Source: Candidatus Levyibacteriota bacterium | Lineage (GTDB): Bacteria > Patescibacteriota > Microgenomatia > Levybacterales > UBA12049 | Reading direction: 5' to 3' | Assembly (NCBI GenBank): GCA_029260965.1 | Contig: JAJDCG010000001.1 | Span: forward strand, 20,803 to 84,802 | DNA: 64,000 nt | In this document: one piece after another, positions 1 through 64,000 of the stretch | Numbering within the stretch: the first letter of the stretch is position 1 | How the letters are laid out: every line of letters starts with the position of its first letter | Position numbers and translations under genes: made by a program | The notes under the pieces: model-generated | Database searches by the model: none | The model's input: only the letters and a program-made list of their open reading frames with translations | What the model was told of the DNA's origin: nothing

Positions 1-264
1 CGAAACTTTAGCGAAAGAAAAATCCCTAGCATACAATAACTGTCCAGTCATCTTTACATGGATTGCAATACTGTAATCATTATCTAGATCTATTAACAGG
101 CCTTTACCAAATCTTCTCACCCTCTGAATTTTGGCACCTTTGCACATGCTTGTCTCTCCTGAAAAAATGCGTCTCAATCGAACATGAACATCTTCAATTT
201 CGTGATCAATTAAATATTTTTGAAGACCCAATCTGATTGTCTCAACCTCAGGTAATTCCGGCAT
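1..264 (-). CDS. Formamidopyrimidine-DNA glycosylase (Fpg/Nei family), N-terminal part only; gene runs off the window edge
   Basis: Reverse-complement translation from ATG at 262-264 gives MPELPEVETIRLGL..., the canonical Fpg/Nei N-terminus. Absent from ORF track because truncated by window edge. Confidence 0.6.
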   Translation of the reverse strand, partial: MPELPEVETIRLGLQKYLIDHEIEDVHVRLRRIFSGETSMCKGAKIQRVRRFGKGLLIDLDNDYSIAIHVKMTGQLLYARDFSFAKVS

Positions 265-294
265 CAGAGGAATTATATCAAAGAATATTGTATA

Positions 295-876
295 ATGCGG
301 AAAATGAAAACAAACATCAAATTTAAAAGCCCCGAGGAATACAAAACTAACGACATATTGATTTCCAGAGAAATAATCAAGAAAAAAATTGAAGAAATGG
401 CAAAACAAATCTCCAAGGAATATAAAAATAACCACATACTGATAATTGGCGTTCTAAAGGGTGCATTTGTACTTGTTGCAGACCTTGTTCAAGCTCTCCA
501 TAATCTAGGCTTTGATAATTTCTCGGTCGAATTCGTGACTGTTTCAAGCTATAAAGGCACGGTCTCAACAGGTATACCTCTAATAACTGACAATATGGAG
601 GAAAACCCCAGAGACGAACACGTGCTTCTAGTTGATGATATTGTAGAAACAGCACTTACACTCTCAACCATTAAAAAAATAATCACAAATCAAAAAGCAA
701 AAAGTGTGAAATCGTTTGTATTACTCTCAAAGCCAACCAGCACAAAACCAGCTCTTAAGCCTGATTTCGTGGGATTTGAAATTCCCGACGTCTGGGTTGA
801 GGGATATGGAATGGATACAAACCAAATAGGACGAGGCAATCCTGATATTATAATTGGACCATCCAGTCAATCTTAA
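295..876 (+). CDS. hpt: Hypoxanthine-guanine phosphoribosyltransferase
   Basis: PRTase PRPP-binding motif VLLVDDIVETALTL and C-terminal VGFEIPDVWVEGYGMD typical of HGPRT; TATAAT-like -10 at 288-293. Confidence 0.85.
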   Translation: MRKMKTNIKFKSPEEYKTNDILISREIIKKKIEEMAKQISKEYKNNHILIIGVLKGAFVLVADLVQALHNLGFDNFSVEFVTVSSYKGTVSTGIPLITDNMEENPRDEHVLLVDDIVETALTLSTIKKIITNQKAKSVKSFVLLSKPTSTKPALKPDFVGFEIPDVWVEGYGMDTNQIGRGNPDIIIGPSSQS

Positions 877-1277
877 AAAGATAATATCGCAACTCCAGCA
901 ATAGTCAAAACAATTCCCAATATCTTCATCGCACCCAAGGGTTCATGAAGAAAAATCCAAGAAAGTAACACTACTACAACAATATAGCTACTTGAAATCG
1001 CTGAGGCCAGTCCAACCGGCAGTTTGGTAAGAGAAAAAACAAATAACAGTGATCCTGCAGCCATCAAAAGTCCTGTAAAAATTCCAAGTGGTAACCCTTC
1101 TGTTGGAAATTTCAAATTCTTCTCGGCCAAATACATGGCTGGAAGCGTAATAATTAGCATGCCAAAAGCCATCAAAACATTTATCTGATAGGCACTAAGC
1201 GACTTCATGGCAAATTTCATCAAAAATGATGCTATTCCCACAAAAAAGACATATCCTGCTAAATATAGATATCCCAT
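873..1277 (-). CDS. Small DMT-superfamily (EamA/ArnE-like) 4-TM membrane protein, last gene of sugar-modification operon
   Basis: 134 aa, four hydrophobic helices, 4-bp overlap with upstream epimerase gene; family assignment by topology only. Confidence 0.45.
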   Translation of the reverse strand: MGYLYLAGYVFFVGIASFLMKFAMKSLSAYQINVLMAFGMLIITLPAMYLAEKNLKFPTEGLPLGIFTGLLMAAGSLLFVFSLTKLPVGLASAISSSYIVVVVLLSWIFLHEPLGAMKILGIVLTIAGVAILSF

Positions 1278-1302
1278 CTTTTTATTTTAACACAAGCTTT
1301 TT

Positions 1303-2277
1303 CTAGCGACTCAACGCTTTTTTAATTTCCACCAAACCTTCTTCAAAATCAACAATTACTTTATATCCCAACTCTTTTTTTATTTTTGCAATATTATATC
1401 GACGCGACTGAGCAGTAAATGCCCAGGTAAATCTGGTAAGAGGAGGATGCGATTTTAGAAATAAAACCTTCCATACAAGCTCAACTACTACCGCTAATCC
1501 ATAGGCAAAGCCTGATGAAATATTCTTTTTGGGAATTTTTAAATTATATATCTTCAGAAGCCTTATCAGATACTCACGAAATGTTAATCCTGCCTCATCT
1601 GTCACATAATAAATTTCTTTATCTTTCCCTTTTTCAAGACTAAGCATAATTGCCTCTGTTACATTCTCAACATGTGATGTTTCAAACAGGCTTTTTCCTT
1701 TATCTATCCAGACAAATCCACCTGATCTTATTTTATCAATAAGCGCATTCGTGCCGTTACTTCCAACTCCCCAAATATATGAGGGTCTTATGATGATAAT
1801 TTTTGTATTTGTTTTTTTAGAATTTGAAAGCGCTATTTCTGCTTCCTTTTTTGCTCTACCATAGTTTGAATTGGGATTTTTGGGATATAGGTATGATTCA
1901 TCAATATCAATTAATGGCTTTTTGTCCTGAAGCGCTGCTTCAGAGCTGATATAAATAAATCTTTTTACCTTTTGCCTAGACGCACTCTCAAACAATTTCT
2001 TGCTCGCAAGAGTTATTGCTTTGTAATAAAAATCCCACGGTCCCCAAAAAGTAACAGGTGCAGCAAGATGAATCACCACATCAACTCCTGAAAGCTGGTC
2101 TTTCCAGTTGTCAATATCATCAAGTGAGCCCTCAACTATTTTAATCCCCTTTTTCTCAAGATCTGAACTTTTATCAGGACTTCTTGAGAGAATACTCACA
2201 ACATGTTTTTCTTCCAGCAAACGCTTAAGCACATGCCTTCCCAAAAATCCTGTTGCTCCAGTTACAAACACTTTCAT
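1303..2277 (-). CDS. NAD-dependent epimerase/dehydratase (extended SDR family)
   Basis: N-terminal Rossmann motif MKVFVTGATGFLGRHV, YxxxK-type SDR architecture, length about 320 aa. Confidence 0.8.
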   Translation of the reverse strand: MKVFVTGATGFLGRHVLKRLLEEKHVVSILSRSPDKSSDLEKKGIKIVEGSLDDIDNWKDQLSGVDVVIHLAAPVTFWGPWDFYYKAITLASKKLFESASRQKVKRFIYISSEAALQDKKPLIDIDESYLYPKNPNSNYGRAKKEAEIALSNSKKTNTKIIIIRPSYIWGVGSNGTNALIDKIRSGGFVWIDKGKSLFETSHVENVTEAIMLSLEKGKDKEIYYVTDEAGLTFREYLIRLLKIYNLKIPKKNISSGFAYGLAVVVELVWKVLFLKSHPPLTRFTWAFTAQSRRYNIAKIKKELGYKVIVDFEEGLVEIKKALSR

Positions 2278-2777
2278 GTCTTATTTATTTTATTATTTAC
2301 AAACTCGCTTATTTGTTTTTTAAATCTCGCAGAAGAAAATTTCCCTGCTTGCTTGATACAATTTTCCTTAAAAATGTCATTCTGAGCAGAGAAAAGAATC
2401 TCAAATCTTTTTATAGCCTCATTCAGCGCCTCTGAAGTGTTCTTATCAAAGAACAATCCAGTCGCAGACCCTGAACTCTTCAAAGGGTCAATTACCGTTT
2501 CTTTTACTCCACCCGAATGATAAGCAATAACTGGCGTCCCACACATCATCGCCTCAACTGGTGTAATCCCAAAATCCTCATCAACGGATGCAAAAACAAA
2601 CGCCCTAGCATTTGTCATCAGTTCTAATTTCTGCTCATCAGTTACCTCACCCAAGAATTCTATATTTTCTTGCTTGTTGCTTTTTGCTTTTTGCTTTAAC
2701 TCCTCCTCAAATCCCGCAAATCCTTTCCCAAATATTTTAAGTGGTAATTTATTTTCATTAAAAGCTTTCACTATCAC
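2274..2777 (-). CDS. Glycosyltransferase family 1/4 C-terminal half (fragment; out of frame with N-terminal half at 2813-3454)
   Basis: GT-B C-terminal signature region EVTDEQKLELMTNARAFVFASVDEDFGITPVEAMMCGTPVIAYHSGG; start lies 35 nt downstream of the stop of the N-terminal fragment and in a different frame. Confidence 0.7.
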   Translation of the reverse strand: MIVKAFNENKLPLKIFGKGFAGFEEELKQKAKSNKQENIEFLGEVTDEQKLELMTNARAFVFASVDEDFGITPVEAMMCGTPVIAYHSGGVKETVIDPLKSSGSATGLFFDKNTSEALNEAIKRFEILFSAQNDIFKENCIKQAGKFSSARFKKQISEFVNNKINKT

Positions 2778-2812
2778 ATCAACACCTTTTGCTCTAGCCA
2801 GTCTCCCACCTG

Positions 2813-3454
2813 TCAGGTAATAATTACTGGATCTTGGATCTTGGATCTTGGATCTTGGATTTCAACTGGCGGATATATAACTGTCGCATCTTGCTGATAA
2901 AATTTCTTGATCCTGCCTTTTACTTCTTCAGAATTGGCAATAAAATAATCAACGTTTTTTGAAGCTAAAAAATCTACTTTTCTCAAAAAATAATTTGCAA
3001 TTTCTGCAAAAAAAGCAAAAAACTTGTTTTTTTTCCAGTCTCTGGCTGTCTTATATCCATATAAATATCTCGGAGGTGTATGGGTGTAGCAAATCAGAAT
3101 TGGATCTTTGATCTTTGATCTTTGATCTTTGAATCTGTTCCCAACCCAGTTGGGAAAATATGCTCCAGTTTGCGAGACAATCACCACGTCATAGCCTGAC
3201 AAATCAAGGCTGGAGAAAGCAAAAGGAGATAAAAGACGAAGAGGTGAAATCAATTTCTGGCGAAATGGAATCTTGTCCAGAAATGTCGTCTTTATTTTAT
3301 ATTTCTCAAACCTTTTTCTATGCGGACCAAGATAGTCTGGTGCATAAATAGATGTATAGACAGTAGCATCAGGATAAATCTGAAGAAGTGTCTCAAGCAC
3401 TCGCTCTGCCCCACCGTATTCTTTTATGTAATCATGAACTATCGCAACTTTCAT
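2813..3454 (-). CDS. Glycosyltransferase family 4 N-terminal half; reading frame terminates inside a (GGATCTT)n heptanucleotide tract
   Basis: N-terminal GT4 domain (MKVAIVHDYIKEYGGAERV...); C-terminal residues IQDPRSKIQDPVIIT-stop are encoded by the tandem repeat at 2829-2860; second in-frame heptad tract at 3102-3135 encodes KDQRSKIKDP. Confidence 0.7.
   Translation of the reverse strand: MKVAIVHDYIKEYGGAERVLETLLQIYPDATVYTSIYAPDYLGPHRKRFEKYKIKTTFLDKIPFRQKLISPLRLLSPFAFSSLDLSGYDVVIVSQTGAYFPNWVGNRFKDQRSKIKDPILICYTHTPPRYLYGYKTARDWKKNKFFAFFAEIANYFLRKVDFLASKNVDYFIANSEEVKGRIKKFYQQDATVIYPPVEIQDPRSKIQDPVIIT
2829..2860. repeat. Tandem heptanucleotide repeat (GGATCTT)x4.5, GATC every 7 bp; terminates GT N-fragment
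   Basis: Direct reading: ggatcttggatcttggatcttggatcttggat; unit length 7 is not a multiple of 3, so copy-number change shifts frame. Confidence 0.9.
3102..3135. repeat. Tandem heptanucleotide repeat (GATCTTT)x4 plus degenerate unit, in-frame inside GT N-fragment
   Basis: Direct reading: ggatctttgatctttgatctttgatctttgaatc. Confidence 0.85.
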
Positions 3455-3498
3455 TTCCTGATTATAGCTTTTTTATGAGTGTTTGGCGAGAAAAAATA

Positions 3499-3526
3499 TT
3501 GACAACTTTAACAAAACACTTATACT
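3499..3526 (+). promoter_or_regulatory. Sigma70-like promoter TTGACA-16bp-TATACT, probably leaderless for ORF at 3535
   Basis: ttgaca at 3499-3504, tatact at 3521-3526, ATG at 3535-3537 only 9 nt downstream of the -10. Confidence 0.5.
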
Positions 3527-3534
3527 TTCATTGC

Positions 3535-3744
3535 ATGGAAGATAAAGCTGACAGTAATGAGCAACAAACCCAAACTATAGAAGGTGTTTTTTTTGAGGTA
3601 AGAAATTACCTTTCAGATCCTTCACATCGCTTAAGAATCAATGTTGTTAATGACTGTGCAAAATTTATTGAAGGTGGAGCAACAAATAAAATAATACTAG
3701 AAGCAATAACGGATCCTGAAAATCAAATTAGTTCTTCTTCATAA
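3535..3744 (+). CDS. Small hypothetical protein (69 aa); the ORF-track start at 3388 overlaps the divergent GT gene and is unlikely
   Basis: Internal ATG at 3535 (MEDKADSNEQQ...) sits directly behind a consensus promoter. Confidence 0.35.
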   Translation: MEDKADSNEQQTQTIEGVFFEVRNYLSDPSHRLRINVVNDCAKFIEGGATNKIILEAITDPENQISSSS

Positions 3745-3753
3745 AACGCTAGA

Positions 3754-3990
3754 ATGGAACAAATAAAACAAGAAGTAAGAATCAATTGCTCTAAAAATAC
3801 TGACTACATTACTACACTGGCAGAATTCTGGGATAAATTTTATAAAAAACTTCTCAATGCTGAAAAAACAAGACTTAGATCTACTAGTCCTGCTATAAAA
3901 CCCGATTCAACACTTGAACAAAGAACAGCGGAGGGAAATATTGCAGCAGGTTTAAGAGAACAAATAGAACAAGCTAGCTTCAATGGCTAA
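3754..3990 (+). CDS. Small hypothetical protein (78 aa)
   Basis: ORF follows previous small gene with 9-nt gap; no recognisable motif. Confidence 0.3.
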   Translation: MEQIKQEVRINCSKNTDYITTLAEFWDKFYKKLLNAEKTRLRSTSPAIKPDSTLEQRTAEGNIAAGLREQIEQASFNG

Positions 3991-4988
3991 ACATCAAATC
4001 CAAGCTGTTCTCCATCACTCTTGCTGTCTTCTTTTTCTTCTTCAGGTTCTGATTTTTTATTCAAACCAAACACATCATCAAACCTCTTTGTCAGGCTTTT
4101 AAATCCCTGGTCCACAAACTCTTTATGAAGCGCCGTAGGGTCAAAATCCAAGATCTTGCATTTCTCAGGATCAAATTGGATTGGTACGTCTGTTACGATT
4201 TGCGCCAGCTTCTTGGCAAGTGCTGCCTGCTCAGCATCAGTTGCGAGTTTAAGACCTATTTTCTCAGGCAGATTCCCTACATGTTTGTAAAGATTCTCGA
4301 AAGTGCCATATTCTTGTATGAGCTTGGCTGCAGTCTTGGGCCCAATGCCCGCCACCCCTGGATAACCATCAGACGGGTCTCCAATCAGTGCTTTGTAATC
4401 AACAAACTGAGAAGGAGTAACACCATACTTCTCCTCAACTGACTTTTCATCCATCAAAAGCGTTTTAGTAATACCAGTTATCGGCATAAGGATCTTTACA
4501 TGCCCATTTACAAGCTGCAGCAAATCCCGATCACCTGTTACTATGATAATTTCCAATTTCAAATTTTTTTTCTTTTTTTTATTTGAAATTTGAGATTTGG
4601 AATTGGTATTATTGGTATTTATTCTGGCCGCTTGCGAAGCAATGGTGCCAAGGAGGTCATCTGCCTCATATCCATCCAGTTCAAATACCGCGACTTTCAG
4701 CTTTTCCAAAAAGTCATGAACAAGTGCGATTTGAGGCACAAAATCCTCAGGCAAATCAGGTCTACCCTGTTGGTATCCCGCAAACATAGTTTGTCTAAAA
4801 GTAGGCTTGGGTCTATCAAAACAAACCGCCAGATACTCTGGTTTTTGATCCTGGATAATAAGAAGAAGCATAGAGAAAAAGCCATAAACAGCATTTATTA
4901 CCATTCCCTGATTATTGGTAAGAGGTGGATATGCATGATAAGCCCTGTGCAGAATGGCATTCCCATCTATCAAAATAAGTCTACTCAC
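3987..4988 (-). CDS. Stand-alone 5'-3' exonuclease (FEN-like / PolA N-terminal domain homolog) with low-complexity K/N-rich insertion
   Basis: N-terminus MSRLILIDGNAILHRAYHA, LGTIASQA, IVTGDRDLLQL, helix-hairpin-helix GVAGIGPKTAAKLI are hallmark 5'-3' exo motifs; no polymerase domain follows; insertion NTNNTNSKSQISNKKKKKNLK is encoded by homopolymer-rich DNA at about 4545-4640. Confidence 0.8.
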   Translation of the reverse strand: MSRLILIDGNAILHRAYHAYPPLTNNQGMVINAVYGFFSMLLLIIQDQKPEYLAVCFDRPKPTFRQTMFAGYQQGRPDLPEDFVPQIALVHDFLEKLKVAVFELDGYEADDLLGTIASQAARINTNNTNSKSQISNKKKKKNLKLEIIIVTGDRDLLQLVNGHVKILMPITGITKTLLMDEKSVEEKYGVTPSQFVDYKALIGDPSDGYPGVAGIGPKTAAKLIQEYGTFENLYKHVGNLPEKIGLKLATDAEQAALAKKLAQIVTDVPIQFDPEKCKILDFDPTALHKEFVDQGFKSLTKRFDDVFGLNKKSEPEEEKEDSKSDGEQLGFDV

Positions 4989-4997
4989 CTTTGTATT

Positions 4998-5378
4998 CTA
5001 ACATAGGTTTATTTTTTTAACTTCCAAAATCTCAGAAACAAAATTTTCAAAGTCCGTAACAGTCTGACCAAACCATAAAACTCCGTGATCTTTCAATATT
5101 AACCAGTCATCCCCTATACGCTTTATCTCGCGCACAATTTTATCCACAGATTCAAATCTTCCGTACTCAATAACTTTTTCAGTTTTGTGATCATCAAACC
5201 TAGACCCCCGAGTTATTTCATTTTGATGAAAATGAATTGCCATTCTTTTCTTTCCCAACATTTCCAAAGCTGCAGCCATCTCAATATCAAATGTCGGGAT
5301 TTTCACACCTGTAAAATATGCTAAATTTTCTTTTTTTGAAAAATGATGAACCAAGCTAAAATTGTTTGGACTCATCAA
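4998..5378 (-). CDS. Hypothetical protein, possibly short class II aldolase/adducin-like
   Basis: C-terminal LILKDHGVLWFGQTVTDFENFVSEILE resembles the class II aldolase HG...G...EA segment; too short (126 aa) for a full aldolase; weak. Confidence 0.25.
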   Translation of the reverse strand: MMSPNNFSLVHHFSKKENLAYFTGVKIPTFDIEMAAALEMLGKKRMAIHFHQNEITRGSRFDDHKTEKVIEYGRFESVDKIVREIKRIGDDWLILKDHGVLWFGQTVTDFENFVSEILEVKKINLC

Positions 5379-5396
5379 AGTCTTATCTGTATATGT

Positions 5397-5582
5397 TTAC
5401 GAAACCAAATATTCTCTGTTAGTTCTGAAAGCTAATGCGCCATCTGTCGGCGCCCTGTTCCACAAATCATATTCATGATAAACTCTTCTTAATCCCTCAA
5501 TCTCTGGCTGCAAACTTTCCTGCGCACCCTGCAATCTCATCTCTGCATCCGCTGAGCTATCTCTTCTTGCCTCATATTTCAA
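5397..5582 (-). CDS. Hypothetical small protein, translationally coupled (ATGA overlap) to upstream gene
   Basis: 4-bp overlap 5579-5582 with preceding ORF; no motif. Confidence 0.3.
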   Translation of the reverse strand: MKYEARRDSSADAEMRLQGAQESLQPEIEGLRRVYHEYDLWNRAPTDGALAFRTNREYLVS

Positions 5583-6082
5583 ACGGACCGTCTCTCACAA
5601 ACCATACTGTCTGCTGCATATCTTGCAGAAACTGTCCTGATGCCACGCTCCCTATCTAACTCGCTTGGATAAATTGTATGTAAATTCAATCTCCTATCCA
5701 AATCCCGTATTTCACTTCCTTGCTTCATATCATAATTATCAGAGTATGCAGAAACAACATTGATTCTTGCATTCGGTATTTGCCCGAGTCTTTTCAAATA
5801 TTCTTGCTCTTGTTGATTTAAGCCTAGTGGATTTATGGGTCCGATCAAAACAAAAGATACAGATCTGCCCAATCTTGATAATTCTCCCCATGAAAGTCTT
5901 TGTGGAACAATTCCATACAGATCGCGCACTTCATCAAAAGCTGGTTTAAAAATACGCGATTCTACATAATCATTAAATCTACCCTTAGGAGGCACTACGA
6001 AATGGTATGAAAAATCAGAAACAGTCGGCTGCTCCCTGAAATCAATGAGATTAGGTCTTGTTCTCAAGCGTTTCTGAATCAT
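5579..6082 (-). CDS. Hypothetical protein (167 aa)
   Basis: Long ORF with typical coding composition; no confidently recognisable family. Confidence 0.4.
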   Translation of the reverse strand: MIQKRLRTRPNLIDFREQPTVSDFSYHFVVPPKGRFNDYVESRIFKPAFDEVRDLYGIVPQRLSWGELSRLGRSVSFVLIGPINPLGLNQQEQEYLKRLGQIPNARINVVSAYSDNYDMKQGSEIRDLDRRLNLHTIYPSELDRERGIRTVSARYAADSMVCERRSV

Positions 6083-6089
6083 AAATAAA

Positions 6090-6797
6090 TTATCTCTGTT
6101 TTAGGTTTATTATTAGCGGATTAAAGTCAGTCTTTTTATCAAAATAATCCTCGTTCTCAGCCTTTTTTACTTTAGCAACTGCATAGTATGTGACCGGTGT
6201 CATTACAGTCTCTACCATTACTTTCAACAACCAGCCTGAGAGGATTGTCTGAAATAACAAACCAGATGGTATAACATTTGACAGTGCAATAGAATAAAAA
6301 AGAACCGTGTCAAAAAACTGTCCGGCGATTGTGGACCCTATCGTTCTTGTCCAAAGATATTTTCCTTTTGTCATCACTTTCATCTTTGCCAAAACAAAAT
6401 CATTGACAAATTGTCCTGCAAAAAAAGCAATTAATCCTCCCACAACTATTCTAGGCGCCTGCCCAAATACAATCGTATATGCGTCATTAAATTTGAATCC
6501 AAGAGCCGGTGGCATAATAACTACAAAGGTGTAAATTACCGCTGTCAAAATCTGAGCAAATATCAATATCCATGTTGCGCGCCTTGCGTGTCTGTATCCA
6601 TAAACCTCGGTTAATAAATCCCCTATTAGGTAAGTTAAAGGAAAATAAAAAACTGTTACCGAAACAGGAAAGATCCATAGTTGGGTTATTTTCCCAGCAG
6701 TAGTATTGGCAATTATTATCATCGCCACATCAAGCCAGATGATAAGCTCTAAATACTTGTATGCCTTATTGGAGCTATTCTTTAAATAATTTTTCAT
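6090..6797 (-). CDS. Queuosine-precursor transporter family (YhhQ/COG1738, DUF165) membrane protein
   Basis: Motif PLTYLIGDLLTEVYGYRHARRATW matches the conserved YhhQ-family core (..TYxxxDxxxEVYG...A); about 6 TM helices, 235 aa. Confidence 0.6.
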   Translation of the reverse strand: MKNYLKNSSNKAYKYLELIIWLDVAMIIIANTTAGKITQLWIFPVSVTVFYFPLTYLIGDLLTEVYGYRHARRATWILIFAQILTAVIYTFVVIMPPALGFKFNDAYTIVFGQAPRIVVGGLIAFFAGQFVNDFVLAKMKVMTKGKYLWTRTIGSTIAGQFFDTVLFYSIALSNVIPSGLLFQTILSGWLLKVMVETVMTPVTYYAVAKVKKAENEDYFDKKTDFNPLIINLKQR

Positions 6798-6841
6798 TTG
6801 ATTTAGAGTATGATATCTGTTAATGATGTTTTAACCAAATT

Positions 6842-7567
6842 ATGTTAAAATTAATCATGACCAATTATTTGCTGCGCTCACTTACGCCTCAATCTATTGA
6901 GATCTACAAAGCATTACTCAAGAATGATAAGCTAACAGCTAAAGACATTGCAGAAAAACTAGATATCCTCCCCCATGCAGTTTACCGAAGTATTAAGCAG
7001 CTACTTGAGCTTGGCTTTGTTCGCGAACTTGATACGTACCCAAATGTCTATGATGCAACCACACTTGAGCGCGCGCTCAATCGCTATCAAGTAATAATAA
7101 GTGATAATTTTAACTCCATATTTGGACTTATTCAGCATAATAAAAACGAGCTACTTGATATCTCCTTTATCCAAAAAAGATCTCAGCTTCTTGACATGAC
7201 AAATGCAGATGTTGAGCGTGCAAAGAAAAAAATAAACTTTATTGTATCTGGATTTGAAGTACCTGCCGAGACTGTTCGCGTTTATAAAAAAGCGATTGAT
7301 AGAGGGGTCAAAATCCGCGTTCTTATTCAGGAATTAAACCAAAAAGAAATATTTAAAAATTGGCAAAAAATGGGTATAAAAGTCAAATATTTTCCCAGAA
7401 TGGAGGCCAGGATTTTTATTTTTGACGAAAAAATAGTCTTCTTCACATCATACGATAAAAAGCACAAACAAGAAGCCATTGGTATGCGATTTAACCATCC
7501 CCCATTTGCCAGGATGATGAGGGAGATGTTTGATGCGAGATGGAAAGTTGGGGAAGAAATTGATTAA
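6842..7567 (+). CDS. TrmB-like HTH transcriptional regulator
   Basis: N-terminal winged-helix segment IEIYKALLKNDKLTAKDIAEKLDILPHAVYRSIKQLLELGFV typical of TrmB family; C-terminal effector-like domain. Confidence 0.55.
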   Translation: MLKLIMTNYLLRSLTPQSIEIYKALLKNDKLTAKDIAEKLDILPHAVYRSIKQLLELGFVRELDTYPNVYDATTLERALNRYQVIISDNFNSIFGLIQHNKNELLDISFIQKRSQLLDMTNADVERAKKKINFIVSGFEVPAETVRVYKKAIDRGVKIRVLIQELNQKEIFKNWQKMGIKVKYFPRMEARIFIFDEKIVFFTSYDKKHKQEAIGMRFNHPPFARMMREMFDARWKVGEEID

Positions 7568-9456
7568 TTTTTGACAGGTACTGTTGCCAAACCTTTTTTA
7601 ACACCTATTAATTTAATAAAATCTTCAGAATCAATTGTTTCTTTTTTGAGAAGCTCCATAGCAAGAGTATCAAGCTTTTTTCTAAGCTTCACCAAGACCT
7701 CATTTGCCTTTTTGTAGGCTGCATCAGATATTTTTTTAACCTCTGCATCAATTTTGGCAGCCATTTCTGGTGAAACATCTGATTGTTCATAAATTGATCT
7801 ACCTGAATCGTATGTAATAGGACCCAAATCGCTCATGCCAAATTTGGTTACCATAGCTCGAGCAACCTGAGTCGCCTTGTCAATATCATCACTAGCTCCA
7901 GTTGTAATATCTTTAAAAACAAGACTCTCCGCAGCGCGCCCTCCCATCATCACAGCAATCTGCTCAAGAAGATGCGCCTTGGTCTCATGCACTCTTTCTA
8001 TTGATTCAGTCATCGTGTGTCCCAGGCTCATACCACGTGAGACAATTGAAATGCGATGGATTGGATCAACATGGGGCATTTCCCAGGCAACAAGTGCATG
8101 TCCTGCCTCGTGATAGGCTGTCATCTTGCGGTCATGATCTGACTGAAGCCTTTTTTTCTCAGGACCCAATTTAACACGTGTTGCTGATTCTTCAAGATCA
8201 GCCATGTCAATTGCTTTTTTAGAGTGTCTTGCTGCTGCAATTGCTGCCTCATTGAGCATATTCTCAAGATCAGCGCCCGAAAATCCAACAGTTCTCTTGG
8301 CTACTTTTTGCCAATCAACCTTACCATCAAAGGGCTTACCCTTAGCATGAATCTCAAGAATTTTCTTTCTTCCCTCAACATCTGGCAGATCCAAAACAAC
8401 TCGACGGTCGAATCGACCAGGCCTTACTAATGCGGGATCCAAAACGTCTGGTCTATTAGTTGCTGCCATCACAATAACATGCTCGTTTGGTGTAAATCCA
8501 TCCATCTCAACTAAAATCTGATTAAGGGTCTGCTCACGTTCATCATGGCCTCCCATCATGCCAACTCCCCGCTGACGACCAATTGCATCAACCTCGTCAA
8601 TGAATATTATTGCAGGCTGGGCTTTTTTGGCAGTATTAAATAAATCACGAACTCTGCTTGCACCCACCCCAACAAGCATTTCCATAAATTCTGAACCTGC
8701 CATTGAGAAAAAAGAAACCCCGGCCTCACCTGCTGTAGCTCGTGCCAAAAGCGTCTTGCCGGTTCCAGCAGGTCCAACCATCAAAACTCCTTTGGGGGTT
8801 CTAGCACCCATGGCGCGATATTTAACTGGACTTTTTAGAAAATCAACAATCTCAGCAAGCTCTTGCTTAGCCTCGTCAACTCCTGCAACATCAGCAAAAG
8901 TGACCTTGGGGTTATCTTTATTAAAAAGCTTGGCCCGAGACTGACCAAAAGAAAAAATACCCTCCTGTGCTCCTCGTGCCTGACGAAAAATAAAATAGAA
9001 AAACCCGATCATCAGAGCAATTGGGAGAACAGCTGAGAGAATACCAAACAAATTATTCATAGCAGTCTCATCCCTAACCGTTACCTTGGTCTTATCAAGA
9101 CTGATTCCTGCATCTCTAAAAATTGTATAAATATTTGAGCCGGGCTCTTTTACAGACTCAAACTCTTTATCGTCTTTTGTAGTTACTGTCAGTTGCTCAC
9201 CATTGATAGAAATCTCCTTAACATTACCCTTCTCGACCTCATCAATCACCCGTGACAAGGGTTCATTATTCTGCTGATCAGTTGTTGCACCTATTGCAGA
9301 GAATGTAAAAAGTGAAAAAAGAAGAAGGGTGCCATAAAGAAGTATGTTTTTCCAAGAAAAACCGCCTTTATGCTTATGGTTTCTTCTCTTACTGTTTGGG
9401 GAAAGCTTCCTACCTCGTACTACTGCCATATTAAAGTAGTTGTGAGTATAGCACAA
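7564..9456 (-). CDS. ftsH: ATP-dependent zinc metalloprotease FtsH
   Basis: N-terminal TM pair, AAA Walker [14 protein letters not shown], Walker [13 protein letters not shown], zinc motif HEAGHAL. Confidence 0.92.
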
Positions 9457-9465
9457 AAACTAGAC

Positions 9466-10767
9466 TCATGAAAGAGCGAGCACTTCTCTCTTAAACTGTT
9501 CCCCACGGTCTTTGTAGTTAGCAAACATGCCAAAACTCACACACCCAGGTGTTAAAATCACCACATCGCCAGAACGAGCAACTTTTGCTGCAGCTGAAAC
9601 AACAGTTTTCATATCTGTCGCATCCTCAATAATCAAGATCTTGGATCTTGGATCTTGAATCTTGGATTTGATCTCGTGCCACTCATCCCCAATACCAATA
9701 ATTGCTTTTATGTTTTTTGCCTCTCTTACCACTCTTCCAAGATCACTAAAATCATTTTTTCTTACTCCTGATCCTCCAAGGATTAATATTTCAGGAGAAT
9801 TAAACGCCTCAATTGCAGCAATTGCCGTTTCAGGCGTGGTTGAAAATGAATCATCATAATACTTCACGCCCCCTATCTCACGAACCAACTCAAGCCTATG
9901 CTCCAAACCTTTAAATGATTTCAAAACTGAAATTATATTTTTTGTCGAAACCCCCACAGTATTTGCAGCCATAACAGCAGCACAAACATTCTCATAATTA
10001 TGCTTTCCAGGAAGTAAGATTTCCTTGGTATCCCCGATCTCATTATCACTACCATTTTTGCGAACAATCACTTTTCCTCCTATTACAAAACAACCATTAT
10101 CAGTCTCCCTCTCACGCGAAACATAGAAAACTTTTCCTTGTGTTTCAATATCAGATTCGTTGCTTGCAGGATAGTCTCTGTTAACTATTGCAAAGTCATC
10201 AGCTGTTTGAAAACGCAAAATGTTTCTCTTTGCATCTATGTATTCTGATAAGTCTTTATGATGATCTAAATGATCTGATGTGATCATGAGAACTACAGCG
10301 ATATGTGGGCTTTTTTTTAGGTCTTTTAACTGAAAACTAGATAGCTCCAGCACAGTCCACGAATGAGTATCTAATTTATCCAAAAAGTTAACTGCAGGCT
10401 CTCCTATATTGCCACCCAGATATGCATCAACTCCTTCTTTTTTTAACATTTCATAGATAAGACTGGATGTTGTACCTTTTCCTTTTGTTCCAGTCACTCC
10501 TATTGCTTTTCCTTTTGCATTACTCAGAAAAATATTTGTTAATGTTGTATATGAGATTTGGATAAGTTCTGATTTCACACCAGGAGATTTTATCGCCAGA
10601 TCATAATCTTTTTGTCTATCCAGATAACCAGCCCCGTCCTTTTGATCAACTATTCCTATCTCTGCATCAGGAACATATTTTTTCAAAAACTTCTCTGCAG
10701 CATGTCCTTCCACTCCATAGCCGACAATTAAAATTTTTTTATTTTTTTTAATATCTTCGATTTTCAT
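9466..10767 (-). CDS. murD: Mur ligase, UDP-N-acetylmuramoyl-L-alanine--D-glutamate ligase-like (MurD or MurD2); carries in-frame heptad-repeat insertion
   Basis: Rossmann N-domain KKILIVGYGVEGHA, Mur ligase P-loop GVTGTKGKGTTSSL, C-terminal Mur ligase domain; in-frame repeat at 9634-9671 encodes KSKIQDPRSKIL. Confidence 0.8.
   Translation of the reverse strand: MKIEDIKKNKKILIVGYGVEGHAAEKFLKKYVPDAEIGIVDQKDGAGYLDRQKDYDLAIKSPGVKSELIQISYTTLTNIFLSNAKGKAIGVTGTKGKGTTSSLIYEMLKKEGVDAYLGGNIGEPAVNFLDKLDTHSWTVLELSSFQLKDLKKSPHIAVVLMITSDHLDHHKDLSEYIDAKRNILRFQTADDFAIVNRDYPASNESDIETQGKVFYVSRERETDNGCFVIGGKVIVRKNGSDNEIGDTKEILLPGKHNYENVCAAVMAANTVGVSTKNIISVLKSFKGLEHRLELVREIGGVKYYDDSFSTTPETAIAAIEAFNSPEILILGGSGVRKNDFSDLGRVVREAKNIKAIIGIGDEWHEIKSKIQDPRSKILIIEDATDMKTVVSAAAKVARSGDVVILTPGCVSFGMFANYKDRGEQFKREVLALS
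9634..9671. repeat. Tandem heptanucleotide repeat (GATCTTG)x3 plus two degenerate units, in-frame inside murD
   Basis: caagatcttggatcttggatcttgaatcttggatttgatc; flanks (aataatNa...ggattt) match the copy at 2820-2866. Confidence 0.85.
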
Positions 10768-12095
10768 ATTGTTAGTATTTGCTGGAATTCATGAGAAAGA
10801 TTATGCGCCCCTGATGTCTCAAAAGATTCTTCCAATAACTTTTTACTATCCATCCTTGTTAAGACATCTGATACAAAAAGTCTCATAGCTTCGTCTTCTT
10901 CATATTCTCCTTTTTTATGTGCTTTATAAAAGGCTATTTTTACCTCAGCAGGTGTTCCCACGCAATCAAAAGGCTTTATTGCGGATTCCCCCAAAAGCTC
11001 TTTGTAAGTCTCTAAAAGTTCTTTTTTTGCAAATAAATTTTCTCCAAAAATCTCAATCAATCTCTCCTTTGCTAAAAAAGCAGCAAGTAATGAAAAAACA
11101 AAAGCACATTTTGCGCACTCTCCACACCATTTTTTATCAGTTGTTTTGTTTATGGCAAAATTTCTGTTGCAGCTTGAAAAACTAGAGAAATATTTATCAT
11201 ATCTTGAAAAAATCTCAGCAATTTTTATCTCACTAAATGGTCTGAGAATTGAAAAATAACATACATCAGGTGTCACAAATTTCTGCAGATATTCTCCAAG
11301 CATGCACTCAAACTCAAACGACTTGCTCCACTGATGATTTATTTCCTGATCCAAATATCTAACGTTTCCATAACTTGATGATCTCTCATTGGCAACAATC
11401 ACATTTTTATAATCATAAAGTACTGCTGAAAAAACTCCGACAAATGCGTAAATAGCAGAGATTGGAACATGTCCGTTTTGAACATCTTTTCTCTTGTTAA
11501 GCTCAAAAATCTGTGGATCAAGAATTCTTTTTATATTTATTCCCCTTTTTCCAACCAGATTCATGACTTCATCCTGCAGATTTGTTTTCTTGAGAACAAA
11601 ACAGTCAAACTCACGACCAATTTTTTTCAAAAGCTCTGCGGCAACAATTGACTCCTTTCCTCCTCCCATGCCAAGCAGTGACCTTTCCTGACGTGGCAGC
11701 GAAACAGAAGTTGGAAAAACGTTATCTGAGTATGGAAAAGATATCAGACCTCGAAAATCAATTTGGTTTTTATAAAAAAACTCACCAAGGCCTTTTGTAT
11801 AGACTGTATTCCAAAATCCTGCTTGATTTTTTGAGAGAGCAAACTTTTCAATAATAATTTCGCGGGGGCAAAATACTTTGTAATAGCTGATGCCCAGGAT
11901 CAGATGCAGGCTCTGTAATACATTTTCTAAAAGCTCTTTTGGGATATCTGTATCAAAGGGCTTTGGAAACTCAAGCGTCTCTCTGAGCTCAATTTCTTCT
12001 CCATTGTGGTTGATCTGATAATCAAATTCTGCGACTCCTGTCTGCGGATCCCAAGTATAATTCTTGAAAATAAATGCGCTCTTCTCCATCTCCAT
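10764..12095 (-). CDS. Hypothetical protein with degenerate PP-loop (GGGKES) and Cys cluster CGECAKC; translationally coupled to murD; candidate MurL-like ATP-dependent enzyme
   Basis: LLGMGGGKESIVAAELLK resembles PP-loop SGGxDS of QueC-type ATP pyrophosphatases; CxxCxxC about 180 aa downstream as in QueC; 4-bp overlap with murD start. Confidence 0.4.
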   Translation of the reverse strand: MEMEKSAFIFKNYTWDPQTGVAEFDYQINHNGEEIELRETLEFPKPFDTDIPKELLENVLQSLHLILGISYYKVFCPREIIIEKFALSKNQAGFWNTVYTKGLGEFFYKNQIDFRGLISFPYSDNVFPTSVSLPRQERSLLGMGGGKESIVAAELLKKIGREFDCFVLKKTNLQDEVMNLVGKRGINIKRILDPQIFELNKRKDVQNGHVPISAIYAFVGVFSAVLYDYKNVIVANERSSSYGNVRYLDQEINHQWSKSFEFECMLGEYLQKFVTPDVCYFSILRPFSEIKIAEIFSRYDKYFSSFSSCNRNFAINKTTDKKWCGECAKCAFVFSLLAAFLAKERLIEIFGENLFAKKELLETYKELLGESAIKPFDCVGTPAEVKIAFYKAHKKGEYEEDEAMRLFVSDVLTRMDSKKLLEESFETSGAHNLSHEFQQILTI

Positions 12096-12126
12096 GAGGG
12101 TATTATAAGCGATTTGGCTATTTTTT

Positions 12127-12200
12127 ACTATTTTTGTACCAGGGGCGAGATTCGAACTCGCGACCTGAGGTTTATGATTCCTCTGCTCTAACCAACTGAG
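12127..12200 (-). tRNA. tRNA-Met (anticodon CAT); elongator or Ile2-lysidine type cannot be distinguished by eye
   Basis: Cloverleaf read by hand: acceptor GCCAGGG/CCCTGGT, D-arm GCTC-AGTTGGTTA-GAGC, anticodon loop ATCATAA, T-arm GCGAG-TTCGAAT-CTCGC, discriminator A; 74 nt. Confidence 0.75.
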
Positions 12201-12272
12201 CTACCCTGGCGTGATCACAAGTATACCAAGTTGACCACGCACAAATCAAATGCTATACTAGCTTTCTAATAC

Positions 12273-12339
12273 GCGGGGTAGTGTACGGTGCACGTGAGGC
12301 TCATAATCTCACAGGCTAGGTTCAACTCCTAGCCCCGCA
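12273..12339 (+). tRNA. tRNA-like gene with CAT anticodon and unusually short D-arm (67 nt)
   Basis: Acceptor GCGGGGT/GCCCCGC, anticodon arm TGAGG-CTCATAA-TCTCA, T-arm CTAGG-TTCAACT-CCTAG, discriminator A; only about 14 nt between acceptor and anticodon stems. Confidence 0.5.
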
Positions 12340-12397
12340 ACACCGAAATTCTTTGTTAAAATCGTGGGTACGAACCCCCCCTGGTACAATATAGCTA

Positions 12398-12643
12398 ATG
12401 TGGTATATTTATATCCTTCTCTGCTCTGACAACAGCCTCTATACAGGCGCGACAAACGATATTGCCAAGAGGTTTGAAACGCATAAAAATGGCAAAGGTG
12501 GCGCCTATACCAGATCTCACAAAGTACTAAAAATAATCCATAAGGAGAAATTCAAATCAAAATCCGAAGCGCTCAAACGTGAAGCTGAGATCAAAAGCTG
12601 GACGCGTAAAAAGAAACTAAAAAGCTTAAAGCTAAAAATCTAA
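12398..12643 (+). CDS. GIY-YIG nuclease superfamily small protein (UPF0213/YhbQ-like)
   Basis: WYIYILLCSDNSLYTGATNDIAKRFETH is the GIY-YIG core. Confidence 0.8.
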   Translation: MWYIYILLCSDNSLYTGATNDIAKRFETHKNGKGGAYTRSHKVLKIIHKEKFKSKSEALKREAEIKSWTRKKKLKSLKLKI

Positions 12644-13341
12644 ACCCATTTCCCTTTTTTTCCCTCTTTAAATGAAAAATAACCTGATTTGGCAACAATC
12701 AAATGATCAGTTAAGACGATCCCCAACATCTCCCCCGCCTCATGAATCCTTTTTGTAAACTCTATATCATCACTTGACGGATCAGGATCACCTGAGGGAT
12801 GATTGTGCACTAGGATAATTGAGGCACAAGGCATAGAAAATGCAGGAGCGAAAATATCCCGTGAGGAAAGAAGCATATTGTTTAGACTTCCCTGACCTGC
12901 TATTTCTTTCTTGAGAATTTCTTGCCTGGCGTTAAGATAAAACACAATCAAAAATTCCTGCTTTTTCCCAACAAATTCTTTAACATAAGGCAAAATATCT
13001 TTTGTTTTATATACAACATCTTTGGGGAACGCATCTTTTTCAAAAAGTCTTCTTCCAAGCTCCACACCTGCCAAAATTCTTGAGATCTTCGATCTGCCAA
13101 TTCCCTGAATTCCAACAAGCTCTGATGCTTTTATTTTGGATAATTTCATCAGAGGAAAATGCTTGAGAAAGCTTTTACCCAGCTGTACTGCGTTTTTTTT
13201 CAGAGAACCTGTACCCAATAAAATAGCTATAAGCTCGCTATCTGAGAGGTTTTCTGCGCCTTTTTCTATCAGCTTCTCCCTAGGACGTGAGGAAAGAGGC
13301 AAATCTTTTATTCGCTTTCTCTTCTTTTTTAGATTTCTCAT
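12640..13341 (-). CDS. radC: RadC-family JAB/MPN domain protein (UPF0758)
   Basis: HhH N-terminus (LSDSELIAILLGTGS) and JAMM motif LVHNHPSGDPDPSSDDIEFT. Confidence 0.85.
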   Translation of the reverse strand: MRNLKKKRKRIKDLPLSSRPREKLIEKGAENLSDSELIAILLGTGSLKKNAVQLGKSFLKHFPLMKLSKIKASELVGIQGIGRSKISRILAGVELGRRLFEKDAFPKDVVYKTKDILPYVKEFVGKKQEFLIVFYLNARQEILKKEIAGQGSLNNMLLSSRDIFAPAFSMPCASIILVHNHPSGDPDPSSDDIEFTKRIHEAGEMLGIVLTDHLIVAKSGYFSFKEGKKGKWV

Positions 13342-13368
13342 CCTGACTATAGTATAATAAGACTGTTC

Positions 13369-13686
13369 ATGAAAGTCGATTCAAAAAAACATAAAGTTCT
13401 CAATGAACTGGCACGGCGTATACGTACAGCAAGACGCGCATCTCGATTGTCTCAATCTGAACTAGGTAGAGGTATAGGCGTATCAGACAAATCTGTTTCT
13501 TCTTATGAAAAAGGTCGAAGCATTCCGCCCTTTGAAAAATTGCGAAAAATAGCCAAGTCCACCAACAGACCTGTAAGCTATTTTACCCAGGAAAATGAAA
13601 CAGATGCTGAAGTCACAACAAAACTTCTATCAATTGAGCGTGAACTTGCAGAGGTCAAAAAACTCCTCAAAAACTCTAAAAAATAA
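13369..13686 (+). CDS. XRE-family helix-turn-helix transcriptional regulator
   Basis: LSQSELGRGIGVSDKSVSSYEKGRSIP is a classic HTH_3 segment. Confidence 0.7.
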   Translation: MKVDSKKHKVLNELARRIRTARRASRLSQSELGRGIGVSDKSVSSYEKGRSIPPFEKLRKIAKSTNRPVSYFTQENETDAEVTTKLLSIERELAEVKKLLKNSKK

Positions 13687-13734
13687 CCTATTGCCTCTTG
13701 ACATATTATACAAAATTCTCATATTATTAGATAT

Positions 13735-14079
13735 ATGAGGCAAAAAATAGGAATTATTCTTTTAGAAAGAACGGAGATAATAATAAGAATCTATGAAGCT
13801 GATGGCAAAGAATGGAAACTGCAACACTATCAAAATAAAGAATTCCAAGTTTCAAAAGAAACTAAACAAACAGAGGTGGATATCATAATCAATGAGATTG
13901 CAAGTTTTATGCTGAGTGATTATGCAAAATTTATTTCTGAATGGAAAGCCTGCGCCCGCTACTTACCTACTCCATTTACTAAAGTAATTACATCAGCTAC
14001 TGGATTTCGAATCGAAAACCTGAGCCAAACACGTGAACAGGAACTAATCTGCAAGGGTATGTTTACTGAATTGTGGTAA
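13735..14079 (+). CDS. Hypothetical protein (114 aa)
   Basis: ORF only; no motif. Confidence 0.3.
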   Translation: MRQKIGIILLERTEIIIRIYEADGKEWKLQHYQNKEFQVSKETKQTEVDIIINEIASFMLSDYAKFISEWKACARYLPTPFTKVITSATGFRIENLSQTREQELICKGMFTELW

Positions 14080-14080
14080 G

Positions 14081-14425
14081 TTAAAAGAACAAATCCCACC
14101 ATTTTTCCCAATTCGCACGCGTATCTCTAGGCTCTGCTTCCGCAGTTGCTCTCAAAACCTCATTCGGAAGCACTACTACACTCTCACCTTGTCTGGACAT
14201 AAAAAGCTTATCTCGCGCCTCACGCTCTACAAAACCTGCATCTTGCACCTCTGTTAGTTTTGCTCGCAACTGCATGTTCTCAACCTTCTCACTATCAATT
14301 TCCTGCTTTGCGGTCTCTATTAGATCCTTTTTGCGATATAGATCATAAATTGAATGAACTAGGTTATTTATTACCAAAACTGAGGCTATAATTACTATAA
14401 AAAAAACTACCTTTCTAAAACCCAT
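14081..14425 (-). CDS. Septum-formation initiator family protein (FtsB/DivIC-like)
   Basis: N-terminal TM, then coiled-coil (DLYRKKDLIETAKQEIDSEKVENMQLRAKLTEVQD), then FVEREARDKLFMSRQGE, which matches the FtsB/DivIC conserved segment. Confidence 0.55.
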   Translation of the reverse strand: MGFRKVVFFIVIIASVLVINNLVHSIYDLYRKKDLIETAKQEIDSEKVENMQLRAKLTEVQDAGFVEREARDKLFMSRQGESVVVLPNEVLRATAEAEPRDTRANWEKWWDLFF

Positions 14426-14467
14426 GTATTTCTCAATATAATACGCGCTTGACTATAAGTCAATTAT

Positions 14468-15352
14468 ATGATATTATGGGATCCTGTTATGACAAATCAT
14501 GTCAAATTAGGCAATGCCCACAAAGATTTTATTGACTTTCTCAAGGACAAAAAACACTCAAGTGCGACTATTTTGGCCTATGGAAAAGATATTGAACAAC
14601 TCACAAACTTCCTGTCTGAGTTGGAAAAAGAGCACATTCACGAAGTGGACAAGGACGATATACAGGCATTTCTCGGCAAACTCTCTGAAAAAGGCTATAC
14701 CCCTAAATCTCTCTCTAGGAAGCTCAATTCTACACGCACATTTTATAGATTCCTCAAGGTAAACGAATACATAACAGATGATCCTTCTCTGCTTGTTAGT
14801 CACCCACAATACGAATTGGCACCGCCTCGTATGCTAAAACCAACAGAATATAGGGCACTTCGTGATGCTGCTCGTAATGATGCGCGTATGTATGCAATCA
14901 TTGAACTCTTGCTCCAAACTGGGATCAGGATAGGTGAACTAGCAGACCTGAGAACAACTGATATCAGAAACGATGAATTACGCATCCGTCAACATGAAAA
15001 ACATCCTGAACGCATGGTTCCCATGAACAAATCTGCCAAAGAAGCACTCAGTCGCTATATGGAAGTACGTCCTGAAGTTGAGGAAGACCACGTATTTGTC
15101 ACCAAATCTGGAAAACCATTTCTAGTCCGCAACATCAGAACAGCAATTGAACGCTATTTCAGAATTGCAGGTATTGAAAATGCCAAGGTAAACGATCTCC
15201 GACACACATTTGTTGCGCACCACCTCAAACATGGAGTTTCTCTAGTGTTGCTTTCAAAAATCCTGGGACACAAGAGACTTTCAACAACAGAGCGCTACCT
15301 CGAATACGTTCAAGATAGGGCAAAAGACACCAACAACCTCAGCGAGCTTTAA
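14468..15352 (+). CDS. Tyrosine site-specific recombinase (XerC/XerD / phage-integrase family)
   Basis: N-terminal SAM-like core-binding domain and C-terminal catalytic residues R...HxxR...Y (RHTFVAHHL..., LGHKRLSTTERYL). Confidence 0.8.
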   Translation: MILWDPVMTNHVKLGNAHKDFIDFLKDKKHSSATILAYGKDIEQLTNFLSELEKEHIHEVDKDDIQAFLGKLSEKGYTPKSLSRKLNSTRTFYRFLKVNEYITDDPSLLVSHPQYELAPPRMLKPTEYRALRDAARNDARMYAIIELLLQTGIRIGELADLRTTDIRNDELRIRQHEKHPERMVPMNKSAKEALSRYMEVRPEVEEDHVFVTKSGKPFLVRNIRTAIERYFRIAGIENAKVNDLRHTFVAHHLKHGVSLVLLSKILGHKRLSTTERYLEYVQDRAKDTNNLSEL

Positions 15353-15411
15353 GCCTATTTCCAAAGACTTAGCTTCACATCTCAACACACCTGATATATA
15401 ATCAATAACTA

Positions 15412-16692
15412 ATGGGCAACAACCAAAAGTCAGCACTCGATGATGATTTATTTGAAGAATTTAAAAATCTCTATTTTGATGACTACGAATACTTAGCAAT
15501 AGAAAAAATCGTAAAAGAAAAAAATAAAAAGGACTTCTTAAACGAAAAGATTGAAAATCCAACTTTTGAATATCCCTTGCTTGAATCCTTTGATTTCAAA
15601 ACAAGAGAAAAAGGATTTGAGAATTTAAAACAAAAAGTTAATAAAAATAAAAACCCAGTCGTGCGACTTGCATACACAAAACGCATTGATGAGATGCTCA
15701 TACAAATACAGATGCTAAAAGCCTCAAAACTAAGTGATGATCTTAAATTTAGTGAGTGTTCAAAACTTGTTTATGGAGATCCAAAACCTGAAATATTTGA
15801 ATATGATAAGAGAGTTGTAAAAATAGCTACTCATGAAGCTTTTGATTCAAAAGATTCAAAACGTATAAAGGCAGCAGAAAAATTACAAAACCTTCTGGGT
15901 GATTTATCTTACGATAAATCTATCGAAGAAAAACTAAACCTATTGCCAAAACCATCAAAAGACACAGGCAAAATTCTTAATTCTATCGAGATAAAGTCGG
16001 TTTTTGAAAAAGCGGTTGAAGAGATGAATCTTAAAAATTGGTCTGTAAAAATTGACACCACAGGCATTTTAACAAATCTAAATGCCAATCAGGAAACAAA
16101 AACAATAAATATACCTACGGATAAAAATCTGAGAAATAGAGAAGCACCTACCACAAAGAAAAATGTTCTTGCATTAATTGCCCATGAACTTGGAACACAT
16201 GCCAGAAGACGAGAAAATGGAGAAAAAAGTAAATTAAAACTTCTCGGTCTTGGACTTGATAGATTCCTCAAAGGCGAAGAAGGGCTTGCGTCTTTTGCAT
16301 ACCAGCAAATTCAAGGCGCCAAGAATTTTGCAGGATTTGGAAGTCATTTCTCAGTATCAATTGGCGTAGGGCTTGATGGAAAGAAAAGAGATTTTAGAAA
16401 AGTTTTTGAAATACTAAAACTTTATTTCCTGACATCGATTGAACCAGATATAGATAGACTAAAACAAGCAGAAAACCTTGCATGGAACACTTGTGCGAGG
16501 TGTTTTCGTGGAACAACCTGCAAAACACCAGGCGCTCTATTTACAAAAGGACATATCTATAGTGAAGGAAACATCAATATCTACAAACTAATTGCTTCTG
16601 GATCAAAAGAAATTGAGAGATTCATAATCGGAAAATATGATCCGATAAATAAAAACCACATCCAAATCCTTGACCGATTGAGAATAATATAA
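15412..16692 (+). CDS. DUF1704 / QEGLA-motif protein (flavohemoglobin expression-modulating family; putative zinc carboxypeptidase-like)
   Basis: HExxH-like HELGTHARR followed by GEEGLASFAYQQ (QEGLA motif) about 60 aa later. Confidence 0.55.
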   Translation: MGNNQKSALDDDLFEEFKNLYFDDYEYLAIEKIVKEKNKKDFLNEKIENPTFEYPLLESFDFKTREKGFENLKQKVNKNKNPVVRLAYTKRIDEMLIQIQMLKASKLSDDLKFSECSKLVYGDPKPEIFEYDKRVVKIATHEAFDSKDSKRIKAAEKLQNLLGDLSYDKSIEEKLNLLPKPSKDTGKILNSIEIKSVFEKAVEEMNLKNWSVKIDTTGILTNLNANQETKTINIPTDKNLRNREAPTTKKNVLALIAHELGTHARRRENGEKSKLKLLGLGLDRFLKGEEGLASFAYQQIQGAKNFAGFGSHFSVSIGVGLDGKKRDFRKVFEILKLYFLTSIEPDIDRLKQAENLAWNTCARCFRGTTCKTPGALFTKGHIYSEGNINIYKLIASGSKEIERFIIGKYDPINKNHIQILDRLRII

Positions 16693-16919
16693 AAATTTAA
16701 TAAATTATTCAGTCATGGCACATGTAGGGTTTTGTCTAAAAAGAGGCAGGCAGCGATCTATCGCCTAAATCCTATCTCTCAGATCTTCAAGGAATTTTTC
16801 CTCAACAGGACCCAAAGGCTCAAGTCCCGAAATAAATTTGTAACATAATCCTTGCGTTGAAGTTCTTATGTACATCTGTGGATCCTCTGTTGAAGATTTA
16901 ATCTCTATCGTGTTTCTAT

Positions 16920-17537
16920 CTAATACTCAGGGTTTATTCCTAACAAAAAACCCTTCCTGTTAGTCGCACCTTCGATCGCAGACTGTAGCAGTGCAATATC
17001 CACACCTCTGTAGCTAAAATAAGATACTTCATTTAATTCTGCTTCAGGAGAATTAAGCAAGGCAGCCATAGACAAAGGCAAGTCTTTAGTTATATTCCCA
17101 ATTTGCACAGAAAATATCAAATTACTAGCTCGATCTACATCTACTCTGTTATCAATAGAAAGACCTATTGTCTGTAACAAATAATGGGTTTGAGCATCTG
17201 CTTTTGCATATCCACGCGCTGACTCTTCAGCCTCTTCGGGCAAAAAAAGAAGGTCTTTTGCCCACTCAGATCCCTCACTAAATGTAGGAATCATCATTCC
17301 AGCTGTTGGAAAAACAGCAATATCTCCATGAGAAAAATCTACTAATCCATGACTACCACCTGATCTTTCCACCAATTTCCCATTTTCAATCGATCTCATG
17401 ACCATTTCTAGGCTCGTACCATGAAGAGCAGCATGTCTTTCATCCCTAGCGCTGATGCTTCCACGCCGAGCCACAGCAAGCAAGTGCGATGCGACTTCCC
17501 TTTGTGCTGGTGATAATTCTCCTGATTCTTTATTCAT
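16920..17537 (-). CDS. Hypothetical protein (205 aa)
   Basis: ORF only. Confidence 0.3.
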   Translation of the reverse strand: MNKESGELSPAQREVASHLLAVARRGSISARDERHAALHGTSLEMVMRSIENGKLVERSGGSHGLVDFSHGDIAVFPTAGMMIPTFSEGSEWAKDLLFLPEEAEESARGYAKADAQTHYLLQTIGLSIDNRVDVDRASNLIFSVQIGNITKDLPLSMAALLNSPEAELNEVSYFSYRGVDIALLQSAIEGATNRKGFLLGINPEY

Positions 17538-17604
17538 ATTGGAAATACTAAATTAGTCAATGGATAATAGCATATTCTTAGCTATAATTCAAACTATAGG
17601 GTTT

Positions 17605-18162
17605 TTATGATTTATTAAAAAGCTTTTTCCTAAATTTTTCCAATCTCTCAGGATCAAGGCGCATTCTGAGAATATCATTTGAAATATTTTGCCCCCAGAA
17701 CTCCTCACTTGAGACAATTTGGAGAAACTCATCAAAACTGACCTCTTTTACATCTATCTTTTCACCTGCATCAAGTGCGGGTTCTGCAACTTTTCTACAA
17801 CTACGAGCAATAAAAAAATACAAAGTCCAATCAATTTTTCCCTCGCTATTATAAGTTTTGTAAAGCTCCCAATCATCTGATTCTAGTCCAGCTTCTTCCA
17901 GAAGCTCTCTTTTAGCAGTTACCAAAGGGTCTTCCCCCTCCTCCTGACGGCCACCCAAAAGCGTATAAGCAGGGGGTCTTCCAGGCTGCTCTTCATGAGA
18001 GAGAAAAACTAGATTATTTGCGGTAGGTATGATTAGAATAGTATCTGGTCTTTTGAGTGCCTCAAATGTAGCATTTGTCCCATCATAAAGTTTTTGCTTC
18101 CATTGGTATGTATCAAAGATTTGTCCTTTAAAAACCCGCTTTGCTTTATCTGGTATTTTCAT
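17605..18162 (-). CDS. NUDIX hydrolase
   Basis: Nudix box GGRQEEGEDPLVTAKRELLEEAGL (GX5EX7REUXEEXGU). Confidence 0.85.
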   Translation of the reverse strand: MKIPDKAKRVFKGQIFDTYQWKQKLYDGTNATFEALKRPDTILIIPTANNLVFLSHEEQPGRPPAYTLLGGRQEEGEDPLVTAKRELLEEAGLESDDWELYKTYNSEGKIDWTLYFFIARSCRKVAEPALDAGEKIDVKEVSFDEFLQIVSSEEFWGQNISNDILRMRLDPERLEKFRKKLFNKS

Positions 18163-18763
18163 TTTTTTTCAAATTTTTTCTATCTCTTGTCACCCACCAA
18201 TCATCATCCTTGTGTGCAAACCACCAATCATCGGAATTGGTTTTGACGATTTCTGCTGCCAAATCTCGACCAACCTGGGTTTTTAATCTTTTGAGTGCTG
18301 GCTTTATGGCATCATCTGCTCTCTTATTCCCAATATCCACCTGTTCTTTGAGGGAAAGTATCCATTCAATCGTATCAGCATCCTTGGCAAGAAGCGATTC
18401 TGTTGTTTTTCGCTCTTTCCACTCACGCACAAGCGAACGAATTACCCCCCCAAACTCAACTGTTGATGTAACGTCTATAATAGCCTCATCCTCATCAGCT
18501 CTGGCATATTTCTGATGGACATAATTGAGATCACTGACGCGTGCCTCAGCCAAATCATGAAAAAGACAAAGTTGCATTACCTTGGCTGCATCGACTTTTT
18601 TCTCAAGATTTGCCAGAACAAAACCTACGTAAACAGTCCTATTAATATGCTCAGCAACAGATTGTTCTCCTGATCCGACAAAATAAAAACCAGAACGAGG
18701 GGTTTTTGAGAGAATACCTACCTCAAAAAGAAAATTTGCAATATTTTTATATGACTTTCCCAT
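18146..18763 (-). CDS. HD-domain phosphohydrolase (YfbR-like 5'-deoxynucleotidase family)
   Basis: H...HD...D pattern (AEHINRT..., LFHDLAEARVSD). Confidence 0.65.
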   Translation of the reverse strand: MGKSYKNIANFLFEVGILSKTPRSGFYFVGSGEQSVAEHINRTVYVGFVLANLEKKVDAAKVMQLCLFHDLAEARVSDLNYVHQKYARADEDEAIIDVTSTVEFGGVIRSLVREWKERKTTESLLAKDADTIEWILSLKEQVDIGNKRADDAIKPALKRLKTQVGRDLAAEIVKTNSDDWWFAHKDDDWWVTRDRKNLKKNENTR

Positions 18764-18768
18764 TTTAG

Positions 18769-18841
18769 TGGGCCAGGGAGGACTCGAACCTCCGACATGG
18801 AGTGTATAAGACGCCCGTTCTAGCCGCTGAACTACTGGCCC
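18769..18841 (-). tRNA. tRNA with apparent anticodon TAT (would read AUA, Ile); C29:U41 mismatch in anticodon stem
   Basis: Acceptor GGGCCAG/CTGGCCC, D-arm GTTC-AGCGGCTA-GAAC, anticodon arm GGCGT-CTTATAC-ACTCC, T-arm GGAGG-TTCGAGT-CCTCC, discriminator A. Confidence 0.6.
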
Positions 18842-18886
18842 CCATGTGTAGTGAAGTATACCAAAGTCTTTAAGGATAAGAAAGTA

Positions 18887-21280
18887 CTAGAGGCGTGAAC
18901 GCTTACCTATTTCCGACTCCACTACGTCAACAGCTTTGCCATATTTTAAACGTGAAAGCTCTTTTACAAGCTCGGCAACTCGTGAATTCTCGAGTACTTT
19001 TTCTTTCGAGATATCCTTTGTCGTATCAAGAGAAAATGGTGTCACTGGCTCACCCTGAACAATAGTCCGCATATAAGCATTATATTTGTCTACATTTATC
19101 AAATCATTCTCATTGAATGTAGGCTGGAATTCGTGCTGAAGATAATTTGCATCCGTCACACCAACACGGAATGAGGCAATCGTACCTACATTTCCAAAAA
19201 TAGCATTTTTGATCTCCTCCTCCATTTGTCCAATAAACTGATTAGCAACGATCAAATTCAAACGATATTTACGTGCCTCAGAAAGAATTTGCGCAAAATC
19301 AGGCGTTGCAAAATTCTGAAACTCATCAACATAAAGAAAAAAATCTTTTCGCTTTTCCATATCCATATCTTGCCTGCTCATTGCAGCAACCAAAATACGT
19401 GGAACGAGAATAAGACCAAGAAAGTTTGAGTTTTCCTCACCTATCTTTCCTTTTGACAGATTTATAAGAAGTATTTTTTGGGTATCCATCACGTCCCTGA
19501 AATTGAATGAACTCTTTGACTGACCAATTATATTACGTATCATTTTGTTGGTAACAAAACGACCAAATTTTGACGTAATGTAATCAAGAACTTCTGATTT
19601 ATGAAAATCAGAAGTCTGGGCAATCTGATCAGTCCAATACCTTCTAATAATCGGGTCATCGACCTTGGGTAACAATTCCTGCACATATGATTGATCTGTC
19701 AAAACACGCACAACTTCTATAAAAGTCGAACCCTCCTCTGACATAACTGTTAACATCGCATTTCGCACCGCATGCTCAAAACGAGGCCCGACAATACCAG
19801 TCTTATTTGGATCAAACAGCTTGTACATCAAGCCAATTATTGAGTTTGCCATGAAATGTTTTTGCTGCTCAGTTGACGCTTCCAGCATATTTACTCCAAG
19901 TGGTCTGTCTGTATCTGATGGATCAAAAAGTATGACATCTTCTGCTCTATTTGGAGGGATTACTTTGAGTAAATCCTCAATAAGATCACCATGGGGATCT
20001 ATAACTGCCAAGCCTTCACCAGCATTAATATCTTGCATGATCATTGTTTTTAAAAATTCAGATTTTCCAGTACCAGTCTTACCGATGATATACATATGTC
20101 TTTGTCTGTCATATTTTTCAATATGAACAGGACGAGTTATGCCACGAAATGTGCTTTTACCCAGATACAGACCTGTTGTTGGTATTTTTGAAGGCGCTGG
20201 AGCACGCTTGGCGTTGAGCCAATGAATACCTGGAGTTGTAATAGATTTGTTGGGAAAATGAAAAATAGTAGCCAGCTCCTCACTAGTCATTATTGACACT
20301 TGTCCCCAGAGAGGAAAATAACGATATATAAAATCATTCATAAACCAACCCTTCATGAGATGCGTGTTTTTCTTGAATGAATTAATACCTGATGAATACT
20401 GGGTAAACGCTCCTTTTATATTTGAAAGATGGTCCTTGGCTGCCTCGGTTGTCTTTGCTGAAACAACTATCCTAACTACTGTTTCAAATCCTGGTTTTGT
20501 TAGCTTATTTTCAATTCCCTCAAGCTCCTTGCTGTCTGCTTTGTAAGATGCCTTCTCAGGATTTGCTTCATTTTTCTTTGTTGCTCCGATATATGAACGC
20601 CCTTGCTTTTTCCATTCATTCCCAGCAGGCGAGACAAGAATCTGAATCACTGCTCCCTCACCTTCACCCATCTTAGCTAAAATCGACGTTACAGATGAAA
20701 GAGGATCAACGGGTAATTCTTTATAAATCTTTATAGGCATGTATTCTGCTGTTCTCAGTTTCAAAGATGTAAATTCAACCTTTCCATCTTCAGAAAAGAT
20801 ATTGTATTCTGAGCCGATCACAGTTCCTTTTGTCTGTTTTGCTGACGGATCATCAACCATTGTTATCTCTGCCTCTGGATATGCTCCATTTATCTGCTTC
20901 TCAACAAAATCTCTAATCTTTTTCGAAACATGAATATAAAACCTGATGTCTCCTGGAAGACCAACTATTTCAAATGCTATATGAGGTTGAGATTTGAAAA
21001 AAACAAGCTTATCCGAATACTTGGTAACACGAAGCGCTGAAAGTGCGGCAAACATTTGTTCTGCTGCATCTATTTTGGTCTCATTATTTTTGGGAACTGC
21101 CACCTGCAGAAGAACTGAAGAAAGAGATTCCTCTTCACGCTTTCTATATCGGATCCAAAGCAAGATAATGTGATAAATGGCGATTATTAAAATAATCCCA
21201 AATCCTGTTGCAAGTATGAATACTGAGATTGTCATAACCATACTTCCTGAGTCTGATGATGCCTGATTTATAAAATCCAT
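18887..21280 (-). CDS. Type IV secretion coupling-protein-like ATPase (VirD4/TraG/TraD, TrwB_AAD_bind-like; FtsK-HerA superfamily) with N-terminal TM
   Basis: N-terminal hydrophobic helix, Walker A YIIGKTGTGKSEF about residue 400, Walker B FFLYVDEFQNFA; 797 aa. Confidence 0.55.
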   Translation of the reverse strand: MDFINQASSDSGSMVMTISVFILATGFGIILIIAIYHIILLWIRYRKREEESLSSVLLQVAVPKNNETKIDAAEQMFAALSALRVTKYSDKLVFFKSQPHIAFEIVGLPGDIRFYIHVSKKIRDFVEKQINGAYPEAEITMVDDPSAKQTKGTVIGSEYNIFSEDGKVEFTSLKLRTAEYMPIKIYKELPVDPLSSVTSILAKMGEGEGAVIQILVSPAGNEWKKQGRSYIGATKKNEANPEKASYKADSKELEGIENKLTKPGFETVVRIVVSAKTTEAAKDHLSNIKGAFTQYSSGINSFKKNTHLMKGWFMNDFIYRYFPLWGQVSIMTSEELATIFHFPNKSITTPGIHWLNAKRAPAPSKIPTTGLYLGKSTFRGITRPVHIEKYDRQRHMYIIGKTGTGKSEFLKTMIMQDINAGEGLAVIDPHGDLIEDLLKVIPPNRAEDVILFDPSDTDRPLGVNMLEASTEQQKHFMANSIIGLMYKLFDPNKTGIVGPRFEHAVRNAMLTVMSEEGSTFIEVVRVLTDQSYVQELLPKVDDPIIRRYWTDQIAQTSDFHKSEVLDYITSKFGRFVTNKMIRNIIGQSKSSFNFRDVMDTQKILLINLSKGKIGEENSNFLGLILVPRILVAAMSRQDMDMEKRKDFFLYVDEFQNFATPDFAQILSEARKYRLNLIVANQFIGQMEEEIKNAIFGNVGTIASFRVGVTDANYLQHEFQPTFNENDLINVDKYNAYMRTIVQGEPVTPFSLDTTKDISKEKVLENSRVAELVKELSRLKYGKAVDVVESEIGKRSRL

Positions 21281-21282
21281 AA

Positions 21283-21768
21283 TTATTCCCCTCCTTTACT
21301 ACCATTCAAAAAAAGTATTTTTTTCCATTGTCTGATGATCTCTTTTGCTCTCCATTTAAGAGATGTTTTGATGCTAGATTTTTTTTCAACTGCAATTGCC
21401 TCAGGGAGGCTTACATTACTACCTGTTACGCTTAAAATTGGTTGACTTTGATTATTTGCATGAACTATGCCCGCATCCTGTGCTTCTCTATCAAGATCCG
21501 GCTTCTCCACATCAGGTGTAGGCGAAATAAACTCTCTCAACTCAGCTGAAATCTCAGGTGCGTGTTCTGTAGGGTCAGCTGGCCTTATATCAGACTTTGA
21601 CTCCAAAGCTTCTGCCGCTACATTTTGTGGCGGAAGTGGGGCATGCTCTTTAGCAGGACCTGATACTGGATTCTCCGGCTCTTCTATTGGTTTTTGGAGC
21701 TGGATCTCTTCGTTTTTTTTAACATCGTCTGATTGCTGATTGCTGATTGCTTGTTGGCTATTATCCAT
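21283..21768 (-). CDS. Hypothetical Pro/Glu-rich protein, immediately upstream of and co-oriented with coupling-protein gene
   Basis: 2-nt spacing to downstream gene; low-complexity P/E/A-rich sequence. Confidence 0.35.
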   Translation of the reverse strand: MDNSQQAISNQQSDDVKKNEEIQLQKPIEEPENPVSGPAKEHAPLPPQNVAAEALESKSDIRPADPTEHAPEISAELREFISPTPDVEKPDLDREAQDAGIVHANNQSQPILSVTGSNVSLPEAIAVEKKSSIKTSLKWRAKEIIRQWKKILFLNGSKGGE

Positions 21769-21845
21769 ACAAATATATTATCACTATTAAAGGGAGTGAG
21801 CAATTAAAAAAGCCTTATAAAATGATTACAAAAGAGAAACTAGTA

Positions 21846-22001
21846 TCAATCTGGTATCCATCCACAGAGAGGACATGAGGTTATTTCTTTTTTATAAACT
21901 TTTAATGTTTCCTCATCTGATGCTATCCATCCACAACTTTTGCAAATAATCTTGTAGCAGACTTCACAATCTTGATTTATATCTTGTGCATTATTATGCA
22001 T
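21846..22001 (-). CDS. Candidate small zinc-ribbon protein (51 aa, three CxxC pairs), below ORF-track length cutoff
   Basis: Hand translation of minus strand: MHNNAQDINQDCEVCYKIICKSCGWIASDEETLKVYKKEITSCPLCGWIPD-stop. Confidence 0.3.
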   Translation of the reverse strand: MHNNAQDINQDCEVCYKIICKSCGWIASDEETLKVYKKEITSCPLCGWIPD

Positions 22002-22037
22002 ATTTCATAGCTAGAAAAATAACGATAAGGATTTTGC

Positions 22038-22589
22038 TTATCTCTTTTTCCAGATTGTTTCTTTCACACCATCTGTATGATTCACAAAACGCGCCATTGT
22101 AAATAGCAAATCCGACAAGCGGTTAAGATACTTGACGATATTTTGATCCACCTCTTCTTTTTCCATAAGTGCAATAAGCATGCGCTCAGTACGCCGTGAG
22201 ATGGTGCGCGAGACATGAATCGCAGCTCCTGCGACTGATCCACCAGGTAGAATAAACTGCTTAAGCTCTGGGAGTTTTGCAGTCATATGGTCAATCAATT
22301 TCTCAAATTCGCCAGGTCTCTTATCAAGCCCTGTTACTGGCAGTGGATATGGATGAGCAAGCGCCGATCCTATCTCGAGGAGATCATGTTGAATTCTTTC
22401 CAATTCTTTTCCAATATCTATACTTAATACCTTTTGTCTATTACCTAATACTGCCAAGACTGTCCCTATCGCGCTATTGAGTTCATCAACTGTTCCATAA
22501 GTCTCAACTCTAATATTGGATTTTGAGACACGCGTCCCATCAAAAAGTGAAGTCTTCCCCTTATCTCCTGTTCGTGTGTAAATAGCCAT
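22038..22589 (-). CDS. ATP:cob(I)alamin adenosyltransferase, PduO type
   Basis: N-terminal IYTRTGDKGKTSL hallmark of PduO/MMAB family; 1-nt spacing after nrdJ. Confidence 0.85.
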   Translation of the reverse strand: MAIYTRTGDKGKTSLFDGTRVSKSNIRVETYGTVDELNSAIGTVLAVLGNRQKVLSIDIGKELERIQHDLLEIGSALAHPYPLPVTGLDKRPGEFEKLIDHMTAKLPELKQFILPGGSVAGAAIHVSRTISRRTERMLIALMEKEEVDQNIVKYLNRLSDLLFTMARFVNHTDGVKETIWKKR

Positions 22590-25025
22590 TTAACATGCAG
22601 AATATCCACATCCGTAGCATTTGCGGCAACCCTCTTCATATGCAAGGGTTCCAGATCCACATTCAGGACAAATATCAAATAATGATGTTGACCCACCAGA
22701 CGACTGCGTCTGAACCGAACCAGTTTCAGAAAGAGCCAGCTGAGCCGCAACCATTTCTACTTCTTCTTTTGGCGTCTCCACTTTTACATGACCATTTGAA
22801 GCACTATTGACAACCGCATCCATTTCTTTTTTAATCGACTCGATTGCTTGACGATCCTCAACTTTTCCGTTTACTCTGAAATTGTAGTGTTTTGCAAGAA
22901 TCTTCGATATCGCATCCGGAAGCGAACGAACTCTGTTCTCGCCAAATCCGATACTCCTGGACCCGCCAATTCCTGCAAGTTCTGATATAATCTCACGAAC
23001 TCTCTCTCTCGCTGGAACAGTGCTGTGAATCCTAAGCACAAATGAAATCATACGTCCAAGCGCATCAGCAAGCGCCATCAGATCAGATCCTGATTTACCA
23101 TGGTTTATAAAAACCTCAAACAAATTATCTTTTTCATCATGATTTAACGTCACATAGAGTTTTCCTGATGGGCTATCTGATTTATAAGTAAGTCCCTGAA
23201 GCATGGTTGGACGTGGCATACGTGGTGTTACGGGAACCACCTCTTTTTTGGGTTCTTCTTTTTTAGCCTGTCCTGAACTTGCCGAAGAATCAATACGCTC
23301 CAACACTCCCTGGCGTGAACCATCCCTCATGTAGGTAACACCCTTGAGTCCCAAATCATATGCAGCCATATAAAGATTTTTTACATCATCAACTGTATGC
23401 GAGTTAGGAGCATTAACTGTTTTTGAGATTGATGAATCAATGTACCCCTGTGCAATACCCTGAACCCTAGCATGCTCCAAAGGTGTCAGGTCATTTGCGC
23501 TCACAAAATAATCTGGTTTTTCTGCCTCTGGATTATCTTTTAGCCACTGATCATAAAGTGGATGATACATAGTCTCCTCCCCACCTCTCCAGCGCCTTTT
23601 GAAACTAAACTCATAAACAGGCTCAATTCCTGATGTTACACCTGCAACCAAACCTGTTGTACCAGTTGGCGCTATTGTCAAAAGAACTGCATTTCTTATC
23701 CCTTGTTTTTCTATTTTGTCACGAAGTTTTTTGGGAAGAGCTTTGATGTGATATCCCTTAAGATATTTTTTCTTATCAAAGAGAGGAAATGCGCCTTTTT
23801 CTTTCGCTAGATCCGCACTGGCATCATACGCACTATCACGCAGAGTCTGAAAAATTTTCTCTATCACAGGAAGAGACTCATCTGCCCCATATCGTAGCTT
23901 CATTTTAATTAAAGCGTCTCCAAGCCCCATGATCCCCAGTCCTGTTCTACGTATTTCTTTTGAACATTTTTCGTTTTCTTTGAAAAAATAATATGTTTGA
24001 TCAATCACATTATCAAGAAGTCTCATCGCGACCTTGGTATCTTTACCAAAGTTTTTGAAATCAAACTCTCCCGCATCATCAACATACGCTGCCAAATTCA
24101 TGGCTCCTAAATTACACACAGCCCATGCACCAAGAGGCTGCTCGCCACATGGGTTGGTCGCAACCAGTCTTTCAAAATACCATGTATTTGATCTTTTATT
24201 GGAGCGCTCCAGAAAATGCAGGCCAGGTTCTGCTGACCTCCAAGCAGCTGTGCAAATAAGATCCCAGAGCTTTCTAGCTTTAACGGTCTTGTGAACAATA
24301 ATTTTGCCACCCATTTCTTTCCATTTATCAATCTCCCCATCCCAATGGGTATCGTATTTCGGATCTGTGAGATCTGGATAAACAAGATCCCAATCAGCAT
24401 CTTTTTTAACCGCCTCCATAAATTTATCAGATACACAAACCGATAAATTGGCGCCATTTATCTTGGTCAAATCTTCTTTTACAGTTATAAATTCCTCAAC
24501 ATCTGGATGCCAATCCCAAAGCATAAGCATGGTCGCACCACGTCTGGAACCACCCTGCTGGACAATATCATGAGTTGCGACGGAAAAAAGCGTAGCCCAG
24601 TTAACAGGACCGCTGGATGTACCATTCACCTTTTTAACACGTGCGCCTTTGGGCCTCAGCGATGAGAGGTTTAACCCCACTCCACCTGATCTCGCCTGAA
24701 TCTCAACCAGTTGACCAAGAGCCTTAAGTATGCCTTCACGTGAATCTTTTGGACTGGGAATAACAAAACAATTAAAATAAGTTACTTGATATCCTGTGCC
24801 AGCACCTGAAAGGATACGACCTGCGGGTACAAATTTGAAATCATCCATGACACGGTAAAACTCATTTTCCCATTTCTTTTGATCCGCCTTTTTTTCATTG
24901 GCAGCAATTCCACGAGCAACCCTCTTCCACATCTCATCAGGTGTGTGTTCAGTCGCTTCGCCTTTCTCATCTTTCAGAGAATAACGATCCATAAATACTT
25001 TTTGTCTTACTCCATCAAGTTTCAT
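22590..25025 (-). CDS. nrdJ: Class II (adenosylcobalamin-dependent) ribonucleotide reductase
   Basis: Active-site loop NPCGEQPL, RNR barrel length (811 aa), C-terminal Cys-rich zinc ribbon CPECGSGTLAYEEGCRKCYGCGYSAC. Confidence 0.9.
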   Translation of the reverse strand: MKLDGVRQKVFMDRYSLKDEKGEATEHTPDEMWKRVARGIAANEKKADQKKWENEFYRVMDDFKFVPAGRILSGAGTGYQVTYFNCFVIPSPKDSREGILKALGQLVEIQARSGGVGLNLSSLRPKGARVKKVNGTSSGPVNWATLFSVATHDIVQQGGSRRGATMLMLWDWHPDVEEFITVKEDLTKINGANLSVCVSDKFMEAVKKDADWDLVYPDLTDPKYDTHWDGEIDKWKEMGGKIIVHKTVKARKLWDLICTAAWRSAEPGLHFLERSNKRSNTWYFERLVATNPCGEQPLGAWAVCNLGAMNLAAYVDDAGEFDFKNFGKDTKVAMRLLDNVIDQTYYFFKENEKCSKEIRRTGLGIMGLGDALIKMKLRYGADESLPVIEKIFQTLRDSAYDASADLAKEKGAFPLFDKKKYLKGYHIKALPKKLRDKIEKQGIRNAVLLTIAPTGTTGLVAGVTSGIEPVYEFSFKRRWRGGEETMYHPLYDQWLKDNPEAEKPDYFVSANDLTPLEHARVQGIAQGYIDSSISKTVNAPNSHTVDDVKNLYMAAYDLGLKGVTYMRDGSRQGVLERIDSSASSGQAKKEEPKKEVVPVTPRMPRPTMLQGLTYKSDSPSGKLYVTLNHDEKDNLFEVFINHGKSGSDLMALADALGRMISFVLRIHSTVPARERVREIISELAGIGGSRSIGFGENRVRSLPDAISKILAKHYNFRVNGKVEDRQAIESIKKEMDAVVNSASNGHVKVETPKEEVEMVAAQLALSETGSVQTQSSGGSTSLFDICPECGSGTLAYEEGCRKCYGCGYSAC

Positions 25026-25507
25026 AATGTTTTTGTTGTAATTGTTTTTATTTTTGGTGTCAAAGTTTTTACTTCTTTTTCAAAATCTTCAATATCTACA
25101 AACCTCTTAAATACACTAGCAAATCTGATATATGCTACTTTATCAAGCGTCTTCAATTTTTTAGCAACCATCTCACCGATTATTTTACTGTCAACCTCAA
25201 GTGTATCCATTCCCAAAAGTGATCGTGTTATTTCAGAAACAGTCTTTTCCACTTCTTCTGCTGGAACAGTTGTCTTCTCACAAGCCCTTATCACACCACT
25301 TTTGAGCTTCTCACGACTGAACTGCTCTCTCTTGCCATCTTTCTTTATAACTGCAAGCGTGACATTCTCTACTCTCTCATAGGTCGTGAACCTTTTCTCA
25401 CAGTTGAGACAAGACCTTCTTCTTCTTATAGAGTCAAGATCAGAACTCTCACGAGTTTCAACCACTTCAGAATTCTTGGTACCGCAGTAAGGACAATGCA
25501 TAATCAA
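25022..25507 (-). CDS. nrdR: Transcriptional repressor NrdR
   Basis: N-terminal zinc ribbon MHCPYCGTKNSEVVETRES...CLNCEKRFTTYERVE plus ATP-cone; overlaps nrdJ start by 4 bp. Confidence 0.9.
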   Translation of the reverse strand: MIMHCPYCGTKNSEVVETRESSDLDSIRRRRSCLNCEKRFTTYERVENVTLAVIKKDGKREQFSREKLKSGVIRACEKTTVPAEEVEKTVSEITRSLLGMDTLEVDSKIIGEMVAKKLKTLDKVAYIRFASVFKRFVDIEDFEKEVKTLTPKIKTITTKTL

Positions 25508-25568
25508 TTTAAAGTCTAGAATTAGAATTCAGAATTGACTATTACTTGAAAGTCGAACTTCTGAAATT

Positions 25569-25610
25569 ACGTTATCTAGTGCTGCAAAAATCATATTGCA
25601 CTAGATAACG
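25569..25610. promoter_or_regulatory. Two inverted NrdR-box-like palindromic sites upstream of nrdR-nrdJ-pduO operon
   Basis: Perfect 13-nt inverted repeat ACGTTATCTAGTGC ... GCACTAGATAACG, centres about 29-31 bp apart; each half matches recalled NrdR box consensus acaCwAtATaTwGtgt at about 12/16. Confidence 0.55.
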
Positions 25611-25746
25611 GGTGTCAACTATAAAGTAATAGATCAAAATCTATCAATAGCCTCATGTGATCAAATTCTTCCCCTTATTTTCTTACACAAGAAAAAGATA
25701 GCCAAAATTACTGAATAAAAAAATATATCAAAAATCAGGTTTTACT

Positions 25747-26343
25747 CTATTTATCTTGATTTATAGATTTTGCTTTTTCACCAAGTTCAGTAATTCTCTC
25801 CTGCCCCTCCTGGAGGCTAAAATCTTTTTTATCTTTTACCATGTTCTTGATATTCAAAAACATTTGTTGATGTTTTTTATTTGCTAAAAAAAGTTTTTCT
25901 GAAAAATCATCAATATTTATACCCTGTGTTCTTGCATCACCTGCAAGAACTATTGCTTTATCAAAATAATTAAGTGCTTTGGAAAAAGTATCACGAGATA
26001 ATATATATTCCTGCTCTCCTTTTTCAGCTAAATCATAACTTGCCTGAACTCTTTTATCTGCTTGCAGGAGGCTAAATTTAGCTTTTTCCAATGGATTGGA
26101 AATAAAAAATCCAACCACATTATCTCTGACCATTTTCAAAAAATACAAAGGATGATCTGGGAGAAGTCCTGGATATGGCAGTGCATATTCTATATCCCCC
26201 TCTTTTTCTACAGGACTAGCTGAAGTTGTCGCATCTTGAGCAAAAACACTATTTACAGGACTAAAATTGAAAAGCAGAAGAAAAAATAACAATGTTGTGA
26301 TGATTTTTATTAACATAAAATAAAAGAGGCAGTGGGGGCTCAA
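25747..26343 (-). CDS. Secreted hypothetical protein (signal peptide, 198 aa)
   Basis: Hydrophobic N-terminus LLFFLLLFNFSPVNSVFAQD with AXA-like cleavage site. Confidence 0.4.
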   Translation of the reverse strand: MSPHCLFYFMLIKIITTLLFFLLLFNFSPVNSVFAQDATTSASPVEKEGDIEYALPYPGLLPDHPLYFLKMVRDNVVGFFISNPLEKAKFSLLQADKRVQASYDLAEKGEQEYILSRDTFSKALNYFDKAIVLAGDARTQGINIDDFSEKLFLANKKHQQMFLNIKNMVKDKKDFSLQEGQERITELGEKAKSINQDK

Positions 26344-26924
26344 CCCCGATGAGAATCTATTATATCAGAGATTTTCTCTACTGCAACATCTAGCATTCCA
26401 TTGTCGTTTAAAATCACGAAATCGCAGTCTTTGGCTTGTTTCATCTCCCATGCAACAGGTGAATTATCAAAACGAGCTGCGCCATTCTCTTCTCCATCAG
26501 CCTCAATCACCCTTCTCCTAAGATCATCTATGTTTGAAACTGTCAAAAAAACAAAAACGGAGTTTGGAATAGCTGCTTTGATTTTGTCTTTGACCAGCTT
26601 TACACCTTGAGTCTCAATCTTCCAGATAAGATCTACTCCTTTTTCAAGCAGTGGCAAAAGATCGACTTTTTGAGTTCCATAAAGCTCTTTTCTGAACTCT
26701 ACATGCTCAAAAAATGCATCATTTTTTACCCTCTGCTCAAACTCATCGTGTGTCAGGAAATGATATGGTTCCCCCTCTGACTCTCCACTCCGCATCGAAC
26801 GAGTAGTTGTTGTAACGACTTTTCTAATATTGGGATTTTTTGCTATCAGCTTTTTGATAACTGCATCTTTTCCTGACCCTGTAGGACCTGTTAGAATAAG
26901 AAGTAAACCTTTTTTATCACTCAT
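26340..26924 (-). CDS. gmk: Guanylate kinase
   Basis: P-loop LTGPTGSGKD, TTTTRSMRSGESEGEPYHF guanylate-kinase signature. Confidence 0.85.
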   Translation of the reverse strand: MSDKKGLLLILTGPTGSGKDAVIKKLIAKNPNIRKVVTTTTRSMRSGESEGEPYHFLTHDEFEQRVKNDAFFEHVEFRKELYGTQKVDLLPLLEKGVDLIWKIETQGVKLVKDKIKAAIPNSVFVFLTVSNIDDLRRRVIEADGEENGAARFDNSPVAWEMKQAKDCDFVILNDNGMLDVAVEKISDIIDSHRG

Positions 26925-26926
26925 AA

Positions 26927-27997
26927 TCAGATTTGTGGGGCAGATGAAGTGTCTGAGACTTTTTGCCCAACCATTATTGCTTCCTCAACCAATCTGTTTG
27001 CATAGCCATATTCATTGTCATACCAAGCAATAACCTTGAGCATATTCCCCCCCACAACCTGCGTAAGTGAAAGATCAACTATACTTGAATGTGAATTACC
27101 AATAATATCAGACGAAACAACTGGATCCTCTGTTACTTCAAGAACACCCTTGAAAATAGGCTCTTTTGCCTTTTCAAGAAAAAGATTCTTCACTTCATCA
27201 ACTGTCACATCTCTTTTCAAAAGAAAAGTAAAATCAGATAGAGAACCTACAGGAACAGGCACACGCACTGCCATACCTGCAAAAATTCCCTGCAAAGAAG
27301 GAAAAGCCTGACCTGCTGCAATTGTAGCGCCAGTTGATGTTGGGATGATATTCTCAGCAGCTGACCTTGCCCTTCGATAGTCCTTGTGTCCCCCATCATG
27401 AATTCTTTGATCTGATGTATAACCATGAATTGTCGTCATCATGGCTTTGTCAATTCCATATGCTTCCTCAATTATTTTTGCAACAGGAGTAATACAATTA
27501 GTGGTACACGATGCGTTACTTATTATCTTCTCTCCCTTATATGCATTATCATTGACAGATATTACATAGGTTGCCATATCTTTCCCTTTGGATGGAGCCG
27601 ATAAGACAACTGATCTAGCACCAGATGTGATATGAGCTTGAGCTTTTTCAGTAGTTGTAAAATGCCCCGTTGATTCAATTACAACATCAATCCCCAAATC
27701 TCTCCATGGAAGAAGCGTAGGATCTTTTTGTGAATAAACAGGAATCTCTTGTCCCCCAACTACTAGATACCCAAGGAAGCTCTTGTCTTCAGGGTTAGGA
27801 TTTGGCTTCACACCAATCTCTTGTGGAAGAAGACCATAGACTGTGTCGTACTTGAGGAGATACATCCATCCTTTTAGATCGGTGGATGAACCTGCATTTA
27901 TAGCAACCACTTCTATATCTTCTTTGTGCCACTGTAGAATCACACGGTGTGCCATCCGCCCTATCCGACCATAACCATTTATCGCAACACGCACCAT
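26927..27997 (-). CDS. gap: Glyceraldehyde-3-phosphate dehydrogenase, type I
   Basis: NAD-binding VAINGYGRIGR, catalytic ASCTTNC. Confidence 0.92.
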   Translation of the reverse strand: MVRVAINGYGRIGRMAHRVILQWHKEDIEVVAINAGSSTDLKGWMYLLKYDTVYGLLPQEIGVKPNPNPEDKSFLGYLVVGGQEIPVYSQKDPTLLPWRDLGIDVVIESTGHFTTTEKAQAHITSGARSVVLSAPSKGKDMATYVISVNDNAYKGEKIISNASCTTNCITPVAKIIEEAYGIDKAMMTTIHGYTSDQRIHDGGHKDYRRARSAAENIIPTSTGATIAAGQAFPSLQGIFAGMAVRVPVPVGSLSDFTFLLKRDVTVDEVKNLFLEKAKEPIFKGVLEVTEDPVVSSDIIGNSHSSIVDLSLTQVVGGNMLKVIAWYDNEYGYANRLVEEAIMVGQKVSDTSSAPQI

Positions 27998-28186
27998 AAA
28001 TTTAGTATAGACAAGAATAAGATCTCTAGCAAGAGGGGGTTGGCATTCTAATTGAAGGTCTCCTGTCCAGGAGGAGGTCTCTTTGGTGATTTTGGTTTTC
28101 TTCTTGGAGATTTATCATATGCTTTTTTGGCTCTTTCAAAAGCATCCCCCACTGTTGTCCCCGGTGGTCTATTATTTTCTGACATA

Positions 28187-29179
28187 TTAATTACTAAAAA
28201 CCTGCGTGTACATAGTTCCATAAATCCCCCCATCGATTGCACCGATACCTACTTTTCCATAATCAGGGCTGAGAATGTTCCTACGGTGGCCTGGACTGTT
28301 CATCAATCCCTGCATCGCCAATTCAGTACTAGGCGCAAGCGCCAAATTTTCCCCTGCTGAAAGATACTTAATCCCTGCACGCTCTATACGATCAAATGGA
28401 GACAATTTTTCTGGCGTATAGTGGGAAAAATAACCTCTCTCAAACATATCACGAGAATGAGCACGTCCCACATCGCGCAAAGAGTTATCAAAAACCAATA
28501 GTTCAAGTCCTGCCTCAACTCGTTCATCGTTTACCATCTCAAACATCTGTTGCTCTGCCTCTTTACTCACAGTTCCTTTATCAGTCTTGAAATGAAGATT
28601 AACTGCCTCGTCTGATTCAGGCCTGACTGTAATAAAATTAAGCGACTCATTTAATGCTCCACCAAAAATATCATTAAGCTTTGACTCAAATAAATGTGTG
28701 TTTGCAATCATTCTTGAACCCACCTGTGAACCAGTAACCAAGTTCTTAATCAACGGCGAGGAGGGAAGAGACACTATCACGCTCAAAATAAAAGCAAGGA
28801 TAATAAACGCAGATAAAGCACCAGGAAATATGCCTAAAAAATGATCAATTTTTTTAAAAAACTGATAGATTCTGTTTTCTGATGAAATATTTGGCATGTA
28901 TCTAGCAGCTCTACGAAAAAGCAGACTCAGTATTAACTCCGACAGAAACGCAATCAGGAAAAACCCACCAGCGTTAGCAAAACCAATCGGTACATCAAAA
29001 ACACCGACAAGCACCTGCCCGACCGCACTATACAGTTTCAACGCCAAAATAAATGATATAATAAAAGTTGAAAGATCGATAAAAGCAAGCGTAAAGCCAA
29101 GCATATAACCCTCGTGTAAATAGAAAATAATTACAGCAAAGATAATGACATCAAGTAAATTAAAACCCAAAAAATCCAT
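28187..29179 (-). CDS. CvpA-like membrane domain fused to C-terminal CAP/SCP (PR-1-like) domain
   Basis: N-terminal 4-TM CvpA-like region, C-terminal GHRRNILSPDYGKVGIG / MYTQVFS resembling CAP-domain signatures. Confidence 0.5.
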   Translation of the reverse strand: MDFLGFNLLDVIIFAVIIFYLHEGYMLGFTLAFIDLSTFIISFILALKLYSAVGQVLVGVFDVPIGFANAGGFFLIAFLSELILSLLFRRAARYMPNISSENRIYQFFKKIDHFLGIFPGALSAFIILAFILSVIVSLPSSPLIKNLVTGSQVGSRMIANTHLFESKLNDIFGGALNESLNFITVRPESDEAVNLHFKTDKGTVSKEAEQQMFEMVNDERVEAGLELLVFDNSLRDVGRAHSRDMFERGYFSHYTPEKLSPFDRIERAGIKYLSAGENLALAPSTELAMQGLMNSPGHRRNILSPDYGKVGIGAIDGGIYGTMYTQVFSN

Positions 29180-29209
29180 AAATTCATTATAGTATAAAAC
29201 ATCTCTTTT

Positions 29210-31435
29210 ATGCTAAAATTAAAAAATCCTATGACCAATAAACGCTACCAAAAAATTTTCAAAAGAGCCAAGCACTTCTCCCTGAAAAGAAAAAGGGTTT
29301 TTATGTTTCTTGCCCCTTTCTTTCTAGTCTCAATCCTTTTTGGAATTCTTTACTTTACGCTACTCAAAGACCTACCATCACCCACAAAACTAAACACAAC
29401 TACAGCCTCATATTCCACTCATATTTATGATCGCAAGGGGCGCCTCCTCTATACTATCTATTCAGACCGCAACCAAACATTTGTATCTCTTGATAAAATA
29501 CCCAAATCAGTTCAAGAGGCGACAATCGCTCTGGAAGATAAAGATTTTTATCTACATGGTGCCATTGACTTGCGTGGTATTGCTAGATCGCTTTATTCAA
29601 TACTTGTTCACAAAGAACTCCAGGGTGGATCAACCCTTACCCAGCAACTAGTAAAAAACAGCCTACTCACACCCGAACGGACAATTGAAAGAAAAATCAA
29701 AGAAGTAATTTTGGCTTTTGCTACTGAAGCACTTTACAACAAAGATGAAATCCTTGAAATGTATCTAAATCAAGTACCATATGGTGGAACTGCTTATGGA
29801 GTGGAAGCAGCAGCAGTTCAGTATTTTGGTAAAAATGCCCGCAATCTGACGCTTGCAGAAGCTGCATTCATAGCAGGACTTCCTGAATCACCCAGTACAC
29901 TATCGCCCTTTGGATCACATCCTGAACTTGGCAAAAAACGTCAAGAGGAAGCACTCAGAAAAATGGTTGAACAAAAATTTATCACAGATTCAGAACGTGA
30001 AAAAGCACTAAATCAGGAATTGAAATTTCAGAAAATCACCAATCCCATAAAAGCACCCCATTTTGTTTTTTATGTCAAGGATATTCTTATCAAAAAGTAC
30101 GGTCAACAGGCTGTTGAACAAGGTGGATTTCGAGTACAAACAAGTTTAGATTTGGACCTACAGGAATTTGTTCAGACTACTGTTGCCTCTGAAATTGCCA
30201 AAGTTGAGCGATTTAATGTTGGAAACGGAGCAGCGCTTGTTACCGATCCTGGAACAGGAGAAGTGCTTGCAATGATTGGTGGTAAAGACTATTTTAGCGA
30301 TCCTCAACCTCCGGGCTGTACACCGGGTTATAATTGCAAATTTGAACCAAATGTAAATCTGTCAATCGCATCCCGACAACCAGGATCATCAATCAAGCCA
30401 ATCAATTACGCGGTCGGACTTCTAAAGGGCTACAGTGCTGCTACAAAATTTATTGATGCTCCTGTTTGCTATCCTATCGCAGGTCAACCTGCTTTTTGCC
30501 CAAAAAACTATGACAACAGATTTCATGGAGTAGTTTCAATGCGCCAAGCGCTTGCTAATTCATACAACATACCTGCTGTACAAATGTTAAAAATGAATAC
30601 CATTGAAAGCATGATCGCAACAGCATCAGCAATGGGCATACACTTTAATGATCCTCGTGGTTATGGACTATCCCTTACCCTAGGTGGTGGACAAGTAAAA
30701 ATGACAGATATGGCAACAGCATTTGGTGTGTTTGCAAATCAGGGATATAGAGTAGATCTACAGCCAATACTTAAAATAACTGATAGGGATGGGAAGGTGG
30801 TTGAAGAGTACAAGCCACCCAAAAGTCCTATTTTTGGTAAGAAGGTGTTACCATCTGAGGTTGCATTCATTATTTCAGACATGCTTGCTGATAACAATGC
30901 TCGCACCCCCGCTTTTGGACCGAATTCTGAACTAAAAATTGACGGCCAAAGAGTCTCTGTCAAAACAGGAACTACAAACGATTACCGCGACAACTGGACA
31001 ATTGGCTACACACCATCATATCTCACAGCTGTCTGGGTAGGTAACAACGACAACGCTGCTATGTCTTCTGGTGTTGTGTCAGGTTTGACAGGTGCATCTC
31101 CCATCTGGAATCGGATAATGACCCATCTTCTGGAGGGTAAAAAATCAGAAATCCCCCAAAAGCCCCCAAACGTAATAGGTAAATATTCCTGTGGCAGTAG
31201 TAGCAGCGCATCAGCAAATCAAAATTCAGGATGCAGCCAGTTTGAGTATTTTATACAAGGAACTGAAACCAAAACCTCTATAAAACAGTCTCTAGAAAAA
31301 GTCTTCATTGATAAAGCAACTAATACTTTAGCCAAACCAGGACAAACTGAAAACGTTGAAGAACGAGAGGAGACAATAGCAACAGATGAGCTGGGTAATA
31401 AATACTGCATCTCATGTGCCCAACCCACACCCTAG
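29210..31435 (+). CDS. Bifunctional class A penicillin-binding protein (PBP1A, transglycosylase + transpeptidase)
   Basis: GT51 motifs EDKDFYLHGAIDLRGIARS, QQLVKN; transpeptidase SxxK (SGSSIKP), SYN, KTGT (VKTGTTND). Confidence 0.88.
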   Translation: MLKLKNPMTNKRYQKIFKRAKHFSLKRKRVFMFLAPFFLVSILFGILYFTLLKDLPSPTKLNTTTASYSTHIYDRKGRLLYTIYSDRNQTFVSLDKIPKSVQEATIALEDKDFYLHGAIDLRGIARSLYSILVHKELQGGSTLTQQLVKNSLLTPERTIERKIKEVILAFATEALYNKDEILEMYLNQVPYGGTAYGVEAAAVQYFGKNARNLTLAEAAFIAGLPESPSTLSPFGSHPELGKKRQEEALRKMVEQKFITDSEREKALNQELKFQKITNPIKAPHFVFYVKDILIKKYGQQAVEQGGFRVQTSLDLDLQEFVQTTVASEIAKVERFNVGNGAALVTDPGTGEVLAMIGGKDYFSDPQPPGCTPGYNCKFEPNVNLSIASRQPGSSIKPINYAVGLLKGYSAATKFIDAPVCYPIAGQPAFCPKNYDNRFHGVVSMRQALANSYNIPAVQMLKMNTIESMIATASAMGIHFNDPRGYGLSLTLGGGQVKMTDMATAFGVFANQGYRVDLQPILKITDRDGKVVEEYKPPKSPIFGKKVLPSEVAFIISDMLADNNARTPAFGPNSELKIDGQRVSVKTGTTNDYRDNWTIGYTPSYLTAVWVGNNDNAAMSSGVVSGLTGASPIWNRIMTHLLEGKKSEIPQKPPNVIGKYSCGSSSSASANQNSGCSQFEYFIQGTETKTSIKQSLEKVFIDKATNTLAKPGQTENVEEREETIATDELGNKYCISCAQPTP

Positions 31436-31460
31436 ATCTTAAAAAACCAAAACTAACACT

Positions 31461-31631
31461 ATGGAATATACTAAATATGCTAAACGCTCAGGTAAAAAGA
31501 CTGCAATTCTGATTGGCGCGCTTATCGCGCTTATTCTCTTCTTTGCCATACTTTCAGTAATACTCACTGTGAGAAAAAATTCGGTGTTGGTAAAAAATAC
31601 GTCAATTGAAAAATCTACACCCCTGCACTGA
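31461..31631 (+). CDS. Candidate small membrane protein (56 aa), below ORF-track cutoff
   Basis: Hand translation MEYTKYAKRSGKKTAILIGALIALILFFAILSVILTVRKNSVLVKNTSIEKSTPLH-stop; single TM helix; more plausible than the antisense 67-aa ORF at 31439-31642. Confidence 0.25.
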   Translation: MEYTKYAKRSGKKTAILIGALIALILFFAILSVILTVRKNSVLVKNTSIEKSTPLH

Positions 31632-32241
31632 GAAGCTCCCATTGCTTTTTGATATCTTCTCCAACAAAAAGCGCGCTGTTGGCGCAGAATCTGGTAGCAC
31701 CTGCGTCCTTTGCAAGAAGTAAAGTTTTGTCATTTATCCCACCATCCACTTCAATTGGAATATCTGTTTTAGATCTCAGCTGCTTTATCTTTTCCAAAAG
31801 CTCAGGCTCAAACTTCTGCCCCGCAAAACCTGCGCTTATCATCATTACGGTTATACTATCTAGATCATCAAGTGGCACTTTTATATCATCTAGTCCTGAA
31901 TCTTTATCAAGGGCAAGCCCTACCTCACCAAACATCTGACCACGCGCTACGAACTCTACCTGATCTGACATCTTTTCAATGTGCCCGACGAAACGACGGA
32001 AACCAGCATCAGCAAAAGGCTTGAGATAATTAACTGGCTCATCCACCATCATATGTGCTTCAAGTAAAAATGTGTCTTTATATTTTGTAAATGGAACTGG
32101 ATCCAAAAAAGTAGTATTTGGTGCAAATCTACCATCTAGTAAATCAACATGAATGGTGCGAGCATATCCTTTTACTTTTTCAAGCTTTTGTTCAATTTCT
32201 GAAAAATCTGTCTCCAAAATTGCGGGAATTATTTCAAACAT
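31615..32241 (-). CDS. rpe: Ribulose-phosphate 3-epimerase
   Basis: IIPAILETDF...IHVDLLDGRFAPN TIM-barrel Rpe signatures. Confidence 0.85.
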   Translation of the reverse strand: MFEIIPAILETDFSEIEQKLEKVKGYARTIHVDLLDGRFAPNTTFLDPVPFTKYKDTFLLEAHMMVDEPVNYLKPFADAGFRRFVGHIEKMSDQVEFVARGQMFGEVGLALDKDSGLDDIKVPLDDLDSITVMMISAGFAGQKFEPELLEKIKQLRSKTDIPIEVDGGINDKTLLLAKDAGATRFCANSALFVGEDIKKQWELLSAGV

Positions 32242-32258
32242 AAAATAAAATGGCTAAA

Positions 32259-32768
32259 TTAGCTATCTAGCTTATTTTCTATTATTCTTATCTTATCCAC
32301 TCTTCTTGTATGTCTCTCAATCATCGCAATCTCTGCGTTTACGAAAATTTCAACAGCTTTAAAAATATCATCTTCTGTTAAGAACCGTACCCCAAGAGAA
32401 ACCATATTTGCATGATTATGCTCACGAGTCAAACGAAGCATCTCAAATGGATCTGTACTTTTTTTTCCTGTTATATCAATAGCTTGAACAGGAACTGCAG
32501 GTGTATAAAAAAGGGCACATCTGACATTCTTAAATTTATTAGCAACCATCGCCTCACCTTGTCCAGATCCACCAAAAATAATTCCAATACTTTCTGGGTT
32601 TTGAGAAACACCTTCTGCAGCTTTTCCTATAAAATCGGGGTAATCATCATCCAAGTTAAGCTCATAAGCCCCACAATCCTCAACCTCATGCCCTTTATCT
32701 TCAAGAAAATCTTTTACTTTATTTTTGATGTCTAATCCAGTATGATCGGTAGCAATAAAAACCTTCAT
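32259..32768 (-). CDS. rpiB: Ribose-5-phosphate isomerase B
   Basis: MKVFIATDHTGLDIKNKV N-terminus and RpiB/LacAB fold length (169 aa). Confidence 0.8.
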   Translation of the reverse strand: MKVFIATDHTGLDIKNKVKDFLEDKGHEVEDCGAYELNLDDDYPDFIGKAAEGVSQNPESIGIIFGGSGQGEAMVANKFKNVRCALFYTPAVPVQAIDITGKKSTDPFEMLRLTREHNHANMVSLGVRFLTEDDIFKAVEIFVNAEIAMIERHTRRVDKIRIIENKLDS

Positions 32769-32820
32769 TGAGATTTATAATATCAGATTTATGGAGAATT
32801 GACGAGAGCTTAGGGAGATT

Positions 32821-32855
32821 CAAAGATCCAAGAACAAAAATCCAAGATCCAAACT
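32821..32855. repeat. Degenerate intergenic copy of the GATC heptad repeat family (reverse orientation)
   Basis: Reverse complement reads agtttggatcttggatttttgttcttggatctttg. Confidence 0.6.
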
Positions 32856-33382
32856 TACTGTCCTACTATTACTTCAGCTCCAGTTGTGAGGCTAGCTGAA
32901 ACGCTTCCAGTTACTGTTCCTGATACTTTTTCTTTCAGGTCAGCAAGCAATAGCTCGAGATAATCTTTGCTTTCCTCACTTACGTTTACTGTAATTCCTT
33001 CGTAATCAAAATTATCCGCATTTCCTGTAGTACCTAGTGTGTATCCGAGATCTTCAATTATGTCTGCCATATCTCCTGCAGCTCCCGCTGTTCCAGATCC
33101 ATTGAGTACATCTACTGTTAGCTCTGAACGGTCAAGATCGGGCGCTTCAGTTGGCGTAGCCGTTGGATCTACCACTGGAGCACTGGTTGGTGCTTGTTCA
33201 TTGAGGGGGATTAGTGATACTTCTCCATTTTCACGGCTCTGCCCGAGGAAATAAAGACCAGCAACAATTGCAATAATAACCAGAATTGTCGTAATAATTA
33301 CAACAGGAGCTTTTGATTTTTTGCCTGTGTTCTCAACTTCTGCGTAGTTTGAGTAATCTTGAAATGGACCTTCTTCACTCAT
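32855..33382 (-). CDS. Membrane-anchored protein with LytR_C (cell-envelope attenuator C-terminal) domain
   Basis: N-terminal TM, P/T-rich linker, VDVLNGSGTAGAAGDMADIIEDLGY segment typical of LytR_C. Confidence 0.5.
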   Translation of the reverse strand: MSEEGPFQDYSNYAEVENTGKKSKAPVVIITTILVIIAIVAGLYFLGQSRENGEVSLIPLNEQAPTSAPVVDPTATPTEAPDLDRSELTVDVLNGSGTAGAAGDMADIIEDLGYTLGTTGNADNFDYEGITVNVSEESKDYLELLLADLKEKVSGTVTGSVSASLTTGAEVIVGQ

Positions 33383-33426
33383 CTTAGTGGTACTATATCA
33401 TATTTTTACAAAATTGCAACTCCTAT

Positions 33427-35157
33427 TTGAAAATTGAAGCAAAGTGGTATAATAGCATTATGCCCAAGAAGCTTCTAATTTTTATCTTTTCTTCTTTTCT
33501 TGTTCTTACAAGTTTTCTTGTGATATCGCCTGTGTTAACAAGAGCTGATGAGCTTGATGATATCAACCGCCAGCTTGCCAAGCTGCAGGAAGATCTCAAG
33601 AAGTCAATTGCAGCAACCGAGCCAGTAGAGACAGAGCTGAAGTCCATGCAAGCACAAATTAAATCTATCCAGGGACGAGTCGTGCAGATTGAACAAAATC
33701 TAATAGTTAAGAAAAAGGAAATTGACGATGGTTATAAAAAACTTGCCGAAAAAGATAAAATCCTCACTGAAACAATCAGAAATTATTATGTTAAATCATA
33801 CTATGATACACCGCTTCTGATTCTCTTCTCACTAACTGATGCATCGGACATTACCCAGGCGCTTTTCTATCAACAAGCAAAAACCAAACAGGACAAAGCT
33901 ATAATCACAGGTATCGCTCTTTCTGTTGTGGATCTGGAAAAGAAAAAAGCAAATCTAGAGCATGAACAAAAAACACTCATCTCAGTAAAGGCTAGCCTGG
34001 ATGAACAGAGTAAAAAACTCGATGAGGTAGTCAAAGGCGCCAAGAATTTCCAGTCCGAACTCTCTGGTAAAATAGCTGAACTATCCGTACAACAACAATC
34101 AATTATTAACGCAAGGTCTGGTAATTCAACATTTACAGTTGGTGGTGGTGAACTAGCAGATGAATATTTGTCATCAGGCAAGGGATTTAGAGAATCAGCA
34201 CCAGGTGGACATTTTGCAGTATTTTCATTTGGTGGATATACACATCGAAAAGGTATGAGCCAATACGGAGCAAGAGGACGAGCACAATCTGGACAAAATT
34301 TCAAACAAATCCTCAATGCTTATTATGGAAAAGAGCCAACTGGCAAAAATACTGATGGAGATATTAATGTCTCAGGCCATGGCTCAATGAATTTTGAAGA
34401 CAGATATCTGATGGGAATTGCAGAGATGCCATCAAGCTGGCCAGCAGAAGCATTGAAAGCCCAAGCAGTAGCAGCCAGAACATATGCTATCCGATTCAAA
34501 GACGAAGGCAAAGAAATCTGTACTACTGAATCTTGTCAGGTTTTCAATTCAGGTAAAGCTGATAATCCCCCTGCAGCATGGCGCGATGCAGTTCAGTCAA
34601 CAAGAGGACAAGTTCTTGATGGAGTAGTAACCTACTATGCATCAACTCATGGAGGCTTTGCATCCCCTATTGGTTGGGACACTACCGATGGAGCAGGAGG
34701 TTCAAATTTTATAGATAAAGCCTGGGATAATGCTGGAGGTTCTCCATGGCTATATAAAGCATGGTGGAGACAGGGTTACAGCAACAGTGGATCAACTTGT
34801 GGCAGATCAAATCCATGGCTTTCTCCCCAAGAAATGGCAGATATTGTCAATGCAGCAATAGCACTAAGAGATTCAGGGGGGATTGACACAGGACGAATAA
34901 CCCCCGTTACAACATCTTGTTGGGGAGGCAATCCCTACAGCATGGACGAGCTGCGCAATCTTACCTCTGGGAAAGGAGGAATATCTTCAGCAACAAGCGT
35001 TTCAGTATCGCAAGGAAATGGCACCACTGCAAGTGTTATAATCAATGGTGTGTCGCTTAGTGGCGATGATTTCAAGAGAGCATTTAATTTGAGAGCACCA
35101 GGATACCTCTCTGTTCCACAATCTGGCTTTGCATTTTTCAATATAGAGCATAAATAA
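33427..35157 (+). CDS. SpoIID/LytB-domain protein with N-terminal signal/TM and long coiled coil
   Basis: EALKAQAVAARTYAI and KGMSQYGARGRAQSGQNF are SpoIID/LytB signatures. Confidence 0.7.
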   Translation: MKIEAKWYNSIMPKKLLIFIFSSFLVLTSFLVISPVLTRADELDDINRQLAKLQEDLKKSIAATEPVETELKSMQAQIKSIQGRVVQIEQNLIVKKKEIDDGYKKLAEKDKILTETIRNYYVKSYYDTPLLILFSLTDASDITQALFYQQAKTKQDKAIITGIALSVVDLEKKKANLEHEQKTLISVKASLDEQSKKLDEVVKGAKNFQSELSGKIAELSVQQQSIINARSGNSTFTVGGGELADEYLSSGKGFRESAPGGHFAVFSFGGYTHRKGMSQYGARGRAQSGQNFKQILNAYYGKEPTGKNTDGDINVSGHGSMNFEDRYLMGIAEMPSSWPAEALKAQAVAARTYAIRFKDEGKEICTTESCQVFNSGKADNPPAAWRDAVQSTRGQVLDGVVTYYASTHGGFASPIGWDTTDGAGGSNFIDKAWDNAGGSPWLYKAWWRQGYSNSGSTCGRSNPWLSPQEMADIVNAAIALRDSGGIDTGRITPVTTSCWGGNPYSMDELRNLTSGKGGISSATSVSVSQGNGTTASVIINGVSLSGDDFKRAFNLRAPGYLSVPQSGFAFFNIEHK

Positions 35158-35160
35158 ACC

Positions 35161-35844
35161 ATGAGAACTATTTTTGAACTAAAAAAGAAAAAATCTACCA
35201 ATTCCAATCCTGATCAAAAAGGAATTCAGCCAACAACAGAAACCACAAACCAGCCACAAAACAACACTATTATCAAAACAGGACACATGGGGCTTTTTAC
35301 CGATATCTGCGAATACCCCGATAATATAGATTTTGTAAATCAGGAAAAGGATGAAAAAATAGTGCTCTTTCTCAGACAGCATTTTGCAACCAATTTTCCC
35401 TGGATTGCTTCTTCCACAATCGCACTCTTTATCCCCCCTGTTTTAGGATTTCTGATAAACACTCTAGAAATAGAATTGTTCACAGTTCCATCTGGGCTCT
35501 TGGTAGCACTTATTGTGTTTTATTACCTTGTCATTTTCGGATACGTATATACCTCCTTTCTCTCCTGGTTTTTCAACATCGGTATTGTAACCAAAAAAAG
35601 AATTGTTGACATTGACTACTCAAGCATCCTCCATAAAAACATCGCTTCAGTTCATCTCTCAGAAGTTGTTGACACGGATTTTACTCAACAGGGCTTTTTC
35701 TCTGGATTCTACAATTATGGAAATGTATTTATACAAACAGAAAGTGTCAAACCAAATTTTGAATTCACCGCAAGTCCCAGACCAGTACATGTAACAACAA
35801 TTATTCAAGATCTAATTGCAAAGAAGCGAAGAACTAATCAATAA
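35161..35844 (+). CDS. Membrane protein with bacterial PH-like (YdbS/YdbT, bPH_2-like) domain
   Basis: Two TM helices followed by a about 90-aa soluble domain; assignment by architecture. Confidence 0.35.
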   Translation: MRTIFELKKKKSTNSNPDQKGIQPTTETTNQPQNNTIIKTGHMGLFTDICEYPDNIDFVNQEKDEKIVLFLRQHFATNFPWIASSTIALFIPPVLGFLINTLEIELFTVPSGLLVALIVFYYLVIFGYVYTSFLSWFFNIGIVTKKRIVDIDYSSILHKNIASVHLSEVVDTDFTQQGFFSGFYNYGNVFIQTESVKPNFEFTASPRPVHVTTIIQDLIAKKRRTNQ

Positions 35845-35849
35845 CCAAT

Positions 35850-36089
35850 ATGTTTGAATTTGACCAACTACTTACACCCAGTGTGATCAACCTTACACTC
35901 AAAATTCCATTAGCAGTGCTTACCTTTCTCTTTTTTATCTTCACGCTAATTGTCGTCTCAAGAGTACGCACGCTTAACCGCTCATTACAGATTTACCATT
36001 CAGGAGCCTCATCAACTCTCATGACTATTGCAATTGCCTATTCAATCGTCGTATTCTTTCTTTTTCTATTTGTCCTTGTTATAGTATAA
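35850..36089 (+). CDS. Small 2-TM membrane protein (79 aa)
   Basis: ORF, two hydrophobic helices. Confidence 0.3.
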   Translation: MFEFDQLLTPSVINLTLKIPLAVLTFLFFIFTLIVVSRVRTLNRSLQIYHSGASSTLMTIAIAYSIVVFFLFLFVLVIV

Positions 36090-36092
36090 CTA

Positions 36093-37949
36093 ATGCCTAG
36101 TCTTTCATTTGCCAAGCTGGTTGCAACACCAACTGATCCTTCTTGGTCGCAGGCTTACAACGCCGGTAATCTATTTGTTTGTCTATCAGTCTCCAAAAAA
36201 GAAGACAGCAGTGAATCTCTCCATGAAATCGGCAAAGACATCCTAGACAATCTAGAGGCAGAATTCTTCACTCTGGAGGAAAAAAATCTTGATAACATCA
36301 AGCAAGCAATAGCAACCAGCATCAAAGAACGCTCTCCTGAAATAAGCATCAATCTAACACTCGCCTACTTCAAAGACAATCTTTTATATATTTTCATTGC
36401 AGGATCTGGAAAAGCTATTATGAAGCGCGGAATGCGAATCGGCACACTACTTGAAAAAGAGGATGATAATCACAAAAAAATAGACTCAGCATCAGGCTTT
36501 CTCGAGGACGGCGATATTATAGTCCTCCAAACACACCAATTTAGTAAAAACGTACCCCACGAACGAATAAAAGAAGCGCTGTCTATAGATCTACCAAGTG
36601 ACATAGCAGAAATTCTTTCACCCCACATGCACGAACAAGAAGATGGAGGACAAGCTGCGATAATTGTTGCTTATAAAGGAGGAAGCAAAAAAGAAGAACT
36701 ACTTGCATCTCTGGAAAGTGAAAATCAGGACACTGAATCAGAATTAAGTGTTGGTGAATCTCTAGAAAACGAGGACATTGCAAGCTTGCCACACAAAACT
36801 CAAGAATTAGAAAAAGAAAACTCTGCTGGGAGCGATGAACCAGTTGAGATAAACACTGAAAAACCGATTACAGCAGTGGACCCACTTATCAGTAGCGCGA
36901 AGAGAGAATCATTTCTTTCACGATTCATACCTCAATTTCTCAAAAAACAAGAAGGAGAATCCCACATTAACCACAGAAAAAAAGTAATTCTCAGCATTTT
37001 GATTATCCTGACCGTCCTACTTACGGTAAGTATTTTTATGAGCAAAAACCGAGAAGAACAGCAAAAGATCGAAGCTACATTTAACGAGATTTATGAGCCT
37101 GCTCTTAAAAATTATGAAGATGGAGTGGAGCTCAAATCCATCAATGAATCTTTTGCCAGAGAAAGCTTTATCAAAGCGCGCGAATTGATCACAAATGGTC
37201 TTAGCAAATTCAAAGACGGGTCAGACGAGAAAGAAAAACTTAACGATCTTTTGAAAAAAATAGAGAGCGAACTTGGCATTGGTGATGCATCAATAAAAAT
37301 TAAGGCAGAATCAATTACTGTTGACGACAATTCATATCTATCTGTTGTAAAAAATGAAACTGGTCTTGCTCATGCAGAAAATGACACTACTATTTATGTC
37401 CTGACAAAGAATTCTATTGTCTCAATAGATAAATCAGATGGTGATAAAGAAACAGTTATTGAAAATGACGAAGACTGGAAAGATGCAGTAGGGCTTTCTG
37501 TTTATCAAGGAAACATTTATATCCTTGACACAGCTGAGGGGATCATCAAATACGTCGCGGGGGCAGATGGATTTGGAAAAAATACTTACTTTTCTGGCAC
37601 AGGACCTAATCTGGGAAAAGCAACAGATATGGCAATTGACGGATCAATCTATATCCTCCTTACTGACAATCTGCTCAAATACACCAGTGGTACTTCTGAC
37701 AACCTCAAACTATCTGGTCTGGTCACACCTCTCAAGGATGCGACAAAAATAGCTACAGACATAAATATGGATAGTGTTTACGTGCTGGATAGAGGCAACA
37801 GCAGAATTGTCAAATTCAGTAAAGATGGCGCTTATGAAAACCAATATGTAGCCGATGTCCTGAAAGACGCAGAAGAATTTGTGATTGTTGATAACGAATC
37901 CAAAGCCCACATCCTCTCTGGTGACAAATATTGGGAAATAAAACTCTAA
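36093..37949 (+). CDS. Large bitopic protein: N-terminal PP2C/SpoIIE-like domain, central TM, C-terminal NHL-like beta-propeller repeats
   Basis: N-terminal region resembles degenerate PP2C (…LLYIFIAGSGKAIMKRG…DGDIIVLQTHQF); TM ILSILIILTVLLTVSIF; repeats IYILDTAEGIIKY / VYVLDRGNSRIVKFSKDG. Confidence 0.4.
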   Translation: MPSLSFAKLVATPTDPSWSQAYNAGNLFVCLSVSKKEDSSESLHEIGKDILDNLEAEFFTLEEKNLDNIKQAIATSIKERSPEISINLTLAYFKDNLLYIFIAGSGKAIMKRGMRIGTLLEKEDDNHKKIDSASGFLEDGDIIVLQTHQFSKNVPHERIKEALSIDLPSDIAEILSPHMHEQEDGGQAAIIVAYKGGSKKEELLASLESENQDTESELSVGESLENEDIASLPHKTQELEKENSAGSDEPVEINTEKPITAVDPLISSAKRESFLSRFIPQFLKKQEGESHINHRKKVILSILIILTVLLTVSIFMSKNREEQQKIEATFNEIYEPALKNYEDGVELKSINESFARESFIKARELITNGLSKFKDGSDEKEKLNDLLKKIESELGIGDASIKIKAESITVDDNSYLSVVKNETGLAHAENDTTIYVLTKNSIVSIDKSDGDKETVIENDEDWKDAVGLSVYQGNIYILDTAEGIIKYVAGADGFGKNTYFSGTGPNLGKATDMAIDGSIYILLTDNLLKYTSGTSDNLKLSGLVTPLKDATKIATDINMDSVYVLDRGNSRIVKFSKDGAYENQYVADVLKDAEEFVIVDNESKAHILSGDKYWEIKL

Positions 37950-38117
37950 AAAATCCCCATAACTCTTCTTTCTCCAAATATTAAAACTCACAAACTCACT
38001 CAAAGTATACGACTATGTAGTAGTGTACTTTATGTATAAATGCTCTGGCTAAATTTACAAAACAATCCCTATCTCAAGTTATTTTACATTTAGCTTGCAT
38101 TGAAGTATTATCAAAGC

Positions 38118-38546
38118 ATGAAGATTGTTAATAAAAAGGCTTATTTTGATTTTGAAGTTAGGGAAAAATTTGAGGCTGGAATTAATTTGACCGGTGCCGA
38201 GGTAAAGGCAATACGGCTTGGCCATGCGGATCTATCAGGTGCATTCGTCAAAATCCGTGGAAATGAAGCATACTTAATTGGAGCCAAAATTTTTCCTTAC
38301 CAATACGCAAGGCCTGATAATTATGATCCGACGAGGACAAGAAAGCTCCTTCTTCATAAAAAAGAGCTGATTGCGCTAAAGTCAAAGATTGAAGGTGGCA
38401 ATTTGACTTTGGTGCCTATCTCATGGTATACTACAAAGCGATTGATCAAACTTGAAGTAGCTTTGGGTAAATCAAAAAAGAAGTTTGACAAGAAAGCTGC
38501 GATCAAGAAAAAAGATCTTGACCGGGAGCTTGAGAGAGAACGCTAA
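38118..38546 (+). CDS. smpB: SsrA-binding protein SmpB
   Basis: MKIVNKKAYFDFEV...GAEVKAIR...LIGAKIFPY. The track start at 38100 is a TTG codon, so I use the ATG at 38118. Confidence 0.85.
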   Translation: MKIVNKKAYFDFEVREKFEAGINLTGAEVKAIRLGHADLSGAFVKIRGNEAYLIGAKIFPYQYARPDNYDPTRTRKLLLHKKELIALKSKIEGGNLTLVPISWYTTKRLIKLEVALGKSKKKFDKKAAIKKKDLDRELERER

Positions 38547-38682
38547 AAGCTAAATACGAATATCAAAACAATAAATGACAAAAAGTTTTGATATTTGAAA
38601 ATTATTTAGAATTTCGATATTCGTATTTCGAATTTATAAAAATCAACATTCACTTATAGAAATTAAAAATTGATTTTTATTG

Positions 38683-39091
38683 GGGGATGAATTGATTCGA
38701 CGAGAAACGTACCTTAAAAACTGCAAGCCGGCATTGAATCAAAGCCGTAAAACTGATTCAAAAAATAAATGCTAAAGAACGCATTTCAGCTTTGAAAGCT
38801 GAAGCACGAGCAATCGTTGCTGAACTTTCAAGCGGTTTTCAGCCTAACTACGCAGTAGTCTAAGCTCTAAGCCTGTTCATATAAGTCTTTCTCAACGGGA
38901 TTGTATGGGCATAAACACAGTTGGGAAAAAAATAAAAAGTTTGGTTTCACTTTTTATTGAATTTATCAGACCTAGGCTTTAAAATTCCTGTCAATTGGAT
39001 AATTTAAAGTTGAATTTAATAATTGACTATGCTTGTAGACGTTAAAAGATAATTTACTCGGACTCGATGTCACTCATCGACATCTCCACCA
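38683..39091 (+). ncRNA. ssrA: tmRNA (ssrA)
   Basis: 5' GGGGAUGAAUUGAUUCGACG matches conserved tmRNA 5' end; acceptor GGGGAUG pairs with CAUCUCC + ACCA, giving G3:U70 (alanine identity); T-arm UCGAU-GUCACUC-AUCGA; candidate tag ORF ends ...SSGFQPNYAVV-stop at about 38890; directly downstream of smpB. Confidence 0.65.
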
Positions 39092-39121
39092 CTAAAAACT
39101 ACCAGAAATGGTGGTTTTTTG
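39086..39121 (+). terminator. Rho-independent terminator overlapping tmRNA 3' end
   Basis: CCACCA ... TGGTGG stem (6 bp, 17-nt loop) followed by TTTTTTG. Confidence 0.5.
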
Positions 39122-39192
39122 TTGCCAAAACAACTCATCATAAAGCATGAGTAGTATACTTTAGATATAAAAATTGAAAGCTAAAATAAAAA

Positions 39193-39888
39193 TTATTCTC
39201 CATGCGCCAGGGTCAGACCGTAGACTTTTTTAACTCCTGCTTTTTTCAAAACTTTTGCCGCTTCTTTAATAGTTGCACCAGAAGTCAAGACATCATCCAC
39301 CAGAAAAACAGTTCCATAATTCATGATTCCTAATTCATTATTTTTAATCCCAAACGCTCCTCTAATATTCTCTTCACGCTCCTCTTTTTTAAGTCCAAAC
39401 TGCCGTTTGGTGTTTTTAGTACGATGGAGAATCTTTAAGACTTTGATATTAAATTTTTGGGAAAGACCCTTTGCCAAAATCTCTGAGTGGTTATAACCCC
39501 GCTCTCTCATTCTGCTCTGATGAAGCGGAATCGGGACAAAAACCGACTTCTTATCAAGAGTGATCATAAACTCTTCTTTTTGAATTATCCCTTCATAAAA
39601 AAGATCAAGGAGCATGTCGCTCATATCTGAAAGGAAAGGCTTGTATTTGAACCTATAAATCAATCTTTTAACAACACCTCTATAGACAAGGCTTGAGAAA
39701 GCTCCATCAGGTGTATATTTGTTAAGGCACTTTGGATGAGTCAGGCTGCCGATTGCTGCTTTTTGACAAACAATGCATGTGCCGCTGTCAATAAATGAGA
39801 TGTAGGAAAAACACTTGGCACAAATATAAGAACCAAATCTCTGACAGCTAACACAACGTCGAGGAAATATAAAATCAAGTAAGCCCAT
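39193..39888 (-). CDS. comFC: ComF-family competence protein (ComFC-type phosphoribosyltransferase with N-terminal zinc finger)
   Basis: N-terminal CxxC...CxxC (CVSCQR...CAKC, CIVCQK), C-terminal PRTase motif VFLVDDVLTSGATIKEA. Confidence 0.75.
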   Translation of the reverse strand: MGLLDFIFPRRCVSCQRFGSYICAKCFSYISFIDSGTCIVCQKAAIGSLTHPKCLNKYTPDGAFSSLVYRGVVKRLIYRFKYKPFLSDMSDMLLDLFYEGIIQKEEFMITLDKKSVFVPIPLHQSRMRERGYNHSEILAKGLSQKFNIKVLKILHRTKNTKRQFGLKKEEREENIRGAFGIKNNELGIMNYGTVFLVDDVLTSGATIKEAAKVLKKAGVKKVYGLTLAHGE

Positions 39889-39925
39889 CCTTAAAGTTTA
39901 GCAAAAAACCTGTTATGCTATAAAA

Positions 39926-41104
39926 ATGCCCGAATATTTACATCAACACCTCAAGGTTCACCATCCACATCTTACAGAGATGAATGAACTATATTTTTCA
40001 ATTTCACTTTATGTCTTCTCTTTTGGCCTGGTTGGAATTTTTGTACCAATTTACATCTACAATCTTGAATTTTCAACTGTACAGCTAGCTATGTATTTCA
40101 TGATTACAGAAGGTGTCAGAACTGTATTCAATCCTACTGCCTCTATGCTCGTAAAAAAATATGGTCCCAAACACATACTGATTTTCAGTTATGTTCTCAT
40201 GTTTTTCTATGTTCTTGCTTTATATGGACTCCCTTTCTATCGCTTTCTTCTTTATCCCGCAGGAACTATAGGAGGAATAGCATTGTGCATATTCTGGATG
40301 GCAAGACATATCGACCTGGCAACTATAATAAGCGACCATGAACCCACAACCCAATACACAACGCTTCTTATCTTTTCTTACATCGCACAAGGCATGGCTC
40401 CTCTTACTGGTGGGATTATAGCTACTCAATTTGGCATTGGCTATGGCTTTCTAGCAGCAGGGCTGGGACTACTCCTAGCATCATATCCACTTCTGAAGAC
40501 TCTTGAACCACACACTCTCAAAGGGGCAAATATAAAATTATTCAAAACTGCACCCACGAAACATCTGATCGCTAATTTTGCCATGAACGCTCAGAGCATC
40601 GTTGGTATACTTATTTGGCCACTTTTTATATTCTTGGCGGTTGAAACATATCAGGATGTAGGTCTGATAGCCACCGTATCTTTGCTCACATCCATATTAG
40701 TACTCAGAACTGTAGGTAAAATGGGTGATAGGGGTAAAAATTCAGCTGTTTTAAAACTGGGTTCAACCATGCGTTCAGCTGTTCATGTCATCCGTACTTT
40801 TTCCAGATCTTTTTTTAACACACTGGGAGTAAATTTGCTCGGTGACCTGACAGATAACATGACCGCTGTGCCCTACACCATGCGGTTTTATGAAGGGGCA
40901 AGAAAATACGGTATCGCCCCATACTTAACAGATATGGAAATCGCAGGAGGACTAGGCAAGGTCTTTCCATGGCTAATCATCCTCATCCTGGGCGCGCATT
41001 TAGATCTAAGAACCACGCTGATCGTGACGTTTGTAACAGCAGCGCTTTTGACCCCATTCATCCGACTAATTGAGCCCCTACAGGAAAAAGGTAGCAGAGA
41101 CTAG
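39926..41104 (+). CDS. Polytopic membrane protein, probable MFS-type transporter
   Basis: About 12 predicted hydrophobic helices over 392 aa; no specific motif. Confidence 0.4.
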   Translation: MPEYLHQHLKVHHPHLTEMNELYFSISLYVFSFGLVGIFVPIYIYNLEFSTVQLAMYFMITEGVRTVFNPTASMLVKKYGPKHILIFSYVLMFFYVLALYGLPFYRFLLYPAGTIGGIALCIFWMARHIDLATIISDHEPTTQYTTLLIFSYIAQGMAPLTGGIIATQFGIGYGFLAAGLGLLLASYPLLKTLEPHTLKGANIKLFKTAPTKHLIANFAMNAQSIVGILIWPLFIFLAVETYQDVGLIATVSLLTSILVLRTVGKMGDRGKNSAVLKLGSTMRSAVHVIRTFSRSFFNTLGVNLLGDLTDNMTAVPYTMRFYEGARKYGIAPYLTDMEIAGGLGKVFPWLIILILGAHLDLRTTLIVTFVTAALLTPFIRLIEPLQEKGSRD

Positions 41105-41133
41105 CTTCTTAATGCTATAATGCTCTGGCTCAT

Positions 41134-41221
41134 GGAGGAGTCGCATAGCTTGGTCCATTGCGGGGGTTTGCTAAATCCCTGAGTAGAAATACTCACGCAG
41201 GTTCGAATCCTGTCTCCTCCG
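41134..41221 (+). tRNA. tRNA-Ser (anticodon GCT)
   Basis: Acceptor GGAGGAG/CTCCTCC, anticodon loop TTGCTAA, long variable arm, T-loop TTCGAAT, discriminator G. Confidence 0.8.
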
Positions 41222-41229
41222 CAACATTT

Positions 41230-41733
41230 ATGAAAAACTTAAAATCCAATCTTCACGAAGATTATCTCAGGTCTCTGATGTTTGGTCTTCAAGATGGAAT
41301 TGTTTCTACAACTGGAGTTGTTGTTGGAATCTCAACCGGTGTTAACGATAAGGCAATTATCGTTCTGGCAGCAATCGTTGCAGTCATGGTGGAGGCATCA
41401 TCAATGGGTGCTGGACAATACTCCAGTGAAAAAGCAGTTCATCAAATGGATAAAACTGGCAAACATACAGACAACTTATTAATAGGCGCATTTATTATGT
41501 TTTTTGCATATTTGATCGGTGGTATGTTTTCAATTGTTCCAACCATAATTCTTGATCAGCCGATTGCGCGATATGCTGCCATTGCCTCATCTTTCATAGG
41601 ACTTTTTGTAATCGGATTTCTCAAAGGAAAAATAGTTGAACACAGACCATGGAGATCGGCTATTGAGCTCTTCATCATCGGCTCAATCGCCACAACAGTG
41701 GGAATAGTAGTTGGAAGTTTTTTGAAGGTCTAG
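41230..41733 (+). CDS. VIT1/CCC1-family (iron/manganese transporter-like) membrane protein
   Basis: FGLQDGIVSTTGVVVGI matches the VIT family conserved segment. The track start at 41158 overlaps tRNA-Ser, so I use the ATG at 41230. Confidence 0.5.
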   Translation: MKNLKSNLHEDYLRSLMFGLQDGIVSTTGVVVGISTGVNDKAIIVLAAIVAVMVEASSMGAGQYSSEKAVHQMDKTGKHTDNLLIGAFIMFFAYLIGGMFSIVPTIILDQPIARYAAIASSFIGLFVIGFLKGKIVEHRPWRSAIELFIIGSIATTVGIVVGSFLKV

Positions 41734-41760
41734 GTTAGTAATTCGTTGCTTTTCTAATTT

Positions 41761-41850
<90 letters not shown>

Positions 41851-41931
41851 AGATCATAGTATTGTAACAAAAACAAGTCATCCAGTCACGCACAAGTTGA
41901 CTAACAAGCCCATTCGTGTAAAAATATTTTT

Positions 41932-42459
41932 GTGGCCAAAAAAATTACCATCTATACAATCCTTGCTCTTGCTATCGGCATATCTCTAGGCTATTTTCTC
42001 GGCTATGATATCGGTTGGGAAAAAGCACTCTCCCAGCACGCGATAGATGAAACGGCACATGATGACTCAATGTACACAAACCATATGCAACACGAGCAAA
42101 TGGAAGCAACAACTCCTGTCCCATCTGTTGATCTGGTTATCCACAAAGACCCAAAAGGTGGATATAACGCACAGATCATTCTTACCAATATGGTTTTCTC
42201 GCCCGAAAACGTAAGCGGAGATCATGTACCAGGTCAGGGACATGCCCATATTTATGTTAACGGTATAAAGATAAACAGAGTTTATGGAGAATGGTATTAC
42301 CTAGGAGAACTTGAACCTGGCATTCATGAGGTATCTGTAAGGCTCTCAACCAATAACCATAAGGAGCTTGTCCAAGATGGGAAGATTATAACTGATATTG
42401 AAACAATTGAAGTTGCAGAGCAGGAAAATTCAATGAACAACATGCAAATGGAAAAATGA
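41932..42459 (+). CDS. Hypothetical membrane-anchored protein (175 aa)
   Basis: N-terminal TM, His-rich soluble domain. Confidence 0.35.
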   Translation: MAKKITIYTILALAIGISLGYFLGYDIGWEKALSQHAIDETAHDDSMYTNHMQHEQMEATTPVPSVDLVIHKDPKGGYNAQIILTNMVFSPENVSGDHVPGQGHAHIYVNGIKINRVYGEWYYLGELEPGIHEVSVRLSTNNHKELVQDGKIITDIETIEVAEQENSMNNMQMEK

Positions 42460-42869
42460 ACATGTTCAAGCCTGTTGCGGCAAAATCAGTTGATGAATAC
42501 ATAGGACTCCTTGAGCCCCAACGAAAAGAAATCATCAAACATCTCCACAGTCTTATTCAAAAAACCTCTCCAGATCTCAAGCCTCATTTCGCCTATAACA
42601 TGCTCGGCTATGGTAGTTTTAAATATAAAAATTATAAAAAAGAAATAATTGATTGGCCAATTATTGCTCTTGCAAGTCAAAAAAATTATGTCAGCCTTTA
42701 TGTTTGCTCGCTTGAGGGTGGTAAATATCTGGCTGAAAAGTACAAACAAAAACTGGGTAAGGTTAGTGTCGGCAAATCTTGCATCAGGTTCAAAAAACTT
42801 GAGGATTTGAATCTGGATGAAGTCAAAAAAATTATTAAAAAAGCAAGCAACAATCCAGGCTTATCTTAA
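42456..42869 (+). CDS. DUF1801 (YdhG-like) domain protein
   Basis: SVDEYIGLLEPQRKEIIKHLHSLI...HFAYNMLGYG pattern typical of DUF1801. Confidence 0.45.
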   Translation: MNMFKPVAAKSVDEYIGLLEPQRKEIIKHLHSLIQKTSPDLKPHFAYNMLGYGSFKYKNYKKEIIDWPIIALASQKNYVSLYVCSLEGGKYLAEKYKQKLGKVSVGKSCIRFKKLEDLNLDEVKKIIKKASNNPGLS

Positions 42870-42907
42870 AATTTGACTTTTAACCTTCGACTGTTTACAG
42901 TTTTAGT

Positions 42908-43468
42908 ATGCCCATCTCCCAAAAAACACACTCACAAAAACAAAAACCACTTGAAGATATTATGTATGAACATAATGTTCATACATATCTTGAATGGCAC
43001 GCACCCGGAAGACCTTTTAAAGAACATTCTTTTGAATACTACTTTAATATTTTCCTAATCATGATCGCTGTTGAGATAATATTATTTTTATTTGGTCAGT
43101 ATATTTTAATGCTTGTTGTTTTCTCATTAGTTTTTTTCACATTTAGCCTGTCTCTTGTGCCACCGAGAAACTTTTATTACACAATTTCTTCTGAGGGCAT
43201 ACGAGTCGAGGATCATTTTTTTATCTGGGAGGAGCTTTATGATTTCTTCTTTATCAAACACCATGGTAAAGATGTACTCTACGTAAGAACAAAGGCCTTT
43301 TTCCCAGGTGAATTGAACATAAATATAGACGGGATAACAACAGATGAAATAAAAAACACACTCCTTCCCTATCTTCCATTTCGTGAATACGTAAAACCCA
43401 CTTTTATAGAAAAGTCAGGAGATTGGCTTTCAAAAAACTTCCCATTGGAAAAAACTGCAAAACAATAA
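42908..43468 (+). CDS. Hypothetical membrane protein (186 aa)
   Basis: Two central TM helices. Confidence 0.35.
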   Translation: MPISQKTHSQKQKPLEDIMYEHNVHTYLEWHAPGRPFKEHSFEYYFNIFLIMIAVEIILFLFGQYILMLVVFSLVFFTFSLSLVPPRNFYYTISSEGIRVEDHFFIWEELYDFFFIKHHGKDVLYVRTKAFFPGELNINIDGITTDEIKNTLLPYLPFREYVKPTFIEKSGDWLSKNFPLEKTAKQ

Positions 43469-43503
43469 TATCGCGATTAATCCTCTTGTCTTTTACAAGC
43501 TAC

Positions 43504-43593
43504 TGCGGAGGGTACAGGATTTGAACCTGTGAATCCACCATAGGCGGATCGAGTTTTCGAAACTCGTGCAATTGGCCACTATGCGAACCCTCC
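43504..43593 (-). tRNA. tRNA-Ser (anticodon CGA)
   Basis: GGAGGGT...CGAGT-TTCGAAA-ACTCG...long variable arm...ACAGG-TTCAAAT-CCTGT-ACCCTCC-G. Confidence 0.8.
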
Positions 43594-43601
43594 ATCACCA
43601 G

Positions 43602-43675
43602 TACTCCCGAGAAGATTCGAACTTCCGACCTCAACATCCGCAATGTTGCGCTCTATCCAGCTGAGCTACGGGAGC
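43602..43675 (-). tRNA. tRNA-Arg (anticodon GCG)
   Basis: GCTCCCG-TA-GCTC-AGCTGGATA-GAGC-G-CAACA-TTGCGGA-TGTTG-AGGTC-GGAAG-TTCGAAT-CTTCT-CGGGAGT-A. Confidence 0.75.
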
Positions 43676-43729
43676 AATACGCGTATTTTACCTAAATATT
43701 AAAAGAGGTGCAATTAAATGACCTAGGTT

Positions 43730-44569
43730 TTAATTCCCTTTTCCTCGAGGTGCTGTACCACCTGCTGTTGCGGAAAGTCCAAATATAACTGCATAATAAC
43801 TAAGAAGAGTTCCGATAATAATCGTATACATAGCTATCTTAATTGTTTTTTTCAGCTTTGGATGTTCTACGGAGAATAATTTACTTTCTTGTTTAATCTT
43901 CATCATTCTTGACATTCCCACCTTTAATCTCTCTCTATCTTCCTCTGTTAGTTGATCGTGCTCTTTGTCTTTTAGTTCATCAACATCAGCTTTTTCTTGC
44001 TTGAGTTCTGCCATTATTTTATTATAATCAGCTAACATTTTTTCCTGCTCTTCGGGAGCAAGTTCTTCCTCTGTAAGCTCCTCTGTGTTTATTACCTTTT
44101 CTGCCGCACTTATCACATCATCTCTGACATTCCCCTTTTCATCAAGGATTTCTGGTCCTGCTTCATCAACTGAACCACCCTCTACTGCTAGAACCTCCTT
44201 CAACAAATTGTGCGCTTCTTCGTGTCGCCCTGCTGCTCCCAGTCTCAAAACCTCAGCAATTAATTCTTCTAGAGATGTCTCCCTCTCATCTCTTACAGGT
44301 ACATCAGACGACTCATCACCTGCAGGATTATTTGGAGGACGCATTCGCCCAGGCGCTCCTCCACGAGGACCGAAAGAGCGCCTACCTCCAGTAAGCGGTC
44401 TTCTTCTTTCCTCGCCCTCGTCCACCGCATCCTCCCCAGTGGGGCGCTGTTCGTCTGGATTTGTAGGATTTTCTCCGTTTTCTGGCTCCATATATAATGC
44501 TTCTGTCATTTTATATCCTCCTTTTAGTTTATGCAAATAATAGGCTATAATTAGATTGATTATAAACAA
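43730..44569 (-). CDS. Hypothetical acidic, Pro/Glu-rich tail-anchored protein
   Basis: Low-complexity acidic sequence with single C-terminal TM (IAMYTIIIGTLLSYYAVIFGL). Confidence 0.35.
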   Translation of the reverse strand: MFIINLIIAYYLHKLKGGYKMTEALYMEPENGENPTNPDEQRPTGEDAVDEGEERRRPLTGGRRSFGPRGGAPGRMRPPNNPAGDESSDVPVRDERETSLEELIAEVLRLGAAGRHEEAHNLLKEVLAVEGGSVDEAGPEILDEKGNVRDDVISAAEKVINTEELTEEELAPEEQEKMLADYNKIMAELKQEKADVDELKDKEHDQLTEEDRERLKVGMSRMMKIKQESKLFSVEHPKLKKTIKIAMYTIIIGTLLSYYAVIFGLSATAGGTAPRGKGN

Positions 44570-44629
44570 AGATTGTAAGCACAGCTTTATATTAATCTTA
44601 TAGCTAAATTATAATTTTAAAAAAATGAT

Positions 44630-44716
44630 GGAGGGATCGCATAGTGGTCTAGTGCGCGGGCTTGGAAAGCTCGTATGGTCGAAAGACTATCGGGGGTTCG
44701 AATCCCCCTCCCTCCG
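44630..44716 (+). tRNA. tRNA-Ser (anticodon GGA)
   Basis: GGAGGGA...CGGGC-TTGGAAA-GCTCG...long variable arm...GGGGG-TTCGAAT-CCCCC-TCCCTCC-G. Confidence 0.8.
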
Positions 44717-44758
44717 CAACTTGACAACACTATCAAAATACCTCACACTAAAATAGCT

Positions 44759-47011
44759 ATGCTCTCTGCCCGCAAAGTCTTCTTATCTTTTTGTTTGTTT
44801 TTAGTTACATTTCTTGCAGCTCCATCCTTATCTTTTGCCCAATTACCAACATCCAATCTTAATCCAGAAGTCCCACGCAACCAACACACCCTCGCACAAT
44901 CAACAATGATCGAAATAATGTCTGCAGTCATTTGCCAAATGACAGGCATAGATCCACTTTATCCAGAACAGGGTTGTCTAGGGTTCAATACAGAAACAAA
45001 AAAGTTAGGACTTATACCTCCAGAGTATGATGATAATGGCAAACTTCAGGCAGGAGGGATGTTGGGGGGCACATCGGATATGATTGCAGCACTTTATACA
45101 CCAATTACATCTACTACAGAATTTGTGCACTATATGACGCGCGATTTTGGAATCGTAAAAGACGCTAATGCACAGGCAGGATATGGTTTTCAAGCACTCA
45201 GTCCAGTACTTGCTGTCTGGGAAGTTGTCCGTAACGCAGCCTACACCCTTCTGGTGCTTGCATTCGTTTTCATTGGCATCGGCATTATGCTCAGGGTCAA
45301 AATCGACCCCAGAACAGTTATGGGTATTCAAAACCAAATCCCTAGAGTCATAATTGCAATACTTCTTATCACCTTTTCCTATGCAATCTCTGCTGTGCTG
45401 ATTGATATGATGTGGGTCACAACATATGCAGGAGTAAACCTGCTCACAAACGCCCAGGGAGAAAGTATCAAGGTTGATTCCTGTAAGTCCACAAACAACA
45501 AAGTAGGAATAGCAGAACAAGTAAATAAAAATATTCTTCAGACACCAATGACCTTCTTCCATCAAGTATTTGCTGAATGCGACGACAGCGAACAGGAGGG
45601 AGTTTTACAGGGAAGGGGATACCTACAGGGCAACAACAGGGACGGCGGATTTCATGTAATGACCAAAGCAATAGGGGGTGCTACGGGACAATTGATTAAT
45701 AATACTGTAAGAAGTATTTTTCTTGACGAAGACGATGAATCAAGAGACTGTGGTTTGCTCAGTACGCTGGGGAATCCAATCCAGTGTGTTAAAAAGGGCC
45801 TGATTAATGGACTTGGTTTTTTTGCAAGCCTTCTCACAACTATCATCATCTTTACAGTCCTCCTTACCACGCTTTTTAGAATCTGGTTTATGCTTCTGAA
45901 GGCGTTTGCCTATACTCTTATCTACACAATCACCGGACCCATCTATATCGCGTTTGGGCTTCTACCTTCAAAACCGCTTGGATTTGAAAAATGGCTTCGT
46001 TCAATATTTGCAAACCTTGCGGTTTTTCCTCTGACTGCTTTTCTATTGGTAGGAGCCAGGCTTATGGTTGGTCTTTATGAAAACGCCTCAACTACTGCGT
46101 TCACACCACCGCTTCTTGGGAATACCGCAAACACGAACTATGGTGTTTTAATTGCACTAGGCATCCTTCTCCTAGGGCCTGCAATAGGAGACATCCTACG
46201 AGACAAGATGGGTGCACAAAATCTGAAAACACCTGGCATTGTCAAAACAGGACTGATACTTGGTGCTGCACCAGTTGGGCAGCTTGCCAATAGAATAAAA
46301 GCCAATGCCACAAGACGCGATAATGCAGGAAATCCAATCGGCAGCTTTTCAGCTGGCGTGGAGCGCAGCACTTCTGCTGCCAAACAATCACTTGGAAAAA
46401 TACCGATTATAAAAAGTCTAGGAGGAGAAAAATATGCCATTAATGAAGCTGAAAAACGCACCAACAGGCAGCGCTATGGAATGGCCGCAACCAATAAACA
46501 AATCCTTAAAAACAACGAGCATTTTGGTCTGGAAAAAGTAAAAGGTAAAGCAAAACTCAAAAACGGAAATACTGTCCAAAGTGCTAGCGATTATCGAAAG
46601 TGGGTAGGTGAAATGAGCACGGATGATAGAAAAAAACACATACAAGACGTGATGGGTGGCAGGCGCTTGGGCGCACATGGTTGGTACGGAGACGAACACG
46701 CATCAAGAACTGGAGGAGAAAGGGGATCAGAAGGTAGCAGCAACCAAAATAGCAGCACAAACATAAACACTCCTCATGTAACCATAAGGGCAGGAAGCAT
46801 CGAGGGTCTGCATGAACGTATGGATGAAAAATTAAGAAACAGCACGCCTGAAGCAAGAGAACGATTCCAAAACAACTATCATGCAAAAACTGCTAATAAG
46901 TTCATCAACAAAGATCAATCCTCTTACAGCACCGAGGAGCGAGAGGAAGCAAAACGTGTTCTCGAGGAAATACTCAGCGAAGAAAACGGGGATGGGAACA
47001 ACTCTGCTTGA
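44759..47011 (+). CDS. Large polytopic membrane protein with signal peptide; possible VirB6/TrbL-like T4SS channel component
   Basis: Signal peptide MLSARKVFLSFCLFLVTFLAAPSLSFAQ, at least 6 TM helices, long hydrophilic C-terminal tail. The track start at 44675 overlaps tRNA-Ser, so I use the ATG at 44759. Confidence 0.35.
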   Translation: MLSARKVFLSFCLFLVTFLAAPSLSFAQLPTSNLNPEVPRNQHTLAQSTMIEIMSAVICQMTGIDPLYPEQGCLGFNTETKKLGLIPPEYDDNGKLQAGGMLGGTSDMIAALYTPITSTTEFVHYMTRDFGIVKDANAQAGYGFQALSPVLAVWEVVRNAAYTLLVLAFVFIGIGIMLRVKIDPRTVMGIQNQIPRVIIAILLITFSYAISAVLIDMMWVTTYAGVNLLTNAQGESIKVDSCKSTNNKVGIAEQVNKNILQTPMTFFHQVFAECDDSEQEGVLQGRGYLQGNNRDGGFHVMTKAIGGATGQLINNTVRSIFLDEDDESRDCGLLSTLGNPIQCVKKGLINGLGFFASLLTTIIIFTVLLTTLFRIWFMLLKAFAYTLIYTITGPIYIAFGLLPSKPLGFEKWLRSIFANLAVFPLTAFLLVGARLMVGLYENASTTAFTPPLLGNTANTNYGVLIALGILLLGPAIGDILRDKMGAQNLKTPGIVKTGLILGAAPVGQLANRIKANATRRDNAGNPIGSFSAGVERSTSAAKQSLGKIPIIKSLGGEKYAINEAEKRTNRQRYGMAATNKQILKNNEHFGLEKVKGKAKLKNGNTVQSASDYRKWVGEMSTDDRKKHIQDVMGGRRLGAHGWYGDEHASRTGGERGSEGSSNQNSSTNINTPHVTIRAGSIEGLHERMDEKLRNSTPEARERFQNNYHAKTANKFINKDQSSYSTEEREEAKRVLEEILSEENGDGNNSA

Positions 47012-47035
47012 TAAACTTGCCTGATCCAGGCAGGC

Positions 47036-50000
47036 TTATCTTCCTTCTGATGTCTGTATAGCACCTTTTAGCAGAGTGCCCAATACAGCCAGGTATGTAG
47101 CCAGGCCTATCCTGCTATCAGGACTTCCTCTTTGTCCCAAAAACGCTTCTTTCAAAGCACTCCTGAGCGTAGAGCGCAGCAGTGATGTTTTGGTTATATT
47201 CCCAAACCACTGCATCTCTTCTTGTTCATAATATCCTGGTATCAGCCTGACATCACCTAGACTAAATTCGCTCCCTAAAATATCTTTTGGCAAAGTTTTG
47301 AGCGCGTCTGCGACAGTCAGAAAATATGCCTCATTATATCGAGAATCCGTCATCGAATAGCTTCTGAAGCTTACGAATTTAGATGCCAACTCTGTAAGCA
47401 CAGCTCTTCTTACAAGAAGCTTCATATGTTTTGGGTCATTTAGCTTGTTATAATCTATCTTTATTCGCCCATCAACATCCTTTACGACTTTACCTTTTTT
47501 ATCTCTCATCCAAAAAGAACTGCTGTTGAGCAGGTCATAACCAAACATATGCTCACCCAGAGTCATGTCTCGCCATATAGCCTCACCTGCTGTCAGTGAT
47601 GCTTCTTGATCAAGATAGCGATCCTTTTTCGAGTAATCGAGACTACCATAATCAGAAATAAGATATCTATATGGAGTAACAAGCTTTTTCTGAAAATCCT
47701 GTATAAACACTTCTTTTTGAAAAACAGGACCCTGAACAGGATGATGCTCTGTAAAATTTTTAAAATCAAACTCCTCCTTAGCGCTCATTATGTGGTCATA
47801 CATGTCAAGCCCTTTTCCGAGCTGGTCATTTGCCCAATTAAACAATGCATTTTCATTAAATGCTATCCTTCCCGTCATTTTCTGATATTGTTCCTGAAAG
47901 TATCTGGTCAAAAACCTGAGTCCATTTTCTTCCTTCTCTATCTCCGCTTCAGACGCACCCTGCCTCCTCATCTCTTCAATTTTCTTCCTGTATTTCTGGA
48001 GTTGCCTTTCTTGGGCTGTTTTCATTATGTCTGTTTCATCAAACTGTTCTTTTGCCGTGGTGTAATGCCTTCTACCCTCTTTATCCACTGTGAAGTGCAC
48101 TGTGTTTACTCCTCTCCATGTATCAGTAACCAAAGCTTTTTCCTGAAAAGTTCCAGGGTAATAACCGCCAGGATCTCCTTTCTTAAGTACCTTCACACGA
48201 TAAGCCGAAAGATTCATGGCTCTACCAGGGATCGTAACCGAGGGCTCATAGACATCATTTCTTGCCCAAATTAGCGCAGGTGCGGTCATGCCATATGAAA
48301 GCAGATCTGCAAATTTCAGGTTAATTTCATGCTCATCCCCCGTCTTTGTCCTGAGATGGAACTGCTCAGCAACTGTTGCCTTCATCACCTCACGCAAGGG
48401 CAGCACTACTTTTTTATTTTCGTTTTTCTGGACAAAAAAATTAATAAATTTTACAAAATTATCAGCATTGCTTTTGGTGGTTATCTGTCCGTTTTTATCA
48501 AAAGCTTTCACAAACTGTTCATGCGTCTCAAATCCCCAAAAGGCCTGCACTTCTTTTTCCCCTGTTGACTTTGTGCTTTCACCAAGTATTTTCATTAAGC
48601 CCTTTTCCCAGGTTTCTCTTTTGAAAAAATTTGAATCCTGACCTAATATTTCCTGAAGCTTTGAAAAATCAGAAAGCGCATCATAAACTCTGTACATCTT
48701 ATTGTATGCAGCCCCGACATCACTGTCGCTATAAAGAGGTTCTCCTTTTCTGGAGCTCTTGAACTCATTTGGAAAAAGCATCATATGGCTCATCAGGTTC
48801 TTACCCAAGGCATCCTTGGTAAGAGTACTCCCAGCCATCATCTCAGTAATAGTTTCTTTAAACTTTTCTCCATCTGCTCTTACTTTCTTAAGTTGCGCTG
48901 TCTGGGTTAAAAGAGTGGACAAAACCCAGGCTTCTTTTATCCATTGTGCGTAAAGATCGTTATATCTTGTTTCTCCATCTTCTGATTTAAAAAACCCTCC
49001 AGTAGGATTTGCAAACATACTCATAAGATTAGTTAAAGTCCCTCCATAACCTATACGTGCAAGACTTACTTCTTCGAAAAAATTATGTGGATCATCAGGA
49101 TTCAAGTCATACATCTCATACATTTTATTTCTCACCCACTCAACCATATTTCCTTCATTCACATAGTACTTGCTTCTCTCTGCATCAACAACCTTGTGTC
49201 CTTTTTCCATTTTTGTGACAATTCTCATCTCAAGAAGAGGAAATTTATCTGCAATTCCCCATTTATCATGCGATGTAGAATGCATCATGCGCCAAGCAAG
49301 CTCCTCAATGGTATCTGGTGATGCATCATACTCCTCTATGTTAAGGTTACCAGTTGCATTTCTACCTGTCTTGAGAAGTGCTTTGGGGAAAACAAGCCTC
49401 CTAACCCACTCTTCTGGCAAGTCAAGACTAATGGCAACTCCCTTTTTATCATCATCTAGCCACCTGTCATGCTCTCCTGTCAGTATTTTATACTTTTTTC
49501 TCAGATTCTCATTGCTGGATGAATGATCAATTTCTTCACCAGTCTCCCTCTTGTATGCAGCCATTGCTGTTTTGATAGAACTGATGAGCTCATCTGGCTT
49601 CCTGCCTCGAGCCAAAAACATCTCAAGAAGCATCCTTGTCTCATCATCTGAAACATGAAGATTTTTAATAAGCTCCTCTCCTACCTCAACTATTTTCTCA
49701 GTTGGCCAACCATATTCGCTCCAGTCCTCTTTCCTCCAGCTTTTCCTTGCAGCCTTCTGCTCAACCTCACTAGCACCCTCTCTAGCATAGGGTAAATTTT
49801 TTTCACTTCTGAGTACCTCGCCCGGAACAGGCTCATCCCCACCGCCTTCAAGCCTTTCCTGCTCTGTGAAAGCTTTTACTTTCTCTTCAATCTCGTAAAG
49901 TTGTCTATGCGTGCTGGCAAGAACAGCCTCATTACTCAACTCCTCATTTTCCATTATTTCCTTAAACCTTCTTTCCTCTTCGCTTGTAAGTATTTTCTTT

Positions 50001-50311
50001 TGTTTTTCTGCCTTCTGATACTCCTCTTTGGAGCTTGCATTTCCTATAAAGGGTTTTTCTTTGCGGTTGATAAATTCTCTAATTTGATAGTAAAGATCTC
50101 TTGTTCCTGCATCTTGCCGGATTTCATCAAGGCTTCTACCATGATTTTCTTGCACAAATTCATCCCAAGCTTGATATATTTCTCTTGTCTCACTGTTTCC
50201 TTCAAGAACTGCTGCACCTGCTTCTGACATACCTCTATCATATCGACTGGCAGACTGTGGTGTCAATTTAATTTCATGCTCCATAATGATTGGATTGTAA
50301 TCAAAACCCAT
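47036..50311 (-). CDS. Very large hypothetical soluble protein (1091 aa), no recognisable motif
   Basis: Uninterrupted ORF, no signal peptide/TM, embedded between VirB6-like gene and T4SS-like cluster on opposite strand. Confidence 0.5.
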   Translation of the reverse strand: MGFDYNPIIMEHEIKLTPQSASRYDRGMSEAGAAVLEGNSETREIYQAWDEFVQENHGRSLDEIRQDAGTRDLYYQIREFINRKEKPFIGNASSKEEYQKAEKQKKILTSEEERRFKEIMENEELSNEAVLASTHRQLYEIEEKVKAFTEQERLEGGGDEPVPGEVLRSEKNLPYAREGASEVEQKAARKSWRKEDWSEYGWPTEKIVEVGEELIKNLHVSDDETRMLLEMFLARGRKPDELISSIKTAMAAYKRETGEEIDHSSSNENLRKKYKILTGEHDRWLDDDKKGVAISLDLPEEWVRRLVFPKALLKTGRNATGNLNIEEYDASPDTIEELAWRMMHSTSHDKWGIADKFPLLEMRIVTKMEKGHKVVDAERSKYYVNEGNMVEWVRNKMYEMYDLNPDDPHNFFEEVSLARIGYGGTLTNLMSMFANPTGGFFKSEDGETRYNDLYAQWIKEAWVLSTLLTQTAQLKKVRADGEKFKETITEMMAGSTLTKDALGKNLMSHMMLFPNEFKSSRKGEPLYSDSDVGAAYNKMYRVYDALSDFSKLQEILGQDSNFFKRETWEKGLMKILGESTKSTGEKEVQAFWGFETHEQFVKAFDKNGQITTKSNADNFVKFINFFVQKNENKKVVLPLREVMKATVAEQFHLRTKTGDEHEINLKFADLLSYGMTAPALIWARNDVYEPSVTIPGRAMNLSAYRVKVLKKGDPGGYYPGTFQEKALVTDTWRGVNTVHFTVDKEGRRHYTTAKEQFDETDIMKTAQERQLQKYRKKIEEMRRQGASEAEIEKEENGLRFLTRYFQEQYQKMTGRIAFNENALFNWANDQLGKGLDMYDHIMSAKEEFDFKNFTEHHPVQGPVFQKEVFIQDFQKKLVTPYRYLISDYGSLDYSKKDRYLDQEASLTAGEAIWRDMTLGEHMFGYDLLNSSSFWMRDKKGKVVKDVDGRIKIDYNKLNDPKHMKLLVRRAVLTELASKFVSFRSYSMTDSRYNEAYFLTVADALKTLPKDILGSEFSLGDVRLIPGYYEQEEMQWFGNITKTSLLRSTLRSALKEAFLGQRGSPDSRIGLATYLAVLGTLLKGAIQTSEGR

Positions 50312-50397
50312 TCAGTCCACTTTATTTTTATTTTATAGAAACATTACAAAATATTAAAAAAGTTGTGCTATATAAGCAGAACAATTACAATAGCCTC

Positions 50398-51723
50398 ATG
50401 GGACCAGAACGTTTTGAATCTATATATCCCGATACTGTTCGTTCAGAAGAGATAAAAAAAATAATATCTTATGTAAAAGAAGGAAAGTCTACGCAACTCA
50501 TAAGCATACCTGGTGCTGGACGATCATCTATACTTGGTCTTCTTTCCCACAATGATGCTATTAGAAAAAAATATCTCGGAGACAAAAAAGATATTCATTT
50601 TGTGCTTGCCAATTTTTCTGAGATTAGAAAACGACCCCTCTTCGACGCAATAAAATTTCTATTTCTGAGCCTGACCAACTCATTAAAAGAGAAAAAAATG
50701 AACGAATACAATAAGATTAACTCACTATTTAAAGAAAATCTTGCTTATAATGATGAGCTTGTACTTTTTCAGGCTCTGAAAGAAGCCATTGACTATCTAA
50801 CAATTGAAAGAAAAACAAAAATTGTTTTCTTGTTTGATCGTTTTGATGAATACATTCCGTATTTGACACCAGAATTTTTTACTAATTTGCGCTCCCTCAG
50901 ACAAAGAGCTAAATACAGCCTTTCTGTTGTTTTTTCAATCAACAGACCACTTGAAGACGCTCTTGAGCCTACATTATTGTCAGATTTCTACGAATTTGTG
51001 GCAGGCAATCAAATCTATGTAGGGCTTGTGGATCTTGAAATGACAACCTTCAGGGTTAGGTATATTGAAAAAATTTCCCATAAAAAACTGCCATCAGGAG
51101 TATTTGAACAGATTATGAAACTCACTGGTGGTGATGGAAGATTGGTAAAGCTGTCTGTTGAAATTCTATTGTCAAATCCTAAGCCTAAGAATCTCAACGA
51201 TTTTTTACTGTCCCAGGAATCAATCAAAAGCGCTTTAAGCGAATTATGGCGCTCTTTTCTCCCTTCAGAGCAATCAGACCTCATAGAAGGAAACTTTGAT
51301 AATGAAAATATAAGAACTCATCTTGAAAACGTGGGTGTTGTTAAAAATAAAAAAATACAAATACCTCTTTTCTCAGAATTTATAAAAACACAGTATCAAA
51401 AACTCAAAAATGGAAAAAATCAGTTTATGTATGATGAGAATACAAACAGCATTAAAAATAATGATGCCATATTCTCTGACCAACTAACATCTTCAGAATT
51501 CAGGCTGCTCAAATTCCTCATCCTCAACAAGGATCGAATTATTAATAGAGAAGAGATTATAAATTTTGTCTGGTCTGATCAAAAATCAACTGCAGGAATT
51601 ACTGACCAGGCAGTAGATCAGCTAATTTTTCGCTTGCGACAAAAAATTGAAGAGAACCCGAATAGCCCCATTCATCTTCAAACAATCAAGGGACGAGGAT
51701 TTCGCTTTTTACCAAAATGCTAA
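50398..51723 (+). CDS. Putative regulator: N-terminal P-loop/AAA-like ATPase domain + C-terminal OmpR/PhoB-type winged-helix DNA-binding domain
   Basis: Walker-A-like ISIPGAGRSSILGLL, Walker-B-like KIVFLFDRFDEY; C-terminal LTSSEFRLLKFLILNKDRIINREEIINFVW...QAVDQLIFRLRQKIE...IKGRGFRF is a trans_reg_C signature. The track start at 50290 overlaps the divergent gene, so I use the ATG at 50398. Confidence 0.55.
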   Translation: MGPERFESIYPDTVRSEEIKKIISYVKEGKSTQLISIPGAGRSSILGLLSHNDAIRKKYLGDKKDIHFVLANFSEIRKRPLFDAIKFLFLSLTNSLKEKKMNEYNKINSLFKENLAYNDELVLFQALKEAIDYLTIERKTKIVFLFDRFDEYIPYLTPEFFTNLRSLRQRAKYSLSVVFSINRPLEDALEPTLLSDFYEFVAGNQIYVGLVDLEMTTFRVRYIEKISHKKLPSGVFEQIMKLTGGDGRLVKLSVEILLSNPKPKNLNDFLLSQESIKSALSELWRSFLPSEQSDLIEGNFDNENIRTHLENVGVVKNKKIQIPLFSEFIKTQYQKLKNGKNQFMYDENTNSIKNNDAIFSDQLTSSEFRLLKFLILNKDRIINREEIINFVWSDQKSTAGITDQAVDQLIFRLRQKIEENPNSPIHLQTIKGRGFRFLPKC

Positions 51724-51766
51724 CCAATCAATTGCATTTTTATCTCCAACTTAGTAATCTAGACTT

Positions 51767-52093
51767 ATGAGCATTTTGTCACAAGCCAAGCTTCCGAAGC
51801 CACCTTCAAGTATTCCCAGCGTGCCAACTGGTCAATCAGGTCTATCATATACTGGAGAGATTTTAAGAAACGCCATTACAATCATGATAATAATTGCTAT
51901 AATCTTGTCTGTTATTTTTCTTATCATCTCAGGTATCAAGTGGATCACATCAGGCGGAGACAAAGAAAAACTCCAAGCTGCAAAAGCAAGACTAACATGG
52001 GCCATTGTTGGCCTGATAGTTGCCTTTGTGGCATTTTTCTTAGTAAATATTTTGGGCTACATCTTTGGAGTAGAGTTGCTTGGATTCTTTTAA
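51767..52093 (+). CDS. VirB2/TrbC-like pilin-family small membrane protein, paralog 1
   Basis: Two hydrophobic helices flanking conserved IKWITSGGDKEKLQAAKARLTWAIVGL shared with the next two ORFs. Confidence 0.4.
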   Translation: MSILSQAKLPKPPSSIPSVPTGQSGLSYTGEILRNAITIMIIIAIILSVIFLIISGIKWITSGGDKEKLQAAKARLTWAIVGLIVAFVAFFLVNILGYIFGVELLGFF

Positions 52094-52145
52094 ACTTAAG
52101 TATTGACAAAAACAAAACAAGTGTTCTAGTATAAAGACAACCTAT

Positions 52146-52538
52146 ATGAAAAAACTAGTAAGCGCAGCCGTGGGAGTAGTATCTTATCTTTCGTTAGCAG
52201 GTGGTGCTTTTGCGCAGACGGTTGATCCCTGTCCAAAAGGTGAATTCAACGCACTTTGTTCAAAATTTAATGCAAGTGATACTGGAAGCATTATTGGCAC
52301 AGTGCTAACCTTTCTTCTCATCGCAGCTGTAATTGTTGCGCTTTTCTTTCTGATCTGGGGGGGCATCCGTTGGATTACATCAGGCGGAGACAAAACCAAG
52401 GTTGACTCAGCCAGAGGGCACATAGTTGCAGCAATCGTAGGTCTACTAATTGCTTTTGTTGCTTACTTTATAGTACAAATAATACTGAACGTATTCGGTC
52501 TTGGCCCTGTCAGTAGCCTAGAGCTTCCAACTTTCTAA
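52146..52538 (+). CDS. VirB2/TrbC-like pilin-family small membrane protein, paralog 2 (signal peptide)
   Basis: Signal peptide MKKLVSAAVGVVSYLSLAGGAFAQ, Cys pair, TM, IRWITSGGDKTKVDSARGHIVAAIVGL, second TM. Confidence 0.45.
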   Translation: MKKLVSAAVGVVSYLSLAGGAFAQTVDPCPKGEFNALCSKFNASDTGSIIGTVLTFLLIAAVIVALFFLIWGGIRWITSGGDKTKVDSARGHIVAAIVGLLIAFVAYFIVQIILNVFGLGPVSSLELPTF

Positions 52539-52589
52539 TCTAAATCTTCTTGTGTTTTACTTTTCCCTCTGATATTCTGAATTAGTCTT

Positions 52590-53000
52590 ATGAAAAAAAT
52601 CCTTCACTTCTTTCTGCTTTTTACGACAGCTAGTCTTGCACATCCATCAAATGCACACGCGCAGCTTTTTAAAAACTGGGATCAGGTAGTATCTGGATGT
52701 GTAATTGATGGAGTGCCCACTCTCCGATGCTTACCTGCTGTATTTGGAAACCTCATAAATGCAGGCATTGCTTTTGTGGGTGTTGTTGCTGTAATTCTCA
52801 TAGTTTACTCTGGAATAAGACTTATAACCTCAGGTGGAGATCCAAAAAAAGTTGCAGGAGCTCGTCAAATTATGACCTATGCCATAATTGGCTTAGTACT
52901 CGTGCTCTCATCCTTTGCTATAGTATTGTTCATCGGCTATGCTACCGGTAGCAGCGACTGTATTGGAGACCTAAACAACATAGCCTCTGGATGTAAATAA
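52590..53000 (+). CDS. VirB2/TrbC-like pilin-family small membrane protein, paralog 3 (signal peptide)
   Basis: Signal peptide MKKILHFFLLFTTASLAHPSNAHAQ, Cys pair, TM, IRLITSGGDPKKVAGARQIMTYAIIGL, second TM. Confidence 0.45.
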   Translation: MKKILHFFLLFTTASLAHPSNAHAQLFKNWDQVVSGCVIDGVPTLRCLPAVFGNLINAGIAFVGVVAVILIVYSGIRLITSGGDPKKVAGARQIMTYAIIGLVLVLSSFAIVLFIGYATGSSDCIGDLNNIASGCK

Positions 53001-53102
53001 CAAATTCTCCAAGTTTTCACAGACCCAGCCTCAAAGAAAATTTTTTTGATCTACTTTGAAAGAGTTGCAAACATATTTTTCACGTTATACACTTTTTTTA
53101 CT

Positions 53103-54356
53103 ATGGACAACCACCCTATACCCCAAGACGTAACAGGCTTCAAATTCAAGCTTATTGGCAGCATGACAGTAAAACAATTCGCCTACGTTGCAGCAGGCGT
53201 CATTACCTCAGTAATTTTATACTATCTTCCCCTGAAGGGTATTGCAGGGGGCCTCATAAAGGCATTGTTAATACCCGTATCTTTTGGTAGTGGAATTATG
53301 ATTGCCTTTCTTCCAATTGATGGAAGACCGATGGATGTAATGCTGGGTAATTTTATAAAGGCAGTTTTTTCACCCAATCAATACCTTTATCACAAAAACG
53401 GTCGAAGATTTAGCTTCATGACCATCTCGCTACCAACACGAGGCGCTTTCCAAAACACGCAACAAACGATGCAGGATCACCCAACCCATACAAACACCAA
53501 AAATAAACAGCTCAGAGAATTTCTTGACAAGAATAAAAGTCCTGAAATAAAAAATAACCTTGACAACAAAGAGCTTGCTTTTCTCAAATCCTTGGCAAGC
53601 AGCTATACCCAGACACCTGCATTACAACAGCATGCAGCAACACAACCACCCATACAGCAACCCCCACAACCTGCGTCTATACAAAAAGCTGAAAATCAAA
53701 CCATCCAAGAACCAATTGCTCGACCAGTGCAAAAAACTACTCCTGCTGTTCAGACAGCACCCGTGCAGCCACCATTAACAGCGCGGGTCGCAAATCCTGA
53801 ACCTACAAAAAACACAAATCCGCAAAACAATAAACCAGAACAATTAAAACAGCAGATCCAGAATGCCCATGATCAAAAAAAACTGCTTGAGAATGAACTA
53901 TCAAAACTTAAAAATCAGCTCCAAGAACACAAACCAGAAACACCTACTACAGCAGTAAGCCCATCTTCTGCACCCATACACACAACCCCAAACCCCACAC
54001 ATGTTCGGTCAATTCCTAAAGAAAGCGTACAAAAAATGGGAATCCTCGTCCCTGATTCTCCTAATGTTGTTGTGGGAATAGTAAAAGACCCAAGAGGAAA
54101 CATACTACAAAACATACTTGTTGAAATAACCGATAAGGATGGTAACGCTGTACGCGCTTTCAAAACTAACGCTCTCGGACAGTTTGCCTCAGCCACCCCT
54201 TTACCCACAGGCTCCTATACGGTTACACTTGAGGATCCCAGAAATCAACACAAGTTTGACTCAATTAAGATAGCTGCCAGAGATCAGGTTATGCTACCAA
54301 TTGAAATAATATCCTATGACAAACGGGAAGAATTAAGAAGAGACTTATTTAACTAA
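53103..54356 (+). CDS. PrgI/TcpE (VirB3-like) family membrane protein with Q/P-rich linker and C-terminal beta-sandwich (carboxypeptidase-regulatory-like) domain
   Basis: N-terminal FKFKLIGSMTVKQFAYVAAGVITSVILYYLP...IPVSFGSGIMIAFLPIDGRPMDVMLGNFIKAV resembles PrgI-family two-helix module; position directly upstream of VirB4. Confidence 0.45.
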   Translation: MDNHPIPQDVTGFKFKLIGSMTVKQFAYVAAGVITSVILYYLPLKGIAGGLIKALLIPVSFGSGIMIAFLPIDGRPMDVMLGNFIKAVFSPNQYLYHKNGRRFSFMTISLPTRGAFQNTQQTMQDHPTHTNTKNKQLREFLDKNKSPEIKNNLDNKELAFLKSLASSYTQTPALQQHAATQPPIQQPPQPASIQKAENQTIQEPIARPVQKTTPAVQTAPVQPPLTARVANPEPTKNTNPQNNKPEQLKQQIQNAHDQKKLLENELSKLKNQLQEHKPETPTTAVSPSSAPIHTTPNPTHVRSIPKESVQKMGILVPDSPNVVVGIVKDPRGNILQNILVEITDKDGNAVRAFKTNALGQFASATPLPTGSYTVTLEDPRNQHKFDSIKIAARDQVMLPIEIISYDKREELRRDLFN

Positions 54357-54359
54357 AGT

Positions 54360-55046
54360 ATGGCACAAAAAATTAACGCGTCTACGCAAAAATTTACAGA
54401 GATTGTTGACTTTGTTGATAATATAGTTGTTCTAGAGGGTGGAAACGCCTGTTTAATCATTGAAATCACTGCAAGTAACTTTGCATTGTTATCAAAAAGA
54501 GAACAAGACTCAAGAGTGGCCTCATATGCATCCCTTCTCAACTCGCTTTCTTTTCCTATACAGATTCTAATACGCAACAAGCGGATGGATATATCAAACT
54601 ACTTAAACGAATTGGATGAGGCAAAGAAAAATTCAAAGAACGATAGGCTGGCAACATACATTAGCTACTACCGCGATTTCGTTGAGGAGATAGTAACTGT
54701 AAATGTAGTTCTGAACAAATCTTTCTTTATTGTGGTGCCATACTCTTTTCTAGAAGGCAACATGCCCAATGCAAGCCAGCCACAACAAGCAAAAAAACAA
54801 AAAGATACTGTTTCTAAGTCTCAGAAAATTGCAGAAAATGCCAAAAGAGCTTTAGAGTCCAAGTCATCAACCGTTATGGCTCAGCTTCAAAAATTTGCTG
54901 TATCTGCAAAAATCCTCGAAAAAGACGAGCTGGTTAAGCTCTTTTATGACATATACAACCAGGGTGACGCACTGAATGTTGAACAAGCAGAGCCAGACAC
55001 TCAGAATGCATTCGTTGCAACAGCAGGAGGAGGAGAAAATACATGA
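54360..55046 (+). CDS. VirB4 N-terminal-domain-like protein (possible split VirB4 or frameshift), coupled by ATGA overlap to VirB4 ATPase ORF
   Basis: VVLEGGNACLIIEITASNFALLSKREQDSRVASYASLLNSLSFPIQILI resembles the N-terminal segment of Gram-positive-type VirB4 ATPases; stop overlaps next start at 55043-55046. Confidence 0.35.
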   Translation: MAQKINASTQKFTEIVDFVDNIVVLEGGNACLIIEITASNFALLSKREQDSRVASYASLLNSLSFPIQILIRNKRMDISNYLNELDEAKKNSKNDRLATYISYYRDFVEEIVTVNVVLNKSFFIVVPYSFLEGNMPNASQPQQAKKQKDTVSKSQKIAENAKRALESKSSTVMAQLQKFAVSAKILEKDELVKLFYDIYNQGDALNVEQAEPDTQNAFVATAGGGENT

Positions 55047-57187
55047 AAATCCCATTTCTAAAAAACAAAGACACCCAAACACAGCCCACCACTCAGACAC
55101 CTGCACAAAACAACAAAATGGCTGTAAGTCAAAACACTCAACAATCCACAAAAGCTCTTGAAAAACTTGAAAAGGGCCTAACCTCAGTAATCGACATTAT
55201 TGCTCCATCTTCAGTAGAAGTAGATTTCCGTTATATTAGAGTTGGTGAGACTTTTTACACTACTCTTTTTATCGCTGGCTATCCACGCTATGTTTCTCCT
55301 GGCTGGCTTACTCCAATTGTTGACTATGATCACACCCTTGATATATCCATGTTTTGCTATCCTACCTCGTCGACAGACATTCTTTCAGATCTAAAAAGAA
55401 AAATCGGAGAGATGCAAGCAACCCTTTCATCAGATGCTGAACAGGGAAAGGTTGCAGACCCCTCTGTTGAAGCTGCCCTTGAGGATGCCCTTGGCCTTCA
55501 GGAGGAATTAGCAAAGGGGGTTGAACGGTTTTTCCAGTTTGGATTTTACATAACAGTTTCAGCCGAAAGCCTAAATGAACTCAACCAAACAGTAAAAGAA
55601 CTAAAAACCACACTTTCATCCCTGCTTCTGACAGGCAAAACCTCCACACTCCAAATGGAGGAAGGCTTCAAATCCACACTTCCAATCGGCCAAGACAAGC
55701 TCTATATCACACGGAACATGGATACAACATCTCTCGCATCAACCTTTCCTTTTACATCTGCTGTTCTCACCCAAAACAAGGGTGTTATGTATGGCGTGAA
55801 TCAACAAAACGGATCCCTGATAATCTTTGATAGATTTTCACTAGAAAATGCCAATGAAATCGTTCTTGGTAAGTCTGGTGCTGGAAAATCTTATGCCATA
55901 AAGCTGGAAATTGCCCGACAATTTATGCTCGGCACTGAAGTGATAGTTATTGATCCAGAGGGAGAATATGAAGTGTTAACTCCTGTTCTAGGCGGTGAGG
56001 TTGTAGATTTTTCTTCAAATTCTGAAATAAAAATTAATCCTTTTGATCTTGCCGATGTCTATGAAGAGGGGGAAAATCAACTTGGACTTAAAATACTCTC
56101 ACTTCATGGCCTCTTAAAAATAATTACTGGAGAGCTTGATGCTGAACATGATGCAATCATGGATCGTGCACTTATTGAAGCGTACAGACAGAAAGGCATC
56201 ACTACTGACCCAGCAACTCAAAAAAAAGAACCGCCATTGATGGAGGATCTTTACAAAACCCTTCTCGGCATGGAAAATCAGCCGGCTAAGGATCTTGCAT
56301 ACAGGCTTGAAAAATTCATCAAAGGATCAGCCCAGGGCATATTTAACCAGCAATCAAATTTCGAGATCAATAATCCCCTAACTGTTTTCTCGATAAGAAA
56401 TCTTGAAGAAGAACTAAGACCTGTTGCAATGCACATAATTCTTGACTTTGTCTGGACCAGAGTCAAAAAATCACTTAAAAAGCGTATTTTAATACTTGAC
56501 GAGGCATGGTACATGATGAAATATCAAGACAGCGCATCATTTGTCTACTCAATCGCCAAAAGAGCACGTAAATATTATTTAGGAATGACTACTGCAACAC
56601 AAGATGTGGAAGATTTTCTCAAAAATGAATACGGGAAGGCAGTTCTAACTAATTCTTCAATTCAGATTCTTCTCAAACAAGGAACAGCCGAGGTTGACAT
56701 GATATCTGAAACTTTTTATCTATCTGAAGGGGAAAAAGCACTTCTTCTATCTTCTGATGTTGGAGAAGGACTTTTCTTTGCAGGACAAAACCATGTTGTT
56801 ATGAAGGTTTTTGCAGCTCCTTTTGAACACGAATTAATCACCTCTAATCCTGAGGAGGTTTCAAAAAGACAGGAAGCAGACGCGGAATATGCAAAAGCTG
56901 AGGCTAACGCTGCACAAGTGGAACAAGCCACTGCTCCTACTGAGACTTCGCAAGCATCAGCCCCATTATCTCAGAAACCAATACAGGAATACACACCCCC
57001 ACAAGAAACACAAACCCAATCTCAAACGTCTTCAATCCAGGCATCGGACCCCATTCCTCCACAACAAGCCCAAAACACACCTGCTAACACAGATGTTGTG
57101 AACAACCCACCAACACCACAACAACCCATTACAAGCGCATACACACCACCACAGCCACCCACCACAAACCCTACCAACGAGTCCTAA
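55043..57187 (+). CDS. VirB4/TrbE/CagE-family T4SS ATPase with P/T/Q-rich C-terminal tail
   Basis: FIAGYPRYVSPGWLTPI segment, Walker A LGKSGAGKSYAIKLEI, Walker B RILILDEAWYMM, arginine-finger region; 714 aa. Confidence 0.8.
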   Translation: MKIPFLKNKDTQTQPTTQTPAQNNKMAVSQNTQQSTKALEKLEKGLTSVIDIIAPSSVEVDFRYIRVGETFYTTLFIAGYPRYVSPGWLTPIVDYDHTLDISMFCYPTSSTDILSDLKRKIGEMQATLSSDAEQGKVADPSVEAALEDALGLQEELAKGVERFFQFGFYITVSAESLNELNQTVKELKTTLSSLLLTGKTSTLQMEEGFKSTLPIGQDKLYITRNMDTTSLASTFPFTSAVLTQNKGVMYGVNQQNGSLIIFDRFSLENANEIVLGKSGAGKSYAIKLEIARQFMLGTEVIVIDPEGEYEVLTPVLGGEVVDFSSNSEIKINPFDLADVYEEGENQLGLKILSLHGLLKIITGELDAEHDAIMDRALIEAYRQKGITTDPATQKKEPPLMEDLYKTLLGMENQPAKDLAYRLEKFIKGSAQGIFNQQSNFEINNPLTVFSIRNLEEELRPVAMHIILDFVWTRVKKSLKKRILILDEAWYMMKYQDSASFVYSIAKRARKYYLGMTTATQDVEDFLKNEYGKAVLTNSSIQILLKQGTAEVDMISETFYLSEGEKALLLSSDVGEGLFFAGQNHVVMKVFAAPFEHELITSNPEEVSKRQEADAEYAKAEANAAQVEQATAPTETSQASAPLSQKPIQEYTPPQETQTQSQTSSIQASDPIPPQQAQNTPANTDVVNNPPTPQQPITSAYTPPQPPTTNPTNES

Positions 57188-57206
57188 ACTTTGCTAGTAT
57201 TAAATA

Positions 57207-58691
57207 ATGGATGATGAAGAAAGACAGGATGACGCTCCTGAAGAGGAACCCCAGGATGAAGATGGCGAAAACGATCAAGGAGTTAGCCAACCTGGTGCTC
57301 CAGGTCGTGGGGCCCGTGTATCACAAAAGGGTGGCAGAATAAAAAATGCTCTTAAAGAAGGTGCAAGGGGACTCAGCAAGGGTAAGGGAAAAAACGCAGC
57401 AACAGACGCATTGAAAGGATTCAGGCATGGCAGTATAAACAAAGATGATGAAGACAGTAAACATAAACGACCGTCCCTGAGGCAAATCCGTCGTTTTAGC
57501 AAAATGGCAAAAGGACTTAAGGGCGCAGGTGGCGCAGCTGGTGGAGGAGCAGCAGCTGGTGGAGAAGCAGTAGCAGCAGGCGCAGCAGCAGCTGGTGCAG
57601 GAATGCCTGTTGCATTAATTGTATTAATCGTGGTTTTTGTAATTATTCTGCTTTTTGGCTTTATATTTATGTTTAATAATCCCGAACCCTCAATCCTTTC
57701 AATAACTAAAACTGGCCCAGAAACAGCTTCCTCAGGAGAGGAAATAACTTATCAGATAAATGTCTCATATCCCGACACGGCAGAAAATATAATAATAAAA
57801 GATCGTATTCCTTCTGAAACCGACTATGTATCCTCCTCTCCCTCTGCTAGATTTGACGCTTCTACAAGGACAGCTACGTGGAGCCTAAGCGAGTTTATTT
57901 CCCCTATAAATAATGTGAACACCACTCTAAACATCAGCCTGCGCATAAAAGATGGGCTAACAAATGTCAACATAATCAACCTGTCCGAGGGTGAAGTTAT
58001 TGGTGGCGGAACTGACCCAGGCACCGGAACTCCGACAGGCGATATCGCAAAACTATTGCCCCAACCCCTACCCCCAGACTCTCCCTCGGTTCTAAACCGC
58101 AAATCAGCAGTCATACTATCAACACAAAACACCACGAACAAGGAAGCATACGAAAAAGCCTCTCTAGCCACAGGCTTACCCTGGCAGGTTTTTGCAGGCA
58201 TACACTACAGAGAGGGAGGGGCTGCTCCAAACAAATCTATTGTCAGTGGTAGAACTATTGGCTCCCGAGAACCAGATGTTGAAAATGGACCAGGGTGCAG
58301 CGTGCATAATACAAAAGGAGCTACTGATGGTCTTGCTGAAAAACTCAGCAGTGGGGGCTGTGGTTTTAGTTCTCTTGCTGATTCAGCAATCTATGCAGGA
58401 ATTCTTTTGAAAAAAAAGGTTAACGGTAACCTGAATAGCTACGAGGACCTTGTAAAAGCTTTGTCAAGATACAATGGCGGTGGTAACGCAAACTGTGGAA
58501 AGACACCCTATACTGGTTGTCCAAAACTCTTCTACGGAGAAGACGACACTTATGTCGTAAACCTTTTTGATGAAAAGCACGCAACTATGTATGTTGTTTA
58601 TTGTGCTGATCACACCTTGTGTAATCCTCCCAAAACAGACTCTCGACCAGGCGCAGCAACAGCTATAAAATGGGTTTCGCAGTCAAATTAA
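57207..58691 (+). CDS. Surface/membrane protein: acidic N-terminus, Gly/Ala-rich segment, TM, DUF11 (conserved repeat) domain, Cys-containing C-terminal domain
   Basis: ITKTGPETASSGEEITYQINVSYPDTAENIIIKDRIPSETDYVSSSPSARFDASTRTATWSL fits the DUF11 repeat pattern; single TM VALIVLIVVFVIILLFGFIFMF. Confidence 0.4.
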   Translation: MDDEERQDDAPEEEPQDEDGENDQGVSQPGAPGRGARVSQKGGRIKNALKEGARGLSKGKGKNAATDALKGFRHGSINKDDEDSKHKRPSLRQIRRFSKMAKGLKGAGGAAGGGAAAGGEAVAAGAAAAGAGMPVALIVLIVVFVIILLFGFIFMFNNPEPSILSITKTGPETASSGEEITYQINVSYPDTAENIIIKDRIPSETDYVSSSPSARFDASTRTATWSLSEFISPINNVNTTLNISLRIKDGLTNVNIINLSEGEVIGGGTDPGTGTPTGDIAKLLPQPLPPDSPSVLNRKSAVILSTQNTTNKEAYEKASLATGLPWQVFAGIHYREGGAAPNKSIVSGRTIGSREPDVENGPGCSVHNTKGATDGLAEKLSSGGCGFSSLADSAIYAGILLKKKVNGNLNSYEDLVKALSRYNGGGNANCGKTPYTGCPKLFYGEDDTYVVNLFDEKHATMYVVYCADHTLCNPPKTDSRPGAATAIKWVSQSN

Positions 58692-58727
58692 ATTGTTATT
58701 GTCGTTTGTTTTTAATAAACTAGAACT

Positions 58728-59291
58728 ATGTATGCTTTAAAAGGTAAGTTTATTCTTTTTGCTTTAGCTATTATTCTCATAATAATCTTGACTGTTCTTG
58801 TGTTTTTTTCTTTTTCACAAACAGACAATCAAGACGACACAGGAACCACGCCCATAAAACAAACGGGTTCGGAAAACAAAATTCCTGCTTTTAAAACAAT
58901 CACCAACATACCAACAACTACTGAAGGCATAGACGAAAACTCTATAGAAGTAAAAAATTCGATTAAAGAGATAGAAAATCTCTATCCACACTTACCATAT
59001 TCTGAAGAACTCGTCTCATCCACAGGAGTAGATCTATCAATACTCATTCCTTCCAGGGAGTTTCAAACAAACAGTTTTACTTTGTCTGTTGAGGTATTTG
59101 GAATTGACTATAACATGCCTGTTGATGATCCTAATTACAGCAATATGCAAGCCTCTTTTCTGGAAGGAGCAGAGAAAATTTTTTCATTCATAAAAAGCAA
59201 GAATGTTGATCCCAAAAAAATTATCTTCTCCTGGGGTGATCGATTGTTTATACAGGAAAGGGCACAGGAGTGGTTAAAGGATGTTCAATAA
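58728..59291 (+). CDS. Bitopic membrane protein (N-terminal TM + periplasmic domain), T4SS-associated hypothetical
   Basis: Topology only; within T4SS-like cluster. Confidence 0.35.
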   Translation: MYALKGKFILFALAIILIIILTVLVFFSFSQTDNQDDTGTTPIKQTGSENKIPAFKTITNIPTTTEGIDENSIEVKNSIKEIENLYPHLPYSEELVSSTGVDLSILIPSREFQTNSFTLSVEVFGIDYNMPVDDPNYSNMQASFLEGAEKIFSFIKSKNVDPKKIIFSWGDRLFIQERAQEWLKDVQ

Positions 59292-59294
59292 ATT

Positions 59295-59993
59295 ATGAAG
59301 AAAATATCTGTTTTTATCATCACATTAATTTTTGTTTTCGTGAGTCTTTTTTTGCCGCTTAAAAGCTTTGCACAAAGCTCTGTAAGTTGTTGGGTAACTA
59401 AAATAGGCACTCCTAGTGAAGAAGCTGTGCTCCCTTTTCCATGTAGGGGAGCCGAAGATATCAATGGGCTGATTTATCCCCAACCATTAACAAAACACCC
59501 GACTAGAGCCGGCTATTATCAACTTCCCCCTTCTACTGATGGTTCTTACCGTATTGAGACGTGTCCTGGGCAATCATGGGGCTCACAGGAGTTGGTGGGC
59601 GTACTCTATACTGTTGCTAAAAGATGGAAAGAACTACACCCTAGAGGAAGATTAAACATAGGTGATTTGAACGCTTTTGGTCATAAATCACACAACTGGG
59701 GACGTGCAGTAGACCTTGACGCAACCACAACAGGTTCAGATTGGGTTGCTGACTTCACAAAGGGCAATTACAACAGGAGTGCAACAATTGAACTTGGCAA
59801 GCTGTTTGTGGATACGAATCTAATTTTAAATATTTGGTATAATGATCAAGCCGTAAACAATGAGGTATTGGCCTATTCAAGAGCTACAGGAAAGTCTTTA
59901 GGAATGAATATGAAACCCATAGTTGGACACAACAATCATTTCCATGTCGACATCAACACAGAAAAGCTTGGTTTTTGGGTTCCGGGATGTTAA
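59295..59993 (+). CDS. Secreted LAS-type zinc metallopeptidase, peptidase M15 (MepA-like murein endopeptidase)
   Basis: Signal peptide; H-x-x-H...D (FGHKSHNWGRAVDLD) and HxH (HNNHFHVDI) zinc-ligand pattern characteristic of MepA/VanY/M15 enzymes. Confidence 0.55.
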   Translation: MKKISVFIITLIFVFVSLFLPLKSFAQSSVSCWVTKIGTPSEEAVLPFPCRGAEDINGLIYPQPLTKHPTRAGYYQLPPSTDGSYRIETCPGQSWGSQELVGVLYTVAKRWKELHPRGRLNIGDLNAFGHKSHNWGRAVDLDATTTGSDWVADFTKGNYNRSATIELGKLFVDTNLILNIWYNDQAVNNEVLAYSRATGKSLGMNMKPIVGHNNHFHVDINTEKLGFWVPGC

Positions 59994-60595
59994 ATATGAG
60001 AAATTTTATAATAAAATATAGGTTTTTTTTAATCCCCATTGTCCCTCTTTTATTCGTTTTTTTTATGTTTTATTTTATAATATCCAACTCGCCAGCTCCA
60101 CACTCAAACACAGTACCCTCTCAAGCACCCAATAACTCAGACAACACAATACAAACAGATCAACAACTAGTTAATGATTTTGACGTACTTGAAGGAAACG
60201 AAGAACCAATTGGCACAGAAGGTCTAATACGTACAGAGAGTCTTTCTGATGGTACTGAAAAAAAATATTTTTTATCTTCTGTTCCTGGTCGGGAGAGAAT
60301 AATAACAACCAAAGGAAAAGATAATATTATTTTTGAATCCATACCTATAGGTGCAGATTTTTCTGTGAATTTAAATGACTTCACACAGGTATATGGTGAT
60401 GCGCGTTTTGTTTTCCTGGGATCTTCTTTTTATGGAGGATCTGCAGAAACTCACATCTACGCGGACGAGGGTATTGCTATAATCGTAAACCCTGCAACAG
60501 GACAGGTTTATGAGCAGCATGTTTTCATACCGGTTAGAACAGAGGATTATGTGAGGCTCTTTGGAGAAGATATCTCTTCTAGTTCTGGACCCTGA
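59975..60595 (+). CDS. Bitopic membrane protein, possible VirB8-like T4SS component
   Basis: N-terminal TM FLIPIVPLLFVFFMFYFIIS followed by about 170-aa soluble domain; assignment by topology and context only. Confidence 0.3.
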   Translation: MGSGMLNMRNFIIKYRFFLIPIVPLLFVFFMFYFIISNSPAPHSNTVPSQAPNNSDNTIQTDQQLVNDFDVLEGNEEPIGTEGLIRTESLSDGTEKKYFLSSVPGRERIITTKGKDNIIFESIPIGADFSVNLNDFTQVYGDARFVFLGSSFYGGSAETHIYADEGIAIIVNPATGQVYEQHVFIPVRTEDYVRLFGEDISSSSGP

Positions 60596-61688
60596 CTGGC
60601 ATTATTAAATGAAGATATGAGTTGTCATCTTTTATTTTAAAAACACCGGGATTAAGCGGCCCCGTCATTTCAAAAATCATGTCTTCCTCCTCCACCCCCC
60701 CCAATATATCTTGTAAATATCTTGCGTTAAATGCTATTTCATTTTCTTCTCCACTTAATTTCGCATCTACTTCTACAGAATTTTCTCCTGTTTGTGGAGT
60801 ATGAGAAGAAATTATAATTTTGTCTTTTGACAATGACATTTTTATTATATTTGCGCTGTCTCTAGCAAAAATAGAACATATTTTAACAGCCCTCTGCATC
60901 TCTTCCCTGTCGAATTCTATTTTGCTTGAAAAATCTGTAGGGATTATTTTTTTATAATCAGGGTATATTGCTTCTATCAACCTACCTATTAGGATTGTTT
61001 TCCCTTGTTCAAAAATAATCTGGCTACTCTCTTTAGACGTGTAAACGTTTATTTCTTCACTGTCTTCTTTTAAGACTAACAATTCTCTGAAAACTCTTGA
61101 TGGTACTATGATATTTTCTGTTTCTTCCTCATTGCTGCCTTTTATTTTGTGGTGTTTTAATGAAAGCCTGTAACCGTCTGTTGCAACAAGAAGAAATCCT
61201 TCTTCTTCTTTTTTAATCAACACTCCTGATAACGCTGGTCTGGTTGTATCCATACTAGAGGCAAATATGATAGATGAGAAATCTTTTTTTATTAAAACAG
61301 CGTCTAGAGTTGCAATCTTGTTTCCTTTGTTTTTATATAGTTTAGGGAATTCTTCGCTTTTGATTGTTTGAAGAACTGATTTTGTTTTCTTTGTTTTTAT
61401 TATCAATGTTTCTCTGTCCTCCTCTAGAACGATTTCTTCTTCTGAAAGAGATCCTATTAGGTCTATAAATGTCCTTGCTGGTATTGTTACAGAGCCTTCT
61501 TCTTCTGTTGCTGCATCTATATCTACCTCTATTCCAATTTCTAAATCTGTACTTGCTATTCTCAAATTATTTTTTTTTGCTTCTAGGAGGATGTTTAGAA
61601 GAACAGGAAGTTGGCTTTTTGGTGAAACAGCTCGGTTTATAAAAGGTAATTTCTCTTGGAGTTTTTTTATGGATATCTTTGTCTTCAT
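60579..61688 (-). CDS. dnaN: DNA polymerase III beta sliding clamp
   Basis: MKTKISIKKLQEKLPFINRAVSPKSQLPVLLNILLEA N-terminus and three-domain length (369 aa); downstream of dnaA. Confidence 0.85.
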   Translation of the reverse strand: MKTKISIKKLQEKLPFINRAVSPKSQLPVLLNILLEAKKNNLRIASTDLEIGIEVDIDAATEEEGSVTIPARTFIDLIGSLSEEEIVLEEDRETLIIKTKKTKSVLQTIKSEEFPKLYKNKGNKIATLDAVLIKKDFSSIIFASSMDTTRPALSGVLIKKEEEGFLLVATDGYRLSLKHHKIKGSNEEETENIIVPSRVFRELLVLKEDSEEINVYTSKESSQIIFEQGKTILIGRLIEAIYPDYKKIIPTDFSSKIEFDREEMQRAVKICSIFARDSANIIKMSLSKDKIIISSHTPQTGENSVEVDAKLSGEENEIAFNARYLQDILGGVEEEDMIFEMTGPLNPGVFKIKDDNSYLHLIMPVRVQN

Positions 61689-61837
61689 ATAATACTTTTT
61701 GTTGTTGTAGTAGTGTATCTGGAAAAGTGGAAAAAAGCAATATTTACCAAATTTTCAGGCATAAAAAAATGTGGATAAAAAGTTGATAAAAATGGGTATA
61801 TCTTGTAGATTAATTTTATTTTTGTAATTATCATAAG
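61689..61837. promoter_or_regulatory. dnaA-dnaN intergenic region with perfect DnaA box TGTGGATAA (61770-61778) and AT-rich unwinding-like tract; candidate oriC component
   Basis: Direct reading; second perfect box at 63242-63250 upstream of dnaA. Confidence 0.55.
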
Positions 61838-63211
61838 TTATCCCCTAAATAATTTTCTTATCCCTACAATATCCCCAAAATAATCAGTCTTATTGTCCAC
61901 CATATTTTCTATTTTATCCACACCATGCATCACCGTGGTGTGATCCCTCCCCCCTAGAATACCCCCCACATCTTTAAGCGTTAGCCCAAGGTCTTTATTA
62001 AGAAGAAACATTGTTATATGTCGTGCTTTTACAAAAGAAGCATCTCTCTTAGCACCCTTTAACTGGGTTGATTTGATTCTGTAAAACTCACAAACAGACT
62101 TTATTATATCTTCTGCGTGGAGATGTTCTCTTTTTTCCTCAAACATACCTCCTATTGCTCGTTCAGCCATCTCCAGTGTTATAGGAGAGTTGGTGGTGGT
62201 TGCTTCAGTGATTATTCTCAATAAAAAACCTTCTAAACTTCTTGTGTCTTCTGCTTTTTCTGCGAGAAACTTGGCGACTTCAATTGGCAGCTCATGTCCA
62301 AATTTTTTTGCCTTTATGAGGAGGATTGCAGTTTTTAATTCAAAGTCGGGGGCTTGTATGTCAACTGCAAGTCCTCCTGCAAAGCGAGAGGAAAGTCTTT
62401 TTTCAAGTTTTTTTATTTCCTGTGGGGGTCTGTCTGAAGAGAGGACGATCTGGGCGCTTTTGTCTATCAATATATTAAACGTATGAAACAGCTCTTCCTG
62501 TACCTTTTCTTTTCCTTCTACAAATTGGATATCGTCAATCAGAAGAAGACTTGCCGACCTAAATCGCCTTTTCATCCTAGCAGTGTCATTGTTTCTTATC
62601 GCCTCAACTACTTCATTGGTAAATTCTTCACTTGTGAGATAGATGATTTTACGATCAGGATTTTTGATATAAACCTCATTAGCAATAGCGTGCATTAGGT
62701 GGGTTTTGCCTACCCCAACAGGGCCATAAATAAAGAGGGGATTGTATGAAGTTCCAGGATTTTTAGCAACAGTAGAGGATGAAACAAATGCTAGTTGATT
62801 GCTTCCAGATACTGCAAAGTTTGAAAATGTATAGTCTGCTCTTACACGAGGAAGATGGCCTATTGTTGGGGAGGATAGTTTTTTTTCATCAGATTCAGGT
62901 GTGAATAGAGGTGTTTTTCCATCGTCATTTCTTTTTTTTACTTTCGCTCCAACCATGGGAGCGCCTGGAACGAATACTACTGATATGTCTGCTTCTCCTG
63001 TATATTTTTCAAGTTTCTTCTCAATATCCTTAACGAGTCTTTCTCGAAGCATGTTGATGATTATTGGGGATGATGTTTTTACAGTTGCAACCCCTTTTTC
63101 AATAGAAGAGAGGACAGCAGGTTTCAAGAGGGTGCCATAATGTCCCTCTGACACAGTGGGCCTAATATCTTCTATGACTTTTTCCCAAACACTGTTTAAA
63201 TCTCGGTTCAT
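61838..63211 (-). CDS. dnaA: Chromosomal replication initiator DnaA
   Basis: AAA+ Walker A GPVGVGKTHLMHA, Walker B LLLIDDIQF, C-terminal DnaA-box-binding HTH (GGRDHTTVMHG). Confidence 0.92.
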   Translation of the reverse strand: MNRDLNSVWEKVIEDIRPTVSEGHYGTLLKPAVLSSIEKGVATVKTSSPIIINMLRERLVKDIEKKLEKYTGEADISVVFVPGAPMVGAKVKKRNDDGKTPLFTPESDEKKLSSPTIGHLPRVRADYTFSNFAVSGSNQLAFVSSSTVAKNPGTSYNPLFIYGPVGVGKTHLMHAIANEVYIKNPDRKIIYLTSEEFTNEVVEAIRNNDTARMKRRFRSASLLLIDDIQFVEGKEKVQEELFHTFNILIDKSAQIVLSSDRPPQEIKKLEKRLSSRFAGGLAVDIQAPDFELKTAILLIKAKKFGHELPIEVAKFLAEKAEDTRSLEGFLLRIITEATTTNSPITLEMAERAIGGMFEEKREHLHAEDIIKSVCEFYRIKSTQLKGAKRDASFVKARHITMFLLNKDLGLTLKDVGGILGGRDHTTVMHGVDKIENMVDNKTDYFGDIVGIRKLFRG

Positions 63212-63298
63212 ATTTCATGGGGCAGGGTTAACATTAAATAATGTGGATAACTTTTTGTCAAGTAGCACTTTATAAGATCTTGTGGTATACTAACGAGC
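63212..63298. promoter_or_regulatory. dnaA-rpmH divergent intergenic region with perfect DnaA box (TGTGGATAA, 63242-63250)
   Basis: Direct reading. Confidence 0.5.
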
Positions 63299-63433
63299 AT
63301 GGAAAGGTTGACCAAGCCCAAGAAAATAAAAAGAAAAAGAAAGCATGGATTCTTAGTCTTAATGAGATCTCATTCAGGGCAAAAACTGCTTCAGAGAAGA
63401 CGGCAGACGGGTAGAAAAAGACTTGCAGTTTAA
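63299..63433 (+). CDS. rpmH: 50S ribosomal protein L34
   Basis: Hand translation MERLTKPKKIKRKRKHGFLVLMRSHSGQKLLQRRRQTGRKRLAV matches L34 consensus (...KRKRTHGF..R..T..G..VL.RRR.KGRKRL.V). Confidence 0.8.
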   Translation: MERLTKPKKIKRKRKHGFLVLMRSHSGQKLLQRRRQTGRKRLAV

Positions 63434-63442
63434 TGCTAGAAA

Positions 63443-63772
63443 ATGTTAAAGAAGAGCCACCGTTTACCAGCAGGACAACGTCTGAAAAATCCTATTTTTC
63501 AAAACACAACATACTTTCTGCTTAAATATTCAAAAAACAAAAAAGAAGTTAGTAGATTTGCTTTTGTGATAAAAAAGAGTGTGGAAAAAACAGCAGTTGG
63601 CAGAAATAGAGCAAGGAGGGTGTTGAGATCATGCGTTGAAGAGACTCTTGGAGAGATAAAAACAGGATACGATATGATTTTTTTTATTCAAAAAGGTATA
63701 ATAGGCAAGAAGCAAGAGGAAGTCTGTGATCTTTTGAAAAAGCAGATGTTAAAAAACAATTTGATAAAATGA
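63443..63772 (+). CDS. rnpA: Ribonuclease P protein component
   Basis: Basic 109-aa protein with RNR motif AVGRNRARRVLR; follows rpmH. Confidence 0.8.
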   Translation: MLKKSHRLPAGQRLKNPIFQNTTYFLLKYSKNKKEVSRFAFVIKKSVEKTAVGRNRARRVLRSCVEETLGEIKTGYDMIFFIQKGIIGKKQEEVCDLLKKQMLKNNLIK

Positions 63773-63978
63773 AGCAAGTTTTAATAGTTCTTATAAAAAT
63801 ATATAAAATAACAATTTCGCCAATTTTGGACCAGGTTGTTCAGGTTCATTGTAGGCATGTAGAAACATGCTCAGACTACTCAATGCGAGCGATAAAAGAG
63901 AATGGAGCCTTAAAAGGTTTAATGATTTCTTTTAAAAGATTTTTGAGATGTCAGCCGTTTGCCCAAAAATATGTTTGA
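63769..63978 (+). CDS. yidD: Membrane protein insertion efficiency factor YidD
   Basis: IKIYKITISPIL...CRHVETCSDYSMRAIKENGALKGLMISFKRFLRCQPF matches YidD (DUF37) signature; 4-bp overlap with rnpA. Confidence 0.75.
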   Translation: MKQVLIVLIKIYKITISPILDQVVQVHCRHVETCSDYSMRAIKENGALKGLMISFKRFLRCQPFAQKYV

Positions 63979-64000
63979 TACCCTAATTGTAAATCCACTT

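Follow-up and report, generated by a model that had tools for sequence, protein, structure and literature searches.

A heptanucleotide repeat tract as a candidate ON/OFF switch of a Levybacteria glycosyltransferase gene

SSR phase variation is textbook biology of host-adapted pathogens, and lic2A, lgtC, lgtA and cgtA are all SSR-controlled glycosyltransferase genes. The CPR/Patescibacteria are ultra-small, largely uncultured and probably episymbiotic, and their surface biology is difficult to study. We found no report in the literature of SSR phase variation in CPR/Patescibacteria, and the locus described here looks like a slippage on/off switch in a bacterial group that seems to have no earlier description of one. 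Among the closest described systems, the LOS, LPS and capsule glycosyltransferases of Haemophilus, Neisseria, Campylobacter and Helicobacter are classical SSR contingency loci, and H. influenzae hmw1A and hmw2A carry 7-bp promoter repeats of 13–38 units (PMC2651432). In E. coli K1, the capsule O-acetyltransferase gene neuO on prophage CUS-3 undergoes translational phase variation through an (AAGACTC)n heptanucleotide, with tracts of 3 to 53 repeats (20 being commonest) and 66% of neuO genomes in the OFF state (PMC13001214). Heptanucleotides are also over-represented in other bacteria, and polymerase slippage has been named as the cause (Mrazek 2007, cited by PMC4692102 and PMC4679880).

The window, i.e., the whole 64-kb stretch of DNA analyzed here, contains a glycosyltransferase (GT) gene with three heptanucleotide tracts (sites A, B and C), one of which interrupts the reading frame:

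2274..3454, minus strand: entire gene of a GT4 glycosyltransferase (GT-B fold), with a frameshift in the assembly; PF13439 and PF00534 in the restored ORF
2813..3454, minus strand: N-half ORF of 213 aa, covering the N-terminal Rossmann domain; Pfam PF13439 match
2274..2861, minus strand: C-half reading frame, open to the stop; PF00534 match
2828..2860, no strand given: site-B tract, the frameshift site; perfect (TGGATCT)x4.7 in the interdomain linker
3103..3132, no strand given: site-A tract, in frame; perfect (GATCTTT)x4.3, encodes FKDQRSKIKDP, surface loop
2670..2697, no strand given: site-C tract, in frame; (TTGCTTT)x4, perfect x3 at 2677–2697, encodes KQKAKSNKQ

An earlier note on this DNA had placed the frameshift inside a heptanucleotide tract with a unit that is not a multiple of 3, which both the sequence and the ORFs confirm; the (GGATCTT)x4.5 array that it gave at 2829–2860 is the same as TGGATCT x4.7 at 2828–2860. 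On the coding strand the unit is CCAAGAT and the translated heptad KIQDPRS. The N-half ORF, identical to database protein P0164, stops at a TGA (2815–2813) located 12 nt beyond the site-B tract, and its tail, 'DPVIIT*', is the conserved SNYYLTG block read out of frame. The C-half frame is open from 2861, just beyond the upstream edge of the tract, spans the tract entirely and shares 49 nt with the N-half ORF, and C-half homology (SNYYLTGGRLARAKG) begins exactly at the end of the tract. The C half was previously thought to resume 35 nt later, but this gap reflects only the first GTG, at 2777. That GTG is also the earliest possible C-half start, and its use would leave out the invariant YYLTGGRLARAKG block (columns G218, R220, L221, A222, R223 and K225 in alignment A1 of the orthologs).

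The domains PF13439 and PF00534 lie in different frames in the sequence as it stands. Changing the number of site-B units in silico gave a single ORF of 395 aa with one unit added and of 388 aa with two removed, and no single ORF with −1, +2 or ±3 units. The earlier expectation that any gain or loss would fuse the halves thus holds for +1 or −2 units (modulo 3) and fails for other changes. In the restored 395-aa ORF both domains are on one chain (PF13439, E = 1.9e-9; PF00534, E = 7e-30), and the AlphaFold2 model (pLDDT 85, pTM 0.85) has alternating strands and helices in both halves, so that a complete two-Rossmann-domain GT-B enzyme is confidently predicted. The C-domain profile matched PDB 2f9f, a WbaZ-1-type GT4 mannosyltransferase (E = 1e-25); this profile and PF13439/PF00534 are shared with WbaZ-1-type and other GT4/GT-B enzymes, and no NCBIfam equivalog reached its cut-off for the restored protein. 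In the model all three tracts fall within coil or low-pLDDT loops. The site-B tract corresponds to coil residues 198–213 (pLDDT about 60), and the site-A tract, which is the second in-frame tract that had been noticed in this gene, to coil residues 104–118 (pLDDT <50 at 109–114), where orthologs have insertions at the same place (alignment A1).

The gene is flanked by the following genes:

1303..2277, minus strand: NAD-dependent epimerase/dehydratase-family (SDR) gene, downstream of the GT gene, overlapping its stop by 4 nt
873..1277, minus strand: small membrane protein, last gene of the putative operon; weak SMR/ArnE-type transporter matches
3987..4988, minus strand: 5'-3' exonuclease gene; homolog in 80/80 related loci

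Given the 4-nt overlap, the SDR gene is probably co-transcribed with the GT gene. The SMR/ArnE-type matches of the small membrane protein are well below family cut-offs, and gene order through this protein is common only to the window and its closest relative (L001). In the 80 related loci the exonuclease homolog is upstream of the GT gene wherever its position was inspected. The probable target of the GT product is a glycan or glycolipid of the cell envelope, and a surface-glycan role is suggested by the GT family and the operon. No compensating GT paralog was found within the 64-kb window.

The locus resembles neuO in its 7-nt unit within an ORF, which reads as a 7-aa heptad in all three frames with no stop in any, and in that the unit number modulo 3 would set ON or OFF via slipped-strand mispairing (the neuO enzyme also concerns a cell-surface glycan). 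It differs in having 3–5 units in a mid-gene linker and three tracts per gene rather than one long 5'-end tract, in being chromosomal, conserved and mostly ON rather than phage-borne, accessory and largely OFF, and in enzyme family. With the classical SSR glycosyltransferases it shares an ORF that is broken or made whole when an intragenic repeat, with a unit not divisible by 3, changes in length. Those loci, however, have many-unit arrays of mono-, tetra- or pentanucleotides, with measured switching rates, in host-adapted pathogens, whereas here a short tract of a 7-nt unit belongs to an uncultured environmental CPR bacterium. As in hmw1A/hmw2A, heptanucleotide tracts lie directly upstream of the GT gene in relatives, although the window GT has no upstream tract.

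We consider it fairly probable that the GT4 gene is a translational phase-variation (contingency) locus that is now OFF through a wrong number of heptamer units in the linker. A hypermutable heptanucleotide SSR between the two Rossmann domains would set the state of the GT, and the likeliest event would be that a tract of 5.7 copies lost one 7-bp unit. The OFF allele would be translated out of frame across the invariant block and then stop, leaving a 213-aa N-domain fragment and a catalytic C-domain without a usable start. Slipped-strand mispairing at replication could add one or remove two units and give back the 395- or 388-aa enzyme, and the locus could in this way toggle between ON and OFF. 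The window's own population may be, or may formerly have been, polymorphic; switching may be frequent and reversible, and it may be useful, e.g., in phage escape or changes of host attachment. Exact-protein look-ups of the N-half, epimerase, exonuclease and P0164 returned no match to a second strain of the window's species. A flank-anchored variable-gap pattern had no match in metagenomes, the window allele included, with a gap range ending 1 nt below the +1-unit allele. Among the points against the switch are a tract of only 4.7 units, which is short beside the commonest neuO tracts, and the status of the GT as a conserved core gene found with the exonuclease in 80/80 loci, which is not typical of accessory surface-variation genes.

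Evidence for variation at this site comes from other lineages. Four of them carry a GT gene broken in this linker, three of these at a heptamer tract, and both frame phases occur; a fifth has a deletion beginning at the tract. Three near-identical strain alleles also have wholly different site-B tracts. The split alleles have GAATCAA x3.4 (L207), AAAAACA x3.1 (L208) and, in the opposite phase, GTTCATC x3.9 (L210) at the same site, and in each the predicted unit change restores a full-length ORF in silico. Adding one GAATCAA unit to the L207 allele yields the deposited full-length protein P0284/OGH16295.1 (100% over all 365 residues), which shares a 90% cluster with the L207 split halves; this exact one-unit ON counterpart of the OFF allele is present on 12 contigs. 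At least four independent populations have an OFF allele as their assembled consensus. The OFF alleles came from a separate search for short proteins, a biased sampling without a denominator, and they look uncommon; their rarity would be explained equally well by mutation-selection balance and by adaptive switching. Slipped-strand ON/OFF variation at the linker site of the GT family is well supported by these deposited alleles, and the earlier description of the gene as a candidate for phase variation is supported by the in-silico rescue, the single-gene orthologs, the recurrent splits and the one-unit ON/OFF pair in a sister lineage. ON and OFF alleles of the GT are already in public assemblies, making it a marker readable from sequencing alone, and the tract state could reveal surface variation (phage escape, host attachment) in metagenomic time series.

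Two further tracts of the same unit family as site B were detected in the window:

9637..9671, no strand given: (GATCTTG)x4.4 in the Mur ligase gene, in frame, encodes KSKIQDPRSKI
32821..32852, no strand given: degenerate, in opposite orientation, between a LytR_C-domain gene and rpiB

Among perfect tandem repeats with 2.5 or more copies (periods 2–12), five had period 7 and only one had another period (period 6, 2.5 copies), and three of the five period-7 tracts were in the 1.2-kb GT gene; the period-7 tracts of the window are more than chance. A degenerate terminal unit, ATCTTGGATTT, closes same-family arrays at three window tracts (4 occurrences vs 0.11 expected). The GATC within the unit, which the earlier note had pointed out, has an observed/expected ratio of 0.90, ordinary among 4-bp palindromes, and a GATC/Dam role was dropped. 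In a separate scan, (GGATCTT)x3 was found on at least 120 contigs with GC of 30 to 70%, none of the window's species by blastn; a tract so widespread is uninformative on strains.

The best 120 homologs, from Levybacteria/Microgenomates, were all single proteins of 362–425 aa, and GT relatives were encoded at at least 576 genome loci. The orthologs, which are thus single genes and not the two separate genes that would have spoken against a switch, matched the restored GT over its full length at 60–77% identity, and their insertions, in the same three or four loops, resemble heptads. The restored linker (+1 unit) is 48 nt, one of the two commonest ortholog lengths. We compared tracts across 937 kb from 80 related species-representative genomes, covering the GT gene and its flanks. 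Of the perfect tracts, 28 had period 7 and 3 had period 5, no other period being represented, and TRF detected 100 tracts of period 7 (zero in shuffled sequence), 42 of period 14 and 11 of period 21. Tract density was about sixfold higher in the orthologous GT gene, where the tracts fall in three loops, than in the flanks (0.62 vs 0.10 per kb, p = 3e-21), reached 1.09 per kb over the 150 nt preceding this gene in relatives, and in the GT gene was ~10 times that of other coding sequence in the flanks. In total, 100 of the 162 tracts were in frame within long ORFs, encoding loop insertions.

Such an excess of period 7 over other periods and over shuffled sequence is what defines the class of Mrazek 2007, and it is shared with the heptamer-rich genomes described before (cyanobacteria, Xanthomonas GGGAATC, Beggiatoaceae TAACTGA). 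Units are also more similar within than between genomes there, whereas those repeats are described as mainly intergenic or in 5' UTRs and are G-rich, unlike the largely in-frame and A/T-rich Levybacteria units. Units in the orthologous GT tracts vary from genome to genome. The mean distance between units was 1.98 within genomes vs 2.41 (0/2,000 permutations as low); this similarity is real but modest, and base composition alone may explain it. No species pair in the set exceeds 82% nucleotide identity across the GT gene. In one comparison (L044 vs L060) orthologous tracts were equal in length despite about 25% nucleotide divergence, indicating that instability is not visible in all tracts.

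These data also bear on a rather unlikely alternative, in which the heptamers are neutral debris of a period-7 slippage bias kept in tolerant loops, and the frameshift is an ordinary loss of function on the way to pseudogenisation. The period-7 excess in the 80 loci is indeed genome-wide and intergenic as well, OFF alleles look rare, and coding tracts are nearly all in frame: the GT gene was intact in all 80 fetched species-representative genomes, with out-of-frame tracts in 0/56 cases in the GT genes and 0/about 44 coding tracts in unselected flanks. Two of the other lineages fit decay, as L209 has lost about 70 codons from the tract onward and L211 has a linker frameshift without any heptamer tract. 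However, the window GT has no second lesion, its halves showing no other damage and sharing 77% identity with the closest ortholog, and its site-B tract is still perfect. The recurrent OFF consensus, with its one-unit ON counterpart in one population, and the concentration of tracts in and upstream of the GT gene also argue against mere debris.

A more doubtful possibility is that a heptamer-specific process in Levybacteria, perhaps in wider Microgenomates, generates and replaces repeats, repeatedly writing genome-specific unit cassettes into tolerant loops and promoters, with the GT4 gene as a dedicated multi-tract target. It is suggested because ATCTTGGATTT ends three window tracts and because whole tracts are replaced between near-identical strains, three of whose alleles have entirely different site-B tracts. 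Such writing would involve three or four coding sites and the 5' region, with ON/OFF changes plus loop rewriting between otherwise identical strains. Cassette exchange between sites was considered for a 20-nt string present in the upstream region of L201 and again in the site-B tract of L202, and was rejected, as unrelated genomes matched over 22–24 nt in the control.

That the split is an artefact of assembly or consensus, with a true tract of 5.7 (or 2.7) units collapsed or one allele of a mixture picked and the gene intact, is improbable. The source is a metagenome-assembled genome, judging by related records, tandem repeats can mislead assemblers, and assemblies do break at the orthologous tract, where several database fragments end exactly, P0286 and P0166 among them, both in 'EMNQE'. 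On the other hand, the 33-nt tract should be below typical read and final k-mer lengths, a whole-unit error would be unusual in sequencing, and four further assemblies, each produced independently, show the same type of split. The overlapping or abutting same-strand ORF pairs that were checked in the window contained no second split gene, despite many homopolymer runs, which argues against a generally error-prone assembly. Heptanucleotide tracts are common within Levybacteria genes. They cause genuine frameshifts, break contigs and split gene calls; annotation pipelines will list the resulting pieces as partial or separate proteins.

Expression despite the frameshift, by programmed −1 ribosomal frameshifting, transcriptional slippage or a two-polypeptide split GT-B enzyme, is highly improbable: both frames are open throughout the site-B tract, an AAGGTG precedes the GTG at 2777 by 5 nt and two-polypeptide GT-B enzymes such as Alg13/Alg14 are known elsewhere, but all 120 best orthologs are single chains. 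Programmed frameshifting was rejected, CCAAGAT(n) having neither an X XXY YYZ slippery heptamer nor a homopolymer run, as was a functional split enzyme, for which the sole C-half start, lying past the invariant block, would leave a C-domain minus its first strand and conserved loop.

A single GT4 glycosyltransferase (GT) is encoded in two reading frames at 2274-3454 on the minus strand, and the frameshift lies inside a heptanucleotide tract, as the earlier note had described. Small corrections apply: the two frames overlap across the tract, and the 35 nt after which the C-terminal half was said to resume is merely the distance to its first GTG (2777), the frame being open from 2861. The second in-frame heptad tract that had been reported is present, and perfect.

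GT halves, their repeat tracts and the upstream gene in the window
2813..3454, minus strand: N-half ORF, 213 aa, Pfam Glyco_transf_4 (PF13439) match
2861 down to a stop at 2274, minus strand: open C-half frame, Glycos_transf_1 (PF00534), E = 2e-30
2828-2860: site-B tract (interdomain linker), perfect (TGGATCT)x4.7, in the overlap of both GT frames
3103-3132: second GT tract, perfect (GATCTTT)x4.3, in frame
2670-2697: third GT tract, (TTGCTTT)x4, in frame
3987-4988: 5'-3' exonuclease (FEN-like) gene

In the N-half ORF the site-B tract is translated as EIQDPRSKIQDP, followed by VIIT and a stop, this tail being the conserved SNYYLTG read out of frame. In the C-frame the same tract is translated as NPRSKIQDPRS and runs on into SNYYLTGGRLARAKG; a C-half product started at GTG 2777 would be without a block that is invariant in the alignment. 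In silico, one 395-aa ORF was obtained by adding one unit to the site-B tract and one 388-aa ORF by removing two, and no single ORF by changes of -1, +2 or ±3 units, so the proposal that gain or loss of units would fuse the halves holds for the first two changes only. The restored ORF gives a confident AlphaFold2 model (pLDDT 85, pTM 0.85), in which all four sites at which orthologs carry insertions (A-D) lie in coil or low-confidence loops. By sequence, the C-domain of the WbaZ-1 mannosyltransferase (2f9f) ranks first among structural relatives.

Homologs of the restored protein number in the thousands. The best 120 are single proteins (362-425 aa, 57-77% identity), whose named members come from Levybacteria or Patescibacteria MAGs. 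A genome scan revealed 576 loci encoding GT relatives, with the gene intact in the best 80 of the 576, and the closest is from a Ca. Levyibacteriota MAG (L001, 77% identity). Two-gene orthologs had been named as evidence against switching, and the best orthologs are all single genes. Their variable insertions are positioned in the alignment as the window's tracts are.

Insertion sites in GT orthologs (alignment)
Site A: after FPNLV
Site B: after VIYPPV, in the interdomain linker
Site C: after EELK
Site D: after ETVIDP

Many of these insertions appear to repeat every 7 aa (NQESRIK, ISNQQSA, KDQRSKI), as would be expected of a translated heptanucleotide repeat. Three related loci (L040, L047 and L076) have in-frame site-B insertions resembling SLSFLRTRESRKKWIPDQVRND, which look like a translated small palindromic (hairpin) repeat element in the same linker.

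A 5'-3' exonuclease homolog was found in all 80 related genome loci (L001-L080), upstream of GT wherever its position was inspected; GT is a conserved core gene. In the window's exonuclease, a low-complexity insertion, NTNNTNSKSQISNKKKKKN, splits the N-domain match. Downstream of GT, the window and its closest relative share an SDR epimerase-family gene and then one for a small membrane protein that weakly matches SMR/ArnE-type transporters, neighbors that suggest a role in envelope glycan or glycolipid.

An N-domain-only search recovered the window's own N-half (NCBI protein P0164) and many short N-half proteins. All five candidates with DNA examined were GT genes split or damaged at the site-B linker.

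Split or damaged GT alleles in other loci
L207: perfect (GAATCAA)x3.4 at site B; frameshift, phase as in the window
L208: (AAAAACA)x3.1 at site B; frameshift, phase as in the window
L210: (GTTCATC)x3.9 at site B; frameshift, phase opposite to the window's
L209: perfect (AAGTTAC)x4.3 at 2077-2106; deletion of ~70 codons, the tract abutting sequence from beyond site C
L211: linker frameshift, no site-B tract

The predicted unit changes regained full-length ORFs in L207, L208 and L210 in silico. The protein cluster of L207's split N-half also takes in L207's C-half, together with P0284 (OGH16295.1, from a Levybacteria MAG), a full-length protein of 365 aa found on 12 contigs. Decisively, L207 with one GAATCAA unit added has a translation identical to P0284 (365 of 365 residues), indicating that a sister lineage holds natural single-ORF (ON) and split (OFF) alleles exactly one heptanucleotide unit apart at site B. 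Two database fragments (P0286 and P0166) stop exactly in the L207-type tract, ending in EMNQE, which is assembler behavior at a polymorphic repeat. The gap in L209, from a Roizmanbacteria MAG, is what recombination of one tract with another in the same gene would leave.

Counting perfect tandem repeats with 2.5 or more copies, the 64-kb window has five at period 7 and, over the rest of the range 2 to 12, just one, at period 6; three of the five lie in the 1.2-kb GT gene. In 937 kb from the 80 loci, perfect repeats of at least 3 copies were found at period 7 (n = 28) and period 5 (n = 3) and at no other period from 2 to 15. TRF arrays in these loci numbered 100, 42 and 11 at periods 7, 14 and 21, and 1, 15 and 12 at periods 6, 8 and 9, with zero period-7 arrays in shuffled sequence. 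Period 7, with its multiples 14 and 21, is almost the sole tandem-repeat period in the window and related Levybacteria/Microgenomates. An excess of heptanucleotide repeats is a known feature of bacteria, ascribed to slippage of the polymerase (Mrazek 2007, as cited in PMC4692102 and PMC4679880); our literature searches found no account of it in CPR bacteria. Among 162 period-7-family tracts, the window's own included, 100 (~60%) are in frame within long ORFs, encoding 7-aa-periodic loop insertions, 61 are intergenic or close to gene ends, and one, the window's, is a frameshift candidate.

Tract density is 0.62 per kb in the orthologous GT gene vs 0.10 per kb in the flanks (p = 3e-21), and 1.09 per kb in the 150 nt upstream of GT. 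Within the gene the tracts group around positions 305-350, 570-700 and 735-870. Their units vary from genome to genome, implying that they arose independently or turn over fast. Near-identical genes encode three proteins of one 90%-identity cluster (P0084, P0122 and P0124); these genes have wholly unlike site-B tracts, all in frame, and wholly unlike 5' upstream regions. The GT alleles of L201 (1501-2775), L202 (1204-2472) and L205 (1501-2781) are near-identical for most of their length and match perfectly at the DNA level over long stretches. At site B their units are wholly unlike (AATTCAA-type, AAATCAA/AAGATCA and (CGAATTA)x4), and their 5' upstream regions are unalignable and heptamer-rich. 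The site-B linker has a basal length of 12 aa. With one unit added, the window's linker (48 nt) is among the two commonest lengths, so loss of a single unit would be the most economical history of the site.

The main alternative is neutral pseudogenisation at a slippage-prone tract. It is favored by how rare OFF alleles are and by the decay of the L209 allele, but the window's GT gene has no second lesion besides the site-B frameshift, and the sister lineage has its exact ON/OFF pair. An assembly artefact is unlikely given that the tract is just 33 nt, that no split gene was found among the window ORF pairs checked, and that like splits were seen in four more assemblies produced independently. 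The gene lacks the sequence features that programmed frameshifting or a working two-chain enzyme would require, and both readings were rejected.

The comparative evidence, the L207/P0284 pair for example, supports and strengthens the earlier note's view of GT as a candidate slipped-strand ON/OFF gene; the GATC motif that it named in the repeat unit gave no signal at genome level. Heterogeneity within the window's own population, and the rate, reversibility and benefit of any switching, are inferred; searches turned up no reads and no second strain of the window's species. The precedent is neuO of E. coli K1, a heptanucleotide translational switch (PMC13001214). However, neuO has 3-53 repeats and the window tract only 4.7 units, and neuO is OFF in 66% of genomes whereas GT OFF alleles look uncommon in a sampling that is biased and without a denominator. 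Distinctive here are the organism (a CPR bacterium), the mid-gene linker position, three tracts in one gene and a phylum-wide heptamer hotspot in GT.

Other tracts were also found in the window.

Further repeat tracts and copies of the 11-mer ATCTTGGATTT
9637-9671: (GATCTTG)x4.4, in frame in a Mur ligase gene (9466..10767, minus strand)
2852-2862, plus strand: 11-mer copy
9659-9669, plus strand: 11-mer copy
32838-32848, minus strand: 11-mer copy
4144-4154, minus strand: 11-mer copy

The Mur ligase tract encodes KSKIQDPRSKI, with the unit family and heptad peptide of GT site B. The 11-mer occurs four times (0.11 expected). Three copies end GGATCTT-family tracts as a shared degenerate terminal unit, which hints at a common origin of these tracts, and the fourth is single, inside the 5'-3' exonuclease gene. 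In the opposite orientation, a degenerate GGATCTT-family tract (32821-32852) occupies part of the 86-nt gap that separates the start of rpiB (32259..32768) from the stop of a LytR_C-domain gene (32855..33382). A perfect (CTGATTG)x3.3 at 21729-21751 begins 17 nt into an ORF (21283..21768; 161 aa, N-terminus MDNSQQAISNQQS, no Pfam match), resembling neuO in having its repeat in the 5' coding region, the classic translational-switch position. Another degenerate period-7 tract (38604-38635) is immediately upstream of the tmRNA gene (38683-39091). ARAGORN predicted a tRNA-Ile with anticodon TAT at 18768-18841, whose usual counterpart is the lysidine-modified CAT type. The exact 21-mer (GGATCTT)x3 was found in at least 120 metagenome contigs (L081-L200) with GC of about 30 to 70%; this repeat is widespread and reaches well outside the Levybacteria.

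Follow-up and report, generated by a model that had tools for sequence, protein, structure and literature searches.

A heptanucleotide array in murD of a Candidatus Levyibacteriota genome, likely a microsatellite maintained in place, and a sister array at the frameshift of a glycosyltransferase gene

Heptanucleotide repeats are described as the most abundant class of long simple sequence repeats in most prokaryotic genomes (Mrazek 2007, as reported in PMC4679880 and PMC4692102). A coding example is neuO, which an AAGACTC repeat within the gene switches ON at copy numbers divisible by 3 (PMC13001214). Genome-specific families of heptamer direct repeats include the cyanobacterial STRR sequences, TAACTGA in Beggiatoaceae and Cyanobacteria, and GGGAATC in Xanthomonas; the mechanism behind them is not known, one proposal being slippage tied to the polymerase footprint (PMC4679880, PMC4692102). 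Tandem repeats also occur in Borg elements, where PMC9879509 describes them as creating intrinsically disordered protein regions. The reason for a period of 7 and for the dominance of one unit per genome is an old descriptive puzzle, and the known heptamer families are almost all intergenic and thus not alignable across species. Rickettsia palindromic elements (RPEs) are palindromic sequences of about 100-150 bp that have a full-length consensus and are recognizable as insertions relative to orthologs.

The window analysed here is a stretch of 64,000 nucleotides (64 kb) within a 549-kb contig from the genome of a Candidatus Levyibacteriota bacterium. The heptad tract under study and its host gene are located as follows.

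9466 to 10767, minus strand: murD, encoding UDP-MurNAc-L-Ala--glutamate ligase (433 aa); the tract's host gene, assigned by Pfam, TIGR01087 and orthologs.
9637 to 9671, minus strand: murD heptad array, GATCTTG in 4.4 copies, in frame, encoding I366-I377 (IKSKIQDPRSKI).

The product of the gene carries the Mur_ligase_M and Mur_ligase_C domains (Pfam) and scores 334 bits with TIGR01087 against a cut-off of 212, and its orthologs in Patescibacteria/Levybacteria, which have 57-72% identity, are named MurD. Positions 9637-9671 read GATCTTG GATCTTG GATCTTG AATCTTG GATTTGA on the plus strand, and the sense strand resolves into six in-register heptads (ATCAAAT CCAAGAT TCAAGAT CCAAGAT CCAAGAT CTTGATT), comprising four good units, three of them perfect, with decayed units at the flanks. 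TRF reports a period of 7 with 4.4 copies and 91% matches, and the lag-7 match fraction of 0.69 places the array in the top 1.3% of the gene's 42-nt windows. The tract is identical base for base in an independent Logan assembly (L001), and the GATC heptad tract that a sequence-only reading had placed inside murD is confirmed. A surface-loop position, also raised by that reading, agrees with the AlphaFold AF2 model of MurD, in which the tract extends from the end of helix 362-370 through the loop at 371-377 to the start of strand 378-380; as modelled, it is a solvent-exposed helix end and loop of the C-terminal domain.

The heptad unit recurs at several loci, as had been proposed, with AAGATC[C/A] arrays starting at 2828, 3103, 9637 and 32821 within 64 kb, the last of them degenerate and intergenic. 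Allowing at most two mismatches, GGATCTTGGATCTT occurs 13 times in the window compared with 0.87 expected, a count reached in none of 100 shuffles, and the repeat is borne out as a feature of the DNA beyond the peptide. In addition to the murD array, the loci concerned are the following.

2274 to 3454, minus strand: GT4 glycosyltransferase (GT) gene, split into ORFs 2813-3454 (213 aa) and 2274-2777 (167 aa) and otherwise intact.
2828 to 2860, minus strand: GT array 1, TGGATCT in 4.7 copies (sense AAGATCC), perfect, in the inter-domain linker; reads IQDPRSKIQDP.
3103 to 3132, minus strand: GT array 2, GATCTTT in 4.3 copies (sense AAAGATC, one base off AAGATCC), in frame, encoding KDQRSKIKD in a loop of variable length.
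32821 to 32852, minus strand: degenerate AAGATC[C/A]-type array (TTGGATCTTGGATTTTTGTTCTTGGATCTTTG, minus strand), intergenic, between a Cei/LytR_C-like gene (stop 32855) and rpiB (start 32768).

Two genes on one strand contain the same core, and an AATAAT hexamer lies near both copies, which could point to an RPE-like mobile element, roughly 45 bp long, with in-frame insertion into genes. However, the length of murD is unchanged relative to its orthologs: no gap is present at the tract in an alignment of 20 MurD ortholog sequences, and the spacing from the EW to the IEGA motif is exactly 16 residues in 93 of 110 MurD homologs, which refutes the proposed in-frame insertion. The flanks of the murD and GT copies, described earlier as shared, match at chance level. 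Ungapped identity over the 20 nt to either side is 2-6 positions for all pairs of the four copies, compared with a null mean of 5.3 and a 95th percentile of 9, and a dispersed element with its own flanks is therefore not upheld. AATAAT is the sole flank common to the murD and GT copies, at offsets that differ, and it consists of conserved host codons. In murD it forms codons I379-I380, for which ATT ATT is also found in three orthologous loci (L083, L084 and L086), and in the GT gene it is part of the S-N-Y-Y codons preceding the conserved YYLTGG motif. The common 3' GGATTT is likewise a decayed unit over conserved codons (E-I in GT, I-K in MurD). Arrays at orthologous sites have different units, and the tracts are without terminal inverted repeats or an outstanding hairpin. 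The comparison with RPEs fails in the absence of an insertion and of flanks belonging to the repeat, and a mobile repeat of this type is considered extremely unlikely. A hairpin or cruciform at the tracts was also considered and set aside, the DNA-fold z-scores being -2.3 to +0.3. A small GC hairpin lies beside the L083 and L086 arrays and is not outstanding.

Close orthologs were obtained by exact-protein look-up; a contig profile search with the MurD alignment gave 59% as the best among the matches listed, and the nearest database relatives have 72% (MurD) and 77% (GT) identity. Lag-7 identity at the tract site falls in the top 0.4-1.8% of gene windows in 7 of 9 ortholog loci. In homologs across Patescibacteria, the same murD site shows a periodicity of 7 bases and 7 residues with the register preserved, and the units are 1-2 bases apart (RAAATCC, AAGATCC, AATTTCC). 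At the tract site, a perfect (AATTTCC)4.6 is present in L083 and L084, an ortholog array written as (TTTCCAA)4.6 encodes FPISNFQFP, and a Doudnabacteria murD (L005) contains two separate arrays that both have the unit AAATTCC. At the protein level, lag-7 runs of at least four residues are present in 13 of 120 MurD homologs and 14 of 120 GT4 homologs, compared with 0-2 for each of the other lags from 4 to 12, and the runs coincide with the tract sites of the window. The two halves of the MurD repeat co-vary across homologs (KSEI..KSEI, KSQI..KSQI, KSKI..KSKI), and no more than 4 of 2000 shuffles match the association of column pairs (6,13), (7,14) and (9,16). Such co-variation of the peptide halves points to an old array that has undergone concerted evolution. 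The sequence-only reading had considered that the peptide might be ancestral sequence with no nucleotide repeat structure; the first part of this stands, relatives having a homologous peptide of the same length, yet the DNA there is heptad-periodic as well.

Conservation of the arrays could also reflect a function of the DNA itself, such as clusters of GATC for Dam-type methylation or SeqA-like binding, or another protein site. GATC occurs once per unit in all four related arrays of the window and would have been created by a change from an AAAATCC-like unit to AAGATCC. Furthermore, L083 and L084 have an identical run of 62 nt over the murD tract in genes that are 76% identical, where the next-longest run is 17 nt, which suggests either DNA-level constraint or recent exchange. 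Orthologous arrays, however, have units without GATC (AATTTCC, GAAATCC, AAATTCC), the observed/expected ratio of GATC in the window is 0.90 and is on par with those of other 4-base palindromes, and a spacing of 7 bp is out of helical phase. The role for GATC and Dam put forward earlier is not sustained by this ratio or by the units of relatives at the same sites, and maintenance for a DNA-level function is very unlikely.

In the GT4 gene, the break between the two ORFs falls exactly at the 2828-2860 array, and with 4.7 units the C-terminal half is out of frame. The addition of one unit (5.7) or the removal of two (2.7) yields a single ORF. The form with one additional unit encodes 395 aa with Glyco_transf_4 at residues 13-200 and Glycos_transf_1 at 204-354, and the restored protein has 77% identity over its full length to an intact ortholog (P0121). 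The GT copy had been described, together with the murD copy, as a minus-strand tract translated in frame into QDPRSKI repeats; the strand was correct, and the frame was not. The locus is syntenic with L086. GT4 orthologs with other units are ON, that is, in frame, including one (L082) with (GAAATCC)4.6 at the same linker site. GT loop lengths vary among orthologs through arrays of different units at one site. A tract-centred protein search for GT tract-length variants yielded the source genome's two fragments and nothing else. Exact-protein look-ups with neighbouring genes gave either no match or contigs that stop before the tract, and the Logan contigs of SRR15505512 end short of it.

The frameshift might be an assembly or consensus artefact, with the gene intact in cells, given that the source is a metagenome-assembled genome and that repeats are error-prone in some pipelines. 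All of the more than 7800 GT homologs found are intact, partly by virtue of the search having been made in a protein database. Nevertheless, an error would have to equal one 7-nt unit exactly, in an array whose 33 nt fit within a single read. The same split is present in the deposited genome, as fragments P0271 and P0266, and the independent Logan assembly reproduces the murD array exactly. An artefact is for these reasons judged improbable.

A further possibility is that the GT array, and perhaps the whole family, is an evolved contingency locus, in which frequent gain and loss of 7-base units would switch a glycosyltransferase for surface glycans between ON and OFF within the population. Such bet-hedging against phage or host would resemble neuO and the lipooligosaccharide (LOS) and capsule genes of Haemophilus and Campylobacter. 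The frameshift is situated exactly at a perfect array while the rest of the gene is undamaged, the neighbours of GT4, an NAD-epimerase and an EamA transporter, point to sugar chemistry of the envelope, and copy number toggles the frame, the 7-nt unit not being a multiple of 3. There is also the precedent of neuO (PMC13001214). However, a rapidly switching class would be expected to be in frame in about one-third of cases, and the uniform in-frame state of the other arrays counts against switching: all six coding arrays checked in relatives (two in L005 and one each in L041, L082, L083 and L084) are in frame, as are the other four coding arrays of the window. The array has only 4.7 units, and a second OFF allele was not found when two truncated GT homologs were followed. 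Those two candidates were rejected as OFF alleles, the truncation resulting from a scaffold gap in one (L304) and a non-canonical start codon in the other (L303). A frame-continuity heuristic applied to metagenome contigs, which classed 18 arrays as shifted and 17 as in frame, was discarded as unreliable because GC-rich contigs contain long spurious open frames and some arrays are at gene starts. A contingency locus is possible but rather doubtful; it adds a function to the best explanation given below and does not contradict it.

Period 7 also dominates the tandem repeats as a whole. The window contains five perfect tandem arrays of at least three copies, all of period 7 and all inside ORFs, and none at periods 4-6 or 8-12; its intergenic arrays are the two degenerate ones at 32821 and 38604. 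In 1.42 Mb of murD loci, 15 arrays have period 7, compared with 8, 1, 1 and 4 arrays for periods 4, 5, 6 and 8, respectively, and 0 for periods 9-15. No Rfam family overlaps any array. The other repeat features of the window are listed here.

2670 to 2697, minus strand: GT array 3, TTGCTTT in 4 copies (sense AAAGCAA), in frame, encoding KQKAKSNKQ.
21729 to 21751, minus strand: CTGATTG in 3.3 copies (sense CAATCAG), codons 6-13 of a 161-aa hypothetical protein, in frame, encoding QQAISNQQS.
4548 to 4619, minus strand: low-complexity insert in a 5'-3' exonuclease gene, with a 9-mer in 2 copies and the degenerate heptads TCCAAAT CTCAAAT TTCAAAT.

The hypothetical protein has no NCBIfam match. The exonuclease insert adds about 20 aa that are absent from orthologs. 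At GT site 2, the ortholog L086 has a degenerate AGCAAAA, which belongs to the unit class of the AAAGCAA array at 2670-2697.

The number of possible heptad unit classes is 1170. At least 120 metagenome contigs, with GC of 0.29-0.72, contain (GGATCTT)3, and its 2 matches in viral contigs compare with 3, 16 and 74 for composition-matched stop-free controls. The notion of the unit as a universal attractor is rejected, since (GGATCTT)3 is no commoner than matched controls in viral contigs. Given the lack of excess over controls, the occurrence of nearly the same unit at four loci makes an independent origin at each locus unlikely, and a common unit requires cross-talk between loci or a genome-specific bias. 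One form of cross-talk would be the spread of a single heptad unit across loci by ectopic gene conversion or templated break repair, making the arrays a true dispersed family. AAGATC[C/A] is common to the four loci in 64 kb, both arrays of the Doudnabacteria murD have one unit, and the murD site and GT site 1 have apparently both changed from the AAAATCC-like unit of relatives to AAGATCC here. A single dominant genome-specific heptamer is also typical of the TAACTGA and GGGAATC families (PMC4679880, PMC4692102). The basis for such spread is, however, 64 kb of genome, and the window has arrays with unrelated units too (AAAGCAA, CAATCAG). No candidate enzyme or template was identified, and at 21-35 nt the arrays offer little length for homologous recombination. 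This route is regarded as unlikely.

The favoured explanation, held with reasonable though not full confidence, is that the murD tract is a heptanucleotide microsatellite that arose and has been maintained in place and whose sister array frameshifts the GT4 gene. The unit AAGATCC is stop-free in all six frames, and three units make up 21 nt that encode the hydrophilic heptapeptide KIQDPRS in any frame read. The murD array would be upheld by replication slippage or intra-array conversion, with no transposition. On this view it is old, with each unit change copied into all units in concerted evolution, and selection on murD tolerates a single loop length. Being in frame and partly decayed with three perfect units, the murD array is probably stable, and it probably has no function of its own. 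The perfect array in the GT4 gene has most probably gone from 5.7 to 4.7 units, and the loss of this unit would have frameshifted the gene; the resulting OFF state would be reversible in principle, in the manner of the neuO heptanucleotide switch, and by that analogy the GT copy may undergo adaptive phase variation. Several observations count against this microsatellite explanation. One-unit slippage in murD would be lethal, and none of 110 MurD homologs shows the expected in-frame intermediates, with 7 aa more or fewer. The nearly identical unit at four loci and the 62-nt run common to L083 and L084 also count against it, and the arrays are short (3-4.7 units), so that slippage rates may be low. 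A broader and rather speculative extension, which has a modest chance at best, is that Patescibacteria (Levybacteria and relatives) have lineage-wide microsatellites fixed at particular loops of core proteins such as MurD, GT4 and 5'-3' exonuclease, and that these predate the split of the lineages. These would be re-homogenized to a genome-specific unit at constant length by an undescribed conversion or templated repair process, and from time to time they might serve as reversible frameshift switches in organisms whose regulatory capacity is minimal.

The class of heptanucleotide microsatellites is already known; here its members are located in loops of core Patescibacteria proteins. Their location in conserved proteins allows orthologous sites to be aligned across deep divergence and the history of an array to be read directly, including units kept in register, substitutions copied to every unit and a fixed loop length. 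The old puzzle of period and unit dominance is now testable by comparative genomics. For practical purposes, heptad arrays can break genes in metagenome-assembled genomes of Patescibacteria, and the broken genes, whether false pseudogenes or real switches, affect annotation and metabolic inference. Should the GT switch prove real, it would be, within the literature searched, the first report of repeat-driven phase variation in Patescibacteria (Candidate Phyla Radiation).

The arrays share several properties with that of neuO, the E. coli K1 CUS-3 prophage O-acetyltransferase gene with (5'-AAGACTC-3')n. Both have a 7-nt tandem unit in a coding region that yields a hydrophilic heptapeptide in all three frames (KTQDSRL in neuO, KIQDPRS here), and both neuO and GT4 give a full-length protein only at the right copy-number class modulo 3 (PMC13001214). 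That the neuO product modifies a surface glycan is counted as a further likeness (PMC13001214). In contrast, the neuO array is long (3-53 copies) and 5'-terminal within the gene, and its polymorphism is demonstrated, whereas the arrays described here have 3-5 copies and lie within internal loops encoded by conserved core genes, the essential murD among them. As in the STRR, TAACTGA and GGGAATC families, in which one or a few related units recur at many loci of a genome, the period of the perfect arrays in the window is exclusively 7 and arrays of related units neighbour each other; AAGATC[C/A] is present at four loci in 64 kb. The arrays of those families lie overwhelmingly between genes, and their units are often G-rich or contain stop codons, whereas most arrays here are in housekeeping ORFs and have an A-rich sense strand and stop-free units. 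Similar to RPEs, the arrays are short in-frame repeats at surface positions in conserved genes, but murD has no insertion, there is no consensus past the heptads, and no palindrome is present. Finally, the arrays resemble those of Borg elements, as PMC9879509 describes them, in that perfect nucleotide tandem repeats in ORFs add hydrophilic, loop-like or disordered peptide; they have a 7-nt unit, with which only every third copy number is in frame, and differ in this setting from a plain in-frame repeat, and in occupying sites that are conserved across a bacterial lineage.

The murD tract reads GATCTTG GATCTTG GATCTTG AATCTTG GATTTGA on the forward strand (window 9637-9671) and is scored by Tandem Repeats Finder as a period-7 repeat of 4.4 copies with 91% matches. 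On the sense strand it forms six in-register heptads (ATCAAAT CCAAGAT TCAAGAT CCAAGAT CCAAGAT CTTGATT), which encode residues I366-I377, IKSKIQDPRSKI. The host ORF (9466-10767, minus strand, 433 aa) contains the Pfam domains Mur_ligase_M and Mur_ligase_C and scores 334 bits on the TIGR01087 murD model, against a cut-off of 212; its homologs in Patescibacteria and Levybacteria carry the name MurD. The tract is real, as the sequence-only reading held, and is not an assembly artefact because an independent Logan assembly (L001) is identical across it. An AlphaFold model of MurD, computed from a 20-sequence alignment (mean pLDDT 85.7), places the tract in the C-terminal domain at the end of helix 362-370, loop 371-377 and the start of strand 378-380, with local pLDDT of 70-82; the surface-loop position that had been expected is thus borne out in the model.

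When the window is searched for arrays of at least three perfect copies at periods 4-12, the sole tandem period is 7, with five arrays, and periods 4-6 and 8-12 give none. Three degenerate arrays complete the list of heptad tracts.

2677, in the minus-strand GT4 glycosyltransferase (GT) gene (2274-3454): in-frame array
2828-2860, in the same GT gene: TGGATCT x 4.7
3103, in the same GT gene: in-frame array
9637-9671, in minus-strand murD: the tract described here
21729-21751, codons 6-13 of ORF 21283-21768 (minus strand): CAATCAG x 3.3, in a hypothetical protein of 161 aa, low-complexity in appearance and without a family match
32821-32852, intergenic, upstream of rpiB: degenerate array
4548-4619, in a 5'-3' exonuclease gene: degenerate array
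38604-38635, smpB-ssrA spacer: degenerate, weak array

Out of 1170 possible heptad unit classes, a near-identical unit is common to four arrays: AAGATCC at 2828, 9637 and 32821, and AAGATCA (written AAAGATC) at 3103. With up to two mismatches allowed, the window holds 13 matches to the 14-mer GGATCTTGGATCTT; the expectation from shuffling is 0.87, and none of 100 shuffles gives as many as 13. In the exonuclease gene (3987-4988, minus strand), about 20 aa of low-complexity sequence (RINTNNTNSKSQISNKKKKKNLKL) are inserted, made up of a 9-mer present twice plus degenerate heptads; the insert is missing in all four orthologs, including an 88%-identical one in the related locus L086. The sole non-heptad array of note, at 57534-57602, repeats GCAGCTGGTGGAGGAGCA 3.8 times with an 18-nt period and overlapping 15-nt and 3-nt periodicities, and would give an Ala/Gly-rich segment if within an ORF.

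The sequence-only reading took the murD and GT copies to be one dispersed element of about 45 bp with shared flanks, inserted in frame much like Rickettsia palindromic elements. Across the tract, however, 20 MurD orthologs of 60-72% global identity align without gaps (IKSKIQDPRSKILIIEDA versus IKSKIKDQKSNILMVEDA, IKAEIKNPKSKILFIEDA and IKSEIRNPKSEIPIIEGA, for example), and the EW-to-IEGA spacing is exactly 16 residues in 93 of 110 homologs. The flanks of the four related copies agree at 2-6 of 20 positions (null mean 5.3, 95th percentile 9). The apparent shared motifs overlap host codons: AATAAT in murD is I379-I380, with ATT ATT also found in the related loci L083, L084 and L086; in GT it is part of S-N-Y-Y leading into the conserved YYLTGG motif; and GGATTT, common to both copies, is a decayed unit that runs over the codons for conserved E-I or I-K. 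No outstanding structure emerged when the heptad tracts were folded as DNA. Because the orthologs are gap-free, the flanks match at chance level, AATAAT and GGATTT overlap conserved host codons and no fold stands out, the palindromic-element comparison lacks support. The reading as an inserted dispersed element is wrong.

Ortholog DNA at murD was obtained by exact-protein look-up. At the tract site, L083 and L084 have a perfect (AATTTCC)4.6 encoding FPISNFQFP, L086 has a decayed AATTTCC unit, the units of L085 and L002 resemble RAAATCC and encode IKNPKS, and L082 has a decayed A-rich heptad; lag-7 identity there falls in the top 0.4-1.8% of the gene's windows in seven of nine loci. The units RAAATCC, AAGATCC and AATTTCC are in register and one or two bases apart, and each difference between relatives occurs in all units of an array. 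At the protein level, lag-7 repeats with runs of at least four residues occur in 13 of 120 MurD homologs, mostly at the tract site, and such runs at other lags from 4 to 12 in 0 of 120. The peptide halves co-vary (KSEI..KSEI, KSQI..KSQI, KSKI..KSKI), and no more than 4 of 2000 shuffles equal the agreement in column pairs (6,13), (7,14) and (9,16), a kind of count that sequence relatedness inflates. To judge from these comparisons, the murD repeat is evidently old and evolves in concert. Of the contrary case named by the sequence-only reading, an ancestral MurD peptide with no nucleotide repeat, one half stands, the peptide being ancestral and not inserted; the other falls, since the nucleotide repeat is ancestral too. 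The tract that encodes this MurD loop is an old heptanucleotide microsatellite that keeps the reading frame; it is one instance of a lineage-wide tendency for heptad arrays to sit in loops of core proteins.

The GT copy had been described as in frame, which proves incorrect: the array at 2828-2860 parts ORF 2813-3454 (213 aa) from ORF 2274-2777 (167 aa). This frameshift of a conserved GT4 gene by a sister array is the more consequential fact, and the sequence-only reading missed it. The two ORFs become one when a unit is added or two are taken away, and the +1 form (395 aa) matches the intact ortholog P0121 from end to end with 77% identity. The array lies in the inter-domain linker, since Glyco_transf_4 spans residues 13-200 and Glycos_transf_1 204-354; the corresponding linker site of L082 holds an in-frame (GAAATCC)4.6. 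The linker has 14 residues in the +1 allele versus 13 in L086, and the simplest history would therefore be that an ON allele of 5.7 units lost one of them. GT4 orthologs carry heptad-encoded peptides (IKNQESR, NPKSEIR, NTKYKIQ, NYQLPTT, KNQKSKI) at exactly the three loops that hold arrays in the window, loops whose lengths differ widely, and lag-7 runs of at least four residues occur in 14 of 120 GT4 homologs versus 0-2 at other lags. The deposited genome also has these two fragments. All other coding arrays with frame checked are in frame, and the two truncated GT homologs examined for further OFF alleles reflect a scaffold gap in one case and, in the other, a start codon that seems non-canonical; that the frameshift is adaptive switching is possible but rather doubtful. 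The GT4 ortholog at L303:2660-3771 lacks ATG, GTG and TTG at its conserved N-terminus (KIKIALVQDY...); its called start is an internal Met, and translation may in fact begin at a non-canonical codon.

Simple slippage fits these arrays imperfectly. Among 110 MurD homologs no intermediates 7 aa longer or shorter are seen; one-unit length changes are not tolerated in murD, yet the array is homogenised. The sharing of a unit between loci is a further misfit. In the Doudnabacteria murD (L005), two separate in-frame AAATTCC arrays (10235-10267 and 10383-10412, peptide KFQIPNS) occupy different loops of the protein, a second example of several arrays in one genome having a common unit. At least 120 metagenome contigs, widely spread in GC content, contain (GGATCTT)3, often with other heptad arrays beside it. 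A universal preference for this unit fails to explain the sharing, because (GGATCTT)3 has 2 matches in viral contigs versus 3, 16 and 74 for matched controls. L083 and L084 murD are 76% identical, with only 51% of synonymous codons identical; their longest identical run is 62 nt, over the array and flanks, and the next longest 17 nt. This run points to either recent exchange or DNA-level constraint. It lies at 11083-11145 in both loci and comprises (TTTCCAA)4.6 and the motif CCGCATGCGTGCGG, which is rich in GC.

The gene upstream of murD (10764-12095, minus strand, overlapping it by 4 nt) is a MurL-type UDP-MurNAc-L-Ala-L-Glu epimerase (NF041275, E 5.7e-117, full length), 56% identical to an L082 ortholog annotated MurL_N/MurL_epimerase_C. 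This identification suggests the MurD2/MurL route to D-Glu; in L085 and L086 the position is taken by a gene for glutamate racemase. L082 and L084 both come from the MAG GCA_040384045.1, on two different syntenic murL-murD-ftsH contigs with MurD 85% identical, and this bin is a mix of two related populations. The window also encodes tRNA-Ile with anticodon TAT (18768-18841, minus strand), uncommon in bacteria, where AUA is usually decoded by a lysidine-modified CAT tRNA, and a tmRNA just downstream of smpB (38683-39091, plus strand, 113.9 bits with Rfam), which ARAGORN did not call.

The heptad arrays are of a known kind, though the setting is unusual. Mrazek 2007, in the summaries given by PMC4679880 and PMC4692102, found heptanucleotides to be the most abundant long simple-repeat class in most prokaryotic genomes, and 7 nt has been proposed to match the polymerase footprint. 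The genome-specific heptamer families STRR, TAACTGA and GGGAATC are mostly intergenic and their mechanism is not known (PMC4679880, PMC4692102). For Patescibacteria, our literature search found no paper on phase variation driven by repeats or on heptad arrays. In E. coli K1, the coding AAGACTC repeat of neuO acts as a switch, ON at copy numbers that are multiples of 3 (PMC13001214). The array at 21729-21751, near the start codon of its ORF, is placed like the neuO repeat.

Follow-up and report, generated by a model that had tools for sequence, protein, structure and literature searches.

The locus described here raises the question of how a Patescibacteria/CPR bacterium obtains the D-Glu of its peptidoglycan stem peptide. 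The organism is a peptidoglycan maker: genes for a class A PBP and a SpoIID-like protein lie within the window, the whole 64-kb stretch of DNA that was analysed. The MurL (XOO_1319)/MurD2 (XOO_1320) pathway is known from Xanthomonas oryzae (Feng et al. 2017, reviewed in PMC8788868 and PMC5808125), and its MurL activity is ATP/Mg-dependent and AMP-forming (PMC8788868, PMC5808125). An initial annotation of the window proposed a pathway of this type for a Mur ligase gene and a neighbouring 443-aa ORF. We consider it rather probable that this murL-murD pair provides an alternative, racemase-independent route to the D-Glu of the stem peptide. MurD would ligate L-Glu onto UDP-MurNAc-L-Ala, and MurL would then spend one ATP to turn the terminal L-Glu into D-Glu, with release of AMP.

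Organization of the murL-murD locus

The murL homologue (10764..12095, minus strand) encodes the 443-aa protein, and murD (9466..10767, minus strand) encodes a UDP-MurNAc-L-Ala--glutamate ligase of 433 aa that matches TIGR01087. Both ORFs are as initially described. Direct reading (...ACA ATA TGA AAA...) confirmed the ATGA junction, in which the murL stop overlaps the murD start by 4 bp (10764..10767, minus strand). The overlap is consistent with translational coupling of the two genes, and 19 of 80 related loci share it, as does locus L097. In correction of a detail of the initial annotation, the 443-aa gene lies upstream of murD on the minus strand. This order, murL then murD with overlapping ends, is that of X. 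sacchari and of XOO_1319/XOO_1320 (PMC8788868). The locus also resembles the Xanthomonas system in having no racemase gene nearby, and differs from it in its Patescibacteria/CPR host.

A tRNA-Met (CAU) gene detected by ARAGORN (12136..12210, minus strand) precedes murL by 40 bp on the same strand and is the probable 5′ boundary of a murL-murD(-ftsH) transcription unit. The ftsH gene (7564..9456, minus strand; Pfam Peptidase_M41, AAA and FtsH_ext) follows murD after 9 bp on that strand and is possibly co-transcribed with murL-murD. The murD-ftsH adjacency is kept in relatives with murL (L097) and without it (L100), and the gene order RadC ... murD-ftsH-exonuclease recurs in a genome where this locus lacks murL. 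A Vut_1 transporter gene was found 3 kb from murL; the Vut_1 family includes queuosine-precursor transporters.

Identification of the 443-aa protein as a MurL homologue

The 443-aa protein matched the NCBIfam model NF041275 (MurL) with an E-value of 5.7e-117 over model positions 7–443 of 447. Its score of 391 bits is below the equivalog cut-off of 700 bits of this model, which is Xanthomonadales-specific. It is 37% identical (E 2e-94) to the annotated MurL of Xanthomonas sacchari. Precomputed matches to PF26298 and PF26299 (MurL_N, MurL_epimerase_C) exist for an identical protein (P0001) and for every listed homologue. Among 183 MurLs, 59 positions were at least 97% conserved, of which 54 are common to the X. 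sacchari MurL. The 443-aa protein carries the consensus residue at all of them except position 148 (E for D). Judged by sequence, it is thus a full-length MurL homologue with all the conserved motifs of Xanthomonas MurL, as the profile check suggested in the initial annotation now bears out, and it adds a member to the known MurL/MurD2 system.

Two motifs noted earlier, GGGKES and CxxCxxC, are present at aa 144–149 and 324–330. The first (11649..11666, minus strand) is a variant of the PP-loop, whose family consensus is GGGKDS, and is predicted to bind the ATP α-phosphate or pyrophosphate. Its residues G144, G145, G146, K147 and S149 are at least 97% conserved in the 183 MurLs, including that of X. 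sacchari, and the loop is matched in alignments by SGGKDS in TtuA and SGGQDS in E. coli QueC. The second belongs to a four-Cys cluster, C309-x14-C324-x2-C327-x2-C330 (11106..11171, minus strand), which reads C-G-E-C-A-K-C at aa 324–330. All four Cys are at least 99% conserved in the 183 MurLs, with C311, C327, C330 and C333 as counterparts in X. sacchari. E. coli QueC has a similar cluster, C188-x8-C197-x2-C200-x2-C203, whose Cys bind zinc; by analogy, the MurL cluster is probably a structural Zn site.

A third motif, (D/E)-C378-V-G (10953..10964, minus strand), is practically invariant: C378 and G380 occur in 183/183 MurLs and V379 in 182/183, and the X. sacchari MurL reads ECVG. C378 is a candidate catalytic residue, which may act in α-proton exchange or form a thioester intermediate.

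Predicted structure and proposed mechanism of MurL

The two reviews describe MurL as having no recognisable domains (PMC8788868, PMC5808125), and no structure of MurL or MurD2 was found in the PDB. The AlphaFold (AF2) model of the 443-aa protein (pLDDT 92.7, pTM 0.91) shows three parts: an N-terminal domain (approximately aa 1–130), a QueC-like PP-loop ATP-pyrophosphatase core (approximately aa 135–300) and a C-terminal part with the Cys cluster and helices. GGGKES comes after strand 136–142 and before helix 147–158. The best Foldseek matches were QueC (3bl5 and 2pg3; E 1e-4, TM 0.60–0.63 normalised to QueC), followed by QatC and Cap9 (9y01_B and 9nto_B). TtuA, MnmA, ThiI, GMP synthase and NMN synthetase were also matched; probabilities for QueC and these five reached up to 1.00. 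The top PDB fold matches were PP-loop ATP pyrophosphatases throughout, in line with the earlier description of a QueC-like, ATP-using enzyme. By predicted fold and loop, MurL belongs to the QueC-like PP-loop ATP pyrophosphatase superfamily, with the first Ser of the motif replaced by Gly.

This kinship rests on predicted structure and not on sequence, because an hhalign comparison between the MurL alignment and E. coli QueC aligned only the PP-loop, with a probability of 2.9%. The QueC family gave no match to the 443-aa protein in Pfam at E ≤ 1, and a PDB sequence search returned only a marginal TtuA match. MurL shares with QueC, QatC and Cap9 the position of the PP-loop after the first strand, and with QueC a C...CxxCxxC cluster that is C-terminal to the nucleotide-binding core. 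It differs from QueC in an extra N-terminal domain of approximately 130 aa, a longer helical C-terminus and the loop GGGKDS instead of SGGxDS, the sequence likeness being confined to that loop. The chemistry of both would be a carboxylate activation that converts ATP to AMP, but the outcome in MurL is epimerisation and not amide or nitrile formation.

The predicted fold agrees with the published ATP/Mg dependence and AMP formation (PMC8788868, PMC5808125), and is compatible with AMP-forming chemistry in the 443-aa protein. It offers a mechanistic frame for MurL, namely carboxylate adenylation. From its fold and PP-loop motif, and from the AMP release that has been published, the QueC-like domain would bind ATP and adenylate the α-carboxylate of the terminal Glu. 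We speculate that this activation would acidify the α-proton for exchange, perhaps via an oxazolone or a Cys378 thioester.

The same fold could indicate that the 443-aa protein belongs to the QueC family or is some other PP-loop enzyme unrelated to peptidoglycan, acting in deazapurine metabolism or another carboxylate activation, and that its adjacency to murD is incidental. QueC, QatC and Cap9 are its closest solved folds, a homologue (P0069) was named 7-cyano-7-deazaguanine synthase by JGI, and the nearby Vut_1 transporter would suit such a role. MurL-like genes on Pseudonocardia plasmids, moreover, have no murD neighbour. However, the full-length match is to MurL, while QueC is matched in the PP-loop only, and the X. 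oryzae orthologue of the similar X. sacchari MurL has been biochemically characterised. These results, together with the gene pairing described below, make an unrelated PP-loop enzyme very improbable.

Pairing and distribution of murL and murD in Patescibacteria

The gene pairing was surveyed in the best 80 loci of at least 590 matches in GTDB species genomes, of which 75 loci were evaluable. The murD gene followed murL on the same strand in all 75, and the two were fused as a single ORF in 36. The adjacency spans many Patescibacteria lineages, which argues against an incidental neighbourhood. All of the 80 best-matching loci are from metagenome-assembled genomes, which are Patescibacteria/CPR wherever the record name is informative; for the remaining loci, composition and gene content do not contradict this assignment. 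MurL homologues formed 1,224 clusters at 50% identity (E ≤ 1e-30). MurL is widespread in Patescibacteria genomes.

The published distribution of MurL/MurD2 comprises only Xanthomonadales, a few Alphaproteobacteria and Micromonosporaceae (PMC8788868), and our literature search on MurL or murI in CPR/Patescibacteria found nothing relevant. Unlike the Xanthomonas genes, murL and murD are fused in many Patescibacteria; PMC8788868 and PMC5808125 mention no fusion for the characterised systems. Earlier work had assigned the MurL/MurD2 route to a few genera only and advocated it as a target for narrow-spectrum antibiotics. The present locus is part of a much larger MurL set, so the view of how common racemase-independent D-Glu incorporation is should be revised. 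Such a route also fits reduced genomes in which a pool of free D-Glu is avoided.

Search for glutamate racemase

The initial annotation saw no glutamate racemase in the window, and our searches agree. E. coli MurI searched by phmmer --max against the six frames of the 64-kb window gave a best E-value of 0.26. An HMM that combined three Patescibacteria MurI sequences with that of E. coli had no window match at E ≤ 1. Among the top 120 homologues of a closely related MurI, none was located on the 549.6-kb (549,591 bp) parent contig or on the 413,560-, 77,836- or 28,695-bp contigs. At least 11 of these 120 were on contigs that agree in length with those of MurI-type MurD matches. On the proposed route, the genome as a whole would lack murI.

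The nearest relatives of the window MurD (67–72% identity) have MurL upstream, and the next ones (46–67% identity) have MurI upstream or fused. MurL therefore sits in the slot that is held in sister genomes by the D-Glu-supplying racemase MurI. No locus among the relatives of the window MurD had both MurL and MurI upstream of murD.

These results bear on the possibility that the window MurD is still a D-Glu ligase, supplied with D-Glu by a murI elsewhere in the genome or by the host of this probable episymbiont. The murI search covered the 64-kb window and the close homologues on the 549.6-kb contig, which leaves room for a murI in another part of the genome. The canonical MurD of S. mutans accepts L-Glu slightly according to a review, and MurL works one way, from L to D (PMC8788868, PMC5808125), which would suit a repair role. 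Against this, MurL replaces MurI at the exact slot upstream of murD, no such locus carries both, and neither the 549.6-kb nor the 413.6-kb contig of the window MurD group carries a close MurI homologue. The tight coupling and the frequent fusion also suggest an obligate two-step pathway and not occasional repair. Taking into account the ligase residues described next, which point both ways, we regard a D-Glu-specific window MurD as unlikely.

Sequence features and phylogeny of MurD

The window MurD scored 334 bits on TIGR01087 (cut-off 212 bits) and contains the Mur_ligase_M and Mur_ligase_C domains. In E. coli numbering, its residues at the sites of interest are D165 (=182), F308 (=319), VRK 335–337 (around 348), V410 (=414) and F412 (=416). 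E197 and R358 of X. oryzae MurD2, which correspond to E. coli D182 and K348, are experimentally shown determinants of stereospecificity, whereas Pro433 and Phe435, which stand in place of E. coli A414 and L416, did not determine specificity in mutagenesis (both from a review).

Most MurL-linked ligases of Patescibacteria bear the MurD2 residues: E182 in 63/75, R348 in 75/75, P414 in 71/75 and an aromatic residue at 416. The other 12 have Asp at position 182, a variant that is also found in MurL-MurD fusions. The window ligase does not bear this signature. It has Asp165 (TSDHLD) where X. sacchari MurD2 has Glu, and Val410 in place of Pro. At 416 it has Phe412, and canonical MurDs, too, can have Phe, Trp or Tyr there. 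Around position 348 its sequence is GGSGVRKNDF, one residue longer through an insertion; the residue at 348 is Arg in the MAFFT alignment but could equally be Lys. In its closest MurL-linked relatives the sequence GGSSKNSDF gives Lys at 348, so that they have D182 and K348, the same pair as the D-Glu-specific E. coli MurD. Position 182 is Asp in 7/7 aligned MurL-linked members of the window MurD group and Glu in 29/29 MurI-linked relatives. This D/E-182 split is one evolutionary event, in the direction opposite to that between E. coli and Xanthomonas.

Neighbour-joining trees (NJ, 100 bootstraps) placed the whole window MurD in a clade with 97% support that consists mostly of MurI-linked Patescibacteria MurDs, and did not group it with Xanthomonas MurD2. 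The expectation that the ligase would fall in a MurD2 clade therefore failed, and its grouping counts in part against the pathway as first proposed. The window MurD is 57–67% identical to ligases that are fused to MurI or encoded immediately after it (P0126, P0133, P0162), as in canonical MurI-MurD pairs. It differs from these in its upstream partner MurL, in Asp for Glu at 182 and in its N-domain. In domain-wise trees, the N-domain (aa 1–90) is of the type found in MurL-linked ligases, and the Glu-binding C-domain (aa 291–433) groups with MurI-linked ligases (82–99% bootstrap). The window MurD thus appears to be a mosaic, and by its sequence it looks like an ordinary D-Glu-adding MurD.

Two candidate markers of MurL-linked ligases were rejected. 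A clade of Patescibacteria MurL-linked ligases with X. sacchari MurD2 had 64% support in a sparse NJ tree; it dissolved once MurI-linked relatives were added, X. sacchari MurD2 then joining the Patescibacteria sequences in only 8% of replicates. A residue other than Lys at E. coli position 319 (with an STTP motif) separated MurL-linked from canonical ligases (Lys in 0/75 vs 10/11), but this marker was dropped, Phe or Tyr being present in all 120 closest homologues, including the MurI-fused P0162.

Substrate and origin of the window MurD

The MurL half of the proposed MurD2/MurL-type pathway stands, and the coupling of murL with murD proved general in Patescibacteria; the ligase lacks the MurD2 signature, and its MurD2 role is assigned from context. 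We infer L-Glu ligation by the window MurD from gene context, not from its sequence. The C-domain of the window MurD and the D182/K348 pair of its group match canonical or MurI-linked MurDs, as a D-Glu ligase would. Yet Asp at 182 is fixed in the MurL-linked group, as opposed to Glu in every MurI-linked relative compared.

The window MurD might instead take both L-Glu and D-Glu, as an intermediate after a recent replacement of murI by murL; MurL would then free the pathway from free D-Glu while scavenged D-Glu could still be used. The mosaic domain history fits this idea, as does the mixed signature D182, R/K348, V414 and F416 together with a VRK insertion at site 348 that is specific to the lineage. 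Mutagenesis data in a review show stereospecificity being shifted or relaxed by one or two substitutions. However, MurL is kept throughout the window MurD group despite divergence to 67–72% identity, so the arrangement is not very recent, and we consider a dual-substrate ligase improbable.

For the racemase-independent route, a broader account can be offered tentatively, and we regard it as possible but somewhat doubtful. MurL would be a major source of wall D-Glu in Patescibacteria, often as a MurL-MurD fusion able to channel the L-Glu intermediate. The murL and murI genes would have displaced each other in situ upstream of one murD lineage, with recombination within murD, such that the N-domain moves along with murL while the Glu-binding C-domain remains in place. 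The window ligase would then be an independently evolved L-Glu ligase without the Xanthomonas MurD2 signature. If in situ displacement and an independent L-Glu ligase are true, the D/L switch is narrowed to a few residues, E182D and the VRK insertion at 348; if the N-domain does travel with murL, an interaction between MurL and the MurD N-domain is implied. Close MurDs, some with MurI and some with MurL as partner, offer a natural experiment on what sets selectivity for D- versus L-Glu.

Identification of MurL and its coupling to murD

The 443-aa ORF (10764..12095, −) is MurL, present, intact and coupled to murD. The initial annotation had raised a MurL-type protein as a possibility, and the homology check bore this out. 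The protein matched NCBIfam NF041275 (MurL) at E 5.7e-117 over model positions 7–443 of 447; its 391 bits lie below the 700-bit cut-off of this narrow Xanthomonadales equivalog. In plasmid records (tblastn), a 508-kb Xanthomonas sacchari replicon carries genes annotated as murL and murD, arranged as in the window and with a 20-bp overlap. The window MurL showed 37% identity to X. sacchari MurL over the whole length (E 2e-94). Pfam MurL_N and MurL_epimerase_C were found on homologues in the large protein collection.

The alignment of 183 MurLs contained 59 positions conserved at ≥97%, of which 54 were common to X. sacchari MurL. They include GGGKDS, H209, N236-E237-x-S239, NHQWSK (253–258), E263, R285, E289, S308-C309-N310, W323-C324, C327, K329, C330, K374-P375, C378-V379-G380 and E384. 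The window MurL has the consensus residue at all 59 save D148, which is E.

murL comes first on the coding strand, followed by the 433-aa murD (9466..10767, −). At the junction (ACA ATA TGA AAA), the murL stop and the murD start share an ATGA motif. Both ORFs, this 4-bp overlap, GGGKES (aa 144–149) and the CxxCxxC cluster (C-G-E-C-A-K-C, aa 324–330) are as initially described.

Upstream of murL, at a distance of 40 bp, is a tRNA-Met(CAU) gene (12136–12210, −), and ftsH starts 9 bp after murD. A second tRNA-Met(CAU) call, on the other strand (12272–12341, +), separates the first from a GIY-YIG ORF (12398–12643). This second call may be atypical or false, because it has just 70 nt with the anticodon at position 31. 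This tRNA/GIY-YIG insert is missing from L100, a syntenic genome that lacks murL. A Vut_1 family transporter gene (6090–6797, −; E 3e-47) is located 3 kb from the QueC-like MurL, a position kept in the related locus L097. The Vut_1 family includes YhhQ-type queuosine-precursor transporters, and the closeness is probably coincidental.

Distribution of MurL

A GTDB scan, with each species represented by one genome, gave at least 590 MurL relatives. The best 80 of these loci were all from metagenome-assembled genomes. Their informative record names were Patescibacteria/CPR (Roizman-, Levy-, Woese-, Moran-, Uhr-, Staskawicz-, Peregrinibacteria and others), and the labels Gammaproteobacteria, Bacillota or Weeksellaceae were read as presumably generic or wrong bin labels. 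Five incomplete loci of the 80 were left out. murD followed murL on the same strand in 75/75 evaluable loci, as a single fused ORF (36), with a 4-bp overlap (19), with other overlaps (12), or after a gap of up to 200 bp (7) or larger (1). A function of MurL unrelated to peptidoglycan is very improbable.

The scan of 1.84 billion cluster representatives yielded 2,661 MurL clusters at 50% identity, and E was ≤ 1e-30 for 1,224 of these. Among the 150 best clusters, about 20 were of fusion length, one with reverse domain order. In the fusion-length protein P0510 (878 aa), the MurL-like region lies at 453–846, the reverse of the usual MurL-MurD order.

The published range of MurL comprises Xanthomonadales, a few Alphaproteobacteria and Micromonosporaceae, with no mention of Patescibacteria (PMC8788868). 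Our literature searches found no paper on MurL or murI in CPR/Patescibacteria. The locus adds a member to the known MurL/MurD2 system, in a phylum for which that system had not been discussed before.

MurL-like ORFs annotated as hypothetical also occur on Pseudonocardia plasmids (L084 4959–6359 of P. alni pPaSha1, and hits H3 and H4). They showed 30–32% identity at about 90% coverage, have no murD neighbour and may represent a paralogous use of the MurL fold. Several PLSDB 'plasmid' records are clearly chromosomes or chromosome fragments.

MurL fold and proposed mechanism

The AlphaFold2 model of the window MurL (25 homologues) reached pLDDT 92.7 and pTM 0.91. No MurL structure was found in the PDB. 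The closest PDB structures were QueC 3bl5 and 2pg3 (E about 1e-4, TM 0.60–0.63 relative to QueC), followed by the QueC-like QatC and Cap9, then TtuA, MnmA, ThiI, GMP synthase and NMN synthetase. All are PP-loop ATP pyrophosphatases, in agreement with the initial proposal of an ATP-using enzyme with a degenerate QueC-like PP-loop. Such enzymes adenylate their substrate. At the sequence level, MurL aligned with TtuA and QueC in the PP-loop only. MurL C309-x14-C324-x2-C327-x2-C330 resembles E. coli QueC C188-x8-C197-x2-C200-x2-C203, a structural Zn site in QueC.

MurL was described as having no known conserved domains; it requires ATP and Mg, forms AMP and acts only from L to D (PMC8788868, PMC5808125). 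From the QueC-like fold and the published AMP formation, we infer that the PP-loop domain would adenylate the α-carboxylate of the terminal L-Glu. Such activation would render the α-proton exchangeable, with an oxazolone or a thioester at Cys378, which is invariant, as speculative intermediates, and final hydrolysis would free the D-epimer irreversibly.

Residue signature of the ligase

X. oryzae MurD2 differs from E. coli MurD at four positions, D182→E197, K348→R358, A414→P433 and L416→F435, and its E197D/R358K double mutant switched to D-Glu (review). X. sacchari MurD2 has E, R, P and F at positions 182, 348, 414 and 416 (E. coli numbering). The 75 Patescibacteria MurL-linked ligases have E (63) or D (12) at 182, R at 348 (75), P at 414 (71) and Y or F at 416. 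Because these residues match, most of them look MurD2-like, whereas the window ligase does not: it has D182, an ambiguous 348 (GGSGVRKNDF), V414 and F416. The proposed MurD2 identity is supported by the coupling to MurL, but not by residues 182 and 414.

The most economical reading is a two-step pathway, in which MurD ligates L-Glu and MurL then epimerises it. We consider it somewhat probable, and not more, because the ligase sequence gives no signal of L-Glu specificity and looks canonical by the residue code. The same canonical look favours a ligase for D-Glu, with MurL serving for backup or repair, which is possible yet rather unlikely. A dual-specificity intermediate is doubtful. Under the two-step pathway, the window ligase may be an independent origin of L-Glu use.

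Among 11 canonical references, only the annotated murD of L085 (506–1882; Pusillibacter faecalis pMM59_01, a Clostridia 'plasmid') lacks Lys319. It has Ile there, with SSP replacing the K-x-T-N motif, and K348 is present.

Alternation of MurI and MurL upstream of murD and phylogeny of the ligase

Nearly all of the 120 closest window-MurD homologues (57–72% identity) have E182 and K348. P0162 is a MurI-MurD fusion, and the homologues P0133 and P0126 have MurI directly upstream. The metagenome scan found MurI immediately upstream in about 38 relatives (46–63% identity; 4 fused), MurL only in the closest relatives L103–L105 and L097 (67–72%), and no locus with both. At position 182, the MurL-linked ligases of the window's group that were aligned all have Asp (7/7), and the MurI-linked relatives all have Glu (29/29). 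L100 shares the window's synteny (DivIC, integrase, HTH, RadC, murD, ftsH, exonuclease) with no murL at the locus, and a MurI homologue was assigned to its chromosome by an indirect match. The window MurL sits in the slot held by MurI in sister genomes.

Natural MurI-MurD fusions (metagenome loci L096 78–2180, L125, L131 and L137; protein P0162) have a glutamate racemase domain, then a MurD with 62% identity to the window MurD, and so mirror the MurL-MurD fusions. In L096, the fusion is closely followed by a second Asp_Glu_race gene.

In the whole-protein tree (all trees were NJ only), one clade with 97% bootstrap united the window's group with the MurI-linked group and a small set of MurL-linked ligases (L007, L008, L011, L019). 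The large clade of MurL-linked Patescibacteria ligases was separate (89%), and X. sacchari MurD2 did not join the Patescibacteria ligases (8%). A placement of the window ligase with Xanthomonas MurD2 was not supported. The N-domain (aa 1–90) fell with the L007 group of MurL-linked ligases (64%) and in no case with MurI-linked ones, whereas the C-domain (aa 291–433) grouped with MurI-linked ligases (82%; 99% with a more distant set). Segment identities repeated this conflict. Eight positions separate the window's group from MurI-linked ligases: seven fall within the N-domain or directly behind it, where the window's group matches other MurL-linked clades, and the eighth is D/E182. Because these lines disagree by domain, they point with moderate confidence to recombination inside murD, together with a swap of the upstream partner.

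Search for murI

As the initial annotation had noted, no racemase was seen in the window: phmmer --max with E. coli MurI gave a best E of 0.26, and an HMM including three Patescibacteria MurI sequences had no match. In 733 kb of MurL loci, the sole Asp/Glu racemase-superfamily match was weak (L007 4958–5704, +; 33 bits, against >300 for true MurI) and lay 1.5 kb downstream of a MurL-MurD pair. With MurI from the closest MurI-linked relative as query, the best 120 matches included none on the window's 549,591-bp contig or on contigs of 413,560, 77,836 and 28,695 bp; this indirect search would overlook a racemase that is divergent or encoded on a different contig. At least 11 of these 120 were on contigs paired, indirectly, with MurI-type MurD matches.

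Other features of the window

dnaN and dnaA are adjacent (60579–63211), and the sign of the GC skew switches within the final 2 kb, near 62 kb; this region probably holds the replication origin of the chromosome. Type IV secretion-like genes (18887–21280 and 53046–57187) encode a TrwB/VirD4-like coupling ATPase, a PrgI-family protein and a TraG/VirB4-like ATPase; the large ORFs 44675–47011 and 47036–50311 near them had no Pfam match. A tRNA-Ile (18768–18841, −) has the anticodon UAU, uncommon in bacteria. A 426-aa ORF (15412–16692, +) matched MATCAP (microtubule-associated tyrosine carboxypeptidase; Pfam E 1e-23), a domain unexpected in such a bacterium.
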